Assembly: GCF_004765795.1 (NCBI RefSeq)
Contig: NZ_SBIV01000005.1
Span: forward strand, 62,001-126,000
Origin: Halorussus marinus
Lineage (GTDB): Archaea > Halobacteriota > Halobacteria > Halobacteriales > Haladaptataceae
Direction: 5' to 3'
DNA: 64,000 nucleotides
Part shown: positions 1 through 64,000 of the stretch, in pieces
Position numbering within the stretch: position 1 is the stretch's first letter
Layout of the letters: each line of letters begins with the position of its first letter
Program-made: the position numbers and the translations under genes
Notes under the pieces: generated by a model
The model's input: the letters and a program-made list of their open reading frames with translations, nothing else
The model's database searches: none
What the model was told of the DNA's origin: nothing

Positions 1-2
1 TG

Positions 3-491
3 TACCACGGTCGCTACCCCCACAGGGGGTTCTTCGAGTCGGTCACGGACGCCGACCGGGCGGCGGTCGAGCGCGCCATCGACCTCGCGGGCGTCGACCA
101 CCTCCGCGACCAGCAGGTGGGCTCGCTCAGCGGCGGCCAGAAGCAACTGGCGTGGATCGCGATGGTGCTGGCTCAGGACACCGAGGTGCTGTTTCTCGAC
201 GAACCGACGACGTTCCTCGACCTCCACCACCAGCTCAGGGTGTTAGAGACGGTCCGTCGGCTCAACGAGGAGGAGGGAGTCACGGTCGCGGTCGTCCTTC
301 ACGACCTCTCGCAGGCCGCTCGGTTCGCCGACTACCTCGTCGCGCTCGACGACGGCGGGGTGTACGACTGGGGGCCGCCCGAGGACGTGGTGACCGAGAA
401 ACTGCTCGCGGACGTGTTCGCGGTCGACGCCGCGGTCACCAAAGACTCGGGCGTGACCATCCTCCCGAAGCGGGCGCTCGACGACGAGTAG
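3..491 (+). CDS. Iron-siderophore/cobalamin-type ABC transporter ATP-binding protein (5'-truncated by window edge)
   Basis: Open frame from nt 3 (YHGRYPHRGFF...) containing the LSGGQKQLAWIAM signature, LFLDEPT Walker B and VLHDL H-loop, typical of FecE/FhuC ATPases. Confidence 0.93.
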   Translation, partial: YHGRYPHRGFFESVTDADRAAVERAIDLAGVDHLRDQQVGSLSGGQKQLAWIAMVLAQDTEVLFLDEPTTFLDLHHQLRVLETVRRLNEEEGVTVAVVLHDLSQAARFADYLVALDDGGVYDWGPPEDVVTEKLLADVFAVDAAVTKDSGVTILPKRALDDE

Positions 492-519
492 CGGTCGGGT
501 CGTTTGGATCGACGCATGT

Positions 520-535
520 TTTAGGCCGGCCTAAA
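520..535. promoter_or_regulatory. DtxR/IdeR-family (Idr/TroR/SirR-like) operator palindrome, copy 1
   Basis: Perfect palindrome TTTAGGCCGGCCTAAA upstream of an iron-binding lipoprotein gene; resembles TTAGG-N4-CCTAA DtxR-type boxes. Confidence 0.75.
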
Positions 536-552
536 CCGAAACCGCTTTCAAC

Positions 553-570
553 TTTTAGGCTGGCCTAAAA
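553..570. promoter_or_regulatory. DtxR/IdeR-family operator palindrome, copy 2
   Basis: TTTTAGGCTGGCCTAAAA ends 3 nt before the ATG at 574 and differs from copy 1 at one base of the 16-mer core. Confidence 0.75.
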
Positions 571-573
571 ATT

Positions 574-1776
574 ATGGCAGACGACAACGACGCCGAGAGC
601 CCGACGCGCCGCCGATTCCTGATCGCGGGCGGAACCGCCGCGACAGCCGCCATCGCGGGCTGTACCGGCGCGAGCGACTCCGGGGACCGGACGACCACGA
701 CCGAGACGACGGCGACGACCGAGGCCGCCACGACCCGACCGGAAACCGACGAGACGACCGACGAGGAGACGACCACCGAAGACTCCTCGTACACGGTCTC
801 GATGGCTCCGGTCGGCGACGTGACCTTCGAGTCGGTGCCCGAGACGTGGGTCGCGAACAACGGGAGCTGGGCCGACATGGGCGCGGCGCTCGGCGTCGAA
901 CCGCCGAAGGCGGTCTGGCTGACGAGCCGGTATCACACCCAGTACTACGACGCCATCGACGGCGTCTCGGTCGACAAGAGCGACATGGTCGACCTCTCGC
1001 AGGACGGGGTGAGCAAGGAGTTGTTCTACGACCTCGACGCCGACGTCCACGTCATCGACCCCAACTTCCTGATGAACCGGTTCGGCGGCTGGAAGCAGGC
1101 CGATATCGACGAGATCCGCGACCGGGTCGGTCCGTTCTTCGGCAACAGCATCTTCTCGCAGGGGTACGGCTGGCACGAGGACTACCGGTATTACGACCTC
1201 TACGAGGCGTTCGAGAAGCTCGCGCGGGCGTTCCAACGCACCGACCGCTACGAGGCGTTTAGCGCGCTCCACGAGGAGTTCCAGTCGTCGGTCTCCGAAA
1301 TCGTCCCGCCGGAGGGCGAGCGCCCCGCGGTCGCGATCGCCTGGGCGGGCGCCGACGAACCGGAGACGTTCCTGCCGTACGTCGTGAGCGAGGGGACAAG
1401 CTTCAAGCAGTGGCGCGACCTCGGGGTCCGGGACGCGCTCGCGGAGACCGACGTCGAGGACTTCCACGACAACCGCGGCGAGATCGACTACGAGACCCTG
1501 CTCGAAATCGACCCGGACGTGTTGCTCCTCCGGGGCCACGAGACCAAAACCGCCGCGGAGTTCCGGGACACGGTCGTCTCGTTCATGGCGGACCACGACG
1601 TCGCGAGCAGTCTGAGCGCGGTCCAGAACGGCGACGTCTACCGGGGCGGCCCGCTGTATCAGGGGCCGATCACGAACCTCGTCCTCACCGAGCGCGCCGC
1701 CCAACAGGTCTACGGCGTCGAGGCGGACCTGTTCGACCGCCAGCGCGTCGCCGACATCGTCGCCGGCGACGTCTGA
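574..1776 (+). CDS. Iron-siderophore ABC transporter substrate-binding lipoprotein (Tat)
   Basis: Tat motif TRRRFL, lipobox IAGC, Thr/Glu-rich linker, and periplasmic-binding-protein class III features (VSMAPVGDVTFESVPE, LSAVQNGDVY); sits next to the ATPase gene. Confidence 0.9.
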   Translation: MADDNDAESPTRRRFLIAGGTAATAAIAGCTGASDSGDRTTTTETTATTEAATTRPETDETTDEETTTEDSSYTVSMAPVGDVTFESVPETWVANNGSWADMGAALGVEPPKAVWLTSRYHTQYYDAIDGVSVDKSDMVDLSQDGVSKELFYDLDADVHVIDPNFLMNRFGGWKQADIDEIRDRVGPFFGNSIFSQGYGWHEDYRYYDLYEAFEKLARAFQRTDRYEAFSALHEEFQSSVSEIVPPEGERPAVAIAWAGADEPETFLPYVVSEGTSFKQWRDLGVRDALAETDVEDFHDNRGEIDYETLLEIDPDVLLLRGHETKTAAEFRDTVVSFMADHDVASSLSAVQNGDVYRGGPLYQGPITNLVLTERAAQQVYGVEADLFDRQRVADIVAGDV

Positions 1777-1821
1777 GTCGCCGCCGTAACGTTCAATTCT
1801 CGGCCCGTGGTATCGACGCCC

Positions 1822-1968
1822 ATGGCACAGTGCCCTCACTGCGAGTCCGACATCACCGACTGGGCCGAGCGACTGGAGAGCGGCGTGGCCGCGAGCTCGC
1901 CGAAGGTCTGGACCTGCCCGGACTGTGACTCGGTGCTCGGGATCTCCGACTGGGGGTCGAAGACGTAA
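1822..1968 (+). CDS. Small CPxC-type zinc-finger protein (48 aa; not in ORF track)
   Basis: ATG 1822 to TAA 1968 encodes MAQCPHCESDITDWAERLESGVAASSPKVWTCPDCDSVLGISDWGSKT; two CPxC motifs; fills the intergenic gap. Confidence 0.8.
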   Translation: MAQCPHCESDITDWAERLESGVAASSPKVWTCPDCDSVLGISDWGSKT

Positions 1969-1989
1969 CGTTAACGCAAACGCAAACGC

Positions 1990-3243
1990 TTACGCACGGT
2001 CGACGGTCCAGAACGCCAGCGCGGAGAGCGCGCCCGCCTCGTCGATCGCCCGCGCGCCGAACGGGAGACCGGGATCGGGGTCGTGGACCGCGCTCGCTCG
2101 CGCGGCGGGCCCGTCGACCGGCGAGACCGCCGCCACCGAGTCGCCCTGACTGATCCACCAGACGACCCGGTCGAGCGCGCCGTCGGGATCGGTCGCCCTG
2201 ACCGCGAAGGTCCGCGGATCGACGGCGTCGCGAGCGGTGGTGATCGCGTCGGTCGCGGGGCGCACGCGCTCGACGGTCGGCGCTCGGTTCCCGTCGGGCG
2301 AGACCTCGACCGTCCATCTCGCGGTGCCGATCGGTGAGTCGCCGTCGTCCGGACGCGCGTCCCCGTCGTAGAGGTCGGCCCGGACCCGGTGGGTGCCGGT
2401 CGACTCGAACGTCCGGGTGAAGGTGTGGCGACCGTCGGTGTTGAGGTGGGTGTAAAACGCGTCCGGTCCGTAGCGACGCCGGCCGTCGACGTACCACGCT
2501 CCGATCGGTCGGTCCCCGCGAAACCCCCGCGCGAGCGCCTGAAACACGACGGTCGTCCCGGGCGCCGCGGTGATCTCCGACCGAGGGCTGGCCCGGACGA
2601 CCTCGCGAGCGCCGCCGCCCGCGACCACCGCCTCGCCGTCGAGGCGCACCGACGCCGGGCCCGCGAGCCTGAACCGGGTCACGCCCCCCGCGAGCTCGAA
2701 CGCGTCGGCGCCCCGATCGGGGCCGACGTGGCCGGCGGCCCGATCGCCAGCCACGCGGTCGCCGTCGTCGAGCTGGCGCACCGACCGGCCGGCCTCGATC
2801 TCGTAGGCGGCGACGCCCCCGCCCTCGCTCTCGATTTCGAGCCGGCTCGTCCCGGCGTGAGCCGGGAAGTCCCGGGTGGCCGCCACTCCTTCGGGCGCGG
2901 GGTACGTCGCCGGGCGGAGCCGGTAACCGTCCCGGCGGACTCGCGCCGGGCCCGCCACCGACAGCCCGGTGATCTCGCCCGAGTAGGCGAACGCGTCGAC
3001 CCCGCGGTCGGGACCGACGTGGCCGTACGCGCGGCCCCCGGTGGCTCGATCGCCGCCGTCCTCCTGTCGGACCGATCCGCTCACCGTGAACTCGTAGGCG
3101 GCGACGCCGCCGCCCTCGCTCTCGATCCGGAGCCGGTTCGACTGGTCGGTCGTCGCCGCGATCGTTCCGACCGGCGCGACCGCGATCCCGGCCGCCGCCG
3201 CACTCCGACCCAAGAACGCGCGTCGTGTCTCTCGATTCCCCAT
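1990..3243 (-). CDS. Tat-exported hypothetical protein with two internal repeats and Ig/PKD-like C-terminus
   Basis: Start at ATG 3243 (MGNRETRRAFLGRSAAAAG: twin-Arg then hydrophobic stretch); duplicated unit RL(R/E)IESEGGGVAAYE...GHVGPDRG.DAF...L.GPA.VR.DG. Confidence 0.75.
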   Translation of the reverse strand: MGNRETRRAFLGRSAAAAGIAVAPVGTIAATTDQSNRLRIESEGGGVAAYEFTVSGSVRQEDGGDRATGGRAYGHVGPDRGVDAFAYSGEITGLSVAGPARVRRDGYRLRPATYPAPEGVAATRDFPAHAGTSRLEIESEGGGVAAYEIEAGRSVRQLDDGDRVAGDRAAGHVGPDRGADAFELAGGVTRFRLAGPASVRLDGEAVVAGGGAREVVRASPRSEITAAPGTTVVFQALARGFRGDRPIGAWYVDGRRRYGPDAFYTHLNTDGRHTFTRTFESTGTHRVRADLYDGDARPDDGDSPIGTARWTVEVSPDGNRAPTVERVRPATDAITTARDAVDPRTFAVRATDPDGALDRVVWWISQGDSVAAVSPVDGPAARASAVHDPDPGLPFGARAIDEAGALSALAFWTVDRA

Positions 3244-3344
3244 ACCGACGACTGGAACGCGCTCGGACAAAGGTATACGTCGCTTATCCGCCGCGCAACT
3301 CGGCTGAATCCGACTGAACCGAGTTACCGCCGACGTATCCCGAC

Positions 3345-4337
3345 TCACGCGGGCCGGGTCGCGAACTCGAACGACTCGGCGCGGGCCTCGTTGTACCGGT
3401 CGTCGTCGGGATCGAGGCTGTCGACGACCACCTCGCTCGCGTCGCCGTCGGCGTGGACGAAGCGGTCGCCGCCGAGGCCGAGCGCGACGTGACCCGGAAA
3501 AAAGAGGAGGTCGCCCGGCGCGAGCGCCTCGCGTTCGACGCGCTGGCCCACCCGGCGCTGGAGGTCGGCGTCCCGCGGGAGCGCCACCCCGTTCCGGCGG
3601 TACGCGATCCACGTCAGCCCCGAGCAGTCGATTCCCTCGACGGTCAGCCCGCCCCAGACGTACTCGGTGCCCAGATACGCTCGGGCGGTCTCGACCGCGG
3701 CCTCGCCGACCGACTCGGCCGGCGCGTCGGGGAGCGGTTCGAGCGCGTCCGCGGGGAGGTCGTTCTCGGCGCCGGTGCGAAATCGCACCCGGACGCGCTC
3801 GCCGCGGTCGAGCACCTCGCACTCGGTGCCACCGTACAGGGTTCCGGGGTCGGTCGCCACGTCGAGTCGGCCGGCCCCGACCGCGGCGTCGGCGTCGATC
3901 TCGGCCCCCACGCCGAGGTGGGCCCGCTCGATCCAGCCGACGTACCCGTCGGGGGACCGGACCCGCCGCCACTCGACCCCGTCGGCGTCGGTCTCGGAGT
4001 CGTAGGCGGTGATCGACGCGCCGTACAGCGCCTGTGTCACCTGCTCGGCGTCGCGGTCGGGGTCGGCGCGGACCGACACCACCGGCGCGGTGACGGTCCG
4101 GGCCGCGGCCTCGGCTTCGAGTACGGTCAGATCGGTCGCCGCGACCGGGCGGTCGGCGGTCGCGGCGACGGCCTCGATCGCGCGGGTCTTCAGGTGGTCT
4201 GTCAGCACGCTCCCCGAGAGGACGACCGCGTCCCGCCCGCGCTCGGCGGCGACGTCGAACGCCGTGAGCCGGGGGTCTGGCGCCCGGTGTATCTCACACC
4301 GCGTCAGCGCGCGGTCGAGTCGTCGGTCCGATTCCAT
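3345..4337 (-). CDS. NlpC/P60 (C40) peptidase with N-terminal BON-like and SH3b domains, YkfC/dipeptidyl-peptidase VI-like
   Basis: YLGTEYVWGG...IDCSG (catalytic Cys), PGDLLFFPGHVAL (His), FVHA (His); SH3b segment VRADPD...TQALYG...DGYVGWI; no signal peptide. Confidence 0.9.
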   Translation of the reverse strand: MESDRRLDRALTRCEIHRAPDPRLTAFDVAAERGRDAVVLSGSVLTDHLKTRAIEAVAATADRPVAATDLTVLEAEAAARTVTAPVVSVRADPDRDAEQVTQALYGASITAYDSETDADGVEWRRVRSPDGYVGWIERAHLGVGAEIDADAAVGAGRLDVATDPGTLYGGTECEVLDRGERVRVRFRTGAENDLPADALEPLPDAPAESVGEAAVETARAYLGTEYVWGGLTVEGIDCSGLTWIAYRRNGVALPRDADLQRRVGQRVEREALAPGDLLFFPGHVALGLGGDRFVHADGDASEVVVDSLDPDDDRYNEARAESFEFATRPA

Positions 4338-4417
4338 TGCTGGACCCAACTGCTCGGGCGGGGGTGTTAAGTTTTAGCACGTCGCCTCGGGCGCGTTTGC
4401 GTCTGCGCAAACGCGGT

Positions 4418-5485
4418 TCAGAACTCCGTCACGACCTCGATGCCGACGGTGCCGTAGTCGCTCATGGCCGCGAGGCGGTCCGGAACGTCGCCGAGCGACA
4501 CCTCCGCGGTCACCAGTTCGGCGGGCGAGACCGTCCCGCGATCCATCATCCGGAGGAGCTCGTCGTACCGGGTCGGGGGCATCCCGCGCGAGCCGAGGAA
4601 CGTGATCTCGCGCATCGTCATCGCGTCGGTCGGGAGCGAGACCGCCCCGCGCTCCTCGTCGGTGGTCAGCCCGAGTTGGAGATGGCGCCCGCGCTTGCGG
4701 AGACACGCGACCGAGTTGCGGCAGGTCTCGGCGACCCCGAGCGCGTCGACCGAGACGTGGGCGCCCCCGTCCGTGAGCCCGCGGATCGCCTCGGGAACGC
4801 CGCCGTCGGCTTCTTCGCGGGCGTTCACGGTCTCGTCGGCCCCGAGATCGGTCGCTTTCGCCAGTTTCTGGTCGTCGAGGTCGACCGCGATCACGTTCGC
4901 GCCGAGCGCGTCCGCGACGTGGACCGCCGAGAGGCCGACCCCGCCACAGCCGTGGACCGCGACCCAGTCGCCGGCCTCCACGTCGACCCGGTGGGCCAGC
5001 CCGTGGTAGGCGGTCGCGAACCGACAGCCGAGGCTCGCCATCTCGGCGGGCGAGACCCCCTCGGGGAGGTGGACCGCGTTGTAGTCGGCGTACGGGACGG
5101 CGACACGCTCGGCGAACGCCCCCGGCGCGTCGGCCTCGAACCCCAGCGCCAGCCCGTCCGAACAGACGTTGCCGTGGCCGTTCCGGCAGTGCGCACAGTC
5201 GCCGCGCCCGAGGTTGAACGGGACGGCGATCCGATCGCCCACGCCGATGCGCTCGACCCGATCGCCGACCGCGAGCACCGTACCGGCGGGCTCGTGGCCG
5301 AGGATCTGGCCGATCGGCACCCGATCGTCGGCCCACTCGCCGTGGCCCTGCCAGGCGTGCCAGTCGCTCCGACAGATCCCGCAGGCCTCGGTCTCGATCA
5401 CGACCCCGCGGGGGTCGGGCTCGGGGTCGGGTACCTCGCGGATGTCGAGCGGTTCGCCGTACGCGTCGAGGACTGCGGCCTCCAT
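4418..5485 (-). CDS. Zinc-dependent alcohol dehydrogenase (MDR family)
   Basis: CGICRSDWH, LGHE, CAHCRNGHGNVC zinc ligands and GCGGVG NAD-binding motif. Confidence 0.93.
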   Translation of the reverse strand: MEAAVLDAYGEPLDIREVPDPEPDPRGVVIETEACGICRSDWHAWQGHGEWADDRVPIGQILGHEPAGTVLAVGDRVERIGVGDRIAVPFNLGRGDCAHCRNGHGNVCSDGLALGFEADAPGAFAERVAVPYADYNAVHLPEGVSPAEMASLGCRFATAYHGLAHRVDVEAGDWVAVHGCGGVGLSAVHVADALGANVIAVDLDDQKLAKATDLGADETVNAREEADGGVPEAIRGLTDGGAHVSVDALGVAETCRNSVACLRKRGRHLQLGLTTDEERGAVSLPTDAMTMREITFLGSRGMPPTRYDELLRMMDRGTVSPAELVTAEVSLGDVPDRLAAMSDYGTVGIEVVTEF

Positions 5486-5557
5486 GGGCGGGCGTTGGAG
5501 GACCGAGCGGTTAAATCGGCGGGTCGCGGCGATCCGCGAGTCGCGGGGCCGGCGGGT

Positions 5558-6790
5558 TCACTCGTCGAGGATGTTCTCGGCGAGCGCCGGGACGAAGGTG
5601 CCCACGTCGGTCACCATCCCGATGGCCTGTGCGCTCCCGCGGTCCAGCAGTTGGGTGACCGTCGCGGGGTTGATGTCGACGCAGACGACCCGGGTGGTCG
5701 ACGGCAGGCAGTTGCCGACCGCGACCGAGTGCAGCAGCGTCGACAGCATCAACACCATGTCGGCCTCGTGGGCCTGCTCGCGGATCGCGTTCTGGGCCTC
5801 GACCGCGTCGGTGATGGTGTCCGGAAGCGGGCCGTCGTCGCGGATCGATCCCGCCAGCACGTAGGGCACGTCGTTGTCGACGCACTCGTACATCACGCCG
5901 TCCTCGACGATGCCCTCTTGGACCGCCGGCTCGATCCCGCCCGCCCGGATGATCTCGCTGATCGTGTAGATGTGGTGTTTGTGGCCCTTCCGCGGGCTCT
6001 CGAGGGTCTCGACGTCCATCCCGAGCGAGGTGCCGTACTGACCCCGTTCGAGGTCGTGGACCGCGAAGCCGTTTCCGGCCGACAGCGCGTCGACGTACCC
6101 CTCCCGGACCAGCCGCGCGAGCGCGTCGCCCGCCCCGGAGTGGATGAGCGCGGGCCCGACGACCGCGAGCACCGACCCGCCCTCGGCTTTCGTCTCCTCG
6201 AGTGCCTCCGCGACCTCCCGGATCAGCGACCCGGAGGGCCGCTCGGCCGACACCCCGCCCTGCATGAAGCCGAACGGGCCGCCAGACCCCCGGGGTCGCT
6301 CGGGCGGGTCGACCCGGACGCCGGCCTCGTCGGTGGCGACGAGGTCGCCCTCCTCGATGGCGTTGAGGACTTTGGTGTACGCCCGCGGGCCGCCGTCGGC
6401 GTCGGGATCGACCACGACCGCACAGTCCATCTCGATGTTCTCGACGTCGAGCCACTCGCCCTCGTAGCGAACCTGCGTGGGGTGGTTCGTCGTCGAGTAA
6501 AAGCCGTGCGGGACGACCCGGTCGGCCGGGGCCGGCTCTAAAGTCGCGTCCGGGGGCTCGGCGAGGTGGGCGCCGTGCTGGTGGAGTTCGTGGAGGATCT
6601 CCCGAAGGGTCTGCTCGTCGTCGGCTTTCACCGTCATCCGACAGAACGACTCGGCCTCCTTGTGCTTGCCCACGTCGAACACCTCGACGTCGAAGTCGCC
6701 CCCGAGGTCCATCACCGCGCCGAAGCACTGTTGCATCGTCCCCGAGTCGATGATGTGGCCTTCGAGTTCGACCGTTCGAGCTACCGTCAT
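5558..6790 (-). CDS. TIGR00300 family protein (LOR/SDH conserved region; ArgZ/AgrE C-terminal ornithine cyclodeaminase-like)
   Basis: VELEGHIIDSG, FYSTTNHPT, EMDC, AGNGFAVHD, LAGSIRDDGPLPD, LHSVAVGN, VCVDINP, DRGSAQA; start taken at ATG 6790. Confidence 0.88.
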   Translation of the reverse strand: MTVARTVELEGHIIDSGTMQQCFGAVMDLGGDFDVEVFDVGKHKEAESFCRMTVKADDEQTLREILHELHQHGAHLAEPPDATLEPAPADRVVPHGFYSTTNHPTQVRYEGEWLDVENIEMDCAVVVDPDADGGPRAYTKVLNAIEEGDLVATDEAGVRVDPPERPRGSGGPFGFMQGGVSAERPSGSLIREVAEALEETKAEGGSVLAVVGPALIHSGAGDALARLVREGYVDALSAGNGFAVHDLERGQYGTSLGMDVETLESPRKGHKHHIYTISEIIRAGGIEPAVQEGIVEDGVMYECVDNDVPYVLAGSIRDDGPLPDTITDAVEAQNAIREQAHEADMVLMLSTLLHSVAVGNCLPSTTRVVCVDINPATVTQLLDRGSAQAIGMVTDVGTFVPALAENILDE

Positions 6791-6893
6791 ACGCCGGACA
6801 ACGGAACCGGCTCTCTTTAGCGTTCGCACGCCGACGGGCGACCCCGACCGACGGTCGGTGGTCGGCCGGCGCGACCGGAGCCGACGGCCGGGG

Positions 6894-7559
6894 TTACGGC
6901 CCGTCGACGTACGTCGAGACCAGCTTCGATTCGACCCGCTGGAGGTGTTCGCTCACCGTCGCGGGCGAGAGATCGAGGTCGGCCGCGAGCTCGCGGTGGG
7001 TCGTCTCCCGGGGCACCTCGTAGTACCCCTCGGCGACAGCGAGCTCGAACAGTTCGAGCTGTCGGTCGGTCAGGACCGACGACAGCCGGCCGGTACCGGG
7101 GTCGTACTCGCCCGTGCGCTCGAGGTCGAGTCGGAACCCCTCGGGGAGGTCGGCGGCCGCCCGCTGGATCGCCCGGCTGGTCCCGATGACGGTGAGCTCG
7201 AACCCCCGACCGCTCGGCGGGTCGATCACCGACAGCGGCCAGTCGACGACGATCTCGTGCTCGTGGAGGATCGAGAGCAACTCCCCGGCGACCGCCGCGG
7301 TCCGACACTGGACGTACGCCACGCCCCGCTCGCCGTCGCCGGCCACGTCGTACGCGATGGCGTCCTCGTCGTCGGCGAGCAGTCGCCGCGCCTCCTCGAG
7401 ATCGCCTCGGAGCTCCAGCAGTTCGGCGTACGCCTCGTCGCGGATCGGGCTCACGTACCGGATCGCCTCGACCGACATCGCGTCGGACGATGCGAACGCG
7501 TCGTCGAGCGGGAGGACCGACAGGTCGGTCCACGTCAGCGTCACGGTCGCGTAGCGCAT
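6894..7559 (-). CDS. Bat-type (HTH_10) transcriptional regulator
   Basis: C-terminal LTDRQLELFELAVAEGYYEVPRETTHRELAADLDLSPATVSEHLQRVE; divergent from the P450 gene. Confidence 0.9.
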   Translation of the reverse strand: MRYATVTLTWTDLSVLPLDDAFASSDAMSVEAIRYVSPIRDEAYAELLELRGDLEEARRLLADDEDAIAYDVAGDGERGVAYVQCRTAAVAGELLSILHEHEIVVDWPLSVIDPPSGRGFELTVIGTSRAIQRAAADLPEGFRLDLERTGEYDPGTGRLSSVLTDRQLELFELAVAEGYYEVPRETTHRELAADLDLSPATVSEHLQRVESKLVSTYVDGP

Positions 7560-7646
7560 CGCGGGACGATACGGCCCCGCCCCGTAAAAAGACACCTAGG
7601 ATGCTCGGATACACACGTAGGTGTCTCCGGCCGGTATTCGAGACCA

Positions 7647-9008
7647 ATGAGCGACGACACGACTCGCGCCCCCGGCGAGACGCCGCCCGGCCCCGACGGC
7701 CTCCCGCTGGTCGGCAACCAACTGGCCTACGTCCGGGACCCGTACGACTTCATGACCCGTACCGCCAGAGAGTACGGCGACATCGCCCACTGGGAAGACC
7801 CCGGCGGCCCGGTCTACCAGCTCAACCACCCCGAGTACATCGAGCGCGTCCTGGTCCAGAACAATCAGAACTACGTCAAAGGCGAGCAGTTCCAGCGGAC
7901 GCTCGGGCCCGTGACCGGCAACGGCATCCTGAACAGCGAGGGGGAGGTCTGGCGGCGCAACCGCCACCGGATCCAGCCCGCGTTCCACCCCGACCGGATC
8001 CGGAACTACGCGGAGATGATGACCGACGAAACCGAGGCGCTGTTGGGCGACTGGGCCGACGGCGAGACCCGCCCGGTCCACGAGGACATGATGTCGGTCA
8101 CGCTCCGGATCGTCGCCCGCGCGCTGTTCGGCGTCGACATCGACGAGCACGTCGACACCATCGGATCGGCGCTCGAGGAGTTCATGGTCGCGACCGAGAG
8201 CCTCTCGAACGTCGTGTTGCCCCCGGGCGTGCCGACGCCGTCGCGTCGCCGGATTCGACGCGCGCGCGAGCGCCTCGACCGCGTGGTCACCGAGATGATC
8301 GCCAAGCGCCGCGAGGACCCCGGCGAGGACGACGTCATCTCGATGCTGCTGTCGGCGACCGGCGACGACGGGACCGCGATGTCCGACGACCAGATCCGCG
8401 ACGAGGTGACGACGCTACTGTTGGCCGGCCACGAGACGACCGCGCTCTCGCTGACGCTCACGATGTACGCCCTGTCCCAGCACCCCGAGGTAGAGCGCCA
8501 GTTGGTCGCGGAGCTCGACTCGGTGCTCGACGGCCGGACGCCGACGATGGCCGACCTGTCGGAGCTGACCTACACCGAGCGGGTCGTCAAGGAGTCGATG
8601 CGTCTCTACCCGCCGGTGCCGGGCATCGTTCGCGAGCCGGTCAAGCCCGACGTGATCGGCGGCTACGAGATTCCGACGGGCGCGACCGTTCGGATGCACC
8701 AGTGGGTCGTCCACCGCGACCCACGGTGGTACGACGATCCGCTCGCGTTCGACCCCGACCGGTGGACCGACGGCTTCGAGGAGTCGCTCCCGAAACTTGC
8801 GTACTTCCCGTTCGCGGCCGGCCCGCGACGGTGTATCGGCGATCGGTTCGCGCTCCTGGAGGCCCGACTCCTGCTCGCGACCGTCTACCAGCGGTATCAC
8901 CTCGAACTCGTCCCCGGGACCGACCTCGACCTGATGGCGACGGTCACCGCCCGGCCGAAACACGAGATCCCGATGACCGTCCACCGCCGCGAGGCGACCG
9001 ACCAGTAA
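7647..9008 (+). CDS. Cytochrome P450
   Basis: PPGPDGLP N-terminus, I-helix AGHETT, ExxR (ESMR), heme motif FAAGPRRCIG; start at ATG 7647. Confidence 0.97.
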   Translation: MSDDTTRAPGETPPGPDGLPLVGNQLAYVRDPYDFMTRTAREYGDIAHWEDPGGPVYQLNHPEYIERVLVQNNQNYVKGEQFQRTLGPVTGNGILNSEGEVWRRNRHRIQPAFHPDRIRNYAEMMTDETEALLGDWADGETRPVHEDMMSVTLRIVARALFGVDIDEHVDTIGSALEEFMVATESLSNVVLPPGVPTPSRRRIRRARERLDRVVTEMIAKRREDPGEDDVISMLLSATGDDGTAMSDDQIRDEVTTLLLAGHETTALSLTLTMYALSQHPEVERQLVAELDSVLDGRTPTMADLSELTYTERVVKESMRLYPPVPGIVREPVKPDVIGGYEIPTGATVRMHQWVVHRDPRWYDDPLAFDPDRWTDGFEESLPKLAYFPFAAGPRRCIGDRFALLEARLLLATVYQRYHLELVPGTDLDLMATVTARPKHEIPMTVHRREATDQ

Positions 9009-9039
9009 CCCACATCTCCGTCGAGCCCCTTCGACCCGT

Positions 9040-9330
9040 ATGGCCGAGACGCTCACCGGCGAAGTGCTCCACGTCGTCCCGCCCGAGAAGCTCGACGAGT
9101 ACGACCTCGACGACGACCTCAGGCGGCTCGCCGAGTCCCGGTACGTGCTCGTCTGTCGAAAGGGCGGTGCGCCCTCGCTGATCGAGCGCGTCCGGTCGTT
9201 CCTGCTCCGGGACCCGATCGAACCCGTGACGCTCGTGGCCGACGCCGACCCCGAGGAGGGCGAGGAGGTGACCGCGACCGTCGAGGCGACGCCGATCGCG
9301 GGCGTCTACGACGTGCGGGACCTCCGGTGA
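9040..9330 (+). CDS. Hypothetical protein (96 aa)
   Basis: Acidic ORF with host-like codon usage lying between the P450 and TIM-barrel genes. Confidence 0.75.
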   Translation: MAETLTGEVLHVVPPEKLDEYDLDDDLRRLAESRYVLVCRKGGAPSLIERVRSFLLRDPIEPVTLVADADPEEGEEVTATVEATPIAGVYDVRDLR

Positions 9331-9408
9331 GCCCGCCGAGCCCGTCGGCCGCCTGCTCGGCGCCGAGCCCGTGACAACTGGTTTGTCCGAGGCCGTCGTG
9401 GGTGGGCT

Positions 9409-10257
9409 ATGGCCGACCTCGCGTTCTCGACGAACGCCTACACGAACCACTCGCTTTCCGAGGCCGTCGACCGGATCGCCGACCACGGCTACGCCGGCGT
9501 CGAACTGCTCGGCGACGCCCCCCACGCGTACTTCCCCGAGTTCGGCGACGAGGACCGCCGAGCCCTGACGGCGGCGCTCGATGCGACCGACCTCGCGGTG
9601 TCGAACGTCAACGCAAACACCGCGATGGGGTACTACGACGACGCCCCGCCGTCGGCGTTCTTCGAGCCGAGCCTCATCACCGCCGACGACGACCGCCGGT
9701 CGTGGCGGGTCGAGTACACCAAGCGCGCGATCGACCTCGCCGACGCGGTCGGATCGCCGGCGGTCTGCGTCGCGACCGGGCGGCCGTTGCCCGGAAACCC
9801 GCCCGAGCGCGCCCGCGAGCACCTCGAAGCGTCGCTCGACGAGATCCTCGACTACGCCGAGCCTCGCGGCGTCGAGGTCGGCATCGAGTTCGAGCCCGAA
9901 CTCCTGATCGAGTGCACCGACGAGGTGCTCGAACTGATCGAGACGGTCGACCGCGACGCGCTCGGGGTGAACCTCGATCTGGGCCACGCCGCGGTGTACG
10001 GCGAGGACCTCGCCGAGACCATCGAGCGCACCGCCGGCCGCGTCACCGGGGTCCACCTCGAAGACATCGTCGGCGGCCGGCGCGGGAAACACTACCACCG
10101 GATCCCCGGCGAGGGCGATCTGGACTTCGCCTCGATCTTCGACGCGCTCGACGACGCCGGCTACGACGGCTTCGTGACGATGGAGCTGTACACCTACCCC
10201 GACGAGCCCGACCGGGCGGCCCGCGAGTCGATGGAGCAACTGAACCGGTACGTCTGA
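9409..10257 (+). CDS. Sugar phosphate isomerase/epimerase (xylose isomerase-like TIM barrel), ebo-cluster associated
   Basis: FSTNAY, GYAGVELL, IEFEPE, NLDLGH, VHLED, H..PGEG, GYDGFVTMELY metal-binding pattern. Confidence 0.9.
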   Translation: MADLAFSTNAYTNHSLSEAVDRIADHGYAGVELLGDAPHAYFPEFGDEDRRALTAALDATDLAVSNVNANTAMGYYDDAPPSAFFEPSLITADDDRRSWRVEYTKRAIDLADAVGSPAVCVATGRPLPGNPPERAREHLEASLDEILDYAEPRGVEVGIEFEPELLIECTDEVLELIETVDRDALGVNLDLGHAAVYGEDLAETIERTAGRVTGVHLEDIVGGRRGKHYHRIPGEGDLDFASIFDALDDAGYDGFVTMELYTYPDEPDRAARESMEQLNRYV

Positions 10258-10258
10258 C

Positions 10259-11536
10259 CTACGACTCCGCGGCGGCCGACCGGATCGCGTCGGCGAGCAC
10301 GTCGACCGCCAGCGGAATGCTGTCCTCGTCGACGTCGAACGTCGCGGTGTGGTGGCCGGTCGGGTTGCTCGATCCGACGCCGACGTACGTCGCCTCGCCG
10401 CCGCGTTGCTGGACGGCCCGCATCAGCCGGGTGGCGTCTTCGCTCCCGCCGAGCGCGTCCTCGTCGCCGTCGAGGACGGTCGCCCCGCGGTCTTCGGCGG
10501 CCGCCGAGACCGCATCGACCAGTCGGTCGTCGCACTCGGCGCTCGGCGCGCCGTCGCCGAACTCGACGGAGGCCTCACAGCCGTGCTTCTCGGCGGCGGC
10601 CCGCAGGACGGTCTCGGCCCGGTCCTGCATGTAGTCTCGCAGTTCGGTGGTCTCGCCCCTGACCTCGCCCTCGATGAACGCCTCCTCGGCGACGATGTTG
10701 GTCGCGGTGCCGCCCCCGACGACCCCCGCGTTGACCCGGGTCGCGCCGTCGCCGTGGCGCGGGATGCCGTAGAGGTCCTCGACCGCCGCCGCCATCGCCC
10801 GGACGGCGTTGGCCCCGCCGTCGGGGTCGTTGCCGGCGTGGGCCGGCTCGCCGTCGAACTCCGCGTCGAAGCCGTTGATCGCGAGGAACGACTCGATGCC
10901 CGGGATGACGGTCCCGACCTCCCGATCGAGCCCGACGTGGACCGCCAACAGCGAGTCGACGTCTTCGAGGTGGCCGCTCCCGACGATCGAGGCGGCGCCG
11001 GCGCCCAGTTCCTCGGCGGGCTGGAAGAAGACCTTGAGCGTGCCCTCGAAATCGCTGTCGGCGATCGCCTCGACGACCCCGACTCCGATCGCGGCGTGGG
11101 CGTCGTGGCCGCAGGCGTGCATCCGGTCGTCGAACCGCGAACGGAACCCCTCGGCCGCGGGGTAGTGGTCGTCGTCGGTCGACTCGCGCTGGGGCAACGC
11201 GTCGATGTCGACCCGGAGCCCGACGGTCGGCCCCTCGCCGCGCTCGATCACGGCCACGGCGCCGGTGTAGCCGTCGCCGACCTCGTCGAGGAACGCCTCG
11301 TCGACGCCCGCCTCGCGGGCCCGTTCGCGCTCGCGCTCGAGGTCCTCGTCGGCGGGCGGTCGGAGCCGGTCTTCGGTCAGCATCTCGGGGCCGACGTGGA
11401 GCTCGTCGACGCCGATCGATTCGAGCTCCTCGACGATGCGGGCGGTGGTGTAGAACTCACACCAGCTGAGCTCGGGGTGTTCGTGCAGGTCTCGCCGGAG
11501 CCGGATCAGCCGGCTCTCGGAGTCGGTCGTCGCCAT
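10259..11536 (-). CDS. M20D amidohydrolase (AbgA-like)
   Basis: LRRDLHEHPELSW, LRVDIDALP, MHACGHDAH, FFQPAEE, GGSEDA, HHTATFDVDE; start at ATG 11536. Confidence 0.93.
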   Translation of the reverse strand: MATTDSESRLIRLRRDLHEHPELSWCEFYTTARIVEELESIGVDELHVGPEMLTEDRLRPPADEDLERERERAREAGVDEAFLDEVGDGYTGAVAVIERGEGPTVGLRVDIDALPQRESTDDDHYPAAEGFRSRFDDRMHACGHDAHAAIGVGVVEAIADSDFEGTLKVFFQPAEELGAGAASIVGSGHLEDVDSLLAVHVGLDREVGTVIPGIESFLAINGFDAEFDGEPAHAGNDPDGGANAVRAMAAAVEDLYGIPRHGDGATRVNAGVVGGGTATNIVAEEAFIEGEVRGETTELRDYMQDRAETVLRAAAEKHGCEASVEFGDGAPSAECDDRLVDAVSAAAEDRGATVLDGDEDALGGSEDATRLMRAVQQRGGEATYVGVGSSNPTGHHTATFDVDEDSIPLAVDVLADAIRSAAAES

Positions 11537-11601
11537 GGCTCCACGAACGAACAGTGGTCCCATTAAACACACTGAACCGGCAGGCCGGGACCGTCCGGCG
11601 A

Positions 11602-12987
11602 TCACGCTCGATCGAGTAGCGACGGCGCCTCGAAGCCGGCGTCGAGGCCCTCGACGCCAAGCAGGTCGGCGAGCGTCGGCGCGACCGCCCGGGCGTCGAC
11701 CGCCCCGTCGGCGACCGACTCGTCGGGCGCGGCCGGGCCGCCGAACCCGTAGACGCCGAGCGTCGCGTCGTCGACCCGCCCGTGCGAGCCCTGAATCTTC
11801 GAGGGGTCGAGCGACGCCAGCCCCTCGTCGCCGAAAAAGAGCTCGCAGGGGTCGAAGCCCGGTTTCGCGTGGATGTCCATGTCCGTGGCGTAGTAGGGGG
11901 CGTCGGCGCGGTCGGTCCACCAGTAGTACTGGAACCACGCCGTCGGCTCGGCGACGACCACGAGGTCGCCCGCGTTCGGGTGGTCGAGGCCGTACTCCGC
12001 CCGGTCGTCGCCGGTCGCGATCCGATCGATCCCGTCGAGGTCCGCGAGCGCCTCGCGGGCGTCCCCGATCGCCCCTCCGTCGGCGTAGACGTGGGCGACC
12101 TGATGGTCGACCATGGCGAACGCCGCCGACCCGGCTACGTCGACCTCCTCGCCGCCCTCGCCGTCGTCCCGCACGGCGAGCAGGTCGGCCGCCCGGAGCG
12201 CGCGGTTCGGGAAGACGGGCGTCTCGACCGCGTGGAAGCCGTACTCGCTGACGACGTTGATCGCGGTCTCGTTCCACCGGTCGCCGCCCCGGAGGAACTC
12301 GAGAAACTCCCCGACCATCGCGTCGACGGTCTCGACCGCCGCGGCCTGCTCGTCGGAGTCGGGGCCGTACCGCTGGCCGTCGTAGTCGAGGTGGGGGACG
12401 TACACCCACAGCAGATCGGGGTCGTAGCGCTCGACCGCCTCGCGGGCGGCGGTCAGGATCCACTCGGTGCCCCGCTCGTTGGCGCCCGGCCCCCAGTAGT
12501 GGTGGAGCGGGAAGTGACCGTGGTCGGCCTCCAGGTGGTCGTAGAAGTCGTCGGGGTTGGTCCAGCAGTTCATCTCGATCAGGTCGTTGTTCTCGTCCTC
12601 GATCGGCGAGGGAGTCACCGCCACGTCGGCGGACGTCCCGATGAGGTGCTGGAAGAACAGCGCGCCGGTCGTGAGCCCGGCGTCGCTGGCGGTCTCCCAG
12701 AGCCGGTCGCGGTCGCCCCGGTCGCGCTCCCAGAACGCCACGTCGTCGGTCGCCCGGTCGTACTCGCCGCTCGAAACGTCGCCGTGGGTCGCGGGCGACT
12801 GGCCGGTCGCGAGCGTCGTCTGGACCGGGACGGTCACCGCCGGGAACGGCGGCCGGAGGTCGGCGGTCGGGCCGCCGTCGAGCAGTTCGGTCAGGTTGGG
12901 CGCGCGACCGCCGCCGAGGTGGTCGCGCTGGAGCCCGACCACGTCGAGGACGATCGCCCGACCCGCGGCGCCCCCGGCCCCGCTCAT
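11602..12987 (-). CDS. Alkaline phosphatase superfamily nucleotide pyrophosphatase/phosphodiesterase (EboF-like)
   Basis: LDVVGL, FPAVT, YVPHLDY, VSEYG, VDHQVAHVY, DIHAKPGFDPCELF, GSHG; its ATG overlaps the ino1 stop (ATGA). Confidence 0.88.
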   Translation of the reverse strand: MSGAGGAAGRAIVLDVVGLQRDHLGGGRAPNLTELLDGGPTADLRPPFPAVTVPVQTTLATGQSPATHGDVSSGEYDRATDDVAFWERDRGDRDRLWETASDAGLTTGALFFQHLIGTSADVAVTPSPIEDENNDLIEMNCWTNPDDFYDHLEADHGHFPLHHYWGPGANERGTEWILTAAREAVERYDPDLLWVYVPHLDYDGQRYGPDSDEQAAAVETVDAMVGEFLEFLRGGDRWNETAINVVSEYGFHAVETPVFPNRALRAADLLAVRDDGEGGEEVDVAGSAAFAMVDHQVAHVYADGGAIGDAREALADLDGIDRIATGDDRAEYGLDHPNAGDLVVVAEPTAWFQYYWWTDRADAPYYATDMDIHAKPGFDPCELFFGDEGLASLDPSKIQGSHGRVDDATLGVYGFGGPAAPDESVADGAVDARAVAPTLADLLGVEGLDAGFEAPSLLDRA

Positions 12988-14201
12988 CGGTCGGCCTCCG
13001 TCCCGGACGAGCCCGCGTGGCGCTCGACGTAGGCTTCGAGCAGGTCGAACTGCCGGGAGAGGTCGTGCTCGTCGACGCCGAGCGGCGACTTGAAGAACGA
13101 CGCGAGCTGGGGCTGGACCCCCGACTCGCCGGCCTCGTCGGCGTGGGCCGCGAGCCGTACGAGGTCGAGGACGAGGGGCGCGGCCAGCGCCGAGTCCGAG
13201 CCCTCCCAGGTGAACTGCATGGTCATCTGGGTGTCGAGAAACCCCTCGAAGTGGATGTAGTCCCACGCGGTCTTCCAGTCGCCCAGCGACGGCGTGTAGT
13301 CGATCCGCACCCGGTTGTGGCCCATGTCCGGGAGGATCGAGTCGAGCACGCCGCCCTTGCTGGCGAGCTTACCGGCCTCGTTGGCCTCGTCTTCGAGCAC
13401 CTGCCCGTCGGTGTTGCCGAGGATGTTGTGGCCCTCCCACGACATGACCCGGAGGTTCCGCCCGGCGAACATCGGCGCGAGCGCCGACTTCACGAGCGTC
13501 TCGCCGGTCTTCGCGTCTCGACCCATGTGGGGGACGCCCTCCTGGCGGGCGAGGTCGTCGAGCCCGTCGAGCGCCGACCCGGTGCTGGGCGTGAAGTTGA
13601 CGTACGGGTGGCCGTCGGCGATCGCGGCGTAGGCGTACAGCGAACTCGCGGGGAGGTCCTGATCGTCGTCCGCGATGGCGCGTTCGACCGCCTCGCGGGT
13701 GTCGTATCGGTCGGGGGCCGCGAGCTCTGGCTCGGTCGAGGCCACGTTGACCACGACCAGTCGGTCGGCGTCGACCGCCCGGCGGAACGACTCGTAGTCG
13801 TCCCGGATCTGGTCGACGACCTCCTCGACGCCGAAGCGGTCTTCGAGCGGCGGCCCGTCCCCGAGATCCGCGACCGCCTCGCCGCAGTTGACGGCGGTCC
13901 CCGTCTTGATCCGGCCGTCGATCTCGCGGAGGTCCTCGGCCACCGCCTCGACGGTCTCGGCGGTCGGGACCCCGCTCTCGGAGAGCGACCGGGCGGTCTC
14001 GACCAGCCCCGTCTCCCGGATGTCGTGGCCGCCGAACGCGAACTCCTCGACCGCGGGCAGGTCGAGGCGCGACGCGGGTTCGCGGCCCGTCACCATCCCC
14101 GTCTCGTCCGTCCGACCGTGCGCGATCGCGCGCGCGCCCGCCATCGCAGTCGTCGCAACGTTGCCGCGCGCCCCGATCAGCCAGACCCCTGTTTTCGTCA
14201 T
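12984..14201 (-). CDS. ino1: Myo-inositol-1(3)-phosphate synthase
   Basis: GARGNVAT Rossmann motif, VNVASTE, YVNFTPS, GRDAKTGETL, NILGNTDG, SK, DWKTAWD, DSALAAPLVLD, FFKSP. Confidence 0.93.
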   Translation of the reverse strand: MTKTGVWLIGARGNVATTAMAGARAIAHGRTDETGMVTGREPASRLDLPAVEEFAFGGHDIRETGLVETARSLSESGVPTAETVEAVAEDLREIDGRIKTGTAVNCGEAVADLGDGPPLEDRFGVEEVVDQIRDDYESFRRAVDADRLVVVNVASTEPELAAPDRYDTREAVERAIADDDQDLPASSLYAYAAIADGHPYVNFTPSTGSALDGLDDLARQEGVPHMGRDAKTGETLVKSALAPMFAGRNLRVMSWEGHNILGNTDGQVLEDEANEAGKLASKGGVLDSILPDMGHNRVRIDYTPSLGDWKTAWDYIHFEGFLDTQMTMQFTWEGSDSALAAPLVLDLVRLAAHADEAGESGVQPQLASFFKSPLGVDEHDLSRQFDLLEAYVERHAGSSGTEADR

Positions 14202-14254
14202 CCCAACCGAGTACGCCAGCGAGCCCCTTCGTTCTTATGGGCTACCTGAGATGT

Positions 14255-14270
14255 TTTTCCGGGCGGAAAA
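14255..14270. promoter_or_regulatory. Palindrome in the divergent ino1/tatD promoter region (candidate operator)
   Basis: TTTTCCG-GG-CGGAAAA with perfect 7-bp arms, inside an AT-richer intergenic region. Confidence 0.35.
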
Positions 14271-14371
14271 TACGACCCCGGCAAGTCGCGGCCGTTCCTG
14301 CCGGCAGTATAGTATCACTACGATGAGGAAACAACTCCATAACAAAGTGGCTACGGGCCGGTATCCCGACG

Positions 14372-15172
14372 ATGCGGATCATCGACCCACACATGCACAT
14401 GGTGTCCCGGTCGAGCGACGACTACGAGCGCGCTCGACGCGCGGGCATCGAGTGCTGTATCGAACCGGCGTTCTGGAGCGGCACCGACAAGCGACACGCC
14501 GAGTCGTTTTTCGACTACTTCGAGCAGATCATCGACTTCGAGACCGACCGCGCCGAGCGGGCGGCGGGGATGGACCACTACGTCACCATCGCGCTCGAAC
14601 CGAAAGAGGCCAACTACCCCGAGATGGCCGACCGAGTCATGGAACGCATTCCCGAGTACCTCGACCGCGAGAACGTGGTCGGAGTCGGCGAAATCGGACT
14701 CGATCAGGGCACCGACGAAGAAGAAGAGGCGTTCCGGCGCCAGCTCCGGATGGCCGAGGAGCGCGAGCTCCCGGTCATCGTCCACACGCCCCACGAGAAC
14801 AAGCCCGAGGGGACCGAGCGCCTCGTCGAACTGATCGAAGACGAGGGCGCGACCCAAGAGCGGATCATCATCGACCACAACACCGTCGACACCGTCGAAA
14901 CCGCGGTGGCGACCGACTGCTGGGTCGGGTTCACTCTCTACCCCGGCAAGATCGAAGCCGAGGCCGCCATCGACCTGCTCGAAGAGCACGGCACCGACAA
15001 GATGATCCTCAACAGCGCGGCCGACTGGGACCCCTCCGACCCGCTGGCGGTCCCGAAGGCCCGCGACAAGATGCTCGATCGGGGCTGGGACCGCGATGCG
15101 GTCCGGAAGGTCGTCTTCGACAACCCCTACGAGTTTTTCGACCAGTCGCCGAACTTCGACTACGAGCGGTGA
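14372..15172 (+). CDS. TatD-family metallohydrolase (EboB-like)
   Basis: IDPHMHMVSRSSDDY, EPAFW, VGEIGL, VIVHTPH, IIDHN, GFTLYP, NSAADW.PSDPLAVPK; matches the ebo-type TatD subfamily pattern. Confidence 0.9.
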   Translation: MRIIDPHMHMVSRSSDDYERARRAGIECCIEPAFWSGTDKRHAESFFDYFEQIIDFETDRAERAAGMDHYVTIALEPKEANYPEMADRVMERIPEYLDRENVVGVGEIGLDQGTDEEEEAFRRQLRMAEERELPVIVHTPHENKPEGTERLVELIEDEGATQERIIIDHNTVDTVETAVATDCWVGFTLYPGKIEAEAAIDLLEEHGTDKMILNSAADWDPSDPLAVPKARDKMLDRGWDRDAVRKVVFDNPYEFFDQSPNFDYER

Positions 15173-15174
15173 CG

Positions 15175-16002
15175 ATGGAGTTCGCATTCTCAGCCAACGC
15201 GTTTCAGGAGTACACTCCGGTCGAGACCGTCGAGGAGCTCGCGGCCATCGGCTACGACGGCGTCGAACTGCTGTTGGGGGGCTCGCACCTCCACCCCGAC
15301 GACACCGGCCCCGACGAGATTCGGGCGGTCGAGGACGCCCTCGAGGAGACCGGGCTCGCGATCAGCAACTGCAACGCGTTTATGGTGTCCGAGGAGGACT
15401 TCCAGCATCCGTCGTACATCGAGAAAGACCCCGAGTACCGCCGCGAGCGCGTCGAGTACACGCTGGGCGCGCTCGAACTGGCCGACGCGTTCGGCGCCGA
15501 GTACATCTCCGTCCAGCCCGGCGGGCCGATCCCCGAGGGCAAGTCCCGCGAGTGGGGGATGGAGACGTTCGCCGAGAGCATCCGCGAGGTGGTCCCGGCC
15601 GCCGAGGAACTCGGCGTCGACGTGCTCGTCGAGCCCGAACCCGACCTCCTGATCGAGACCACCGACCACTTCCTCGACTTCGTCGACCGGATCGACTCCG
15701 AGGCGGTCGGCTGTAACTTCGACGCGGGCCACCTGTTCTGCGTCGGCGAGGACCCCGCCGCCGCGGTCGAGCGCCTCGAAGCCCACACCGGCCACTACCA
15801 CGTCGAGGACATCCCCGAGGACCGGAGCCACGAGCACACCCAACTGGGCGAGGGCGCGATGGACATCGAGGGCTTTCTCGACGCGGTCGCGTCGACGGGC
15901 TACGACGGGTTCGTCACGGTGGAGCTCTACCCGTATCGGGAGACCGCCGCCGAGACCGCGCGCGAGGCGTACGCGTACCTCGACGAGCGCGGGTGGGCGT
16001 AG
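15175..16002 (+). CDS. Sugar phosphate isomerase/epimerase (TIM barrel), paralog of 9409-10257
   Basis: ATG 15175; FSANAF, GYDGVELL, VEPEPDLLIE, NFDAGH, YHVED, GEG, GYDGFVTVELY. Confidence 0.9.
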   Translation: MEFAFSANAFQEYTPVETVEELAAIGYDGVELLLGGSHLHPDDTGPDEIRAVEDALEETGLAISNCNAFMVSEEDFQHPSYIEKDPEYRRERVEYTLGALELADAFGAEYISVQPGGPIPEGKSREWGMETFAESIREVVPAAEELGVDVLVEPEPDLLIETTDHFLDFVDRIDSEAVGCNFDAGHLFCVGEDPAAAVERLEAHTGHYHVEDIPEDRSHEHTQLGEGAMDIEGFLDAVASTGYDGFVTVELYPYRETAAETAREAYAYLDERGWA

Positions 16003-16935
16003 GTGGGCGTGACTCGGAGCGACGCGACCGGCCTCCGGGCCGCGGTCGGCGCGTACGCCGAACTGCTCCGGGTCCCGAACCTCTTTACCGCGCCGCCCGA
16101 CGTGATCGTCGGCGCGGCGCTGGCCGCGGCCGCCGGCGCGACGGTCCCGCTCGGTGCGACCGCGGGGCTCGCGGTCGCGTCCGCCCTGCTCTACGCCGGG
16201 GGCACCACGCTGAACGACTACTTCGACGCCGCGGTCGACGCCGCCGAGCGCCCCGAGCGCCCGATCCCCTCCGGACGGGTCTCGCGGGCGGCCGCGCTCG
16301 GCGTCGGCCTCTCGCTTTTGGGCGGCGGCGTCGCGGTGGCGGCCGCGGCCGGCGGCGCTCGCGGGGGGCTGGTCGCGGCGGCGCTCGCGGCGGCGGTGGT
16401 GCTGTACGACGCCGGGCTGAAGGGTAGCGCTCCGGGATTTCTGACGATGGGATCGACGCGCGGGCTCAACGTCTTTCTGGGCACGACCGCCGCCGGGCTC
16501 GCGCCCTCGGTGGCCCCGGCGTGGCTGTTCGCGGTCCCGGTCGTCGTCGCCGGCTACATCGCGGCGGTGACGTCTATGGCCGCCGACGAGGCGACCGGCG
16601 GGGACCGGCGGGCGATCGCGCTCGCGGGCGCGGCCGCCGTCGCGGCGGGCGTCGTGGCCCCCGCGCTCGTCTGGGCGGTCGGGCCCGGCGCGGTCGCCGT
16701 CGGGGCGAGCGGGCTCGCCGCGGTCGGCTTCCTCGCGTGGACGGGCGGCGCTCTCCGGGCGGCGTACCGCGACCCGACGCCCGAGACCGTCGGCCCCGCG
16801 GTCGGCACCTGCGTCCTCGGGCTCGTCGCCCTCGACGCGGCGTTCGCGGCCGTCGCTGGGGCCGAGTGGGCCGCGGTCGCGCTCGCGTTTCTCCTCCCGG
16901 CGGTCGGGCTCTCTCGGGCGTTCGACGTCTCCTGA
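16003..16935 (+). CDS. UbiA-family prenyltransferase (EboC/SCO3242-like)
   Basis: ELLRVPNLFTAPPD, NDYFDAAVDAAERPERPIPSGRV, LYD..LK, MG..RGLN; multiple TM helices. Confidence 0.9.
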   Translation: MGVTRSDATGLRAAVGAYAELLRVPNLFTAPPDVIVGAALAAAAGATVPLGATAGLAVASALLYAGGTTLNDYFDAAVDAAERPERPIPSGRVSRAAALGVGLSLLGGGVAVAAAAGGARGGLVAAALAAAVVLYDAGLKGSAPGFLTMGSTRGLNVFLGTTAAGLAPSVAPAWLFAVPVVVAGYIAAVTSMAADEATGGDRRAIALAGAAAVAAGVVAPALVWAVGPGAVAVGASGLAAVGFLAWTGGALRAAYRDPTPETVGPAVGTCVLGLVALDAAFAAVAGAEWAAVALAFLLPAVGLSRAFDVS

Positions 16936-17088
16936 GTCCCGCCGCCGAACCGGGAAAGTTCGGTCGGCCGAAATCTCGTGTTGCGAATCGGTAGCTCCGC
17001 CGTAATATGGCTGACGGGCAGGAAATCAGGTGTTTGTCTCGGAAACGGTATTCGGAGACTATATGGGTCGGCGTCGGCGGATGAGTGG

Positions 17089-19047
17089 ATGTCACGAGAC
17101 AACGAACAGACGAGCGGAATCGGCGACCCGTCCTCGCGGCGAACGTTCCTCAAGGCCACCGCGGCCGCGGGAGCGCTCGTCGGGGTAGGCGGCGTCGCGG
17201 CGGGACAGGAGCGCCAGGAGTTCGTCTTCGGCGGCGAGGTCGCGGGCTGGATGGGCCGAGAGCCCTCGGAGATCGCGGACACGACGAACCCGACGCTCGA
17301 ACTCGAACCCGGACAGGAGTATGCGTTCACCTGGGAGAACACGGACGGCCGACCCCACAACGTCGCCATCCTCGACGGCGAGGGCGAGGCGCTCGAATCG
17401 ACCGAGATCATCAACGAGGAGGGCGCGACACAGACCCTGCAGTTCTCGGCGACCGAGGAGATGGCCGAGTACGTCTGTGAGGTCCACCCCGCGTCGATGC
17501 GGGGCTCGATCAGCTTCGGCGGGGAGACGACCCAAGCCGAGGAGTCCCAGGAGCGGTTCATGCCGTTCGGCGCCGGTGCGGGCGTCGAGAAGGTCGCCGA
17601 AGGGCTGGTCTCACCGGTCGGGTTCGAACCCGCGCCCGACGATTCGGGGCGGGTGTTCATCCTCGACCAGCCCGGCCGGCTCTACGTCCACGACGGCGAA
17701 CAGCTTCAGGACGAGCCGTTCCTCGACGTCTCGGACATGCTGGTCGACGTCGGCGGCCGAGAGAGCGGCCCGTTCGACGAGCGCGGACTGCTCGGGCTGG
17801 CGTTCCACCCCGAGTTCGCCGACAACGGTCGGTTCTTCCTGCGGCTGAGCGTGCCGCTCGGTGACCCGCCGTACGTGAGCTCCGCCGAGTGGGGCGAGCG
17901 CCCCGGCGAGTTCGACCACATGGAGGTGCTCTCGGAGTTCCAGGCAAGCGAGGACCTCTCGAGCGCCGATTCCGAGTCCGAGACGCGACTGCTCGAGATG
18001 CCTTCGCCCCAGTTCAACCACGACGCGGGGGCGGTCGCCTTCGGACCCGACGGCTACCTCTACGTGCCGACCGGCGACGGCGGCGACGCCGACGACACGG
18101 GGCTCGGCCACGTCGAAGACTGGTACGACGCGAACGAGGGCGGCAACGGGCAGGACGTCACCCAGAACCTGATGGGCGGCGTGCTCCGCATCGACGTCGA
18201 CAACGAGGGCGAAGACCTGCCGTACGCCATCCCGGAGGACAACCCGTTCGCGGAGGGCGGCGACTTCGCCGACTACGACGGACTACCGGAGTACTACGCG
18301 TGGGGACTGCGCAACCCGTGGAAGGCGTCGTTCAACGACGGCGACTTCTACGTCGCGTCGAACGGGCAGAACCTCTTCGAGCAGGTCGACATCGTCGAGA
18401 AGGGCGGCAACTACGGCTGGAACGTCAAGGAGGCGACCCACTGCTTCAGCACGGACAGCCCCAACGACCCGCCCGAGGACTGTCCGGACAGCACGCCCGA
18501 CGACGTCCGGGGCGGCGAGCCGTTGCTCGACCCCGTCATCGAGTACCCCCACACCTACGAGGGTCGCGGGGTCGGCGTGTCGATCATCGGCGGGTACATG
18601 TACAACAACGACGCCATCTCCGGGCTGAACGGCAAGTACGTCTTCGGCGACTACAGCCAGACGGGAGCCGACCCCGCGGGCCGGATCTTCGCGGCGACGC
18701 CGTCCGAGAGCGAGGGCGAACTCTGGTCGCTGGAGGAGGTCCAGCTCGAGGGCTCGCCGAACGGACAGCTCAACATGTACGTCCTCTCGTTCGGACGGGA
18801 CAACGACGGCCGCCTCTACGTGATGGGCAACGACAGCGGCGTGCCCCAGGGCGAGACCGGCGTCGTCTACCGGATAGTCCCGGCCGGCGAGGGCGAGCAG
18901 ATATCGGCGCCCCAGGGCGAGGACATGACGACCGAGGGCGACGGCGAGATGACGACGACGGCGGAAGGCGAGAGCATGACAACGACCGAAAGCGAGAGCA
19001 TGACGACCGAGGGCGACGGCGAGATGACGACGACCGAGAGCGAGTAG
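17089..19047 (+). CDS. Tat-exported PQQ-dependent sugar/sorbosone dehydrogenase with N-terminal cupredoxin (halocyanin-like) domain
   Basis: SRRTFLK Tat motif; type-1 Cu ligands PHNV...YVCEVHPASMRG; GSDH motifs ERGLLGLAFHP, FNHDAG, FGPDGYLYV..GDGG, GLRNPW, GGNYGW. Confidence 0.9.
   Translation: MSRDNEQTSGIGDPSSRRTFLKATAAAGALVGVGGVAAGQERQEFVFGGEVAGWMGREPSEIADTTNPTLELEPGQEYAFTWENTDGRPHNVAILDGEGEALESTEIINEEGATQTLQFSATEEMAEYVCEVHPASMRGSISFGGETTQAEESQERFMPFGAGAGVEKVAEGLVSPVGFEPAPDDSGRVFILDQPGRLYVHDGEQLQDEPFLDVSDMLVDVGGRESGPFDERGLLGLAFHPEFADNGRFFLRLSVPLGDPPYVSSAEWGERPGEFDHMEVLSEFQASEDLSSADSESETRLLEMPSPQFNHDAGAVAFGPDGYLYVPTGDGGDADDTGLGHVEDWYDANEGGNGQDVTQNLMGGVLRIDVDNEGEDLPYAIPEDNPFAEGGDFADYDGLPEYYAWGLRNPWKASFNDGDFYVASNGQNLFEQVDIVEKGGNYGWNVKEATHCFSTDSPNDPPEDCPDSTPDDVRGGEPLLDPVIEYPHTYEGRGVGVSIIGGYMYNNDAISGLNGKYVFGDYSQTGADPAGRIFAATPSESEGELWSLEEVQLEGSPNGQLNMYVLSFGRDNDGRLYVMGNDSGVPQGETGVVYRIVPAGEGEQISAPQGEDMTTEGDGEMTTTAEGESMTTTESESMTTEGDGEMTTTESE
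18925..19044 (+). repeat. Coding tandem repeats MTT(E/T)... at the dehydrogenase C-terminus
   Basis: MTTEGDGE-MTTTAEGES-MTTTESES-MTTEGDGE-MTTTESE; an identical 35-nt DNA segment starts at both 18925 and 19000. Confidence 0.85.
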
Positions 19048-19129
19048 CCCTCGCAGTTCGGTCACGCGCAGGCGCTCATTTTTCGGCATCGACGCCAGCG
19101 CTAAGTGGACGCGCTCGATAGCGAACGCC

Positions 19130-20256
19130 ATGAGCGACGCCGACACGGATCCGTGGCTGGCCGGCGGTCTCGCGGCCCGGAACGCGCTCCGGGCCGCCTC
19201 GACGCCGACTCGCCGGCGGTCCTCGCGACCGTCGCCGGCGCCGAGGGGGCGGCCTACCGCCGCCCGGGCGCAAAGCGGGTGGTCGAGTCCGACGCGGCGC
19301 GGGCCGGAGACACCGAGGACCCGCTGGCCGACCTCGCGGCGGCGGCGCTCGACGACGGTCCGCTCGCCCGGACGTTCGACCTGACGGCCGACGGGGGGAC
19401 GCTCGGCCGGGGACTGGGGTACAGCGGCGTCGTCGACCTGCTGGTCGAACCGATCGACGCGAGCGTCGAGCCGGCGCTCGACCGGATCGCGGCGGGCGAG
19501 CGGGTCGCCGTGGTGACGGTCACGGGCGGCGACCGGGCGCCGGTCGGCGCGCGAGCGATCGCGACCCCCGACGGCGGCGTCGAGGCCGCCGACGCGAGGC
19601 CACCGATCCCCGACGACGTGCTGGCCGACGTTCGGCCGACGGCCGGCGACCTCGCGGCCGCCGGCGAATCCGCCCGGATCACCGCCGAGACCGACCGCGG
19701 GACGGCGACGGTGTTCGTCGACGGCTACGCGCCCGCGACAGAACTCCTCGCGCTCGCCGGCGACCTCGACGTGCGCCCCGTCGCGCGGTTCGCCCGCGAG
19801 GCGGGCTTTCGGGTGACGGTCGCGACCCCGACCGGGACCGGGATCGACGCCGGCGACGTTCCGGCCGCCCACCGGGTCCTCGCGATCCGGCCCGCGGACC
19901 TCGCCGACGCTGTCGGGCGGCCCGCCGACACCTACGCCGTGCTCCTGTCCCACGACTTCGAGGCCGACCGACTCGCGCTGGCGTCCCTGCTCGACACAGA
20001 CGTTCCCTACGTCGGCGTGATGGGGCCCCGCGAGCGCTTCGGGGCGCTGGCCGAGGCGCTCGCCGAGGACGGACGCGACCTCTCGGACGCCGACCGCGAC
20101 CGGATCGCCTCGCCGGTCGGCCTCGACCTCGGGAGCGACGACCCCGCGCAGGTCGGCCTGAGCGTCGTCGCGGAGGCGCTCGCCGTCGCGAACGGCCGCG
20201 AGGGCGGTCGGCTCACCCGCGGCGAGGGGCCGATCCACCCGCGCCCGGACGTGTGA
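19130..20256 (+). pseudogene. xdhC: XdhC/CoxF-family Moco chaperone, apparently frameshifted near 19195 and degenerate
   Basis: Acidic N-terminus MSDADTDPW... (ATG 19130) is in a different frame from the XdhC body (AVLATV...EGAAYRRPGAK, SHDF..D, YVGVMGPRER, SPVGLDLG); one extra base at gcc gcc tc gac would join them. Sequencing error cannot be excluded. Confidence 0.6.
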
Positions 20257-20357
20257 CCGCGCCGCGCGACCCGCGGTTCGGCGGGCTCACGGGCGGAGCG
20301 CGCGCCGGCCGGACCCAAAGCATAACACCCCCGGGTTCGTGGTGTCTGCCAACACTG

Positions 20358-20570
20358 ATGGCGCTCGGACCGAAGCAGTGGCAGTGCAAAGACTGCGGGC
20401 GAAAGCACAGCACCGACCGCAAGCAGTGTGTCTCGTGTGGGTACAGCGTGCTCACGCCCGTCGACAACGAGCGCCGACTGAGCCGGCTCGTCTCGACCCT
20501 GCTGGCGTTGCTACCCGCTATCCTCTCGATCCTCACGATGGGGCTGTTGGCGTGGGTGCTCTTTTTCTGA
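20358..20570 (+). CDS. Small zinc-ribbon membrane protein (70 aa)
   Basis: MALGPKQWQCKDCGRKHSTDRKQCVSCGYSVL... with two CxxC motifs and a C-terminal hydrophobic helix; ATG 20358. Confidence 0.7.
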   Translation: MALGPKQWQCKDCGRKHSTDRKQCVSCGYSVLTPVDNERRLSRLVSTLLALLPAILSILTMGLLAWVLFF

Positions 20571-21771
20571 CCGCGAGGACACAGCCGGCGAGCATCAGCG
20601 CCGTCCCGTACAGCGGCGGCGTCGCCAGCGCGAGCGCGGGCGCCAGCGCTTCGAACGCCGCGTCGGGGATCGGCGTCTCGGTCACCAGCGTCTCGACGTT
20701 CGACGCGGTGAGCGCGACGTTCGAGACGAACGCGCCGGTCGCGAACAGCGCCCGTTCGGGCCCGGCCTCGAACAGGTAGAGCAGGGGCACCAACGGGAAA
20801 AACAGGAACGCGAAGTACAGCAGTAGCGACGGGAACCCGACGACCATCACCGCCATCGTGACGAAGATCGCGACGAGGCGCTCGATCGGCGTCTCGATCC
20901 GCCGGAAGGTGTACGCGACGACGGGCGCCAGCGCGAGGAACCCGAGCGCGGTGTAGGCGCTCGACGGGAGCGACGGGAACAGCACCGACAGCGGCCGGCG
21001 CACTGTGACCAGCTGGGCGGCGGGGTCGAGCCCGCCGACGAACTGGTCGTTCGAGAGCCGCGGGACCAGCGCCCGTTCGACGTACGTCAGGTGGGTGTCG
21101 ACGCCGAACGCCGCCACCCCGACCGCGAACGCCCCGACGCCGGTCGCGGTCGCGGCCGCGATCGCCCGCCACGCCCGCCGGCGGAGGAGCCAGAGCCCCA
21201 CCGCCGCGGGGAAGAGCTTGACGACCGCCGGGAGCGCGAACGCGACGCCGGCCTTCGTCTGCTCGCCGTCGACTTCGAGCCACCAGAACCCCGCCGCGAT
21301 CGCGAGCAACAGCGGGAAGTTGGTCTCGCCGTACAGGATCGAGGGCACCGAGTGGAGCGACGCGACCGCGAACGCCCCGACGAGCGCGCGGTCGACCCAC
21401 GGTAGCTCGGTCCCGCGATACCGCTCGGTGAACGCCACGAGCAACGCCGCCACGCCCACGGCGGCCGCGACGTTGACGAGCGTGTGGACCGCGAACGCGG
21501 CTTCCCACCCGTCGAGTAGCGCGTAGGGGTAGAACGCCGGGATCGTGACCGGCGGGTAGACGTAGCTGTACGGGTGGCCGGCCGGCGAGGCGGCGTAGAA
21601 GTCCCCGCCGGCCAGCGCGGTCTCGGCCGCCAGGTGGTACACCTTCAGGTCGACGCCGACGAGCGACGCTCGGCGGGCGAGCGTCGCCTCGGCGCCGGCG
21701 ATGCCGAGCAGGACGCCTGCGAGGAGGACGATGCGTGCGGGCCACGGAGAGGGCGGGGCGTCGTCTGTCAT
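20533..21771 (-). CDS. Glycosyltransferase family 87 (DUF2029, GT-C) membrane protein
   Basis: DLKVYHLAA, YVYPP, GETN, VKLFP motifs; many TM helices. Confidence 0.85.
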   Translation of the reverse strand: MTDDAPPSPWPARIVLLAGVLLGIAGAEATLARRASLVGVDLKVYHLAAETALAGGDFYAASPAGHPYSYVYPPVTIPAFYPYALLDGWEAAFAVHTLVNVAAAVGVAALLVAFTERYRGTELPWVDRALVGAFAVASLHSVPSILYGETNFPLLLAIAAGFWWLEVDGEQTKAGVAFALPAVVKLFPAAVGLWLLRRRAWRAIAAATATGVGAFAVGVAAFGVDTHLTYVERALVPRLSNDQFVGGLDPAAQLVTVRRPLSVLFPSLPSSAYTALGFLALAPVVAYTFRRIETPIERLVAIFVTMAVMVVGFPSLLLYFAFLFFPLVPLLYLFEAGPERALFATGAFVSNVALTASNVETLVTETPIPDAAFEALAPALALATPPLYGTALMLAGCVLAVRKRAPTPTAPS

Positions 21772-21819
21772 GGTGTGGTCGGCAGTCGTCGAACGGGCGA
21801 ATCGGGAGCGTCGCGACGC

Positions 21820-23601
21820 TCAGTCCTCGGCCTCGCGGGCCGCCTCGGGCGACCAGTCGTCGAGGGTGCGCTGGACGGCCTCCTCGCCGACCGCGCGGGC
21901 CAGCGTCTCGAAGCCCGCCCGCTCGGCCCGGCCGTCGGCGCCCGCGAGCAGTCGCGAGACGATGAACTCCGGGGTCGACCGGCCGACCGTGCCAAAGCGG
22001 GGCTGGTAGTCGACTTCGAGTTCGAGGTCGTCGTCGAGCCCCTCGGCGAAGATGCCGTCCTTGCGGGCCTTCTCGGGCAGGGGCTTGAGGTCGTCGGCGA
22101 GGTGGGTGACGAACACCCCGAGCGCGCCCCGGTCGACCGTGAGCCGGACCAGCCCGTGGAGCAGGTCGGCCGCGCTTCCCGGTTCGGTGATGGCCTCGAA
22201 CTCGTCGACCAGCATCAGGGTGTTCTCCCCGCCGGTCAGCGGCGGGACGATGCTCCGGAGCGTCGATTCGAGCACGCCGGCGTTGAAGCTGGCGTGGCGC
22301 CGGTGGAACACGATGTCGTCGGACAGCGAGATCGCGGCGCGCTCGGCGGGCACCGGCAGGCCCATCTGGGCGAGCAACGCGCACTGACACAGCGTCTCCA
22401 GCAGGGTCGTCTTCCCGCCGGAGTTCGCGCCGGTCAGGACCGCTACCCGGTCGCCGGCCGGCGGGGACCGCTCGCTGTCGGCCGCCGACCCGTCGGCAAC
22501 GTCGTGGTCGCCGATCGCGTAGGTCACCGGCTGGACGTCCTCGTCGGCGGCTTCGAGTCCGACGTTCCGGGCGTTCCGAACCGCGAACCCGTCGTCGACG
22601 AACTCGGGGCGCGAGAGGTCGAACGCGACCGCGAACCGAGCGAGCGAGAGGTGAAACGCGAGGTCCTCGACCGCCTCGGCCGCGGCGTCGATCGCCGCCC
22701 GGGCGTCGGCGATCCGGCCCCGGAGCCGGCGGGCGACCGACCGCTCGCGCTCGTCGGCGGCCTCCCGAAGCGCCGCGAGCAGTTCCCGGAGCGTCGCGTT
22801 CACGAAGTCAGCGGCGTCGGCGGCGTCGTCGGGGGCGGCGTCTCTGACCCGCTGGAACCCCGCGCCGGTCTCGCTCGCGACGTAGTCGACGACCACCTCG
22901 CCGAACTCCGCGCCGGCCCGGGCCTCCGACCGGATCTCCTCCATCGCGTCGAGCGAGTCGGCCGACAGCGCCTCGGTCGCGTCGCGGGCGTCCCGGAGCG
23001 AGTCGAGTTCGTCGTCGACCCCGCGAGCCACCTCGCCGCCGTCGAGGTCCGCGAGCGCGTCGGCCGCAGTTTCGAGCGCGTCGCGGTTGATCGCCGTCAC
23101 GTCGGCGAACGCCCCGCCGGAGACGCCGGCGTCCCGGATCGCCAGCGCTGTCCGGACCGCGGCCTCGTCGCGGTCGAGGCCGTCGTCGGCGTAGGTCTCG
23201 AACGCCGCGCGGACCGCCTCGCGGGTCGTCCCGTCGAGGGCCTCCCACGACGCTCTGGCGTCGACCACCGCGTCGAGGCGCGCCTCGGCGTCGTCCCGAG
23301 AGCGGAGCGGGGTCAGCACCCGGATGCGGTCGGCCGCCGACTCGGTCAGGGCGTAGTCGCTCGCGATCCCGAGCAGGTCCTTGTACACCGACCGGGCGTC
23401 TCTGGTGGCGAGCACCGACATCCCCTCGCCGCCGTTCGCGCGGCGCAGGATGCGGGTCGCGCGCCCGCGGGCCAGCCCCGCCGCCACCAGCGCGCCGACG
23501 TCGCCGGACTCGATGGCCTCGATCGAGCGCTCGGTGCCAAGCGCGGCTTCGAGGCGCTCGCTCGTCTTGGGCCCGACGCCCCAGTACTCCTGCAGTCGCA
23601 T
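21820..23601 (-). CDS. mutS5: Haloarchaeal MutS5-type ATPase (N-terminal HhH, C-terminal MutS domain V)
   Basis: GVGPKT HhH, LTGANSGGKTT Walker A, LAQMGLPVPA, VDEFEAITE, VTHL. Confidence 0.85.
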   Translation of the reverse strand: MRLQEYWGVGPKTSERLEAALGTERSIEAIESGDVGALVAAGLARGRATRILRRANGGEGMSVLATRDARSVYKDLLGIASDYALTESAADRIRVLTPLRSRDDAEARLDAVVDARASWEALDGTTREAVRAAFETYADDGLDRDEAAVRTALAIRDAGVSGGAFADVTAINRDALETAADALADLDGGEVARGVDDELDSLRDARDATEALSADSLDAMEEIRSEARAGAEFGEVVVDYVASETGAGFQRVRDAAPDDAADAADFVNATLRELLAALREAADERERSVARRLRGRIADARAAIDAAAEAVEDLAFHLSLARFAVAFDLSRPEFVDDGFAVRNARNVGLEAADEDVQPVTYAIGDHDVADGSAADSERSPPAGDRVAVLTGANSGGKTTLLETLCQCALLAQMGLPVPAERAAISLSDDIVFHRRHASFNAGVLESTLRSIVPPLTGGENTLMLVDEFEAITEPGSAADLLHGLVRLTVDRGALGVFVTHLADDLKPLPEKARKDGIFAEGLDDDLELEVDYQPRFGTVGRSTPEFIVSRLLAGADGRAERAGFETLARAVGEEAVQRTLDDWSPEAAREAED

Positions 23602-23702
23602 GTCCGAGGCGTGACGCCGGCGGGCCTTAACGTTTGCACAAGAGCCGGTCGCCCCGGTGCAGACGAAACCGTTACAACCGTGGCGGATCTGTCACGACTA
23701 AC

Positions 23703-26700
23703 ATGCTCCCGCAGTCGGTAGAACGCGGCCCTCACGACGGGGACCTGCGTCGCGTACTGTACGTCGACGCCGGCGACGGAGACGGCGTCGCGGACGCCCC
23801 GTCGTTCACGCTCGAAACCGAGTCGCGGGCGACCGACGCGCTGGGCCGTCTCGACGCCGAGCGGTTCGACTGCGTGATCGCGGGGCCCGACCTCCCCGAG
23901 ACCGACGGCATCACCCTGCTCGAAACCGTCGGCGAGCTGTTCCCGGCGGTCGGGCGCGTCCTCGTGGCCGACTCGGTGGCCGACGCGCCCGACGGCGTCG
24001 AGTTCGTCTCCGCCCGGCCGTCCGACGACCGCCCGGCTCGGCTCGCTCGCCGTGTCGCGCGCGTGCTCGATCGCCGCGAGACCGAGCGGTCTCGCGACCT
24101 GCTCGCCGACCGGTTCGGCACGCTGGTCGAGTGCTCGCCCGACGCGATGCTCACGCTGGACGACGACTGCACGATCCTGTTCGCCAACGCGGCGACCGAA
24201 CGGGTGTTCGGCTACGACCCCGCCGAGCTGGTCGGCGACTCGGTGGGCCGCCTGCTCGCCGAGCGGGTCCGCGGGTCGGTCAGGGCGGCGATCGCGGAAC
24301 TGCGCGAGGCCGACGCGACCGCCGAGTGCGAGTACGTCGAGCTCCCGGGACGGGACCGCGAGGGCGAGGAGATCCCGCTCGTGGTCTCGGTCACCGAGTC
24401 GGTCCGGGACGGCCGGCGCTACTACTCGTGTATCGTGAGGGAAGTCAGCGAGCGAAAGCGCCTCGAAGAGCGCCTCGGCGAGGAGCGGCGCAAGACCCGC
24501 GACCTCCACGACGTGGCGGTGATGCTCGAAGCCTGCGACACCGCCGACGAGGTGTGTCGGCTCGCGGTCGAGACCGCAGAGCAACTGCTCGAATTCGACA
24601 TCGCGGCGGTCGATATAGTCGAAGACGACGTGCTCGTCCCGCGGGCCGTCTCGAAAGGGATACCTTCCGACGGCTACTACACGACCACCCCGATCGACGC
24701 CGACGACAAGCTCGCGGCGCGGGCGCTCCGGGCCGACGAGACGATCCGGACCGGCGACCTCCGCGAGGCCGGGGTCGACCCGGCCGCGACCGGCTACCGG
24801 TCGGCGCTGACCGTTCCCATCGGCGAGACCGGCGTGTTTCAGGCGGTCTCGAAGGAGTCCGACTCCTTCGACGAGAGCGACCGCGAGCTCGCCGAACTGC
24901 TGGTGGCTCACATGCGCGAGGCGCTCGCGCGCATCCGGTCTGAGCGCGCGCTGGCCGCCGAGCGCGACCGGTTCGCCGCGCTGTTCGAGCACATCCCCGA
25001 ACCGACCGTCGACTACCAGATCCGCGACGGCCGTTGTCTCATCGAGGCGGTCAATCCGGCCTTCGAGGCGGTGTTCGGCTACGACGCCGAGGAGGCGGTC
25101 GGCGAGGCGGCCGAGGAGCTGATCGTCCCCGAAGAGGCCCGCGCGGAGGCCGAACACCACATTCAGAAGGTCAAGGCCGGCGAGCAGATCAACGCCGAGG
25201 TGCGCCGGGAGACCGCCGAGGGCTACCGGGACTTCCTGTTGCGAAACGCCGACATGCCCGGCGAGGACAACGCGGGCTATCTCATCTACACCGACATCAC
25301 CGACCGCAAGCAACTGGAGCGAGACCTCTCGCGCGAGAAAGAGAAGATCGAGCGGCTCCACCACGTCGCGGTCAGGCTCGAAAGCTCCGAGTCGCCCGAC
25401 GAGATCTACCAGCGCACCGTCGACGCCGCCGAGGAGATCCTGAAGTTCGACAGCTGTAGCATCGACGTCGACGAGAACGGGTGGTTCGTCGCGAGGGCGA
25501 CGTCCTCGGAGCTCGAAACCGACGACTACCCCGACCTCCGGACCGACGCGGGGCTCGCCGGCAAGACCTACCAGACCGGCGAGACCTACGTCGTCGACGA
25601 CGCCCAGAGCCCCGACGGCCCCGAGGTGCTCGACGAGAAGTACCGGTCGTTCCTGAGCGTCCCGGTCGGCGACCGCGGGGTGTTTCAGGCGGCCTCGCGG
25701 TCGGTCGGGGAGTTCGACGGCGAGGACGCCCGGCTGGCCGAACTGCTCCTTTCACACGCGGTCCAGGCGCTGGTCCGGGTCGAGTCGAAGTCGGCGCTCC
25801 GGGCCGAGCGCGACCGGTTCGCCGCGCTGTTCGAGAACGTCCCCGAACCGATCGCAGACTACGAGTTCCGGGACGGCGAACCCATCGTCCGGTCGGTCAA
25901 CGAGGCGTTCGAGGCGGTGTTCGGCTACGACGCCGACCGGGCGGTCGGCCGGTCGCTCGACGACCTCATCACCCCCGACGGCGAACGCGGGGCGGCCGAG
26001 CGGCTCAACGAGCAGGTGCGGGCCGGCGAGCGCGTCGACGCCGAGGTGCGCCGGGAGGCCGCCGACGGGATCCGCGATTTCCTGTTGCGCAACGCGGAGG
26101 TCTCGGGGAGCCCCGGCAACTACGTCATCTACACCGACATCACCGAGCGCAAGGAACGCGAGCGCCGCCACCGGTCGATGACCGAGGACGTGCTCGACAA
26201 CACCGACGTGGGTATCTTCGTCCTCGACGAGGAGTTCGACGTGGCGTGGGCGAACGCGACGGTCGAGGAGTACTTCGGCGTCGACCGGGAGGACCTGCTC
26301 GGCCGCGACAAGGAGACGCTCGTCGACGAGCGCATCGCCCCGACGGTCGAGGACTCGGCGCACTTCGCCGAGACGGTGGTCGGGACGTACGAGGACAACA
26401 CCGGCGTCGAACAGTTCTCCTGTCGGGTCACGCCCGCCGAGGGCCGGGCCGAGCGGTACCTCCAGCACCGGAGCCGCCCCATCGAGTCGGGGCTGTACGC
26501 CGGCGGTCGGGTCGAGCTCTACTACGACGTGACCGAACGCACCGAGCGCGAGGAGATGCTCGACGCGCTCCACGGCGCGAGCCGGCGGCTGATGGCGGCC
26601 CAGAGCCAGCGCGAGATCGCCGAGACCGCGGTCGAGACCGCCGCCGAGGTGCTCGACATCCCCCACACGACGGTGCTCCGGTGGAACGACGACGCCGGGG

Positions 26701-28232
26701 TGCTCGAACCCTACATCGTTCCGCCCGAGACGACCGCCGAGATCGGCGAGACGCCGGACTTCGCGCCCGGGGAGGGGATCGTCGGTAGCGTCTTCGAGTC
26801 GGGCGAGCCCGAGCACTTCGACAACGCCTACGACGACCCGCGCGCCCACGACGACGGCGCGTCGGGAGTCCGGGCGTTCGCGGCGTTTCCGCTCGGCGAC
26901 TGGGGAGTGCTCACCATCGTGTCGACGACGCCCGGGGCGTTCGACGACTACGAGATCGACCTCACGAAGGTGCTCGCGGCCAACGCCGAGGTCGCGCTCA
27001 ACCGCGCCGAACACGAGGCCGAGCTCGCCGACCAGCGCGAACAGCTCGCCGAACTCGACCGCATCAACGAGGTCATCAGGGACATCGACCAGCTTCTGGT
27101 CCGGGCGGGCACCCGCGAGGAGATCGAGCAGGCGGTCTGCGACCGGCTCGCCGACTCCGACCACTACCGGTTCGCGTGGACCGGCACCACCATCGTCGGC
27201 AACCGGATCGAACCGACCGCTTCGACGGGGCCCGCGGACGGCTACCTCGACGCGGTGACCGTCCCGGTCGACCACGACGACCACGGGACCGGTCCCGCGG
27301 GGCGGGCGGTCCGGACCGGCGAGACGCAGGTGATCGAGTCCATCGCGGACTCGGCGGTGTTCGAACCGTGGCGCGAGCCGGCGCTCGCGCGGGGCTTCCG
27401 GTCGATGGCGGCGATCCCGCTCCGGTACCGCGACACCACCTACGGGGTCCTCTGTGTCTACGCCGACCGGGCGAACGCGCTCAACGACCGCGAGACCGCG
27501 GTCCTCTCCGAGCTCGGCGAGACCATCGGCCACGCCATCAACGCGGTCGAGAACAAGCGCGCCCTGCTGGCCGACGACGTGGTCGAGGTCGAGTTCGACG
27601 TCACCGACGGCGAGGGGTTCTTCTCGCGGGCGGCCCGCGAGGAAGACTGCACATTCACCCTCGAAGGCGTGACGATCAACACCGACGGGTCGTTCGTCCA
27701 CTTCGTGACCGTCGACGGCATCGACCCCGACCGACTCCGCGAGCGCGCCGAGCCAGACCCCGACATCGAGCGCGCCCGTCTCGTCAACGAACACGACGAC
27801 GGCCACCTGTTCGAGCTCGTGTACACGGGGCCGTCGTTGCTCTCGACCCTGCTCGATCACGGCGGGACCCTCCGGGAGTCGCGGTTCACCGCCGACGGCG
27901 GCCGGAGCGTGGTCGAGCTCCCGATGAACGCCGACGTGCGGGCGGCCATCGAGTCGATCACCGACCGGATCCCCGGCGCGGAGGTGGTCGCCCAGCGCGA
28001 GCGCAAGCGTCCCGACCGCACCGTCCAGGAGTTCCGGGCCGCGATCGAGGACGATCTGACCGACCGCCAGCGCTCGGCGCTGGAGGCGGCGTTCTACGCC
28101 GGCTTCTTCGAGTGGCCCCGCGAGAGCACCGGCGAGGAGGTCGCCGAGTCGCTCGGGGTCTCGGCGCCGACGTTCCACCAGCACCTCCGGGTCGGCGAGC
28201 GCAAACTGCTGGCGGCGCTCCTCGACGAGTAG
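23703..28232 (+). CDS. Multi-sensor transcriptional regulator: pseudo-receiver, several PAS and GAF domains, Bat-type HTH_10
   Basis: PAS segments (FGYD...), GAF segments (YRSALTVPIG, FRSMAAIPL), C-terminal LTDRQRSALEAAFYAGFFEWPRESTGEEVAESLGVSAPTFHQHLR; start at ATG 23703. Confidence 0.92.
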   Translation: MLPQSVERGPHDGDLRRVLYVDAGDGDGVADAPSFTLETESRATDALGRLDAERFDCVIAGPDLPETDGITLLETVGELFPAVGRVLVADSVADAPDGVEFVSARPSDDRPARLARRVARVLDRRETERSRDLLADRFGTLVECSPDAMLTLDDDCTILFANAATERVFGYDPAELVGDSVGRLLAERVRGSVRAAIAELREADATAECEYVELPGRDREGEEIPLVVSVTESVRDGRRYYSCIVREVSERKRLEERLGEERRKTRDLHDVAVMLEACDTADEVCRLAVETAEQLLEFDIAAVDIVEDDVLVPRAVSKGIPSDGYYTTTPIDADDKLAARALRADETIRTGDLREAGVDPAATGYRSALTVPIGETGVFQAVSKESDSFDESDRELAELLVAHMREALARIRSERALAAERDRFAALFEHIPEPTVDYQIRDGRCLIEAVNPAFEAVFGYDAEEAVGEAAEELIVPEEARAEAEHHIQKVKAGEQINAEVRRETAEGYRDFLLRNADMPGEDNAGYLIYTDITDRKQLERDLSREKEKIERLHHVAVRLESSESPDEIYQRTVDAAEEILKFDSCSIDVDENGWFVARATSSELETDDYPDLRTDAGLAGKTYQTGETYVVDDAQSPDGPEVLDEKYRSFLSVPVGDRGVFQAASRSVGEFDGEDARLAELLLSHAVQALVRVESKSALRAERDRFAALFENVPEPIADYEFRDGEPIVRSVNEAFEAVFGYDADRAVGRSLDDLITPDGERGAAERLNEQVRAGERVDAEVRREAADGIRDFLLRNAEVSGSPGNYVIYTDITERKERERRHRSMTEDVLDNTDVGIFVLDEEFDVAWANATVEEYFGVDREDLLGRDKETLVDERIAPTVEDSAHFAETVVGTYEDNTGVEQFSCRVTPAEGRAERYLQHRSRPIESGLYAGGRVELYYDVTERTEREEMLDALHGASRRLMAAQSQREIAETAVETAAEVLDIPHTTVLRWNDDAGVLEPYIVPPETTAEIGETPDFAPGEGIVGSVFESGEPEHFDNAYDDPRAHDDGASGVRAFAAFPLGDWGVLTIVSTTPGAFDDYEIDLTKVLAANAEVALNRAEHEAELADQREQLAELDRINEVIRDIDQLLVRAGTREEIEQAVCDRLADSDHYRFAWTGTTIVGNRIEPTASTGPADGYLDAVTVPVDHDDHGTGPAGRAVRTGETQVIESIADSAVFEPWREPALARGFRSMAAIPLRYRDTTYGVLCVYADRANALNDRETAVLSELGETIGHAINAVENKRALLADDVVEVEFDVTDGEGFFSRAAREEDCTFTLEGVTINTDGSFVHFVTVDGIDPDRLRERAEPDPDIERARLVNEHDDGHLFELVYTGPSLLSTLLDHGGTLRESRFTADGGRSVVELPMNADVRAAIESITDRIPGAEVVAQRERKRPDRTVQEFRAAIEDDLTDRQRSALEAAFYAGFFEWPRESTGEEVAESLGVSAPTFHQHLRVGERKLLAALLDE

Positions 28233-28281
28233 GGCGCCGAAGGAACACTTTTGTTGTGTCCGGGTCACCTCCCGTCCGACG

Positions 28282-29844
28282 ATGGCCGAGGAGACCGACG
28301 AGCGCGAGCGGATCCGACGGCTCCGGGAGGCGGCCCGCGAGCGCTGGAGCGGGGCCGACGACGACGCCGACGCCTTGGCCTCGCGCCTCGACAGCGACGA
28401 CCCCGAGGTCCGGGCCGAGGCGGTGTGGGGACTCGCCGAGCTCGCGTCCGATCCCGACCGATCGGTCCGGCTCCCGGTCGAGTCGCGGCTCGCTCCGCTT
28501 CTCGACGACGACGACCAGTGGGTCCGGCGCGGGGCCTCGTGGGCGCTGGCGATCGTCGCCGACCGCCGCCCCGAGCGCGGCCGCCCCGCGGCCGAGGCGC
28601 TCGCGCGCGCGCTGACCGACGACGACCCGCTCGTCCGGGAGAACAACGTCCTCGCGCTCTCGGCCGTGGCCGCCGAGTACCCCCACGCCGCCGAGCCCGC
28701 GCTGTCGCGGCTCGCCGACCTCGTCCGGGACGGTGACGGGCTCGTCCGGCAGTACGCCGCCGAGGCGCTCCGACGGCTCGTGGGCCAACTCGACGAGGAC
28801 GGCTTCCCGGAGACCGTCGAGGCCGGCGGGGAGATCGCGGATCTCCTGCCCGACGACGCGGGCGTGGTCGCGGTGACCGACGAGGGCGGCGCGACCGGGT
28901 CGATCCGGGTCCGGACCGACGCCGCGGCGGACGACGAATCGGCGGTCGATTCCGACGCCCGCGACTCGCCCGACGAGACCGGCCCGCCCGAGGCGATCCC
29001 CTCGCCGCCGCCGATCGACGCCGATTTCCGGGGGTTCGATCGGCTCGCCGACCGGGGCGGCGACCCCGTGACGACCGCTCGGAAGGCGCGAGCGCCGGCC
29101 GCGGGCGCGGACGACCGGCCCGTCGTCGTCTCGCTCCGGACGGCCCGATCGGAGGCGGGCGTCGACGCCGACCGGGTCGCGGAGGCGTTCCGGGCGTGGG
29201 ACCGCATCGACGACCACGACCACGTCGCGCCGGTCCTCGCCCGCGGCGACCGGCCCCGGCCGTGGATCGCGACCGAGTTCATGGACGCGGGCACGCTCCG
29301 AGATGCGGTCGGCTCCGTCGGCTTCGAGCGGGCGCTCTGGACGGTCCACTGCCTCTCGCGGGCGGTCTCTCACGCCCACTCTCGGGGAGTCGTCCACGGC
29401 GCGCTTCGGCCCGGTGCGGTCGGGCTCTCGACGGTGCTCGGAGCGTGGCCGGCGCCGAAGGTCGGCGACTGGGGGCTGGGCGAGCCCCTCGCCGCGGTCG
29501 CCTCCCCGCCGGTCCCGCCCGCGTTCGCCGCGCCCGAGCACTTCGACCCCGAGGCGTTCGGCCGCCCCGATCAGGCCACCGACGTCTACCAGTTGGGCGC
29601 GCTCGCGTACGCGCTGTTCGCCGGTCGGCCCCCGTTCGTCGACGCCGCCGGCGAGATCGTCCGCGACTCGCCCGTCGCGGAGCCGCCGCCGGTCACCGAC
29701 CACGTTCCCGGCGTCCCCGCGGCGGTCGACGATCTGGTGGCGCGGGCGCTCGCGGCCGACAAGCGCGCGCGGTTCGAGACCGCGGCGGACTTCCGACGGG
29801 ACGTCGAACTCCTCGCGTCGGAGTTCGACTGGGCGGGGCGGTGA
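28282..29844 (+). CDS. HEAT-repeat plus Ser/Thr protein kinase-like (probable pseudokinase) protein
   Basis: HEAT repeats (DPEVRAEAVWGL, DQWVRRGASWAL, DPLVRENNVLAL); kinase fold elements WIATEFMDAGTL, VVHGALRP, KVGDWG, AAPE, TDVYQLG. Confidence 0.85.
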   Translation: MAEETDERERIRRLREAARERWSGADDDADALASRLDSDDPEVRAEAVWGLAELASDPDRSVRLPVESRLAPLLDDDDQWVRRGASWALAIVADRRPERGRPAAEALARALTDDDPLVRENNVLALSAVAAEYPHAAEPALSRLADLVRDGDGLVRQYAAEALRRLVGQLDEDGFPETVEAGGEIADLLPDDAGVVAVTDEGGATGSIRVRTDAAADDESAVDSDARDSPDETGPPEAIPSPPPIDADFRGFDRLADRGGDPVTTARKARAPAAGADDRPVVVSLRTARSEAGVDADRVAEAFRAWDRIDDHDHVAPVLARGDRPRPWIATEFMDAGTLRDAVGSVGFERALWTVHCLSRAVSHAHSRGVVHGALRPGAVGLSTVLGAWPAPKVGDWGLGEPLAAVASPPVPPAFAAPEHFDPEAFGRPDQATDVYQLGALAYALFAGRPPFVDAAGEIVRDSPVAEPPPVTDHVPGVPAAVDDLVARALAADKRARFETAADFRRDVELLASEFDWAGR

Positions 29845-29856
29845 GCCGCTGTCGGA

Positions 29857-30099
29857 CTACCGGGCGCCCGCCGGGGCGCCGTCGTTGTGAAAGTACACGA
29901 CGCGCTCGCCCTCCCCGGTCGCTGTCTCGCGCTCGACGTCCTGCCTGCTCGCGCACCGCCGCCGGTAGCGTTTCAGGAACGACAGCGGCTGGCCGCCGAA
30001 GACGTCGGCCCACCGGTCGCCCCGTTCGACGAGGAGCCGCTCGTCGTACGGCTCGCCACAGACCGGGCAAGCGGGTTCGTCGGGGTCGTTCGAGTGCAT
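29857..30099 (-). CDS. Hypothetical CPxCG-containing protein (80 aa)
   Basis: CPVCGEPY ... RRRC ... VYFH pattern; fills the gap between neighbouring genes. Confidence 0.7.
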   Translation of the reverse strand: MHSNDPDEPACPVCGEPYDERLLVERGDRWADVFGGQPLSFLKRYRRRCASRQDVERETATGEGERVVYFHNDGAPAGAR

Positions 30100-30144
30100 T
30101 CGTGGGGTAGTTGGGGCGCGAGCTGTTTCAATGTCGCGGGGGCG

Positions 30145-33100
30145 TTACTTGGCTCGTCGCGCGAGCAGCGCCGCCGCGAGCAACGCGACCGCCGCGGTCC
30201 CGACGCCGAATCCGGGCACGCTCGGCGTCTGGCCGTCCGCGTCCGAGTCGTCCTCGCCGGTCACTTCGAGGCGCGCGGTCTCGTCGTTGACGCCGACGGT
30301 GTAGGTTCCGCCGGCGTCGACGCGCTGTTCGAAGGTGACCTCACGTCGCTCGCCGCCGGGCACCTCGACGGTCTCGGTTTCGAGGTCCTCGCCGAACATC
30401 GACAGGGTGAGATCGACGGTGCCGGGCTCGCCGCCGGCGTTCTCGACCGTGGCGGTGACCGCGACGGTCTCGCCCGCCTCGATGCTCGACGACGACAGCG
30501 AGAGATCGACGACCGAGACGTCGGACGGGCCGGTCGCGCCCTCCTCGACGGTCAGGTCGCCGAGTTCGTCGCCGCCGAGGGTCGCCTCGTAAGTGCCGGG
30601 CTCGACGTCGTCGGCACGCAGGGTCACCTCCGTCCGCTCGCCGGCGGGCACCGAGACGCGCTCGGTCGCGACCGTCTCGCCGTCGAGCGCGAGGCTGACG
30701 GGGACGGTCCGGTCGGACGCGCCCGGATTCCGGAGGGTCGCGGTCGCTTCGACCGCGCCCTCGGGGCCGACCGCGGTCTCGGCGAGCGCGGCGTCGGCTA
30801 CTTCGACGGTCCGGTCGGCGCCGACCGCGATCGCGCCCAGCCCGTCGGTCGTCGCTTCGAAGCGGTAGCCGCCGTCGGTCTCCTCGACCATCGTCGCGTC
30901 GAGGCGCTCCCACGCGCCGTCGTAGCCGTACACCGACACGTCGGCGGCGCCGCGCAGTTCGCCCAGCGCGGCGCGCTCGACCCCAAAGGACACGGTCGCG
31001 TTCTCGACGCCGCCTTCGAGGTACTTCGCGCTCACGTCGAGGGACGCGAGCGTCCGGTCGCTCGCGGTCGGCGCCGGCGCTTCGCCCGGCGCTTTGGCGC
31101 TCGCGACCGCCTCGAAGGCGACGTGGGCGTCGTCGCTGTCGAGGTTCACGTCGAGGCGGTCGAAACGGACGCCGGTCGCGTTCGCGACGCCGGTCTCGCG
31201 CAGATCGGCCGACACCGTCTCGTCGGCGCGGCCGTTTCTGACGTCGACCAGCGTCGCGTTCGCCCCGGCGCGCTCTATCTGGGTCACGACCGCCGGCGGG
31301 CTCGCCGAACCGCCACCGCCGCCACCGCCGCCACCGCCGCCACCGCCGCCGATGGAGCCGCCCGTCGAGCCGCCGTCGTCCTCGTCGTCGATGGCGCGCT
31401 CGCCCTCGTTCACGGTGACCTCGACCGCGGCCTCGTTGGCGTTCCCGCGCTCGGTCCCGATGGTGACCGTTGCGGTGTAGGTCCCGCTCGCGTCGTAGCG
31501 GTGGATCACGGCGTCCTCGCCCGCGCCCGTCGTCCGCTCGGGGTCGCCGTCGCCGTCGAAGTCCCACCGGTACTCGGTCACGTTCGAGGGCGCGGTCGAG
31601 CCGTTCGCGTCGAACCGGAGCGGGTCGGTGGCGTTCACCTCGCTCGCGTTGACCGCCAGTTCGGCGTCCGGACCGGGGTCGACGGTGAACGAGAACCCGC
31701 GGGTGGCGGCGTGGCCCGCGGCGTCGCTCGCCCGGACGCTCCCGTCGTACGTCCCGGCGTCGAACTCCCGCGAGAGCGTCGCGCCGGCGGTGGTCCGCTC
31801 GTACTCGCCGTCGCCGTCGAGGTCCCACGCGTACTCGGTGATCCCGACGTTGTCGGTGGCGTTGGCGTAGAGGTCCACCACGTCGCCCGCCGTGATCGTC
31901 GCCGCGGCGGGCGCGTCGCCGTCGGCGGTCACGTTCCCGATCGCGGGGGCCTCGGCCGGCGTCACGTCGAGCGCGACCGTCGCGTTGTCGGTGTTTCCGT
32001 TGCCGTCTTCGACCGCGACGGCGGCCTCGTAGGTGCCGTTCGCGCGGTACGGCGGGACGGCGCTCGTCACGGGGTCGCTGGTGGCGTTCTCGTACTCGCC
32101 GTCGCCGTCGAGGTCCCACCGGTACTCGGCGATGCCGCGGTTGTCGTCGCTGGCGCTCGCGTCGAACTCGACCGTCGTATCCGCCTCGAACGCGGTCGGC
32201 GAGGCGTCGAGCGACGCCTCGGGGTCCGCGGTGTCGGGCGCCTCGATCTCGACGGTCCGCTCGACGGTGGCCTCGCGTCCGCCGCGGTCGGCGACCGTCA
32301 GCGACACCTCGTAGCTCCCGTTCTGGTCGAACCGATGGGCGGTGCGCGTCTCGCCGGTCACCGTCGAGTTGTCGTCGCCGAAGGTCCAGGTCACCGAGCT
32401 CTGGTCGATGCGGCCGTTGTCGGTGCTGTTGCTCGCGTCGAACACCAGCCGTTCGCCCTCGACGTGGTAGTCGGGGAGGCCGACGTCTCCGGACGCCACG
32501 CTCATCGCCGCGGTCGGCGGTTCGGCGGGTCGGACGGTGATCGGTATCGAGTCGGTGCTCTCGGTGCCCTCCGCGGACTCTGCCAGCACCTCGACGGTCC
32601 GTTCGCCCGTCCGGTTCGCGTCGTATCGGTGGGTTATCGTTCGGTCGGTCCGGTTTCGCTCGTACTCGCCGTCGCCGTCGAGGTCCCAGTAGAACTCGGC
32701 GGCGTCCGTGCCCGCGTCGAACGTGACTGGCCCGCCGACCTCCGGGTCGTCGTAGTCGGCGCTCAGGTCCGCGTTCGTACACTCGCCCCCGCGGGTGATG
32801 GTGACCGGTTCGTCCATGTCGAGGCGGACGTTGTCGTCGCCTTTCCGCCGGACGACCCAGTCGGTGACGGTGTCGTTTTGCTCGTCGTAGCGCCACCAGT
32901 AGTTGCTCCAGTGGTACGACTCCTCGTTGAAGTACGGTTCGATGGTGATGCTCTCGCCGTATCCGAGGTTCTGTAGCCCGCGGTACGCGCCGCCGTCCGT
33001 TCCGTGGTCGCCCCACCGCCAGTGGGCGGTGAAGTCGCTGTTGCCGTCGTAGCTCTCGATCGGGACGGCTCCGTAGTTGTTGTCGCGGTGGCCGTAGCGG

Positions 33101-33831
33101 GTGTGGCGGTCCTCGTCGTAGTCGAACTCGCCCGAGTCGTAGTAGAGCGCGTCCATGTCCTCGGGGTAGAGGTCGTCCATGTACGCCCACTCGCCCGCGG
33201 GCAGGTCGCGGAAGACGAACGACACCGCCCCGCCGCCCGGCTGGGGGCTCATGAACCCCTCGCGAGTGCTATGGAAGTGCTCCCCGTTGTACGGGCCGTG
33301 GGATCCGATCCCGGTGTCGTCGTAGAGTTTGTCGTGGCGGACGACGAGGCTGTCGCCCTCCGGGCCGTCGTAGAAGAACATGTGGCTCTCCTGGTTCGTC
33401 GACCAGTTCCACAGTCCGTAGGTGCCGTACGCCCACGGCTCCTTCCAGTAGGGCTCGGAGAGCCACGGCGCGTAGTGGGGTATCTGGCCCCACGCCTGAC
33501 CGTTGTCGCTCACGTTGCCCTCGGGATCCCGGTACCGGTAGTCCATCACGGACTCGATCGTCGGCGAGCCGTCCCAGCTTCGGTTCGGCACGTAGCCGAA
33601 CTCCTCGGTCTCGTCGACGATCTCGACGTGCGGTCGGATCGTCTCCTCGGGGTACTCGGGGTTCTGATCGCCCGGTTCGAACGGTGTCACTTCCCAGCAC
33701 TCGTCGCCCTGTGTGATCACGTACCGGTTCGAAGCCTCCTGTGCGCCCGCGGTTCCGACCATGCCCGTCGGGAGGACGGACGCGACGACCAGCAGTGTCA
33801 GTGCGACGCTCGCTATCTTATCTACGCGCAT
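30145..33831 (-). CDS. Cell-surface glycoprotein with PKD repeats, PGF-pre-PGF-like and CARDB-like domains, and PGF-CTERM
   Basis: Sec signal peptide; repeated YxWDLDGDGEYE / FDASxSxD PKD units; many N-x-S/T sequons; C-terminal VPGFGVGTAAVALLAAALLARRAK archaeosortase signal. Confidence 0.92.
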   Translation of the reverse strand: MRVDKIASVALTLLVVASVLPTGMVGTAGAQEASNRYVITQGDECWEVTPFEPGDQNPEYPEETIRPHVEIVDETEEFGYVPNRSWDGSPTIESVMDYRYRDPEGNVSDNGQAWGQIPHYAPWLSEPYWKEPWAYGTYGLWNWSTNQESHMFFYDGPEGDSLVVRHDKLYDDTGIGSHGPYNGEHFHSTREGFMSPQPGGGAVSFVFRDLPAGEWAYMDDLYPEDMDALYYDSGEFDYDEDRHTRYGHRDNNYGAVPIESYDGNSDFTAHWRWGDHGTDGGAYRGLQNLGYGESITIEPYFNEESYHWSNYWWRYDEQNDTVTDWVVRRKGDDNVRLDMDEPVTITRGGECTNADLSADYDDPEVGGPVTFDAGTDAAEFYWDLDGDGEYERNRTDRTITHRYDANRTGERTVEVLAESAEGTESTDSIPITVRPAEPPTAAMSVASGDVGLPDYHVEGERLVFDASNSTDNGRIDQSSVTWTFGDDNSTVTGETRTAHRFDQNGSYEVSLTVADRGGREATVERTVEIEAPDTADPEASLDASPTAFEADTTVEFDASASDDNRGIAEYRWDLDGDGEYENATSDPVTSAVPPYRANGTYEAAVAVEDGNGNTDNATVALDVTPAEAPAIGNVTADGDAPAAATITAGDVVDLYANATDNVGITEYAWDLDGDGEYERTTAGATLSREFDAGTYDGSVRASDAAGHAATRGFSFTVDPGPDAELAVNASEVNATDPLRFDANGSTAPSNVTEYRWDFDGDGDPERTTGAGEDAVIHRYDASGTYTATVTIGTERGNANEAAVEVTVNEGERAIDDEDDGGSTGGSIGGGGGGGGGGGGGGSASPPAVVTQIERAGANATLVDVRNGRADETVSADLRETGVANATGVRFDRLDVNLDSDDAHVAFEAVASAKAPGEAPAPTASDRTLASLDVSAKYLEGGVENATVSFGVERAALGELRGAADVSVYGYDGAWERLDATMVEETDGGYRFEATTDGLGAIAVGADRTVEVADAALAETAVGPEGAVEATATLRNPGASDRTVPVSLALDGETVATERVSVPAGERTEVTLRADDVEPGTYEATLGGDELGDLTVEEGATGPSDVSVVDLSLSSSSIEAGETVAVTATVENAGGEPGTVDLTLSMFGEDLETETVEVPGGERREVTFEQRVDAGGTYTVGVNDETARLEVTGEDDSDADGQTPSVPGFGVGTAAVALLAAALLARRAK
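31309..31350 (-). repeat. Poly-glycine (14 Gly) linker, GGC/GGT triplet repeat
   Basis: (ccg/cca)n run on the + strand within the surface protein gene. Confidence 0.85.
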
Positions 33832-33989
33832 GCGATGATACCGACCGTATTCCGCTGTTTCCCTTTGTTATGGACTTGCTGTCGGAGAATTTGGCATCGG
33901 CTACGCGCGAGTAGCTCCTGCAAGAACTGATCGAACGCCGCGCGTACCGGCTCGGTAACCGCACCGTACGGTCGGGGGTGGCCAGCGGG

Positions 33990-35891
33990 CTACTCGGTCC
34001 GGTCGCGCTCGTCGACCGCTTCGGCGTCGCGCTCGGTCACCCGGACCCCCTTCGAGGACAGGTGAGACATCTGCTGGCGCGCGAACTCCTCCTCGGTGGT
34101 GCCCAGCGTCGCGAGCACGTACAGCCGGGCGTTGCCGGTCGGGCGCATCGTCCGGCCGGCCCGCTGGGAGCCCTGCCGGCGCGACCCGCCGAGCCCCGAG
34201 GCCACGATCGCCAGTTCGGCGTCGGGCAGGTCGATCCCCTCGTCGCCGACCCGCGAGACCACCAGCGCGTCGCGCTCTCCCGTCCGGAACTCCTGTAACA
34301 ACAGCTCCCGGCGGGCGTGGCGCATCTCGCCGCTGATGAACGGGAGGTCGAGCGCCTCGGCGATCGCCGTCCCGTGGTCGAGGTACTCCACGAAGATCAG
34401 CGCCTTCGAGGTGGGGTGTTGGGCGAGCAGGTGGCGGATCTCGTCGAGCTTCGCGGGGTTGCTCGCCGCGACCCGGCGGCGCTCGTGGCCGTGGGCGGTT
34501 CCGTACTCGTTCCGGTAGGTCTCGTCGTCCCACGGGACGTATCTGATCTGGACCTCCGGCTCCTGAACGTAGCCCGCCTCGAACAGCGCGTCCCAGTCGG
34601 TGCCGATCGGCGGACCGACGAGGGTGAAAATCTCCTCCTCGCGGTCGTCCTCCCGGACGGGCGTGGCGCTGAGCCCGAGCCGGTGTTTGCTCTGGAGGTC
34701 CGCCGAGCGCCGGAACACGTTCGAGGGGATGTGCTGGCACTCGTCGTACACGATCAGCCCCCACTCGCGCTTGTCGAACAGCTGGCGGTGCCGATCCATC
34801 CCCGCGGTCTGGTAGGTGGCGATCGTGACGGGCCGGACCTGCTTGGTGCCGCCGTGGTACTCCCCGATCTGGCTCTCGTCGAGGGTGGTGTGTGCGAGCA
34901 GTTCCTCGCGCCACTGGGTGGCGAGCTCCCGGCTGGGGACCAGGATCAGCGTCTCGCCGCCCACCGCTTCGAGCACGCCCATCGCCGCGACGGTCTTGCC
35001 CGACCCGGGCGGCCCGACCAGCACGCCCGATTTGGTCTCGACGAACTCGGTGACCCACTCGCGCTGGTACGGCCGGAGATCGAGAGTCAGCGCCACGTCG
35101 AGGGGCTCGCCGGTTTCGAGGTCCCGCTCGTCCTGCACGGGGTAGCCCGCCTCGTAGAGGACGCGCTTGATCTCGGCGACCGCCCCCTCGGCGACCCAGC
35201 TCTCGGTGTCCGAGATCGGCGCCCGGAGCTGGCCCTCGTCGAGCTTCTGGCGTGCGACGTTGCCCATCAGGTCCTCGCTTGCGGCTTCGAGGACGACGTA
35301 GCCGTCCTCGTGGGTCGTCAGGACGAACTGGCGGGCGCGCTTCCACTGGCTCTCGATCCAGTCTTCGAGGTGGGCCGACCGCTCGGGAACCACGTCCCGG
35401 ACGGTCCCGAGCAGAGCGTCGAGGTCGTCGTACGGGGCGGCCCAGACGTCTTCCTGTCGGATTCGATAGAGGTACCCGCCCTCGCGGGTCGTCTCGACGA
35501 GGTGAGCGAACTGCGAGAGCTGGGCCCGGGTGAACTGGGTCGGCTGGTCGACCACCAGCTCGCGGCGCTTCGGAAACACCACCACGCGCTCGCGGTCGGC
35601 GACCGCCCCCCAGTCGGTCGGATACCAGACCACCGGGTCGGTCGAGACGTCGAGGCGTTCGACGCCCTCCTCGCCCGCCAGCCCAGCCAGTTCCTCGGCG
35701 GTCTCGGCCTGCGTGCGATCGAGCGCCCGCGCGACCTCCTCGGCGGTCACGACCGGGCGTCCGAACTCCTCGACGGCGTCGTGGAACGCCGAGACGTCGA
35801 CCGCCTCGGCGCGCTCGCCCTCGGCATCGTCCACCGCGCTCTCGTCCCCGTCGGCGACTTCGCCGCCGGCCTCGTCTCCGGTGTCGGTCAC
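33990..35891 (-). CDS. rad25: XPB/Rad25-type SF2 DNA helicase
   Basis: LRPYQRE, GPPGSGKT, YDECQH, LGLSATPVRED, SRVGDEGIDLP, QRAGR; probable GTG start at 35891 (start uncertain). Confidence 0.9.
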   Translation of the reverse strand: MTDTGDEAGGEVADGDESAVDDAEGERAEAVDVSAFHDAVEEFGRPVVTAEEVARALDRTQAETAEELAGLAGEEGVERLDVSTDPVVWYPTDWGAVADRERVVVFPKRRELVVDQPTQFTRAQLSQFAHLVETTREGGYLYRIRQEDVWAAPYDDLDALLGTVRDVVPERSAHLEDWIESQWKRARQFVLTTHEDGYVVLEAASEDLMGNVARQKLDEGQLRAPISDTESWVAEGAVAEIKRVLYEAGYPVQDERDLETGEPLDVALTLDLRPYQREWVTEFVETKSGVLVGPPGSGKTVAAMGVLEAVGGETLILVPSRELATQWREELLAHTTLDESQIGEYHGGTKQVRPVTIATYQTAGMDRHRQLFDKREWGLIVYDECQHIPSNVFRRSADLQSKHRLGLSATPVREDDREEEIFTLVGPPIGTDWDALFEAGYVQEPEVQIRYVPWDDETYRNEYGTAHGHERRRVAASNPAKLDEIRHLLAQHPTSKALIFVEYLDHGTAIAEALDLPFISGEMRHARRELLLQEFRTGERDALVVSRVGDEGIDLPDAELAIVASGLGGSRRQGSQRAGRTMRPTGNARLYVLATLGTTEEEFARQQMSHLSSKGVRVTERDAEAVDERDRTE

Positions 35892-36009
35892 TGGCACGCG
35901 GTAGGGCCGGCACGGACAAACGGCTTGCGCTCTGGCCGTCGCCGGCCGTCTCAGCTTCCGAACCGTCGCGGGGACCCGCCCGTTGCCTCGCCGACACGAG
36001 GCCACAAGG

Positions 36010-36050
36010 CTTATATATACTAGCTGACAGTCAGGGTAACATTTGAATAC
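36010..36050 (+). promoter_or_regulatory. TATA-box-containing promoter region
   Basis: CTTATATATAC at about 36010-36020 and TTTGAATA at about 36042-36049 in an AT-rich island upstream of the small ORF at 36072. Confidence 0.55.
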
Positions 36051-36071
36051 CCCGAGTTTGAGTGAGCCAGT

Positions 36072-36215
36072 ATGGAAACGGGAACTGCGGCCATCGAGCG
36101 GTGTGCGTACTGCCGAGAGTGGGTGCCGATAACCGTCGTCGAAGTCGCGGCCGGCAACGACCAGATCTCCGCGTCGGTCGCCGTCTGCGAGTCGTGTCGC
36201 ACCGACGGCCGGTGA
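36072..36215 (+). CDS. Small zinc-finger protein (47 aa; not in ORF track)
   Basis: METGTAAIERCAYCREWVPITVVEVAAGNDQISASVAVCESCRTDGR; two CxxC motifs; upstream TATA-like elements. Confidence 0.65.
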   Translation: METGTAAIERCAYCREWVPITVVEVAAGNDQISASVAVCESCRTDGR

Positions 36216-36362
36216 GCGGGCTCGCTCGGCGACCGCGCTCGAGAGTTCCTTTAACACCGGTCGCTCGCACCGACCCGTCGTCCCCGCTCGCGTCCTGCGG
36301 CCGAGACGCTCCCGTACCCCGCGCTAACCCCGACTCACCGTTCGGCCTCGGCGGGGTCGTCG

Positions 36363-36731
36363 TTAGGACACGCCCTCTCGGTCTCCGGCCCCGACGCGGC
36401 CGCGCCGACCCAGCTGACCGTCGACTCCCGTACCACCATCACCAACTCGGGCACGTACCTGCTGACCGCCGACGTCGAGGGCGCGGGCGACACCGCCATC
36501 TCCCAGTCGTGCGTCGAGATCCGCGTCGCCGACGTGACGTTCGACGGCGGCGGCCACGTCCTCGATGGCCGCGCCGAGAGCCACACCACCGGCGTCGCGG
36601 TCGAGCACGGCTCGGCGACCGTCCCGAATGCCACTATCGCGGACAACCTCGTCTGCGTCTCCGCGCTCGGCGCGACCGACCTCACCCTCGCCGACAACGA
36701 CCGCGCGCCAGACCGACCGAGCGCCGCGTGA
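36363..36731 (+). pseudogene. Remnant of a secreted parallel beta-helix (NosD/CASH-like) protein
   Basis: Frame reads TTITNSGTYLLTADV...SCVEIRVADVTFDGGGHVLDG...GVAV; no in-frame start codon between the upstream stop (about 36252) and 36534; ends early. Confidence 0.55.
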
Positions 36732-36769
36732 TCGCCCGGCTTTAGTGGCTCGGAGAACGTGTAAAACAC

Positions 36770-37357
36770 ATGACCGACGATCCCGCGACGTGGTGGGACG
36801 AGGCGTACGAGGGCGACCCCCCGTGGGAGAACGGCCGCCCGCAACCGGCGCTCGTCGACCTCGTCGAGGCCGGCGCCCTCGACGGCCGGATCCTGGACGC
36901 GGGCTGTGGCGCCGGTACCCACGCCTGCTATCTCGCCGCGCGCGGGCGCTCGGTCGTCGGCGTGGACGTCTCGGAGCGCGCGGTCGAGCGGGCGCGTCTC
37001 ACGGCCCGCGAGCGCGACCTCGACGCGACCTTCCGGGTCGGCGACGCGCTCGACCTCGACCCCGACCTCGGACCCTTCGACGCGGCGTTCGACTGCGGCC
37101 TGTTCCACGCGCTCGATCCGGTCCAGCGCGACGCCTACGCCCATAGCCTCGCGGGCGTGCTCCCGGCCGGCGGGCGCGCGTACGTCCTCTCTTTCGCCGA
37201 GCGAGCGCCCGCCGACTGGGGGCCGAACCGCGTCGCCGGCGCCGACGTTCGCGAGGCGTTCGCCGACGGGTGGCGCGTCCGGGACCTGCGTGAGGTTCGG
37301 TTCGAGACCAACGACACCGACGTTCCGGGGTCGCTCGCGGTCCTCCGGCGCGTCTGA
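36770..37357 (+). CDS. Class I SAM-dependent methyltransferase
   Basis: PPWE.GRPQPA, ILDAGCGAG, GVDVS, FDCGLFH. Confidence 0.92.
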   Translation: MTDDPATWWDEAYEGDPPWENGRPQPALVDLVEAGALDGRILDAGCGAGTHACYLAARGRSVVGVDVSERAVERARLTARERDLDATFRVGDALDLDPDLGPFDAAFDCGLFHALDPVQRDAYAHSLAGVLPAGGRAYVLSFAERAPADWGPNRVAGADVREAFADGWRVRDLREVRFETNDTDVPGSLAVLRRV

Positions 37358-37424
37358 GTCGCCCGGCGACTCGTTCTCTGCCCCTTCCCGGTCGTTTTTA
37401 GCCCCGTCTCGCTAATCGTTACCC

Positions 37425-39083
37425 ATGTCCGACCCCGATCTCGACAGATTCGTGTCCAGACGATCGACGACGTACGCGCCCAACGGCCTCGTCGCGACGA
37501 GTCAACCGCTCGCGGCGGAGGCGGGCGTCGAGATCCTCCGGGCGGGCGGCAACGCCTTCGACGCCGCCGTCGCCACGGCGGCGGCGCTGAACGTAGTCGA
37601 ACCCACCAGCACCGGCCTCGGCGGCGACGTGTTCGCGCTCTACCGGACCGCCGACGGCGAGGTGGGCGCGATGCGCTCGTGCGGCGGCGCGCCCGCCGAC
37701 GCCACCATCGAGAACGTCCGAGAGTCGCTGCGCGAGGCCGACGACATCTCCTCGTACTACCCCGACGACGGCGGCTACGCCGTCGACGACACCGAGGAGG
37801 CCGGAATGCCCTTCTACGGCCCCCACGCGGTCACGGTCCCCGGCACCGCCCGGGGGTGGGAGGCGACCGTCCAAGAGCTCGGCCGGCTCACGCTCGCCGA
37901 CGCGCTCGAACCCGCGATCGGATACGCCACCGAGGGGTACCCGGTGTCGGAGGTCATCGCCTCCTACTGGCAGGGCGCCGAGGAGCTTTTCACCGACGAG
38001 AACGCCCGCGAGGCCTACCTGTTCGACGGGGAGGCCCCGAGCGTCGGCGAGACCGCCCGGCTCCCGAAGCTCGGCGAGTCGATGCGCAGGATCGCCGAGG
38101 AGGGCGCAGACGTCGTCTACGAGGGCGAGATCGCCGAGCAGATCGCCGACGAGATACAGTCCCACGGCGGGTTCATGACCGTCGAGGACCTCGCGGCCTT
38201 CGAGCCGGAGTTTCTCGATCCGGTGTCGACGACGTACAACGGCGCGGAGATCTACGAGCTCCCGCCGAACAATCAGGGCCTGATCGCCTTAGAGGCGCTC
38301 AACATCGCCGAGGAGCTCGGAGCGGGCGAGCACCCGATCGACTCGCCCGAGCGCGTCCACTACTTCGCGGAGGCGACCAAGCGGGCCTTCCACGACGGCC
38401 ACCGCTACATCACCGACCCCGAGTACGAGGAGATCCCGCCGCTCGCATCGAAGTCGTACGCCGCCGAGCGCGCGGCCGACGTCGACGACACCGCCTCGGA
38501 CGTCTCGTTCGGGGTTCCGAACGCCAACGCCGAGGACGCCGATACGGTCCTGTTGACGGTCGCCGACGACGAGGGCAACGTGGTCTCGTACATCAACTCC
38601 CGCTTTGCGGGCTTCGGCTCCGGGCTGGTCGCGGGCGACACCGGCATCGCGCTCCAGAACCGCGGCTCGTCGTTCTCGCTCGACCCCGACCACCCCAACA
38701 GCCTCGAACCCGGCAAGCGACCCTTCCACACACTGATCCCCGCTGTCGCCGACTTCGGAGACGACGACTGGGCCGCGTTCGGGGTGATGGGCGGGTACAT
38801 GCAACCCCAAGGCCACGTTCAGGTCATCTCGAACATCGTCGATTACGACATGCCCCTGCAGGCCGCGCTCGACCAGCCCCGGTGGCGCTACCGCGAGGAC
38901 GGCTCGCTCGCGGTCGAAGGACGAATGGACGGCAACGTCCAGTCGAAGCTCGCCCGGATGGGCCACGACGTGCGGGTGCTCCCGCCGGTCTCGTTCGGCG
39001 GCGCCCAGATCACCCGCCGGGAGGGCGAGACGCTGTCGGGCGCGACCGAACCGAGAAAAGACGGCTCCGCGTCCGGCTACTGA
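37425..39083 (+). CDS. ggt: Gamma-glutamyltransferase family protein
   Basis: GGNAFDAAVA, VEPTSTGLGGD, TVPG, ELPPNNQG, DTVLL (Thr nucleophile), LQNRG, PGKRPFHT, MGGYMQPQGH, PRKDG. Confidence 0.95.
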   Translation: MSDPDLDRFVSRRSTTYAPNGLVATSQPLAAEAGVEILRAGGNAFDAAVATAAALNVVEPTSTGLGGDVFALYRTADGEVGAMRSCGGAPADATIENVRESLREADDISSYYPDDGGYAVDDTEEAGMPFYGPHAVTVPGTARGWEATVQELGRLTLADALEPAIGYATEGYPVSEVIASYWQGAEELFTDENAREAYLFDGEAPSVGETARLPKLGESMRRIAEEGADVVYEGEIAEQIADEIQSHGGFMTVEDLAAFEPEFLDPVSTTYNGAEIYELPPNNQGLIALEALNIAEELGAGEHPIDSPERVHYFAEATKRAFHDGHRYITDPEYEEIPPLASKSYAAERAADVDDTASDVSFGVPNANAEDADTVLLTVADDEGNVVSYINSRFAGFGSGLVAGDTGIALQNRGSSFSLDPDHPNSLEPGKRPFHTLIPAVADFGDDDWAAFGVMGGYMQPQGHVQVISNIVDYDMPLQAALDQPRWRYREDGSLAVEGRMDGNVQSKLARMGHDVRVLPPVSFGGAQITRREGETLSGATEPRKDGSASGY

Positions 39084-39290
39084 TTACACGCCCGCCTCCT
39101 CGTCGCCCGCCGGCTCCCCGGCGTCCCCGTCGATCGTGATCTCGGTCGGTTCCCGCGCGGCGCGGTCGCGCGTTCCGGCGTCGCCGGCGCTCCGGGATCC
39201 CACAGCGTATCCGATCCCGAACGCCAGCGCGAGCGCGAGCAGTCGGCCGACCGACGAGCGTCCCGCCTCGTCGTGGGTCTGATCTCCCAT
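39084..39290 (-). CDS. Small single-TM hypothetical protein (68 aa)
   Basis: ATG 39290; LLALALAFGIGYAVG helix followed by an acidic tail. Confidence 0.65.
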   Translation of the reverse strand: MGDQTHDEAGRSSVGRLLALALAFGIGYAVGSRSAGDAGTRDRAAREPTEITIDGDAGEPAGDEEAGV

Positions 39291-39345
39291 GTCGTAGCCC
39301 ACGGACGAGAGTGACTTTGGGGTTGGGGCGTCCCGACCCCGCTTT

Positions 39346-39720
39346 TCACCCCTCGTGGCGCCGAATCTTGTCGAGGAAGCTCGCGAGCGTGCCGCTCACC
39401 GCGACCGCCGTCACCTCTCCTTCGTCGCTGTCGTAGGTGAGCACGCCCGACTCCTCGAGCTTCGGGAGGTGGTTGTGGTGGAGCGCGGTGGCGATCTGGG
39501 TCCGAGTTATCATCGAGACGTCGTCGGGCGGCCGCTGGAACTCTCGGCCGGCGACCTGATCGGTGAGCCGTTCGATGGGTATCGGCTCGGGCTGGCCGTC
39601 GACGACCGCGAGCGCGTGGCGGCGGTAACGCTCGCTCAGTAACGAGAGGATCTCGTCGAGTTCGAGGTCCGCCCCGCCGTCGGTCTGCTCGGGTTCGTCG
39701 GTGGCGGGGTCGTCTGGCAT
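39346..39720 (-). CDS. Haloarchaeal winged-helix-like (DUF7344-type) protein
   Basis: LLSERYRRHAL...LTDQVA...ALHHNHLPKLEESGVLTYD pattern. Confidence 0.85.
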   Translation of the reverse strand: MPDDPATDEPEQTDGGADLELDEILSLLSERYRRHALAVVDGQPEPIPIERLTDQVAGREFQRPPDDVSMITRTQIATALHHNHLPKLEESGVLTYDSDEGEVTAVAVSGTLASFLDKIRRHEG

Positions 39721-39867
39721 ACACGACTCAAATTCTTTCTCGCCTAAACGGTTATCGCATTCTGTCGGCGATCACCCGAGCGAGAAATACGCGCGTAACT
39801 GGCCGTAGAAGAAGCGAAACGTCCTCGTACCGCGTGAGGAAACCGGGCGACGAGGCCGACTCGGAGA

Positions 39868-41295
39868 CTATCCGAGGCTCCCCTCCATTTCGAGTTCGAT
39901 GAGCCGATTGAGTTCGACCGCGTACTCGATCGGGAGTTCCTCGGTGATTGGTTCGATGAACCCCGAGACGATCATCTGTTTTGCGTCGTCGTCGTCGAGC
40001 CCTCGAGACTGGAGGTAGAAGACGTCCTCGTCGCCGATCTTCCCCACCGTCGCCTCGTGGGCCACGTCGACTTTCGACTCGTCGATCTCCATGTACGGCA
40101 TCGTGTCCGACGTCGACTCGTTGTCGAACATCAAAGCATCACACTCCACCGACGTCGAGGAGTGTTCGGCACCCTCCGAGATGTGGACCAGCCCTCGGTA
40201 GTTGGTGCGCCCGCCGTCCTTGCTGATGGATTTCGACTCGATCGTCGAGTTCGTATGCGGCGCGTTGTGATAGACCTTCGCACCGGTGTCGATGTTCTGG
40301 CCCTCGCCCGCGAACGCGATCGAAATCTGGTTCGCCGACGCGCCTCGGCCCTTCAGCACCGAACACGGGTACAGCATCGTCGCCTTCGACCCCATGCTTC
40401 CGGACACCCACTCCATGCGCCCGCCCTTCTCGACGAGCGCGCGCTTGGTGTTGAGGTTGAACGTGTTCTTGCTCCAGTTTTGGACGGTCGAGTACTGGAC
40501 GTGAGCGTCCTCGCCCACGAAGACCTCGACGCCGCCGCTGTGGAGATTGTGACTGCCGTACTTGGGCGCGCTACAGCCTTCGATGTAGTGGACCTCGCTT
40601 CCCTCTTCGGCGATGATGAGGGTGTGTTCGAACTGGCCCATGCCCTCCGAATTCATGCGGAAGTAGGCCTGGACGGGCATTTCGACGGTGACGCCCTCGG
40701 GGACGTAGACGAAACTGCCGCCACTCCAGACGGCGCCGTGGAGCGCGGCGAACTTGTTGTCCGACGGGGGGACACAGGAGGTCATGAAGTACTCCTTCAC
40801 TAACTCTTCGTGTTCGCGGACGGCCTCGTCCATGTTGCAGAACACGACGCCTTTCTCCTCCCACTGTTCTTGCATGTTCTGGTAGACGACCTCCGACTCG
40901 TACTGAGCGCCGACCCCGGAGAGGGCCTTGCGCTCGGCCTCGGGAATGCCGAGTTTTTCGAAGGTGTCCTGGATGTCCTCGGGGAGGTCGTCCCAGCTGT
41001 CGGCGCCCTCGCGCTTGTCGACGTCGGGGCGGATGTAGGGGACGATCTCTTCGATGTCGAGTTGGGTGAGGTCGGGCTGGCCGGGCCAGTCGGTGGGCAA
41101 CGGCATGTTCTGGTAGTGCTCGAGCGCGCGCAGGCGCCGGTCGAGCATCCAGTCGGGCTCGTCTTTGTCCTCGCTGATCAGCCGCACGACCTCTTCGGTA
41201 AGGCCCTTGCCGGACTTGACCGCGGAGCTCTCCTCTTTTTTGAACTCGAAGCGCTCCTCGGTGTTGGTCTCCTGAAGCTCCTCGTCGGTACTCAT
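39868..41295 (-). CDS. sufB: Fe-S cluster assembly protein SufB (stand-alone)
   Basis: GAQYESE, DNKFAALH..VWSGGSF, GQFEHTLI, YIEGCSAP, YSTVQNW, ECDAL, HEATVGKI, YLQSRG, EMEGSLG. Confidence 0.97.
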   Translation of the reverse strand: MSTDEELQETNTEERFEFKKEESSAVKSGKGLTEEVVRLISEDKDEPDWMLDRRLRALEHYQNMPLPTDWPGQPDLTQLDIEEIVPYIRPDVDKREGADSWDDLPEDIQDTFEKLGIPEAERKALSGVGAQYESEVVYQNMQEQWEEKGVVFCNMDEAVREHEELVKEYFMTSCVPPSDNKFAALHGAVWSGGSFVYVPEGVTVEMPVQAYFRMNSEGMGQFEHTLIIAEEGSEVHYIEGCSAPKYGSHNLHSGGVEVFVGEDAHVQYSTVQNWSKNTFNLNTKRALVEKGGRMEWVSGSMGSKATMLYPCSVLKGRGASANQISIAFAGEGQNIDTGAKVYHNAPHTNSTIESKSISKDGGRTNYRGLVHISEGAEHSSTSVECDALMFDNESTSDTMPYMEIDESKVDVAHEATVGKIGDEDVFYLQSRGLDDDDAKQMIVSGFIEPITEELPIEYAVELNRLIELEMEGSLG

Positions 41296-41389
41296 ACGCG
41301 TAACTGCGTACCGAAGCCTCTTAACTTCGTGGCCGAATACGGGCGCGAAGAAACCGAAATCAGTTACGAACGCCGCGAAACGTATGGAA

Positions 41390-41647
41390 CTACGATTCCG
41401 TTTCGACGTTGGCGTTGGCGTCGGTGGCGGTCGGGTCGGCGTCGGGTTCGACGTCCGGGTCTTTCATCTCGTCGAGCTCGTCTTCGATCTCCTGGCGGCC
41501 CTTCTTGAACTCGCCCATCGCCTCGCCGGTCGAGCGGGCGAGCTTCGGGATCTTGTTGGCCCCGAACAGCAGGACGGCGATGAGGAGGATCACCATCATC
41601 TCCATCCCGCCGGGAATCGGGCCGAACAGCGGAATCAGTTGCGTCAT
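41390..41647 (-). CDS. tatA: Twin-arginine translocase subunit TatA
   Basis: PGGMEMMVILLIAVLLFGANKIPKLARSTGEAMGEFKKG. Confidence 0.95.
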   Translation of the reverse strand: MTQLIPLFGPIPGGMEMMVILLIAVLLFGANKIPKLARSTGEAMGEFKKGRQEIEDELDEMKDPDVEPDADPTATDANANVETES

Positions 41648-41753
41648 CTCTACCTCAACGTTTCCGGCCTCACTTGTAGGCTTTTCCCCTGTCGCGCCCG
41701 GCTCGGACCGTACGAGTGGCCTTCAAGTGAGTGGGGTTCGTACTCCCGGCCGA

Positions 41754-42497
41754 ATGGACGTAGCATCCTCCAAGGGCCGGACGATTCTGGCGGCGACCGG
41801 CCTCGGGGTCGGCGGCTTCGCGTTCGCGTCGGTCCTGGTCACGGTCGCCTCGCTGGCGCTGATCGTCGCTGGTATTCCGCTGATGGAGCGCCCGACGCTC
41901 CTGCTCGGGCTCTCGACCGTCATGGGCCAAGGCGTCGCGTTCGGCACGTTCGCGCTCGCGTACCTCCGATACACCGACCGCGGACTCGGGTTCGTCCGCG
42001 CCCGCGTCCCGACGCTACGGGACGTGGCGTGGTCGATCGGCGGGCTCCTCGCGCTGTTGGGCGGGCTGGTCGCCATCTCGGCGGTGTTCGCGTCGCTCGG
42101 CGTCGAATCGGCGTCGAACACGGTCGAACAGTACGCCGAGCAGGACCCCCGGGTCTACCTGTTCTTGATCCCGATGTCGTTCCTGTTCATCGGTCCCGGC
42201 GAGGAACTGCTCTATCGGGGCGTGGTGCAGGGCCGGCTCCGGGAGGTGTTCGGCCCCGCGCTCGCCATCGGCGCGGCGAGCGTGATCTTCGCCGGCATCC
42301 ACATCTTCTCGTTGCAGGGGCAGGGCAAACTGGCGTACCTCGCCATCCTGCTGGTCCTCTCGCCGATCCTCGGGTTCGCCTACGAGGCGACCGACAATCT
42401 GGTTGTGCCGTCGCTCATTCACGGCGCGTTCAACGCGGTCCAGTTCTACGGCGCGTACGTGGCCGCCACCGGCGGGGTCGGACTCGCCGTCCTCTAG
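41754..42497 (+). CDS. CPBP family (CAAX protease-like/Abi) intramembrane metalloprotease
   Basis: GEELLYRG, FAGIH, IHGAFN motifs; ATG 41754. Confidence 0.9.
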   Translation: MDVASSKGRTILAATGLGVGGFAFASVLVTVASLALIVAGIPLMERPTLLLGLSTVMGQGVAFGTFALAYLRYTDRGLGFVRARVPTLRDVAWSIGGLLALLGGLVAISAVFASLGVESASNTVEQYAEQDPRVYLFLIPMSFLFIGPGEELLYRGVVQGRLREVFGPALAIGAASVIFAGIHIFSLQGQGKLAYLAILLVLSPILGFAYEATDNLVVPSLIHGAFNAVQFYGAYVAATGGVGLAVL

Positions 42498-42781
42498 GCG
42501 CCGGCCCACCGGACGACCCGAAACCGATCGTAGCCGCCGTACGCGAGTTCGAGCGCACCCATCCACCAGTTCCACCGTTCGGGAAGCGAGAGCCCGTCGG
42601 GCGCGTCGTCGAGGTTCTCGACGACCTCGCCCGCGGTCAGCTCTCGACCCGCGTCAGCTCGGAACTGCCCCGAGTCCGCCAGATCGCGGGCCTGTCGCGC
42701 GACCACCCGCGTGCCCGGTGCGTCGGTCCCGAAGGCTTCGCCAAGCAGTCGTTCGAATCGCTCGTCTGTCTCTGTGTTCAT
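42494..42781 (-). CDS. Hypothetical protein (95 aa)
   Basis: Acidic ORF ending ERWNWWMGALELAYGGY.RF.V, downstream of tfb. Confidence 0.75.
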   Translation of the reverse strand: MNTETDERFERLLGEAFGTDAPGTRVVARQARDLADSGQFRADAGRELTAGEVVENLDDAPDGLSLPERWNWWMGALELAYGGYDRFRVVRWAGA

Positions 42782-42842
42782 CGTTTGGTGTCGTCGACCC
42801 CGTCCCGTCGGAGACGGCCGGGCCCACGGTGGCTACGGTCGC

Positions 42843-43808
42843 TCAGTTGTAAAGTCCGATGGCCTTAATCTGCTCTTGATACCGATTGCGGATGGTGACC
42901 TCGGTCACCTGCGCGACGTCGGCGACCTCCCGCTGGGTCTTTTTCTCGTTGCACAAAAGCGAGGCGGCGTAGATGGCGGCGGCGGCGTAGCCGGTCGGGG
43001 ATTTGCCCGAGAGCAGGCCCTTCTCGGAGGTCACGTCGATGATCTCGTTGGCCTTGCTCTCGACCTCCTCGGTCAGTTCGAGCTCCGAGCAAAAACGGGG
43101 GACGTACTTTTTGGGGTCGACCGGCTCCATCCCGAGCGCGAGCTCCTGGGAGATGTACCGATAGGTGCGGCCGATCTCCTTGCGTTCGACCCGCGACACC
43201 TCGGCGACTTCCTCGAGGCTTCGCGGGATGCCTTCCTTCCGACAGGCGGCGTACAGCGCGGCGGTCGCGACGCCCTCGATCGAGCGCCCCCGAATCAGGT
43301 CCTCCTTGAGCGCGCGCCGGTAGATCACCGACGCGACCTCCTGAACCGACCGGGGAACGCCGAGCGCCGAGCACATCCGATTGAGTTCGCTCAGGGCGAA
43401 CTGGAGGTTGCGCTCGCCGGCGTCTTTGGTGCGGATGCGCTCTTGCCACTTTCGGAGTCGGTGCATCTGACTCCGCTTTTTCGAGGAGATCGACCGGCCG
43501 TAGGCGTCTTTGTCCTTCCAGTCGATGGTGGTCGTCAACCCCTTGTCGTGCATCGTATTGGTGGTCGGGGCACCGACCCGGGACTTCTCCTGGCGTTCGG
43601 AGTGGTTGAACGCCCGCCACTCGGGCCCCCGGTCGACGTTGTTCTCCTCGACGACGAGCCCGCAGTCCTCGCAGACGACCTCGCTCCCCCCGGCGTCGGC
43701 CACGAGCGATTTCGACTCACACTCCGGACACGTTTCGACCCCCTCCGACTCCTCCGCGGTGGTCTCGGCGGCTTGCTCTCGCTCGCGCTGGCGAATGGGC
43801 CCCGTCAT
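42843..43808 (-). CDS. tfb: Transcription initiation factor IIB (TFB)
   Basis: CPEC...CEDCG zinc ribbon, [55 protein letters not shown] 43808 with TTTATCTA about 30 nt upstream. Confidence 0.97.
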
Positions 43809-43953
43809 GAGTCTATAACCGTACGCGACTTTGATAGATAAACCCTCCGCGGACTCCGATACCGGTTTCGAGGTTCTCGGGGCCGCGTCGTCGGACCGTT
43901 GGTCTCGGCGGTCGAGCCCGGGATTTATACGTGTTCCCGACGCCCTCACGCAC

Positions 43954-44241
43954 ATGGCATCGTCACGACCGACCGTCTACGCGGTAGACGAGTACGACCC
44001 CCTCGAATTCGACGCGGTCCTCGTCCGGGAGGACGCGCTGGTCTGTCTCGACGGCACCGACTCCGTCCGAGTCGTCCCGATGGACAAGGTCAACCACGTC
44101 GAGGCCGACCCCGACTCGATGCTCGTCGAGCGCGAACTCCCCGAGACGTTCTACGGCGGCGGCGAGTACGGCTTCGTCGACGTCGAGGCGTACCCCGACC
44201 TCGAACAGCACCTCGAAGAGCTCGAAGCCGAGCAGTACTGA
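43954..44241 (+). CDS. Hypothetical protein (95 aa)
   Basis: Acidic ORF from ATG 43954 with TTTATA about 25 nt upstream, consistent with a leaderless transcript. Confidence 0.75.
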
Positions 44242-44269
44242 TAAGCCGGGCCCCGACCAACGCCCGGCC

Positions 44270-45406
44270 ATGAACGTCTTCGAAGACCGCACCCGACGCT
44301 GTCAGCGCCGGCTCGCGGCGGTCGGCGCCGACGCGGCCGTCCTGTTCCCGAGCGCGAACCTCTTTTACGCCGCGGGGTTCCGCGAGGAGCCGATGGAGCG
44401 CCACCTGTTCCTGTTCGTGCCGAGCGCCGACGAGGACGACCCGGCGACACCCGGCGACGATCCCGTCTTCCTCGCGCCCGAGATGTACGACGAGCAGATC
44501 CGGGACGCCTCGTGGGTCCCGGACGTCCGGCTGTGGGCCGACGGCGAGGACCCCGCCGAACTGACCGCGGAGATCGCCGACGAGCTCGGGCTCCGCGGGG
44601 GTCGCCTGCTGGTCGACGACACCATGTGGGCGCGGTTCACACAGGACCTCCGGGCCGCGCTTCCGGACGCGACGTTCGGGCTCGCCAGTGAGGTGTTCGA
44701 CGACCTCCGGATCCGGAAAGACGAGGCCGAACTCGACGCCCTCCGGCGGGCCGCCGCCCTCGCCGACGAGGTCAGCGTCGCGGTCCGAGAACTGGGCGCC
44801 GAGGCGGTCGGGATGACCGAGTCGGCGCTCGCCGACGAGATCGGCCGCATGCTCGCCGATCGGGGCGGCGACGGCGTCGCCTTCGAGACCGTGGTCGGCG
44901 CCGGGCCGAACGGCGCCAAGCCCCACCACCGTCACGGCGACCGCGAGATCCGGCGCGGCGACCCGGTGGTCCTCGATTTCGGCGCGTACGTCGACGGCTA
45001 CCCGGGCGACCAGACCCGGACCGTGGTGTTCGACGGCGAGTCCCCGGCCGAGTACGAGACGGTCCACGAGACGGTCCGGGCGGCCCAGCGGGCCGCCGTC
45101 GAAGCCGTCGAGCCCGGCGTCCCCGCGGAGGCGGTCGATCGGGCCGCCCGCGAGGTCATCGAGGAGGCGGGCTACGGCGATCGGTTCGTCCACCGCACCG
45201 GCCACGGCGTGGGGCTCGACGTCCACGAGGCGCCGTACGTCGTCGACGGCAACGACGCCGAACTGGAGCCCGGGATGGTGTTCAGCGTCGAGCCGGGGAT
45301 CTACCTCGACGGGGCGTTCGGCGTCCGGATCGAGGACCTCGTGGTCGTGACCGAGGACGGCTGTGAGCGACTCAACGACTCGCCCCGGACGTGGGAACCG
45401 CTCTGA
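44270..45406 (+). CDS. Xaa-Pro peptidase (M24 family)
   Basis: RIRKDEAE, PHH, LDFG...GYPGDQTRT, HRTGHGVGLDVHE, SVEPGIY, GVRIED. Confidence 0.95.
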   Translation: MNVFEDRTRRCQRRLAAVGADAAVLFPSANLFYAAGFREEPMERHLFLFVPSADEDDPATPGDDPVFLAPEMYDEQIRDASWVPDVRLWADGEDPAELTAEIADELGLRGGRLLVDDTMWARFTQDLRAALPDATFGLASEVFDDLRIRKDEAELDALRRAAALADEVSVAVRELGAEAVGMTESALADEIGRMLADRGGDGVAFETVVGAGPNGAKPHHRHGDREIRRGDPVVLDFGAYVDGYPGDQTRTVVFDGESPAEYETVHETVRAAQRAAVEAVEPGVPAEAVDRAAREVIEEAGYGDRFVHRTGHGVGLDVHEAPYVVDGNDAELEPGMVFSVEPGIYLDGAFGVRIEDLVVVTEDGCERLNDSPRTWEPL

Positions 45407-45410
45407 GCCG

Positions 45411-45671
45411 ATGGCGTACGTGAGCCACGCTGTCCGGTCGATCCGCGAGGAGCCGATTCCGGGCGAGACGGTCCGGCTCGTGGTGACCGCCGCCGACGAC
45501 GCCGACATCGCCGACCTCCGCGCGGCGCTCGACCCGCTCGGCGAGGTGGTGGACGAACTCCCGTTCGACCGCCTGCTCGTCGCGGTCGACCACGACCGGG
45601 TCGGGGCGGTCTGTACCCTCGACGCCGCGAGCGCGGTCGAGACCGACGCCACCATCGGCTTCCCGTCCTAA
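45411..45671 (+). CDS. Small protein resembling a peptidase propeptide/inhibitor (I9-like) domain
   Basis: VRLVV...LRAAL...GEVVDELPFDRLLVAV...AVETD alternating beta-alpha pattern; ORF support is good, the fold assignment is inference. Confidence 0.6.
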   Translation: MAYVSHAVRSIREEPIPGETVRLVVTAADDADIADLRAALDPLGEVVDELPFDRLLVAVDHDRVGAVCTLDAASAVETDATIGFPS

Positions 45672-45727
45672 CGCCCGGCAGGCAGTTTGAAGTGACCGTC
45701 CGGTGTACGGTGTTGGGGGACCGGGGG

Positions 45728-46852
45728 ATGCACGCAGAGAGCACACCACGAACGGGGGGAATCCACGACGAGCGGGTGTCGACGATGGGGCGACGGCGGT
45801 TCATGGACACGCTACGGACGCTCGGGTTCGGCCTGCTGTCGTCGCTGTTTCTGACGACCGAGGACGTACTGGCGGCCGACGACGACGAGGTACCGGTCGT
45901 CTACGGGCTGACCCGCGACGACGGCGAGCTCCGACCGCGGCACAAGACCGTCCCGGCCGACTGGTACGACGACTTCCGGGAGGCGTTGGCGGCCCACGAC
46001 CGACTCGGCGCGATCGCCACGGAGGGCGTGGCGAACTCGGCGGTCGAGCCGGGCGAGTACGGCGGCGCGAACGCCGCCATCCGGGTCGAGGTCACCGCCG
46101 AGGAGGCCCGGGGTGCGGTCCCGGAGGCGATCGATCAGGTGCCCGTGGAGGTGACCCGCGTCGACTCCCGGAGCCGGAAGACCGACCCCGAGGAGCTGTC
46201 GAACCCGAGCGCGCCGACCGACCCGGGCGTCCCGGGGAGCGTCGCGGTGAGCAACGGCGAGATGTTCGGCACGCTCGCGCCCGCGTTGCGGGACCCCGCG
46301 GACGGCTCGACGTACTTTGCGACGGCGAACCACGTCTTCGGCGGGTCGGACAATCAGGGCGAGCCGTTCTACCTCCTCGACGGCGAACGGACCCGGATCG
46401 GGACGGTCTCGGCGGGGTTCCCGAAGGCCGATCTGGTCTGTGCCACCCCGGAGGAGGAGTTCGAGCCCCTCCACCGAATTCGGGACGTGTCGCCGGGTCG
46501 GGTGCTCGGGCAGTTCACCCGGGCCGGGCTCGCCGATCTAAAGGCCGAGGGCGAACCTCTCCAGAAGATCGGGGTGAAGACCGGCCACTCCGCCGGACAG
46601 ATTCAGGCCGTCGACGGGCTTACCTGCGCGTACGGCGCCATCTGCAAGAACGGCCAGATCAAGTGGGGTCGCGAGTCGGGGTTCTCGGACGGCGACAGCG
46701 GCTCTGTGAACTTCCACCCCGACCCCGAGAACCCCGACGCGGGCGTGCTTGTCGGCGGGCTCAACAACGCCCGGACGTGGTGGCCCGGCGAGAACTACAT
46801 CTGGGGCACGGGCGCGTATCACATCACCGAGAAACACGGCTACACGTTCTGA
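45728..46852 (+). CDS. Tat-type exported trypsin-like (S1/Nal1-like) serine protease
   Basis: GRRRF twin-Arg; GTL...FATANHV (His), ADL (Asp), KIGVKTG, GDSGS (Ser); alternative start at ATG 45785. Confidence 0.75.
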   Translation: MHAESTPRTGGIHDERVSTMGRRRFMDTLRTLGFGLLSSLFLTTEDVLAADDDEVPVVYGLTRDDGELRPRHKTVPADWYDDFREALAAHDRLGAIATEGVANSAVEPGEYGGANAAIRVEVTAEEARGAVPEAIDQVPVEVTRVDSRSRKTDPEELSNPSAPTDPGVPGSVAVSNGEMFGTLAPALRDPADGSTYFATANHVFGGSDNQGEPFYLLDGERTRIGTVSAGFPKADLVCATPEEEFEPLHRIRDVSPGRVLGQFTRAGLADLKAEGEPLQKIGVKTGHSAGQIQAVDGLTCAYGAICKNGQIKWGRESGFSDGDSGSVNFHPDPENPDAGVLVGGLNNARTWWPGENYIWGTGAYHITEKHGYTF

Positions 46853-46933
46853 TAGCGCTCCTCGCGGACGTCGGGTGTCCGGACTGCGGCCGAGGGCTCA
46901 CCCGCGAGGACGCCGTCAGGGAGGCCGGCCCGA

Positions 46934-47410
46934 TCAGCCCTGCGTGGTCCCGCAGTCGGTACAGGTCAGCTCGAACGCGCCGTCCGCGAGCGCGACGTCG
47001 TGGGTCCGTTCGGCCTCGCACTCGGGGCAGTAGGCCCGCGACTGGAGCGCGTCCCAGTCGTGGGTCGGGCCGGGCGCGCCGATCGCCCACCCCTCGACGG
47101 TCGCCTCGCCGTCGTTGTACCCCTTCTGGAACTCGCCGGGCCGGAACCGGATCAGCTCGCCGGCCGCGACGGTGACCGATTCGCGGTCGATCCCGACGTC
47201 GAACGTCGCGGTGCCCGACTCGACGTAGAACACCTCCTCCTGATCGTTGTGACGGTGGAGCCCGCCCGAAAACGACTCGCCGGCGTCGAGCTCGAAGTAG
47301 TTCATCGCGACGTGATCGGTGCCGAGCGCGCGCGAGACGGGCTTTCGCATCCGGTGGACGTTCATCGGATTGGGCTCGTTGTCGACCGCGTCGATCGCGA
47401 CTTTCTCCAT
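46934..47410 (-). CDS. Cupin-domain protein with C-terminal zinc ribbon
   Basis: HRHNDQEEVFYVESG cupin motif; CPEC...CTDCG; ATG 47410. Confidence 0.88.
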   Translation of the reverse strand: MEKVAIDAVDNEPNPMNVHRMRKPVSRALGTDHVAMNYFELDAGESFSGGLHRHNDQEEVFYVESGTATFDVGIDRESVTVAAGELIRFRPGEFQKGYNDGEATVEGWAIGAPGPTHDWDALQSRAYCPECEAERTHDVALADGAFELTCTDCGTTQG

Positions 47411-47603
47411 ACGCGTTCGTTGGTCGACGCTCGGAAAAAACTGTCCGGTCGACGCGCCTGCGCCCGAAGAGTCCGACGAGCGCGACCGAGAGCGGGGCCA
47501 ACGGCCGCCGCGTCCGCGACGTCCCACTTAAAAACACGGGGCGGTCGCAGGGCCGGCGACTCGCGTCCCCGCTTTAGGTAGTCGCCGACCCACGGTCGAA
47601 GCG

Positions 47604-48278
47604 ATGGCAACCGACGTTCGAACGTCGCTCTCGAAGGTCGCACAGGTCCCGCCCGTGACGCTCGCCACCCTCGGTGTCTCGCTCCTCGCCCTGCCGGGAT
47701 ACGCGTGGGCGTCGACCGCCCTCGGACTGAACGCCCCGCCGCTCGTCACCGTGGCCGTCCAGTGGACCGTCGCGGTCGGCGTGGTCGCGGTCGCGGTCGG
47801 CGTCGAGGGCAGGTCGCTCGCCAGCGTCGGGTTCCGCCGCGCGAGGCGGGGAGACGCGCTCGCGCTCGCGGGTGCGGCCGCCGCGGCGATGCTCGTCTTC
47901 GCGGCCACCGACCCGCTCGTCACGGCGCTCGGACTTCCGGTTCGAGGCGACTCGGGGACGCTCTCCACGGGCGTCGGCCTCTCGGTCGCGCTCGTGCGCG
48001 CGGTCACGACCGGCGTCGTCGAGGAGGTCCTCTTCCGGGGGTACCCCATCGAACGGCTCGTAGAGTACGCCGAGAGCCCGCTTCTCGCCGGCGTCGTGAC
48101 GTGGGGCGCCTTCACCGCCGCCCACGCCGTCGCGTGGCCGCTCGGGAATCTCGTCCAGATCTCGGCCGTGGCGGCGGTGTTCACCGTGGTCTATCTCCGC
48201 CGCCGGTCGCTGGTCCCGGTCGTCGGGGCGCACGTCGCGGTCTGGGCGCTCTCGGTCCTCGGTCGAGTTTACGGCTGA
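47604..48278 (+). CDS. CPBP family intramembrane metalloprotease
   Basis: VEEVLFRG, FTAAH and GAH motifs; multi-TM. Confidence 0.88.
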   Translation: MATDVRTSLSKVAQVPPVTLATLGVSLLALPGYAWASTALGLNAPPLVTVAVQWTVAVGVVAVAVGVEGRSLASVGFRRARRGDALALAGAAAAAMLVFAATDPLVTALGLPVRGDSGTLSTGVGLSVALVRAVTTGVVEEVLFRGYPIERLVEYAESPLLAGVVTWGAFTAAHAVAWPLGNLVQISAVAAVFTVVYLRRRSLVPVVGAHVAVWALSVLGRVYG

Positions 48279-48280
48279 GA

Positions 48281-49249
48281 CTACGCCACCGGCTCCAGCC
48301 CGCGCTCCTCGCGCAACACGCGGACGTACTCCCGGAACCCGGCTTCGAGGTCGTACTCGGGCTCGTAGCCCAGATCCTCTCGTGCGGCGGTCATATCGAG
48401 CGTCTGGGTCCACGGGAGTTCGCCCTCGTCGCTCACTTCGAGGTCGGCGTCGGGCACGATGCGCTCGACGGTCTCGGCGGCCTCCCGGATCGTCGCCACC
48501 TCGCCCCGGACGTTGTAGACGCGCCGACCGAGCGCCGACTCGGGGGCGAACGCCGCCTTCCGGAACGCCTGGGCGATGTCTTCGACGTACTGCCAGTCGA
48601 TAACCTGATCGCCGTACTCGACCGCGAACGGCTCGCCGACCGCCGGCTTCTCGACGATGTTCGCGAGGAACGCCGAGCCGCCCGTCTCGCGGTACGGGCC
48701 GTACGCGACCGTCGGCCGGAGCCCGACGTGGCTGACGTCGTGGTCCTCGAAGTACACCTTCGCCTGGTGTTCGTTGTACTCTTTGGTCGCGCCGTAGAGG
48801 GTGTCAGGGTACACCAGCTCGTCCTCGTCGACCCACTCGCCGTCGTAGTTGGCCGGGGGGGCGTACACCGCCGCCGACGACGCCCACGCCACGCGCTCGA
48901 TCTGGTCGTCGAGCGTCCGGGCGGCCTCGAACACGTTGTTCGTGCCGAGCACGTTCACCCGGGCGGCGTCCCGCGGGTTCTCGCGCGCCAGCGAGGTCAA
49001 AAGCGCCGCGAGGTGGACGACGCGGGTCGCGCCGGTCTCTCGGATCGCCCGGATCACGCTCGTCGGGTCGGTCACGTCGCCGCGGACGACCTCGACGGCG
49101 TCGGCGACCCCGAGCTTCTCAAGGATCCGCGCGTCGGTCGCGAGGTCGTACGCGACCACGTCGTGGCCCGCGTCCGCGAGGTCTCGTGCAACGTACGACC
49201 CGATGAACCCGGTCCCGCCGGTGACCAGCACCGTCTCTGGATCGGCCAT
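48281..49249 (-). CDS. NAD-dependent epimerase/dehydratase (extended SDR)
   Basis: VLVTGGTGFIG, VHLAA, ASSAAVY, YGATK; ATG 49249. Confidence 0.92.
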   Translation of the reverse strand: MADPETVLVTGGTGFIGSYVARDLADAGHDVVAYDLATDARILEKLGVADAVEVVRGDVTDPTSVIRAIRETGATRVVHLAALLTSLARENPRDAARVNVLGTNNVFEAARTLDDQIERVAWASSAAVYAPPANYDGEWVDEDELVYPDTLYGATKEYNEHQAKVYFEDHDVSHVGLRPTVAYGPYRETGGSAFLANIVEKPAVGEPFAVEYGDQVIDWQYVEDIAQAFRKAAFAPESALGRRVYNVRGEVATIREAAETVERIVPDADLEVSDEGELPWTQTLDMTAAREDLGYEPEYDLEAGFREYVRVLREERGLEPVA

Positions 49250-49344
49250 GTCTCGACCCACCACCGGCAGCCCCAAAAGCGTGTGCGACGGATTACCGCG
49301 AGCGCAGGATACTTGGCTCGGCTCCTCCCAGATTCAGGGAGTCG

Positions 49345-50652
49345 ATGGATCGACTCCCGTCGCTGGCCGACGTGCCCCGCGAGACCGCCGTCGTCGTCGG
49401 ACTCGTCGGCGGCGCCGAGTTCGTCAACCACACCTACCTCGTGCTGTTTCCGCCCATCCTCGGTATCCTGTCGGCGGAGTTCGACGCGTCGCTCGCACTG
49501 CTCGGGGTCGCGATGGGAGTGCAGGGGTTCACCAACACCGCGTTCCAGCTCCCGTGGGGGTATCTCTCGGACAACTACGACCGGCGGCTCACGCTCGGGC
49601 TGTCGCTCGGACTCGCGACCGCGAGCGTGTTCGTGGTCGCGGCCGCGCCCACCTTCGAGATACTGCTCGTGGGCCAAGCCCTGCTCGGGATCGGCATCGC
49701 GGGCCACCACCCGGTCCACTTCCCGTTGCTGGCGGCGGCCTCCCCCGAGCGCCACCGCGGCCGGGCGTTCTCGATCCGGGCGTTCCTCGGGAACCTCGGG
49801 TTCGCCGCGCCGCCGGTCGCGCTCACGGCGGTCATCGCACTCCCGGGGCTGACGTGGCGCCACGCGGTCGGGCTTGTCGGGGCGTTCGGCGCCGTCTACG
49901 CCGTCTCGATGCTGTTCGTCCTCTACCGGTACGTCGATCCGGCGGTGACCGCGCCGGACGTCGACGACGCCGAGGACGCACACGAGTCCGCCGACGGCGA
50001 GCGCACGCTGGGAGCGATCCGGGCCGCGGCCCGCCGGGAGGTCCGGGCGATCCTCGGCTCGCCCGCCATCCTCGCGCTGGCGGTGCTCGCGCTCGTGGTC
50101 TCGACCGCCAGCTGGGGCATCACCTCCTACGCCGCCGTCCTGTTGCAGGACGGCTACGGGGTCGGCCTCGACGTGGCGAACCTCACGCTCTCGGCGATGT
50201 TCGCGGTCGGCGCCGTGATGGTGCTGGTCGGCGGCGACCTCTCGGACCGGTTCTCGCCCGGGCCGGTCATCGTCGCCAGCTACGGCGCGGTCGTCGTCTT
50301 CGTGGCGCTGGTCGCGACCATGACACTGCCGCCGCTGGCCGCGGTGGCCTGCCTGCTCGTGGTCGGCGGGGTCCGGAGCCTCGGCGGCCCGGCCCGGTCG
50401 AAGCTCGCCGACGCGGTGTCGGCCCGGTCGGACCTCGGGCGCAACTTCGCGCTCATCACCGTCGGCATCATGACCGGAAGCTCGATCGCGCCGCCGGTGT
50501 TCGGCGCGCTCATCGAGAACCGGGGGCTCGGCGCGACCTTCTGGGCCATCGCGGCTGTCGCGGCGCTCGGGGTCGGGGTGACGCTGTTCGTGCTCCGGCG
50601 CCACGGCGACGGGACCGACCCCGCGGCGGCCGGCCCGGTCGAGGCCGAGTGA
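49345..50652 (+). CDS. MFS transporter
   Basis: About 12 TM helices; WGYLSDNYDRR motif A-like sequence and GGDLSDRF. Confidence 0.92.
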   Translation: MDRLPSLADVPRETAVVVGLVGGAEFVNHTYLVLFPPILGILSAEFDASLALLGVAMGVQGFTNTAFQLPWGYLSDNYDRRLTLGLSLGLATASVFVVAAAPTFEILLVGQALLGIGIAGHHPVHFPLLAAASPERHRGRAFSIRAFLGNLGFAAPPVALTAVIALPGLTWRHAVGLVGAFGAVYAVSMLFVLYRYVDPAVTAPDVDDAEDAHESADGERTLGAIRAAARREVRAILGSPAILALAVLALVVSTASWGITSYAAVLLQDGYGVGLDVANLTLSAMFAVGAVMVLVGGDLSDRFSPGPVIVASYGAVVVFVALVATMTLPPLAAVACLLVVGGVRSLGGPARSKLADAVSARSDLGRNFALITVGIMTGSSIAPPVFGALIENRGLGATFWAIAAVAALGVGVTLFVLRRHGDGTDPAAAGPVEAE

Positions 50653-50668
50653 GAGCGCGCCGGCCGAC

Positions 50669-51121
50669 TCACTCCGATTCGGCGAACAGGAGGTAGGTCA
50701 ACACGATTGCGAGCCCGACCTCCGAGACGATGGCGAGAAACTCCAGCGGTCCGGCGAACAGGTGCTCGACGACGAACGGAACGACCGCCACGTCGTGGGT
50801 CGAGCCCTGTCCGAGGAAAAAGAGCGGCCGGTGGCCGCTCAGATGCCAGCCGAAGTAGCCGAGCACGTACACCACCATCAGGCCGATGCCCCCGAGGTAC
50901 AGCGGCCGGCGGGGCCACCCCTGGGCGGCGAGGACCATCCCGGCGACGATCGCGATCCCGGACACCGCAAACAGCGGCCACCGGAGATCGCGCGGGAGCA
51001 GAAAGCCCGCCCGCGCCCACCGGAACCAGTTGTACAGCCCGAGCGAGACGTGGATCACCGCCGTCACGAGCGCGAGGTGTCCCGCGACGAGGTGGATCGG
51101 CGAGGGGAACTCCGAGTCCAT
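50669..51121 (-). CDS. Hypothetical membrane protein
   Basis: About 4 TM segments with several His residues; follows the ThDP enzyme gene. Confidence 0.75.
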   Translation of the reverse strand: MDSEFPSPIHLVAGHLALVTAVIHVSLGLYNWFRWARAGFLLPRDLRWPLFAVSGIAIVAGMVLAAQGWPRRPLYLGGIGLMVVYVLGYFGWHLSGHRPLFFLGQGSTHDVAVVPFVVEHLFAGPLEFLAIVSEVGLAIVLTYLLFAESE

Positions 51122-51170
51122 TACTCCGATCCGAGACAGGGCGTGGTGAAGGGACTGACGGTTTCGGGCG

Positions 51171-52886
51171 TCACTCGTGGAGGCCGCCGACCTCCTCGTA
51201 GAACGACGACCGGAGCCGGTCGGCCATCTCGACCTCGCGGTCGATCCGAACGTCGACGACCGTCGGCACGTCGTTCGCCTTCGCGTCGCGGAGCGCCGTC
51301 GCCAGTTCCTCGGGCGTGGTCGCCCGGATCCCGTCCGCGCCGAACCCCGCCGCGACCGTCACGAAGTCGGTGTCGTGGAACTCCACGCCCGCGATGTCGC
51401 CCTCGGCGGCCTGCATCTGGCGGACCATCCCGAGGCTGGTGTCATTGAGCACGACGAACGTTGGCGCGACCCCCTGTTCGACCGCGACCTCGACGTTCGT
51501 CATCGTCATCGCGAACCCGCCGTCGCCCGCGACGCCGATCACGTCCCGGTCGGTCGTGATCGCGGCCGAGACGGCCGCGGGCGTCGCCCACCCCATCCCG
51601 CCGACTCCGCCCGACCCGAAGTACGTCCGGACGCCGGGCGTCCGGAGGTAGTTCAACAGCCAGAACCGGTTGTTGCCCGAGTCGGCGGTCACGATGGTCT
51701 CCTCGTCGACCACCGCCTCGATCTCCTTGACGGCGCGCTGGGGCTTGATCGGCGAGGCGTCGCTCTCGCAGGCCGGCGCCGAGAACGACTCGCGGGCCGT
51801 CGCGGCCCGTTCGCGCGCCCAGTCGTCGCCGCCCGCCGCTACGCCTTCGCGCCCGCACGCGTTCGCGAGCGCGCGAAGACTTTCGGAGGCGTCGCCGATG
51901 AGTCCGACGTCCGCGGGGTAGACCCACCCGGCGTTGCGGGTGTCGACGTCGGCGTGGACGATGGTCTGCTCGTCGGGCCGGACGAACGACGGCGCCTGCC
52001 AGTTCGTATCCATCGGGTTCAACCGACAGCCGACCACGAGCAGGGCGTCGGCGTCGCTCACCACTCGGTTCGCCCCCTCGTGGCCGAACGAGCCGATGAC
52101 CCCAGCCGCGAGGTCGTGTGTCTCCGGGATCGTCGACTTGCCGAGATAGGAGGTGACGACCGGGGCGCCGTAGGCCGCCGCCGCGGCCCGGAGTTCGTCG
52201 TACGCCTGTGCGGCGTGAACGCCGTTGCCCGACACGATCACCGGCCGGTCGGCGTCGGCGAGCGCGCGCGCCGCGGTCGTTACGTCGCCGTCGGTCGGCG
52301 CGGCGTCCCAGTTGCGGACCTGCTCGTCGGCGTCCCAGACGGGCGGGACCGGATCCTCGGGTACCTCCTCGGTGATCGCGGTGCCGTCGAGGATCACCGC
52401 GGTCGGCCCGGGTCGGCCCGCGGTGGCGTGCTTGAACGCCAACTGGACGCTCCGGAGCGTCTCGGTCGGCGACCGGGGGAACCAGTGTTCTTTGGTCACG
52501 CCGTCGAGGATCTTCGGGAGGTTCAGCCCGCCGTAGTCGCCGCGGGCCTGCTGGTAGGGCGCCAGCGTCGAGTAGTCTCCGCGCTCGGAGGCCTCGGTCA
52601 GCACGACCATCGGCGACGACGACAGCCGGGCCTCCATCTGGCCGATGGCGCCGAGACTCCCGATCCACGGCCCCTGGCCCGCGAGTACGCCCGGCCGCTG
52701 GGTGAGCCGGCCGTACATCTCCGCCATCACGCTGGCCTCGCGCTCGTCGCGCGGCCGGACCACGTCCACGTCGGTCTCGGGGAGCGCGTCGAACAGTTCG
52801 ATGACCCGGCCGCCGGGGTAGCCAAAGACGTACTCGACGCCGAGCGATTCGAGGTGGGCGACCAGCGCCTCGCTGGTCTCGGTCAC
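51171..52886 (-). CDS. Thiamine-diphosphate-dependent enzyme (acetolactate synthase-like family)
   Basis: GVEYVFGYPGG, RDEREA, GRPGP, GGMGWATPAA, GDGGF...VLND ThDP motif; probable GTG start at 52886. Confidence 0.9.
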   Translation of the reverse strand: MTETSEALVAHLESLGVEYVFGYPGGRVIELFDALPETDVDVVRPRDEREASVMAEMYGRLTQRPGVLAGQGPWIGSLGAIGQMEARLSSSPMVVLTEASERGDYSTLAPYQQARGDYGGLNLPKILDGVTKEHWFPRSPTETLRSVQLAFKHATAGRPGPTAVILDGTAITEEVPEDPVPPVWDADEQVRNWDAAPTDGDVTTAARALADADRPVIVSGNGVHAAQAYDELRAAAAAYGAPVVTSYLGKSTIPETHDLAAGVIGSFGHEGANRVVSDADALLVVGCRLNPMDTNWQAPSFVRPDEQTIVHADVDTRNAGWVYPADVGLIGDASESLRALANACGREGVAAGGDDWARERAATARESFSAPACESDASPIKPQRAVKEIEAVVDEETIVTADSGNNRFWLLNYLRTPGVRTYFGSGGVGGMGWATPAAVSAAITTDRDVIGVAGDGGFAMTMTNVEVAVEQGVAPTFVVLNDTSLGMVRQMQAAEGDIAGVEFHDTDFVTVAAGFGADGIRATTPEELATALRDAKANDVPTVVDVRIDREVEMADRLRSSFYEEVGGLHE

Positions 52887-53015
52887 CGGCGACGCCTCCC
52901 GGCTCGCGGGACTGTTCGCGGTGGCGTGGGAATCGGTATCACTGCTGAAACCGACAGGTCCCGGCAACTTTTGCTTGTCGGTCGTTCCAGAACGAGTGAG
53001 TCGGCGAGCGTGGGC

Positions 53016-54368
53016 TTATTTCGCGTCGTCGAACGGCCAGTCGCCGGTGTTTCGCATCCCCTCCTCGTAGCCCTGTTCGATCGTCGCCTCCCGAATCTCC
53101 GAGACGGGCTTGTGGTCGACCTCGCGGTCTGCCTCCGCGAGCTTGCAGACGCCGCCCGCGAGCCCGACCGCGAGGTCTCGGAGGTCCCGCAGGTCGAGCT
53201 TATCGAGGGTGTCGCCGTGGGTGTGGCCCCACCCCCGCCCGCTTCCCTCGGAGGTCGAGCGGGCCTGCGAGCCCGCGATCCCCTCCTGCACGAACGGCCA
53301 GTGGTCGCTGTGGGGTCGGATGTCGTCGTGGACCTCTATCGGCACCGCGAGCTCGTCGCTGACCTCCCGGAAGGCCTCGCCGATGGGGTCGAAGCCGTGG
53401 GTGTACACCGCGAGGTTCCGGGAGTAGCCCGCGCCGTCGACGTTGACGATGCACTTCACCCGGTCGGCGTCGTGGGTCTCGACCCAGTGGTAGGCGCCGA
53501 ACAGTCCGACCTCCTCGGCGCCGAAGACCAGGAGCCTGACCTTGGTTTCGAGGTCGTCTTCGATCCGGGAGAGGAGCCGGCCGACCTCCGAGACGAGGAC
53601 CGTGCCGACGCCGTTGTCGTTCGCGCCCTCGCCCACGTCGTGGGCGTCGACGTGCGCGGTGAAAAGCACCTCCTCGTCGGTGTCCGGACCGATCACCGCT
53701 TCGACGTTCCGCGACTGGGCGGGCTCGTTTCGACACTCGACGGAGAGGCTGGCCTCGATCGGGCCGTCCTCGCAGTACCGGACGAGCCGGTCGCCGACCT
53801 CCTTCGAGACGCCGACCGCCGGGATCGGGCCGGGACCGTCGTCCTCGCCGATCGAACCGGTCGGCGGGAGACACCCCTCGATGTGGTTCCTGAAGAGGAA
53901 GCCGGCGGCGCCGGCCTCGGCGGCCGCGTAGTACTTCTCTGCCCGGTGGATCCACCGGTCGTGGTCGTCCGGCGTCAGACTCGACGCCATCGCGATCTTC
54001 CCTTCGAGGTCCGCCTCCGCGAAGTCCGCGGGGAGGCCGTGGCCCACGTCGACGATCTCGGCTTCGATCTCGCCGCTGGGCGTGCCGGGGAGTTCGACCA
54101 ACTGGTAGCGCTCGTCGAAGGTGTGGGTCCGGTCGGGTTCGGCGGTGAGCGAACACTCCCCGCGCCACCATCCGGGAATGTCGAACTCGGTTATCTCGGC
54201 CTCGCGGAGGCCGTGGCTCTCGAAGGCGTCCCGGACGAGTTCGGCTCCCTCCGCCTCGCCTCGCTGTCCGGCCATCCTGTTGTCGATGTCGACGAGATCA
54301 CAGAGCAGGTCCCACGAGTGGGTGCTTGTGTACGCGTCGCCGACGAGATCTGTGGGTACTGTTGGCAT
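53016..54368 (-). CDS. M28 family aminopeptidase with PA domain
   Basis: AHVDAH, GANDNG, GAEEVG, NVDG, HSDHWPF, HTHGDT. Confidence 0.93.
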   Translation of the reverse strand: MPTVPTDLVGDAYTSTHSWDLLCDLVDIDNRMAGQRGEAEGAELVRDAFESHGLREAEITEFDIPGWWRGECSLTAEPDRTHTFDERYQLVELPGTPSGEIEAEIVDVGHGLPADFAEADLEGKIAMASSLTPDDHDRWIHRAEKYYAAAEAGAAGFLFRNHIEGCLPPTGSIGEDDGPGPIPAVGVSKEVGDRLVRYCEDGPIEASLSVECRNEPAQSRNVEAVIGPDTDEEVLFTAHVDAHDVGEGANDNGVGTVLVSEVGRLLSRIEDDLETKVRLLVFGAEEVGLFGAYHWVETHDADRVKCIVNVDGAGYSRNLAVYTHGFDPIGEAFREVSDELAVPIEVHDDIRPHSDHWPFVQEGIAGSQARSTSEGSGRGWGHTHGDTLDKLDLRDLRDLAVGLAGGVCKLAEADREVDHKPVSEIREATIEQGYEEGMRNTGDWPFDDAK

Positions 54369-54549
54369 CGTGCGAGTTCAATCGCCGATTTGCGGACCAT
54401 CTACATGGGGGTTTGGTTTCCGGAAGCCCGACCCGGGTAGCGACCGGGGCGGCCGAGCCCCGCATAAGAATCCCCGCCGCCTGTCGGCGAACCGAACTGT
54501 GTCCGGATTGTCACCCGGTCGGAACGCACTCGATTAAACCGGTCCCCGC

Positions 54550-54640
54550 TATCGGAATTTACGACCGATATGTCACCTAAACTGTAAGTTCTGTTTCCAT
54601 TAAACAGCCTCAATCTGGGATTAACAGTAGTTTTATATAC
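54550..54640. promoter_or_regulatory. dppA promoter with TATA box and two candidate operator palindromes
   Basis: TATCGG-N9-CCGATA (54550-54570), CTGTTT-N5-AAACAG (54591-54607), TTTTATATA (54631-54639). Confidence 0.55.
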
Positions 54641-54666
54641 TCGCTTGTTTAACGATGCCATGTTCC

Positions 54667-56385
54667 ATGGCGAAGCCAGGCAATGATGTGAAACGGCGCG
54701 ACTTCCTGAAGGCAACGACCGGGGCCGGCGTGGTCGGTATGACCGCGCTCGCGGGCTGTTCCGGCGGCGGTCAGGAAGAGACCACGACCGAAGAGACCAC
54801 CGAAGACTCCGGCGGGATGGACACCGAGACCACCGAGGAATCCGGTGGCGGCGAAGGCGAGACCCTCCCCACGTACACGTACGTCAACAACGCTCAGGCG
54901 TACAATCCCCCGAGACACGACGCGATCAACCTCATCGCGAGCCAGTTCGGCGACGAGCTCGGGCTGGACATGGAGGTCGACGTGCTCGAGTGGGGGACGC
55001 TGTACAGCCGCGTCTCCGAGGAGTACGACTACAGCTTCGCGACGTGGCACACCTTCTTCGTCTCGGAGCCGGTGACCGAGCTGAACAACCTGTTCAACTC
55101 CAGCAACACCGATCCGGGTCAGGGCAACTACTCGGGCTACGAGAACTCCGAGCTCGACGACATGATGGCGAGCTACCTCGCCGAGCCCGACGCCGACACC
55201 CGGATCGACCAGGCACACGAGATCCAGAAGACGCTGATGGACGACGTGCCGACGATGCCCATCACCCACATGCCCCAGGCGGCGATCTACAACAACAACC
55301 AGGTGGGCAACTGGCAGGCCGACCTCGCCAACGGCTTCAACTCCTACTGGACGATGATCAACCTGGAGATGAAGAACGGCGAGGACACCCTCAAGGGCTA
55401 CTGGCCCGAGACGCTCTCGACGATGAACGTGCTTGGTCACAACGACGAGAACAAGCACGTCTACCAGTTCAACATGATGTACGACTACCTGGTCCAACTC
55501 AACAACAACGCCGAGCCTGACCCCGAGGTCAGCCTGGCGACGGACTGGGAGCGCGTCGACGAGACCACGATGGAGTACACCATCCGGACGGACCACTCGT
55601 GGCACGACGGCGAGGACCTCACCGCCGAGGACGTCGCGTTCACGTACAACTACATCAACGACAACGAGGTGCCGCTGTACTCCACGCAGTCCCAGTACAT
55701 CGACAACGCCGAGGTCGTCGACGAGGAGACGGTCCGGATCAACATGTCCGAGCCGCTCGGTCCGTTCAACCTCGCGGTCGCGAATCTCGTCCCGATCATC
55801 CCCAAGCACAAGTGGGAGGGCCGGGAGAACCCGAGTCAGGCGAACATCCAGGAGCCGGTCGGCAGCGGTCCCATGAAGTTCGACTACTGGGAGCAGGGCA
55901 GCGAGTTCGGGCTCGCGAAGTTCGACGACCACTTCGCGCCCGTCAGCTTCGAGAAGCGCTTCTGGCGGGTCATCCCCGAGGCGTCGACGGTGTGGGAGAA
56001 CCTCATCAACGGCGACCTCAACTACGAGCCGTTCGGCCGGATCGACCGCAGTCTCAACGAGAACCAGGACAACGAGAACATCGGGACTACGTTCCAGGTC
56101 GCCTCGACGTTCTGGATGTTCACGTCGAACGTGCGCCAGGACGGTCTCGACGACAAGCAGATGCGGAAGGCGCTGGTCGAGGCTATCCCGCGGACGCCCA
56201 TCGTCGAGCAGATCCTGTTTGGCTTCCCGGACGTCGGCTTCAACATCGTCTCCGAGGCGTTCGGTCCGCTCCACACCGAGGACGTGACCCGCTACGAGGA
56301 GAGCACCGACGCCGCGCGGAGTCGACTCGAAGAGGCCGGCTACACCTGGAACGACGACGGCCTCATCCAGGCGCCCAGCGAATAA
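54667..56385 (+). CDS. dppA: Peptide/nickel-family ABC substrate-binding lipoprotein (Tat), circularly permuted domain order
   Basis: KRRDFLK, LAGC lipobox, SLATDW...WHDGEDLTAEDVAFTY, PVGSGP; the segment normally at the C-terminus (NYSGYEN.ELD) comes first. Confidence 0.9.
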   Translation: MAKPGNDVKRRDFLKATTGAGVVGMTALAGCSGGGQEETTTEETTEDSGGMDTETTEESGGGEGETLPTYTYVNNAQAYNPPRHDAINLIASQFGDELGLDMEVDVLEWGTLYSRVSEEYDYSFATWHTFFVSEPVTELNNLFNSSNTDPGQGNYSGYENSELDDMMASYLAEPDADTRIDQAHEIQKTLMDDVPTMPITHMPQAAIYNNNQVGNWQADLANGFNSYWTMINLEMKNGEDTLKGYWPETLSTMNVLGHNDENKHVYQFNMMYDYLVQLNNNAEPDPEVSLATDWERVDETTMEYTIRTDHSWHDGEDLTAEDVAFTYNYINDNEVPLYSTQSQYIDNAEVVDEETVRINMSEPLGPFNLAVANLVPIIPKHKWEGRENPSQANIQEPVGSGPMKFDYWEQGSEFGLAKFDDHFAPVSFEKRFWRVIPEASTVWENLINGDLNYEPFGRIDRSLNENQDNENIGTTFQVASTFWMFTSNVRQDGLDDKQMRKALVEAIPRTPIVEQILFGFPDVGFNIVSEAFGPLHTEDVTRYEESTDAARSRLEEAGYTWNDDGLIQAPSE

Positions 56386-56452
56386 CCGAGGAGCACCGCG
56401 CTCCCGATAGAGTTTTTAAGCAGAAACACAGAGAATAACGTGACTTAGTAAC

Positions 56453-57430
56453 ATGGGAAAAGCTAGCTTTGTTATACGGCGCTCGCTCCAGCTCGTCGTG
56501 ACGTTCTGGGCGGTCGGGACGGTGCTGTTTAGCCTGTTCCGGCTGATGCCCGGGGACCCGACGTCGTACGTCGTTTCGTCGCAGATGACTCAGGAAGCTC
56601 GCCAGAAAATCATCGCGAGCTACGGGCTCGACGAGCCGATGCACGTCCAGTACATCAAGTTCATGGAGAACTTGGTCCAACTGGAGTTCGGCCAGTCGTT
56701 CCACTCGAACCAGCCGGTCAAGCAGGTCATCGCGACGTATCTTCCGAACACGCTCGTGCTCATGCTCACGGCGTTCATCGTCGCCTACGCCATCGGTATC
56801 ACCCTCGGCGTGTTGTCGGGCTGGTACCGCGGCTCCCGGTTCGAACGCAGTACCGTCATCACCGCGCTGACCGCCCGGAGCGTCCCGACGTTCTACGTCG
56901 GACTGATCGTGCTCTGGATCTTCGGGGCGGGCCTGGGCGTCATCCCGATGAGCGGGATGACCAGCCTCGGGACGCAAAACGCCGGCTTCTGGCAGATGGT
57001 GTTCTCGCTGGACTTCCTCCACCACCTCGCGGCACCGGCCGCAGTGCTCGGGTTCTACTACATGGGCTACCCGCTGTTGATCATGCGGTCGAGCATGCTC
57101 GAAGTCCTCTCGGAGGACTTCATCGACGTGTGCCGGGCCAAGGGGCTCAAAGAACGCACCATCATGTTCAAGCACGCCGCGCGCAACGCCCTGCTCCCGA
57201 TCGTGACCGCCGCGGCCATCGCGCTGGGCTACGCGGTCGGCGGGAGCGTCCTGATCGAGACGGTGTTCGCGTGGCCCGGGATCGGCCGCGAGATGGTCCG
57301 GGCGGTCCTGCGCCGGGACTTCCCGGTCGCCCAGGGGACGTTCATGGTGCTGGCGGCGACCATCATCATCCTGAACTTCCTCGCGGACCTGGCCTACGGC
57401 TACCTCGATCCGCGGGTGACCTACGACTAG
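56453..57430 (+). CDS. dppB: Peptide ABC transporter permease
   Basis: MPGDP, YGLDEP, RAKGL EAA loop, ETVFAWPGIG, YLDPRV. Confidence 0.95.
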   Translation: MGKASFVIRRSLQLVVTFWAVGTVLFSLFRLMPGDPTSYVVSSQMTQEARQKIIASYGLDEPMHVQYIKFMENLVQLEFGQSFHSNQPVKQVIATYLPNTLVLMLTAFIVAYAIGITLGVLSGWYRGSRFERSTVITALTARSVPTFYVGLIVLWIFGAGLGVIPMSGMTSLGTQNAGFWQMVFSLDFLHHLAAPAAVLGFYYMGYPLLIMRSSMLEVLSEDFIDVCRAKGLKERTIMFKHAARNALLPIVTAAAIALGYAVGGSVLIETVFAWPGIGREMVRAVLRRDFPVAQGTFMVLAATIIILNFLADLAYGYLDPRVTYD

Positions 57431-57434
57431 AACA

Positions 57435-58415
57435 ATGGCACAAGAAGAACAAACCGGTCGGTCGATATTCACCGACCTCGACGACGGCACGTCCGACGAG
57501 GAGATCAACAAGTGGCAACGCACGTTTCGGCTCTGGCGCGAGACGCTTCGCGACCACTGGGGGAAACTGACCGACGAGCTGTCGGTCAAGCTCTCGCTGA
57601 TTACCGTCGCGGCGTTCGTGCTCATCGGCATCTTCGCGCCGTTCATCGCGACTCACGAACCGCTCACCCGCCAGTACCAGGGCGAGGCCGAGATCCTCAT
57701 CGACAAGTGGGCCGAGCCGTCGATCCTCGGGGCCGATAGCGGCTACATCCTCGGGACGACCGCCGAAGGGTTCGACATCTTCAGCCAGCTCGTCTACGGG
57801 ACGCGCGCGGCGCTGATGGTCGGACTCATCGCGGCGGTGTTCACCGCGGGCATCGGGACGCTCGTCGGGCTGGTCGCGGGCTACTACGGCGGGAAGGTCG
57901 ACGACGCGCTGATGCGGCTGGTCGACTTCCTGTACGGGATGCCCCTGCTCCCGACGGTCATCGTGCTCGTCGCGGTGCTGGGCCCGAACCTCTGGAACAT
58001 CATCTTTGCGCTGATCATCCTCCAGTGGCGCTCGACCGCCCGCGTCATCCGGTCCCAATCGCTGTCGCTTCGCGAGCGGCCGTTCGTGAAGGCCGCAGAA
58101 GTCGCGGGCGCGGGCGACTGGCACATCATCAGCAGACATCTGGCGCCCAACGTCCTGCCGCTGACGTTCCTGTACGGTTCGTTCGGCATCGCGTGGGCGA
58201 TTCTGGCGGAAGCGGGCGTCTCGTTCATCGGACTGGGCGACCCCAACACGGTCTCGTGGGGCACGATGCTCCAGGCCTCGCGGGCGTACTCGGCGCTGCA
58301 GTTCGGCGCCTGGTGGTGGTTCGTGCCGCCGGGCATCTGCATCGGACTGCTGGTGATTAGCGGCTTCCTCATCGGCCGCGGCTACGAAGAGATAACCAAC
58401 CCCAAGCTACAATGA
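57435..58415 (+). CDS. dppC: Peptide ABC transporter permease
   Basis: LGTT..G.DIFSQLVYG, FVKAA..AGA, HLAPN, SWGTML. Confidence 0.95.
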   Translation: MAQEEQTGRSIFTDLDDGTSDEEINKWQRTFRLWRETLRDHWGKLTDELSVKLSLITVAAFVLIGIFAPFIATHEPLTRQYQGEAEILIDKWAEPSILGADSGYILGTTAEGFDIFSQLVYGTRAALMVGLIAAVFTAGIGTLVGLVAGYYGGKVDDALMRLVDFLYGMPLLPTVIVLVAVLGPNLWNIIFALIILQWRSTARVIRSQSLSLRERPFVKAAEVAGAGDWHIISRHLAPNVLPLTFLYGSFGIAWAILAEAGVSFIGLGDPNTVSWGTMLQASRAYSALQFGAWWWFVPPGICIGLLVISGFLIGRGYEEITNPKLQ

Positions 58416-59449
58416 GTCAACTCGAAGTCGAAGACCTCGAAGTCTACTACGAAACCGAAGACGGTCCGGCACAGGCAGTCGACGGCGTCTCGTTCGAACT
58501 CGAACAGGGCGAGAACCTCGGCATCGTCGGCGAGTCCGGGTGCGGGAAGACCACCCTCGCCAAGGCGATCATCGGCATCCTGCCCGACGCCGGCTACGTC
58601 AACGGCGGCAGCATCAACTTCAAGGGCGACGACCTCACGGAGCTGTCCGGTCCGGAGCGTCGCCGCCTCAAGTGGGAGGAGATCTCGATGATCGCCCAGT
58701 CGGCGATGAACTCGCTCGACCCGGTGTACACCATCCGCGAGCAGATCGTGGAGGCCATCGAGACCCACCGGCCCGGCACCGGCCGGGTCGAGTCCAACGA
58801 GATCGTGACCGAGATGTTCGAACTCGTGGGACTGGACCCCGACCGGGCCGACGACTACCCCCACCAGTTCTCGGGCGGGATGCGCCAGCGCGCCATGATC
58901 GCGATGGCGCTCGCGCTCGAACCGTCGCTGATGCTGGCCGACGAGCCGACGACCGCCCTCGACGTGATCATGCAGGACCAGATCCTCAAGCGCATCGGCT
59001 CGATCCAAGAGGAGATCAACTCCTCGATGCTGGTCATCACCCACGACGTGAGCGTCGTCGCCGAGACGTGCGACCGCGTCATCGTGATGTACGCCGGGAA
59101 GATCGCCGAGGAGGGTCCGGTCGAGGAGATCTTCAATCAGCCGTACCACCCCTACACCATCGGGCTCAAGCGGGCGTTCCCCAACATCCGGATGCAGGAT
59201 CAGGACCTGCTGTCGATCTCGGGCTACCCGCCCGAACTGATCGACCCGCCCCAGGGCTGTCGGTTCGCCGAACGGTGTCCGATGGCGACCGACAAGTGCC
59301 GCGAGGAAGAGCCCGAGGCCCACCACAACAACGGTCTCCGCTCGTACTGCCACTACGCCGACGAGATCGACAGCGAGCTCCGGCCGTACGCCGACGATCC
59401 CAAGACGTGGAACCAGACCGCCGCGGCACAGGAGGCCGGAGGTGACTGA
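58412..59449 (+). CDS. dppD: Peptide ABC transporter ATP-binding protein
   Basis: [41 protein letters not shown]. Confidence 0.95.
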   Translation: MSQLEVEDLEVYYETEDGPAQAVDGVSFELEQGENLGIVGESGCGKTTLAKAIIGILPDAGYVNGGSINFKGDDLTELSGPERRRLKWEEISMIAQSAMNSLDPVYTIREQIVEAIETHRPGTGRVESNEIVTEMFELVGLDPDRADDYPHQFSGGMRQRAMIAMALALEPSLMLADEPTTALDVIMQDQILKRIGSIQEEINSSMLVITHDVSVVAETCDRVIVMYAGKIAEEGPVEEIFNQPYHPYTIGLKRAFPNIRMQDQDLLSISGYPPELIDPPQGCRFAERCPMATDKCREEEPEAHHNNGLRSYCHYADEIDSELRPYADDPKTWNQTAAAQEAGGD

Positions 59450-60551
59450 GATGAGCGACGACGACGTGCTCCTCGAGGTCGACAACCTCAAGAAACACTT
59501 CAAGGTCAACGAGGGCTGGATCGCGAGCCTGCTCCAGTCGGTCTCGGGCGGCGAGCCCGACTACGTCCACGCGGTCGACGGCGTCAGCTTCGAGCTCCGA
59601 GAGGGCGAGACCCTCGGACTGGCCGGCGAGTCGGGCTGTGGCAAGACCACGACCGGCATGTCGCTGGTGAAGCTCCACGAGCCGACTGCCGGCGACATCG
59701 AGTACGACGACAAGCGGCTCTCGGAGGCCAGCGACGCGGAGCTCAAGGAGTTCCGACAGAACGCCCAGATGATCTTCCAGGACCCGTTCGAGAGCCTGAA
59801 TCCTCGGATGACGGTGTACGACATCGTCGCCGAGCCGCTCCGGATCCACGACATCCGCAACGAGACCGCCCGGGTCCAGCGCGCCCTCGAGTTCGCGGAG
59901 CTCGAACCCGCCGAGCAGTACTTCGACCAGTACCCCCACGAGCTGTCGGGCGGTCAGCGCCAGCGGGTCGCGATCGCTCGGGCGCTCGTGCTCGATCCCG
60001 ACTTCATCGTCGCCGACGAGCCGGTGTCGATGCTCGACGTGAGCCTCCGGGCGGGCGTGCTGTCGCTGCTCGACCGGATGACCGAGGAGTTCGGCCTCTC
60101 GGTCGTCTACATCAGCCACGACCTCTCGTTGCTCCGGCACATGTGCGACCGGCTCGCGATCATGTACATGGGCAAGATCGTCGAGAAGGGGCCGACCGAT
60201 CAGATCATCGAGAACCCCCAACACCCCTACACGCAGGCGCTCATCAACGCGGTGCCGGTCCCGGACCCGGACGTGGGCCGCGAGCGCGTCGAGCTTCAGG
60301 GCGAGGTCGGCGACGTGATCGACATTCCGACCGGCTGTCGGTTCAAAGACCGGTGTCCCAAGCACATGGGCGAGGTCTGTGACAAGGTCGTCCCGCCGCT
60401 CGAACAGAAGGCCGACGTCGACGCCGATCAGGACATCGCCTGTCACCTCTTCGAGAGCGCGGAGGGTTACGACCCCTACGAGGAGTTAGAGGGCCGCTCG
60501 GCGGCGAGCGACGCGAGCGACGACACCGAGTCGGCGCCCGCCGACGACTAG
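59442..60551 (+). CDS. dppF: Peptide ABC transporter ATP-binding protein
   Basis: [42 protein letters not shown]; start at GTG 59442 or ATG 59451. Confidence 0.95.
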
Positions 60552-62008
60552 TTCTTCTCCCCGACCGTCGCTTCCAGCCGGACCCCCGGCGCCGTCACCG
60601 AGAACGGAAGCTGAGACTTGTGTTTCTCACAGACTCCGGTGACCGTCTCCCGGGCCGCGCCGAGCGCCGAGATCGTTTCGAGCGCCTCGGGGACGTAGTC
60701 GAGCGCCGCGCTCTCGACCCGCCCGGCGCGCTCGCCGTCTTCGAGCCGGTAGGCCTCCGCGAGCGGGAACTCCGCGGAGCCACAGTCGGGCCGTTCGTCG
60801 ACTTTCCGCTCGACGTCTCTGGCGTACGAGACGCTCGCGGGGAACACCCCCGACCGCTGGACGCGCTCGTACTCGTCGCGCAGGTACGGGGCGCCGAACC
60901 GCTCTACGTACACGTCCGCGTCGGCTCGCAACTGCGCCGGGTCGGCGTCACCGGCCCCGACTTCGAGGTGGCGGGCGTGGATGCGAGGGGGCTGTTGGCG
61001 ACCCAGACTCGGGACCGCGTTGCCGGTCGGATACGTCTCCTGTTCTGCCGCGCTGGTCGTGTTGTGGAGCCGGCGCTCGACCCGGCCGTCCCGCACGAGT
61101 CGGGTCGGCGTGGTGGGCCGGACCTCGGCGTCGTAGGCCCGCGAGCCCCACCCGCCGGCGTGGACGGTGTCCTCGATGTCGAGGCCTTCCGGCCCGATTT
61201 CGTCGCCGACCGCGTAGGGACTCATCCCCATGTAGTCGGTGTCGGCTTCGAGGTAGTGAGAGACGAAGTGGAACAGCTGGCCGGCGGCCTGCGGGCTCAG
61301 CGCGAGCGTCGTCTGGCCGGTCGGCGGATCGGCCGGCTCGGCGACTGCCAGCGCCCGGGCGTCGTCGGCGGCCGCCGCGAACACCTCGGGGAGTTCGTCG
61401 AGGAACGCCGTGCCGTCGGTCGAGCCGGCGTGGCGGCGTACCTTCGGTCCGTCTTCGAGCGTGAGGCTGGCGGTCACCTGCGCTCGGTCGAGGGTCGTCC
61501 GGATCGTGCTCCCGGTGGTGGTGCCGACCGACTCCTCGAGGTGGGCGTCGGCGTAGTTGACCCACGTCCGGCTGAGATCGAGGTCGTCGGCGGCCGCCAG
61601 CCCGTCCTGAACGACGCCGACCTTGGTGTCGAGGTCGACGCCGCCGATTCCCTCGGTCGCCCAGCCGCCGTGAACGCCCCGATGGGTCGTGTAGGCGTCG
61701 AAGCGGCCGGGGTCCTCTTGGGCGAGCACCTCGCCGCTCCGGATCGCGCGGTCGGCCTCGTCCTGCAGGCTCTCCTCGTCGAGGCTCGTCGTGTACCGGT
61801 AGTCGGCCGCGCCGTCGGCGAACACCCGGACCCACGCGCCGGTCTCGGTGAACGCGACGGTTTCTCGGGGGCCGTCGCCGGTCACGACGGCGTCGGTCTT
61901 CTCCTTGTAGACGCCCCCGACCTCGGCGTACGCCACTCGCTCGTCGCTTTCGAGGTAGTCCAACAGCCAGTCCATCGCGTCCAACGCGGCTTCCCGTTCG
62001 TCGGTCAT
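60548..62008 (-). CDS. TldD/PmbA-family protein with altered metal motif
   Basis: GAWVRV, LSPQAAGQLFHFVSHYLEAD, YDAE, LVRDG, TGNA, GVCEK...PG; ATG 62008. Confidence 0.8.
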   Translation of the reverse strand: MTDEREAALDAMDWLLDYLESDERVAYAEVGGVYKEKTDAVVTGDGPRETVAFTETGAWVRVFADGAADYRYTTSLDEESLQDEADRAIRSGEVLAQEDPGRFDAYTTHRGVHGGWATEGIGGVDLDTKVGVVQDGLAAADDLDLSRTWVNYADAHLEESVGTTTGSTIRTTLDRAQVTASLTLEDGPKVRRHAGSTDGTAFLDELPEVFAAAADDARALAVAEPADPPTGQTTLALSPQAAGQLFHFVSHYLEADTDYMGMSPYAVGDEIGPEGLDIEDTVHAGGWGSRAYDAEVRPTTPTRLVRDGRVERRLHNTTSAAEQETYPTGNAVPSLGRQQPPRIHARHLEVGAGDADPAQLRADADVYVERFGAPYLRDEYERVQRSGVFPASVSYARDVERKVDERPDCGSAEFPLAEAYRLEDGERAGRVESAALDYVPEALETISALGAARETVTGVCEKHKSQLPFSVTAPGVRLEATVGEKN

Positions 62009-62072
62009 AGACGCGTGGTACGGAACCACCACACATGAAACCCCCGCTACGGGGCGACGATATCGGTCGGGC

Positions 62073-62675
62073 TCACCGGTCGACGCTCGCGGCGCCGCGG
62101 TCGAGCGCGGCCCCGACCCGGTCGACGTCGCACACCGCCGACACCGGACGCGGCTCGTCGGGGTCGGCCGGCCGGTCGGCGAGCGACAGTTGCCACCACC
62201 CCACGTCGCGCCACTCTCCGCGCTTGTACCCGACCGCTTCGAAGGTCCCGACTCGCTCGAACCCCTTCGACTCGTGGAGTCCGACGCTCGCGGGGTTCGG
62301 GAGCGCGATCACCGCCACCGCGAGGTGGAACCGCTGGGCGGCCAGCGTCTCTAACAGCGCCTCGTAGAGTCCAGTCCCGACGCCCCGACCGCGCCAGCCC
62401 TCCCGGACGTACGCAGAGACGTCGACCGCCCACCGGTAGGCCGCCCTGTCTTTGTGCGGGCCGGCCTTGGCGAACCCGACCACGGCGTTCGGCTCGGCGT
62501 CGCCTTCCTCGGCTTCGCAGACCAGCCACGGGTACTGACCGTCCGCGATCTGCGCTCGGAGGTCGGCGACGCTCGGGGGCGTCTCGGCGAACGAAATCGC
62601 GGTCTCGCGGACGACGGGGGCGTAGATCGCCCGGACCGCCGCCGCGTCGTCGGGGGTCGCGAACCGGAGTCTCAC
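62073..62675 (-). CDS. arsN1: GNAT phosphinothricin/arsinothricin N-acetyltransferase (ArsN1-like)
   Basis: IYAPVVRETAISF, AYRW.VDVSAYV, GRGVG, IALPNPASVGLHES.GF, VGYK.GEWRDVGWWQ; located in the ars cluster. Confidence 0.8.
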   Translation of the reverse strand: MRLRFATPDDAAAVRAIYAPVVRETAISFAETPPSVADLRAQIADGQYPWLVCEAEEGDAEPNAVVGFAKAGPHKDRAAYRWAVDVSAYVREGWRGRGVGTGLYEALLETLAAQRFHLAVAVIALPNPASVGLHESKGFERVGTFEAVGYKRGEWRDVGWWQLSLADRPADPDEPRPVSAVCDVDRVGAALDRGAASVDR

Positions 62676-63118
62676 GGGTCGACCTCCCGGCGCATGCAGA
62701 CCGCGGCGTCGGGACAGAGGTCGTCGAACTCGGGGGTCTCTCTCAGCGACTCGGGCGCCGACTCGCGTTCGACGCGCTCGAAACCCAGCGACGAGAAAAA
62801 CCCCGACGCCGTGGTCGTGAGCAAGTAGACGCTCTCGACGCCCTCGTCGGCGGCCTCGGCGAGCAGTCGGTCCCAGAGCGCGCGGCCGTACCCCTCGCCG
62901 CGGGCCGACTCCGCGATCGCCACCGAGCGCACCAGCGCGTGGTCGCCCCGACGCTGGAGGCCGCCGACGCCGACGCGCTCGCCGTCGACCTCACAGCAGT
63001 AGAGCCACTCGAGGTCTTCGGGGAGGTCTTCGACTGGCAGGTCATTGGCCGCCAGCAGCGACTCGGCGTACCCGCGCTCGGCGGGGTCGGCCGGCCGGAT
63101 GCAGATGTCGGTCGCCAT
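62672..63118 (-). CDS. arsN2: Arsenic-resistance GNAT N-acetyltransferase ArsN2
   Basis: LLAANDLP.EDL, LVRSVAI...RGEGYG, YLLTTTA..FF..LGF, EF..LCP..AVCM. Confidence 0.85.
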   Translation of the reverse strand: MATDICIRPADPAERGYAESLLAANDLPVEDLPEDLEWLYCCEVDGERVGVGGLQRRGDHALVRSVAIAESARGEGYGRALWDRLLAEAADEGVESVYLLTTTASGFFSSLGFERVERESAPESLRETPEFDDLCPDAAVCMRREVDP

Positions 63119-63123
63119 GCAGA

Positions 63124-63145
63124 ACGAATCGATCTGATACGATAT
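63124..63145. promoter_or_regulatory. Candidate ArsR operator at the arsN2 promoter
   Basis: ACGAATCG-N8-CGATAT between the minus-strand TATA (CTTTTATA, 63143-63150) and ATG 63118. Confidence 0.6.
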
Positions 63146-63231
63146 AAAAGTTTGGCGTGTGCTAGCGGTTCTAGGATCGAAATCGGAATATTAGGAACTA
63201 GAACGTGGTCGTGGCAAACCCTTATCCGAAC

Positions 63232-63253
63232 ACGAATCGTGCTAGCTCGATAT
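63232..63253. promoter_or_regulatory. Candidate ArsR operator at the arsR promoter
   Basis: Second copy of ACGAATCG-N8-CGATAT, overlapping the arsR start codon. Confidence 0.6.
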
Positions 63254-63641
63254 GAGTGAAACCGGCGACTCGGCGCCGACCGGCGAAGCCCGCGAGACGC
63301 TCGAACGGCTGTACGACGACCCCGACGAAGAGATCCGAGCGCTGTTGGCGAACGGTCCCGACGAGGCCGCCGTCGAGGCCCAGTACCCCGTGTTCCGGGC
63401 GCTCGCCAACGAGGACCGACTCCGGATCCTCGACGCGCTCCGGGACGGCGAGCGGTGTGGCTGCGAGCTGATGGTGCTGGTCGAGGCGCCCCAGTCGACG
63501 GTCGCGACTCACCTCCGGAAGCTCCGGGACGACGGGCTGGTCACGAGTCGCAAGAAGGGCAAGTGGAACTACTACCGCATCGCCGACGCCGCGGTGATGG
63601 ACGTGCTCGATCTGGCGGTCGTGCTCCGGGGTGAGGGATGA
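63252..63641 (+). CDS. arsR: ArsR/SmtB family transcriptional repressor
   Basis: [20 protein letters not shown] (alpha3 Cys pair), [11 protein letters not shown]...KGKWNYY. Confidence 0.92.
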
Positions 63642-64000
63642 CCGGGGCGCTCGCGGGCGACCTCGCGGCCGCGTGGGACTTTTTCGTCCACCTCGGGGTG
63701 GTGCTCGTCCCGCTGTTCGTCGGCGGCGCGTTTCTGGTCGGCCTGCTACAGGAGTACCTGCCCCCCGAGCGAGTCGAGGCCATCCTCGGGCGCCACGACG
63801 GCGGGGCGGGGAACGTCGCGGCGGCCGGCATCGGCGCGGTCACGCCGTTCTGTTCGTGTTCGACGGTGCCGGTACTCGCCGGCCTGCTGAGCGCGGGCGC
63901 GCCGCTCGGGCTGGCGTTCTCCTTTCTGCTCGCCTCGCCGCTCGTCAACGAACTCGCGGTCCTGCTGTTGGTCGGGCTGTTCGGACTCCGGATCGCGGCC
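63638..64000 (+). CDS. arsP: ArsP (DUF318) permease, 3'-truncated by window edge
   Basis: ATG overlaps the arsR stop; [11 protein letters not shown] signature, [16 protein letters not shown]. Confidence 0.88.

What the first reader, a model, noticed from the sequence alone, without database searches (positions are those of the whole stretch)
9409..16935. Archaeal ebo-like cluster with inositol-phosphate synthase in place of EboD: candidate prenyl-inositol pathway
Seen: a divergent pair of tightly coupled units, ino1-eboF-like (ATGA overlap) and tatD/eboB-TIM barrel-ubiA/eboC (0-2 nt gaps), plus a second paralogous TIM barrel at 9409. Established: the bacterial/eustigmatophyte ebo operon comprises EboA, TatD-like EboB, UbiA-like EboC, the cyclitol synthase EboD, TIM-barrel EboE and alkaline-phosphatase-like EboF. 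It is needed for periplasmic export of scytonemin precursors in cyanobacteria, and its own product is not well defined. Actinobacterial variants carry inositol-3-phosphate synthase. Inference: this archaeon makes an inositol(-phosphate)-derived cyclitol, modifies it with the isomerases and hydrolases, and prenylates it into an undescribed isoprenoid-cyclitol lipid or carrier. No EboA and no CDP-alcohol phosphotransferase is visible nearby, so it does not look like ordinary archaetidylinositol synthesis.
Basis: partly seen in the sequence, partly recalled or inferred. Interest (0 to 1): 0.85.

Follow-up and report, generated by a model that had tools for sequence, protein, structure and literature searches.

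The report
Archaeal thallusin-type prenyl-quinoline gene cluster
This salt-loving archaeon carries a conserved six-gene variant of the bacterial pathway for the seaweed-shaping molecule thallusin, with one essential enzyme swapped for another, and the secreted enzymes beside it hint that the product may be a previously unrecognised PQQ-like redox cofactor.

Summary
The cluster is real. Its UbiA and Ino1 genes co-occur in the same 27 of 201 Halobacteria genomes, including Haloferax volcanii pHV3. Neither TIM barrel is EboE (0 of 201 genomes; positive controls ring). The barrel after tatD is a separate family that replaces EboE: among 98 eboB-bearing Planctomycetota genomes, 72 have EboE, 20 have this barrel and none has both. 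Best reading: a complete Ino1-fed, EboE-substituted ebo pathway making a prenylated hydroxyquinoline (about 0.6). A secreted glucose/sorbosone-dehydrogenase-type propeller lies within 3 kb in 21 of 54 haloarchaeal loci. These proteins keep the quinone-contacting residues but lack the PQQ carboxylate-binding ones. Related Streptomyces products were isolated as acetone adducts of a presumed ortho-quinone. Boldest reading: the product is a PQQ-like cofactor (about 0.25). Against it, such propellers also occur in 72 of 174 ebo-less genomes. This scan noted Ino1-type ebo clusters and neighbouring dehydrogenases before, in bacteria.

The parts
9409..10257 (+). TIM1: short xylose-isomerase-like metal barrel; probable helper of Ino1 (Ino2-like role). 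Usually lies right after ubiA in relatives
   Evidence: PF01261; metal-site motifs E160-x-E162, D190/H193, H216, ELY; own clade with Bacillus and L132 orthologues, support 90; co-occurs with true EboE in L132; in 25 of 27 loci
11602..12987 (-). EboF-like alkaline-phosphatase-superfamily protein
   Evidence: PF01663; 34-44% identical over 379-468 aa to EboF of annotated bacterial ebo clusters
12984..14201 (-). Ino1, myo-inositol-3-phosphate synthase; single copy in the genome
   Evidence: PF07994 and PF01658; 44-48% to Streptomyces ebo-cluster Ino1; single copy; present in the same 27 of 201 genomes as the clustered UbiA
14372..15172 (+). EboB (TatD-like metallohydrolase)
   Evidence: 40-44% identical, full length, to EboB next to EboA/EboE in bacteria, with invariant H9, E107, H138, D168/H169, D218
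15175..16002 (+). TIM2: short metal barrel that substitutes for EboE
   Evidence: Not EboE by HMM (26 bits against 250); own clade, support 99, with Bacillus, Phycisphaerae and metagenome orthologues; follows tatD as eboE does in Streptomyces; mutually exclusive with EboE in 98 eboB-bearing Planctomycetota genomes
16003..16935 (+). EboC/SCO3242-type UbiA prenyltransferase
   Evidence: NF035940 188.6/250 and NF045897 180.8/260, against 57 bits for DGGGP synthase; canonical EboC of Azospirillum and Deinococcus score only 89-96; haloarchaeal clade (support 98) among EboC/SCO3242 sequences, far from the genome's CtaB, MenA and LyeJ-like genes
17089..19047 (+). Accessory: Tat-exported cupredoxin + six-bladed GSDH/HHIP-like propeller; candidate user or modifier of the product
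   Evidence: TAT, Copper-bind and GSDH domains; model pLDDT 84.5 matches HHIP and sGDH/Asd folds; keeps sGDH H144, D163, R228, N229, G247 equivalents, lacks K377, R406, R408; such propellers lie within 3 kb in 21 of 54 distinct haloarchaeal loci
10259..11536 (-).
   Evidence: PF01546; in 0 of 27 and 0 of 39 related loci

Best explanation
A haloarchaeal, Ino1-fed variant of the ebo (thallusin/saccharoquinoline) pathway in which EboA is absent and EboE is replaced by a shorter barrel (TIM2). Likely steps: (1) Ino1 cyclises glucose-6-phosphate to inositol-3-phosphate (family chemistry; motifs present). (2) TIM1, perhaps with EboF, converts this to a deoxy-inosose like the EboD product (inferred; no inositol dehydrogenase is in the cluster, so this step is open). 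(3) EboB, TIM2 and EboF condense it with L-aspartate and aromatise it to 6,7,8-trihydroxyquinoline-2-carboxylate (aspartate incorporation and essentiality of eboB, C, E, F shown in bacteria; the roles of the single enzymes are not shown anywhere). (4) The membrane EboC prenylates, and perhaps cyclises, it to a saccharoquinoline-type meroterpenoid, which can oxidise to an ortho-quinone or ring-open to thallusin (prenylation shown in vitro for bacterial EboC; inferred here). The product is probably used outside the cell with the neighbouring Tat-exported propeller-cupredoxin proteins.
For: Orthology of EboB, EboC, EboF and Ino1 to genes of bacterial ebo clusters. Preprint: Ino1-type Saccharomonospora makes thallusin, and EboC of three phyla farnesylates trihydroxyquinaldate (also PMC9235831). 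The six genes travel together: 24 of 27 loci; Ino1 and UbiA in the same 27 of 201 genomes, even where unlinked. TIM2 fills EboE's role: 72 EboE-only, 20 TIM2-only, 0 both, 6 neither among 98 eboB-bearing Planctomycetota; the same EboE-less layout on a Bacillus plasmid. Codon use and acidic composition match the host.
Against: eboE is essential for thallusin in Stieleria, and no EboE-less strain is reported as a producer in the text read. TIM2 is not sister to EboE in the quick tree; the relationships among the barrel families are unresolved. The UbiA is below both family cut-offs. No metabolite or expression data for any archaeon were found. Mutual exclusion is counted over related, partly incomplete genomes, so it overstates independence.
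Confidence: 0.62

Rival explanations
1. Same logic but a different end product: without EboE and EboA the pathway makes another prenylated aromatic (different ring, or a C20 chain), not a saccharoquinoline/thallusin congener.
For: EboE absent from 201 Halobacteria at E<=1e-10 with working positive controls; EboA not found in the genome; TIM1, TIM2, SCO3241-type barrels and EboE are four separate clades.
Against: TIM2 and EboE replace each other cleanly within one phylum while EboB stays 36-49% identical; EboA is already dispensable in planctomycete producers.
Confidence: 0.17
2. One reading: EboC prenylates an inositol-derived cyclitol directly, giving an isoprenoid-cyclitol lipid or carrier.
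For: Ino1 supplies a cyclitol; the UbiA is 30% identical to DGGGP synthase, an O-prenylating enzyme; this was the standing proposal (PMC5133447, PMC6282210); unidentified isoprenoid-bearing lipids exist in Halobacteria (PMC10704169).
Against: EboC homologues from three phyla, including an Ino1-type cluster, prenylate hydroxyquinolines, and ebo deletions abolish thallusin.
Confidence: 0.1
3. The genes serve membrane-lipid synthesis: Ino1 for archaetidylinositol, the UbiA as a stand-in DGGGP synthase.
For: HVO_B0213 is listed under open questions of inositol-lipid synthesis (PMC8305020). This genome has no canonical DGGGP synthase, and the cluster UbiA is the best hit to one.
Against: Two genomes of the same genus lack both the canonical DGGGP synthase and this UbiA; Haloferax genomes have both; Ino1 was not found in 174 of 201 genomes; no CDP-alcohol transferase is linked.
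Confidence: 0.05
4. TatD and a TIM barrel act as DNA-repair nucleases giving resistance to DNA-damaging metabolites, like YtkR4/YtkR5 of the yatakemycin cluster.
For: bioRxiv 10.1101/2024.09.16.613364 shows nuclease activity for a TatD/TIM pair and extends the idea to ebo-like clusters with Ino1 and UbiA.
Against: EboB is only about 24% identical to YtkR4; an eboB deletion abolishes thallusin; it does not explain Ino1, UbiA or EboF.
Confidence: 0.04

Closest known systems
Actinomycetota-type ebo cluster (ino1, SCO3242-type prenyltransferase, SCO3241-type barrel, eboA, eboB, eboE, eboF; Saccharomonospora CNQ-490, Streptomyces plasmids L100, L101, L107, L112)
   Same: Ino1 instead of EboD; orthologous EboB (42-44%), EboC (35-40%), EboF (40-44%) and Ino1 (44-48%); two barrels in all; secreted propellers often adjacent.
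   Different: No EboE, no EboA; both barrels are short and outside the SCO3241 clade; divergent layout; archaeal host.
Canonical eboABCDEF (Bacteroidota, cyanobacteria, Proteobacteria; thallusin producers)
   Same: EboB, EboC and EboF orthologues.
   Different: EboA, EboD and EboE not found; Ino1, TIM1 and TIM2 instead.
EboE-less two-barrel clusters of bacteria (Bacillus sp. JAS24-2 plasmid; TIM2-bearing Planctomycetota; metagenome loci L119, L120, L131, L184, L191)
   Same: Same gene set on the Bacillus plasmid, with one-to-one TIM1/TIM2 orthologues (46%, 45%) and an HHIP-like GSDH beside it.
   Different: Gene order; no characterised member was found in the searches made.
Soluble PQQ glucose dehydrogenase (sGDH, PDB 1C9U) and aldose sugar dehydrogenases (Asd), for the accessory gene
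   Same: Six-bladed propeller; H144, D163, R228, N229 and G247 equivalents kept.
   Different: K377, R406 and R408 equivalents absent; closer to HHIP; fused to a cupredoxin; pqqC not found in 201 Halobacteria (positive control).

Membership tests
ebo cluster (core eboB, C, E, F) | EboB (TatD-like) orthologue | tested here: met
   40-44% full-length identity and shared invariant residues
ebo cluster (core eboB, C, E, F) | EboC/SCO3242-type prenyltransferase | tested here: met
   Best families NF035940 and NF045897, below cut-off but above canonical proteobacterial and Deinococcus EboC; tree
ebo cluster (core eboB, C, E, F) | EboE family barrel (NF035939) | tested here: not met
   22-26 bits against 250; 0 of 201 Halobacteria; controls score 409-470; a substitute (TIM2) is inferred
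ebo cluster (core eboB, C, E, F) | EboF orthologue | tested here: met
   34-44% to annotated EboF
canonical eboABCDEF | EboA and EboD | tested here: not met
   EboA domain not found in the genome, control rings; no EboA or EboD hit in the genome or in 39 loci
Actinomycetota-type ebo cluster | Ino1 in place of EboD | tested here: met
Actinomycetota-type ebo cluster | Ino2/Ino3 barrels of Saccharomonospora type | tested here: inconclusive
   TIM1 and TIM2 are 28-33% identical to Streptomyces SCO3241-type barrels but form separate clades; the Saccharomonospora proteins themselves were not available
thallusin/saccharoquinoline producers | Production of the metabolite; aspartate incorporation | not testable with these tools
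   needs LC-MS
DGGGP synthase, MenA, CtaB | Family HMM score and tree placement | tested here: not met
   57-58 bits against 296 for DGGGP synthase; MenA and CtaB are separate genes in the genome
PQQ-dependent sGDH/Asd (accessory gene) | Six-bladed fold with His/Arg/Asn around the ortho-quinone | tested here: met
PQQ-dependent sGDH/Asd (accessory gene) | Lys377, Arg406, Arg408 binding the PQQ carboxylates | tested here: not met
   Absent in the window protein; none of the 26 non-Asd rows has the Arg406/Arg408 pair or Lys377, while both Asd-type genes of the genome keep the two arginines. Sequence alignment only; some rows were truncated there
PQQ-dependent sGDH/Asd (accessory gene) | PQQ binding and dehydrogenase activity | not testable with these tools
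   needs reconstitution

The most novel reading that the evidence does not exclude
The ebo pathway is a second, peptide-independent route to a PQQ-like redox cofactor. The ortho-quinone of saccharoquinoline (quinoline-7,8-dione-2-carboxylate with a terpene tail) presents the same N/carbonyl/carboxylate face as PQQ and is the prosthetic group of a large orphan class of secreted propeller oxidoreductases (HHIP-like GSDH, ThuA-GSDH, DUF7133/PVC-type, perhaps ScyE), which pass electrons to fused cupredoxin or haem c. Thallusin would be its oxidative breakdown product, and haloarchaea make the cofactor with an EboE-free enzyme set.
Probability: 0.25. Interest if true: 0.92.

Novelty: new variant of a known kind. 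Interest (0 to 1): 0.66.

Why it matters
It places a thallusin-family pathway in a genetically tractable archaeon (H. volcanii pHV3), where no such metabolite was found in the literature searched, and defines a third architecture (Ino1 + two short barrels, no EboE) that screens requiring a true eboE can miss. The EboE/TIM2 swap gives a direct handle on an unassigned step. If the cofactor reading holds, it would say what the ebo product does for the producer itself, why eboB is in 98 of 121 Planctomycetota genomes sampled, and what many 'PQQ-dependent' propellers lacking PQQ-binding arginines actually use.

Tried and rejected
Single-sequence fold of the propeller failed (pLDDT 34.6); redone with an alignment. 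No RNA holder was listed for the region, which says nothing on expression. The sigma-70 promoter scan is not suited to archaea and found none. The careful barrel tree did not finish; only the quick tree is used, and it does not resolve which family is sister to EboE. M20, P450, XdhC, GT87, HTH, ODC and ADH neighbours were rejected as members (0-2 of 27 loci; 0-2 of 39). Clustering all ORFs in 63 haloarchaeal loci gave only the propeller/cupredoxin group as a recurrent neighbour across genera; the rest looked like lineage-specific flanks. An obligate propeller-ebo link was tested and failed for the HHIP-like subtype: 72 of 174 ebo-less genomes have one, and five such genomes also lack EboB; their neighbourhoods showed no alternative cofactor genes among the 55 proteins scanned. 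The raw 'gsdh' counts (12 of 27, 18 of 39) include cupredoxin-only hits and were replaced. Literature: no paper holds both 'thallusin' and 'quinoprotein'; the thallusin preprint has no 'PQQ', 'cofactor', 'quinone' or 'dehydrogenase' in its main text; searches for HVO_B0209-B0214 and for the Haloferax cluster gave only an annotation review and a zinc-finger paper; none of the 10 listed papers holds 'ebo cluster'. The library lacks most subscription journals, and the preprint's supplements (Fig. S5, S6: archaeal phyla, cluster types) could not be seen.
Full report
OBSERVATION. The six genes are present at the stated coordinates with the stated coupling: eboF-like and ino1 overlap by ATGA on the minus strand; tatD, TIM2 and ubiA follow with gaps of 2 and 0 nt on the plus strand; TIM1 lies at 9409-10257. 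Pfam gives AP_endonuc_2 (twice), Phosphodiest, Inos-1-P_synth, TatD_DNase and UbiA. An M20 amidohydrolase sits between TIM1 and eboF but is in 0 of 27 and 0 of 39 related loci. GC3 of 0.89-0.96 and acidic soluble proteins match the haloarchaeal host.

CONSERVATION. The UbiA has a close relative in 28 of 201 genomes of the class. Ino1 has one in 27 of the same 201, and these are the same genomes except G171, which has a lone UbiA. In 24 of 27 fetched loci all six genes lie within about 20 kb, usually as eboF-ino1 divergent from tatD-TIM2-ubiA-TIM1; in G025 and G122 they are split but still co-present. Named carriers include Haloferax, Halorubrum, Natrinema, Natrialba, Halococcus, Haloarcula and Halorussus. 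H. volcanii pHV3 carries it as HVO_RS01055-RS01025. Its Ino1 is most likely HVO_B0213, which a 2021 annotation review lists among open lipid questions (PMC8305020, passages); the tag mapping is my inference.

WHAT THE FAMILY IS NOW KNOWN TO DO. A May 2026 preprint (10.64898/2026.05.21.724671; introduction, results, conclusion and the mapping method read; supplements not seen) links ebo genes to thallusin. L-aspartate is incorporated whole into the quinoline. EboC from Maribacter, Stieleria and Saccharomonospora farnesylates 6,7,8-trihydroxyquinaldate ester. Deleting eboB, C, E or F abolishes thallusin. Actinomycetes use ino1-3 in place of eboD. The screen found clusters in two archaeal phyla, unnamed in the main text, using a loose E<=1e-3 homology rule. 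Saccharoquinoline is a drimane joined to 6,7,8-trihydroxyquinoline-2-carboxylic acid, and thallusin is its ring-opened form (PMC6410326, passages). Earlier work on EboC agrees (PMC9235831, first quarter read).

GENE BY GENE. EboB, EboC, EboF and Ino1 are orthologous to genes in annotated bacterial clusters. The UbiA scores best on EboC (188.6/250) and SCO3242 (180.8/260) and poorly on DGGGP synthase (57), MenA or CtaB. Canonical EboC of Azospirillum and Deinococcus score lower still, so the sub-threshold score does not exclude it. In a tree (five long branches left out) the 14 haloarchaeal sequences form one clade among EboC/SCO3242, far from the genome's CtaB, MenA and LyeJ-like genes.

NO EboE, BUT A SUBSTITUTE. 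Both barrels score 22-26 bits on the EboE model (cut-off 250). EboE was not found in 201 Halobacteria, while controls score 409 and 470. EboA was not found in the genome either. A Bacillus plasmid has the same EboE-less set with one-to-one orthologues of TIM1 (46%) and TIM2 (45%). A quick tree of 91 barrels shows EboE, SCO3241-type, TIM1 and TIM2 as four clades with unresolved order. Context assigns roles. TIM2 follows tatD exactly where Streptomyces and Deinococcus have eboE, and was not seen with EboE in 80 metagenome loci; TIM1 occurs with true EboE in L132. An independent test in 121 Planctomycetota genomes: eboB in 98, EboE in 73, a TIM2 orthologue at 186 bits or more in 20 (four weaker TIM1-like hits of 128-150 bits set aside). 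Among the 98, 72 have EboE only, 20 TIM2 only, 0 both and 6 neither. These genomes are related and partly incomplete, so the nominal P overstates. I infer that TIM2 does EboE's job and TIM1 helps Ino1 reach the EboD-like intermediate, so the archaeal cluster is a complete pathway.

THE RECURRING NEIGHBOUR. The gene after ubiA encodes a Tat signal, a cupredoxin and a GSDH propeller. After collapsing 62 loci to 54 distinct ones, 21 have a GSDH or DUF7133 propeller within 3 kb and 10 have it inside the cluster, in several different arrangements and three subfamilies. The genome holds four to five such genes in 3.76 Mb, giving a chance expectation of about 2%. At genome level, HHIP-like propellers are in 24 of 27 ebo-positive and 72 of 174 ebo-negative genomes (2.1 against 0.5 copies). 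DUF7133 is in 5 of 201, all ebo-positive. A third subtype is in 5 of 201, 4 ebo-positive. Any type is in 26 of 27 ebo-positive genomes. In bacteria the link is weaker: GSDH beside 4 of 27 metagenome loci with scanned flanks (82 of 98 candidate ORFs scanned), and a propeller of some kind beside 5 of 13 plasmid clusters viewed. All 25 DUF7133-bearing Planctomycetota have eboB, against 0 of 23 without, though the latter are small genomes.

WHY A COFACTOR IS PLAUSIBLE. The modelled propeller (pLDDT 84.5) matches HHIP and sGDH/Asd. Anchored on sGDH through the genome's own Asd-type gene, the ebo-adjacent proteins keep the equivalents of H144, D163, R228, N229 and G247 but not K377, R406 or R408; the two Asd-type genes of the genome keep both arginines. 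PMC6881789 (passages) names H144 as catalytic and K377 and R408 as PQQ carboxylate partners; the roles of R228, N229 and R406 are recalled and match the CcPDH equivalents described there. pqqC was not found in 201 Halobacteria (positive control). A quinoline-7,8-dione-2-carboxylate has PQQ's metal-binding face but lacks two of its three carboxylates, which fits this pattern (structural inference). Streptoquinolines from Streptomyces mycelia carry an acetone-derived group at C-4', next to the nitrogen-bearing carbon, with a C-5' ketone; the authors suspect acetone addition to a ketone precursor (PMC12862604, passages). That implies an ortho-quinone. PQQ also forms an acetone adduct (PMC3541126, one passage; its C5 position is recalled). 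Yurchenko et al. allowed that ebo might make a cofactor for scytonemin enzymes (PMC5133447, passages), and ebo and scyE mutants accumulate the same monomer (PMC6282210, passages).

AGAINST THE COFACTOR READING. Close homologues of the window's propeller (up to 61% identity) occur in genomes without ebo genes, including complete ones; they would have to scavenge the compound or use another. 33 of 54 loci have no propeller in view. In Nostoc the monomer stays in the cytoplasm in ebo mutants but reaches the periplasm in the scyE mutant, which a missing ScyE cofactor does not explain. Other six-bladed enzymes bind PQQ through different residues (10.64898/2026.07.10.737718, sections 7, 10 and passages); I did not test that residue set formally. 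The propeller could instead modify or bind the product, for example in the unassigned oxidation to thallusin, as an earlier scan note (e1-1087159) proposed.

EARLIER SCAN NOTES. Three notes describe Ino1-type ebo variants in bacteria and one describes dehydrogenases beside ebo genes; none was found on look-alike DNA. They are unchecked AI notes and are not counted as support.

VERDICT. A real, conserved haloarchaeal ebo-family cluster of a third, EboE-substituted type. It works like the thallusin/saccharoquinoline pathway; it is not a strict member of the four-core-gene definition. Best reading, a prenylated hydroxyquinoline: 0.62. PQQ-like cofactor: 0.25. New variant of a known kind; interest 0.66.

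Noticed in passing
G000 whole genome; G000:C1:98001-102000 (L227): No canonical DGGGP synthase was found in this genome or in three others of its genus, two of which also lack the ebo UbiA, while a genome of the same family has one. Where relatives have it, G000 has a 383-aa gene with no Pfam match next to a long PcrB-family gene; a divergent UbiA lies at C1:312725-313585 (L220). An alternative ether-lipid enzyme may exist in this genus.
   Followed up: partly
Planctomycetota sample: eboB is in 98 of 121 genomes, including small MAGs: closer to a housekeeping pattern than to a niche algal signal.
   Followed up: partly
L095:13228-14883, L045:17261-19543, L211:11310-13070, L100, L112: Multicopper oxidases recur near ebo clusters or their propellers in Haloferax, other haloarchaea and Streptomyces; the H. 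volcanii one is probably the laccase LccA (recalled).
   Followed up: no
L095:6906-7115 and 12 of 39 named loci: A 69-aa protein sits between ino1 and tatD in many relatives but not in the window; probably the zinc-binding micro-protein HVO_B0212 (PMC11241148).
   Followed up: partly
L123, L130, L132, L107, L112: O-methyltransferase genes flank several bacterial ebo clusters, suggesting methylated congeners.
   Followed up: no
L113 (Halomarina plasmid): A 67%-identical Ino1 sits among glycosyltransferases without ebo genes nearby, so this Ino1 type has a second use.
   Followed up: no
L215:4889-5917 (G171): A lone EboC-type UbiA near an integrase and an erythromycin-esterase-family gene, without the other cluster genes nearby and with no Ino1 in the genome.
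   Followed up: no
window 5558-9008: NPN-dependent ornithine cyclodeaminase (5558-6829), an HTH_10 regulator (6894-7595) and a cytochrome P450 (7665-9008) lie upstream; not conserved with the cluster.
   Followed up: partly
window 19105-21771: XdhC-family maturation factor and GT87 glycosyltransferase downstream; not conserved with the cluster.
   Followed up: partly
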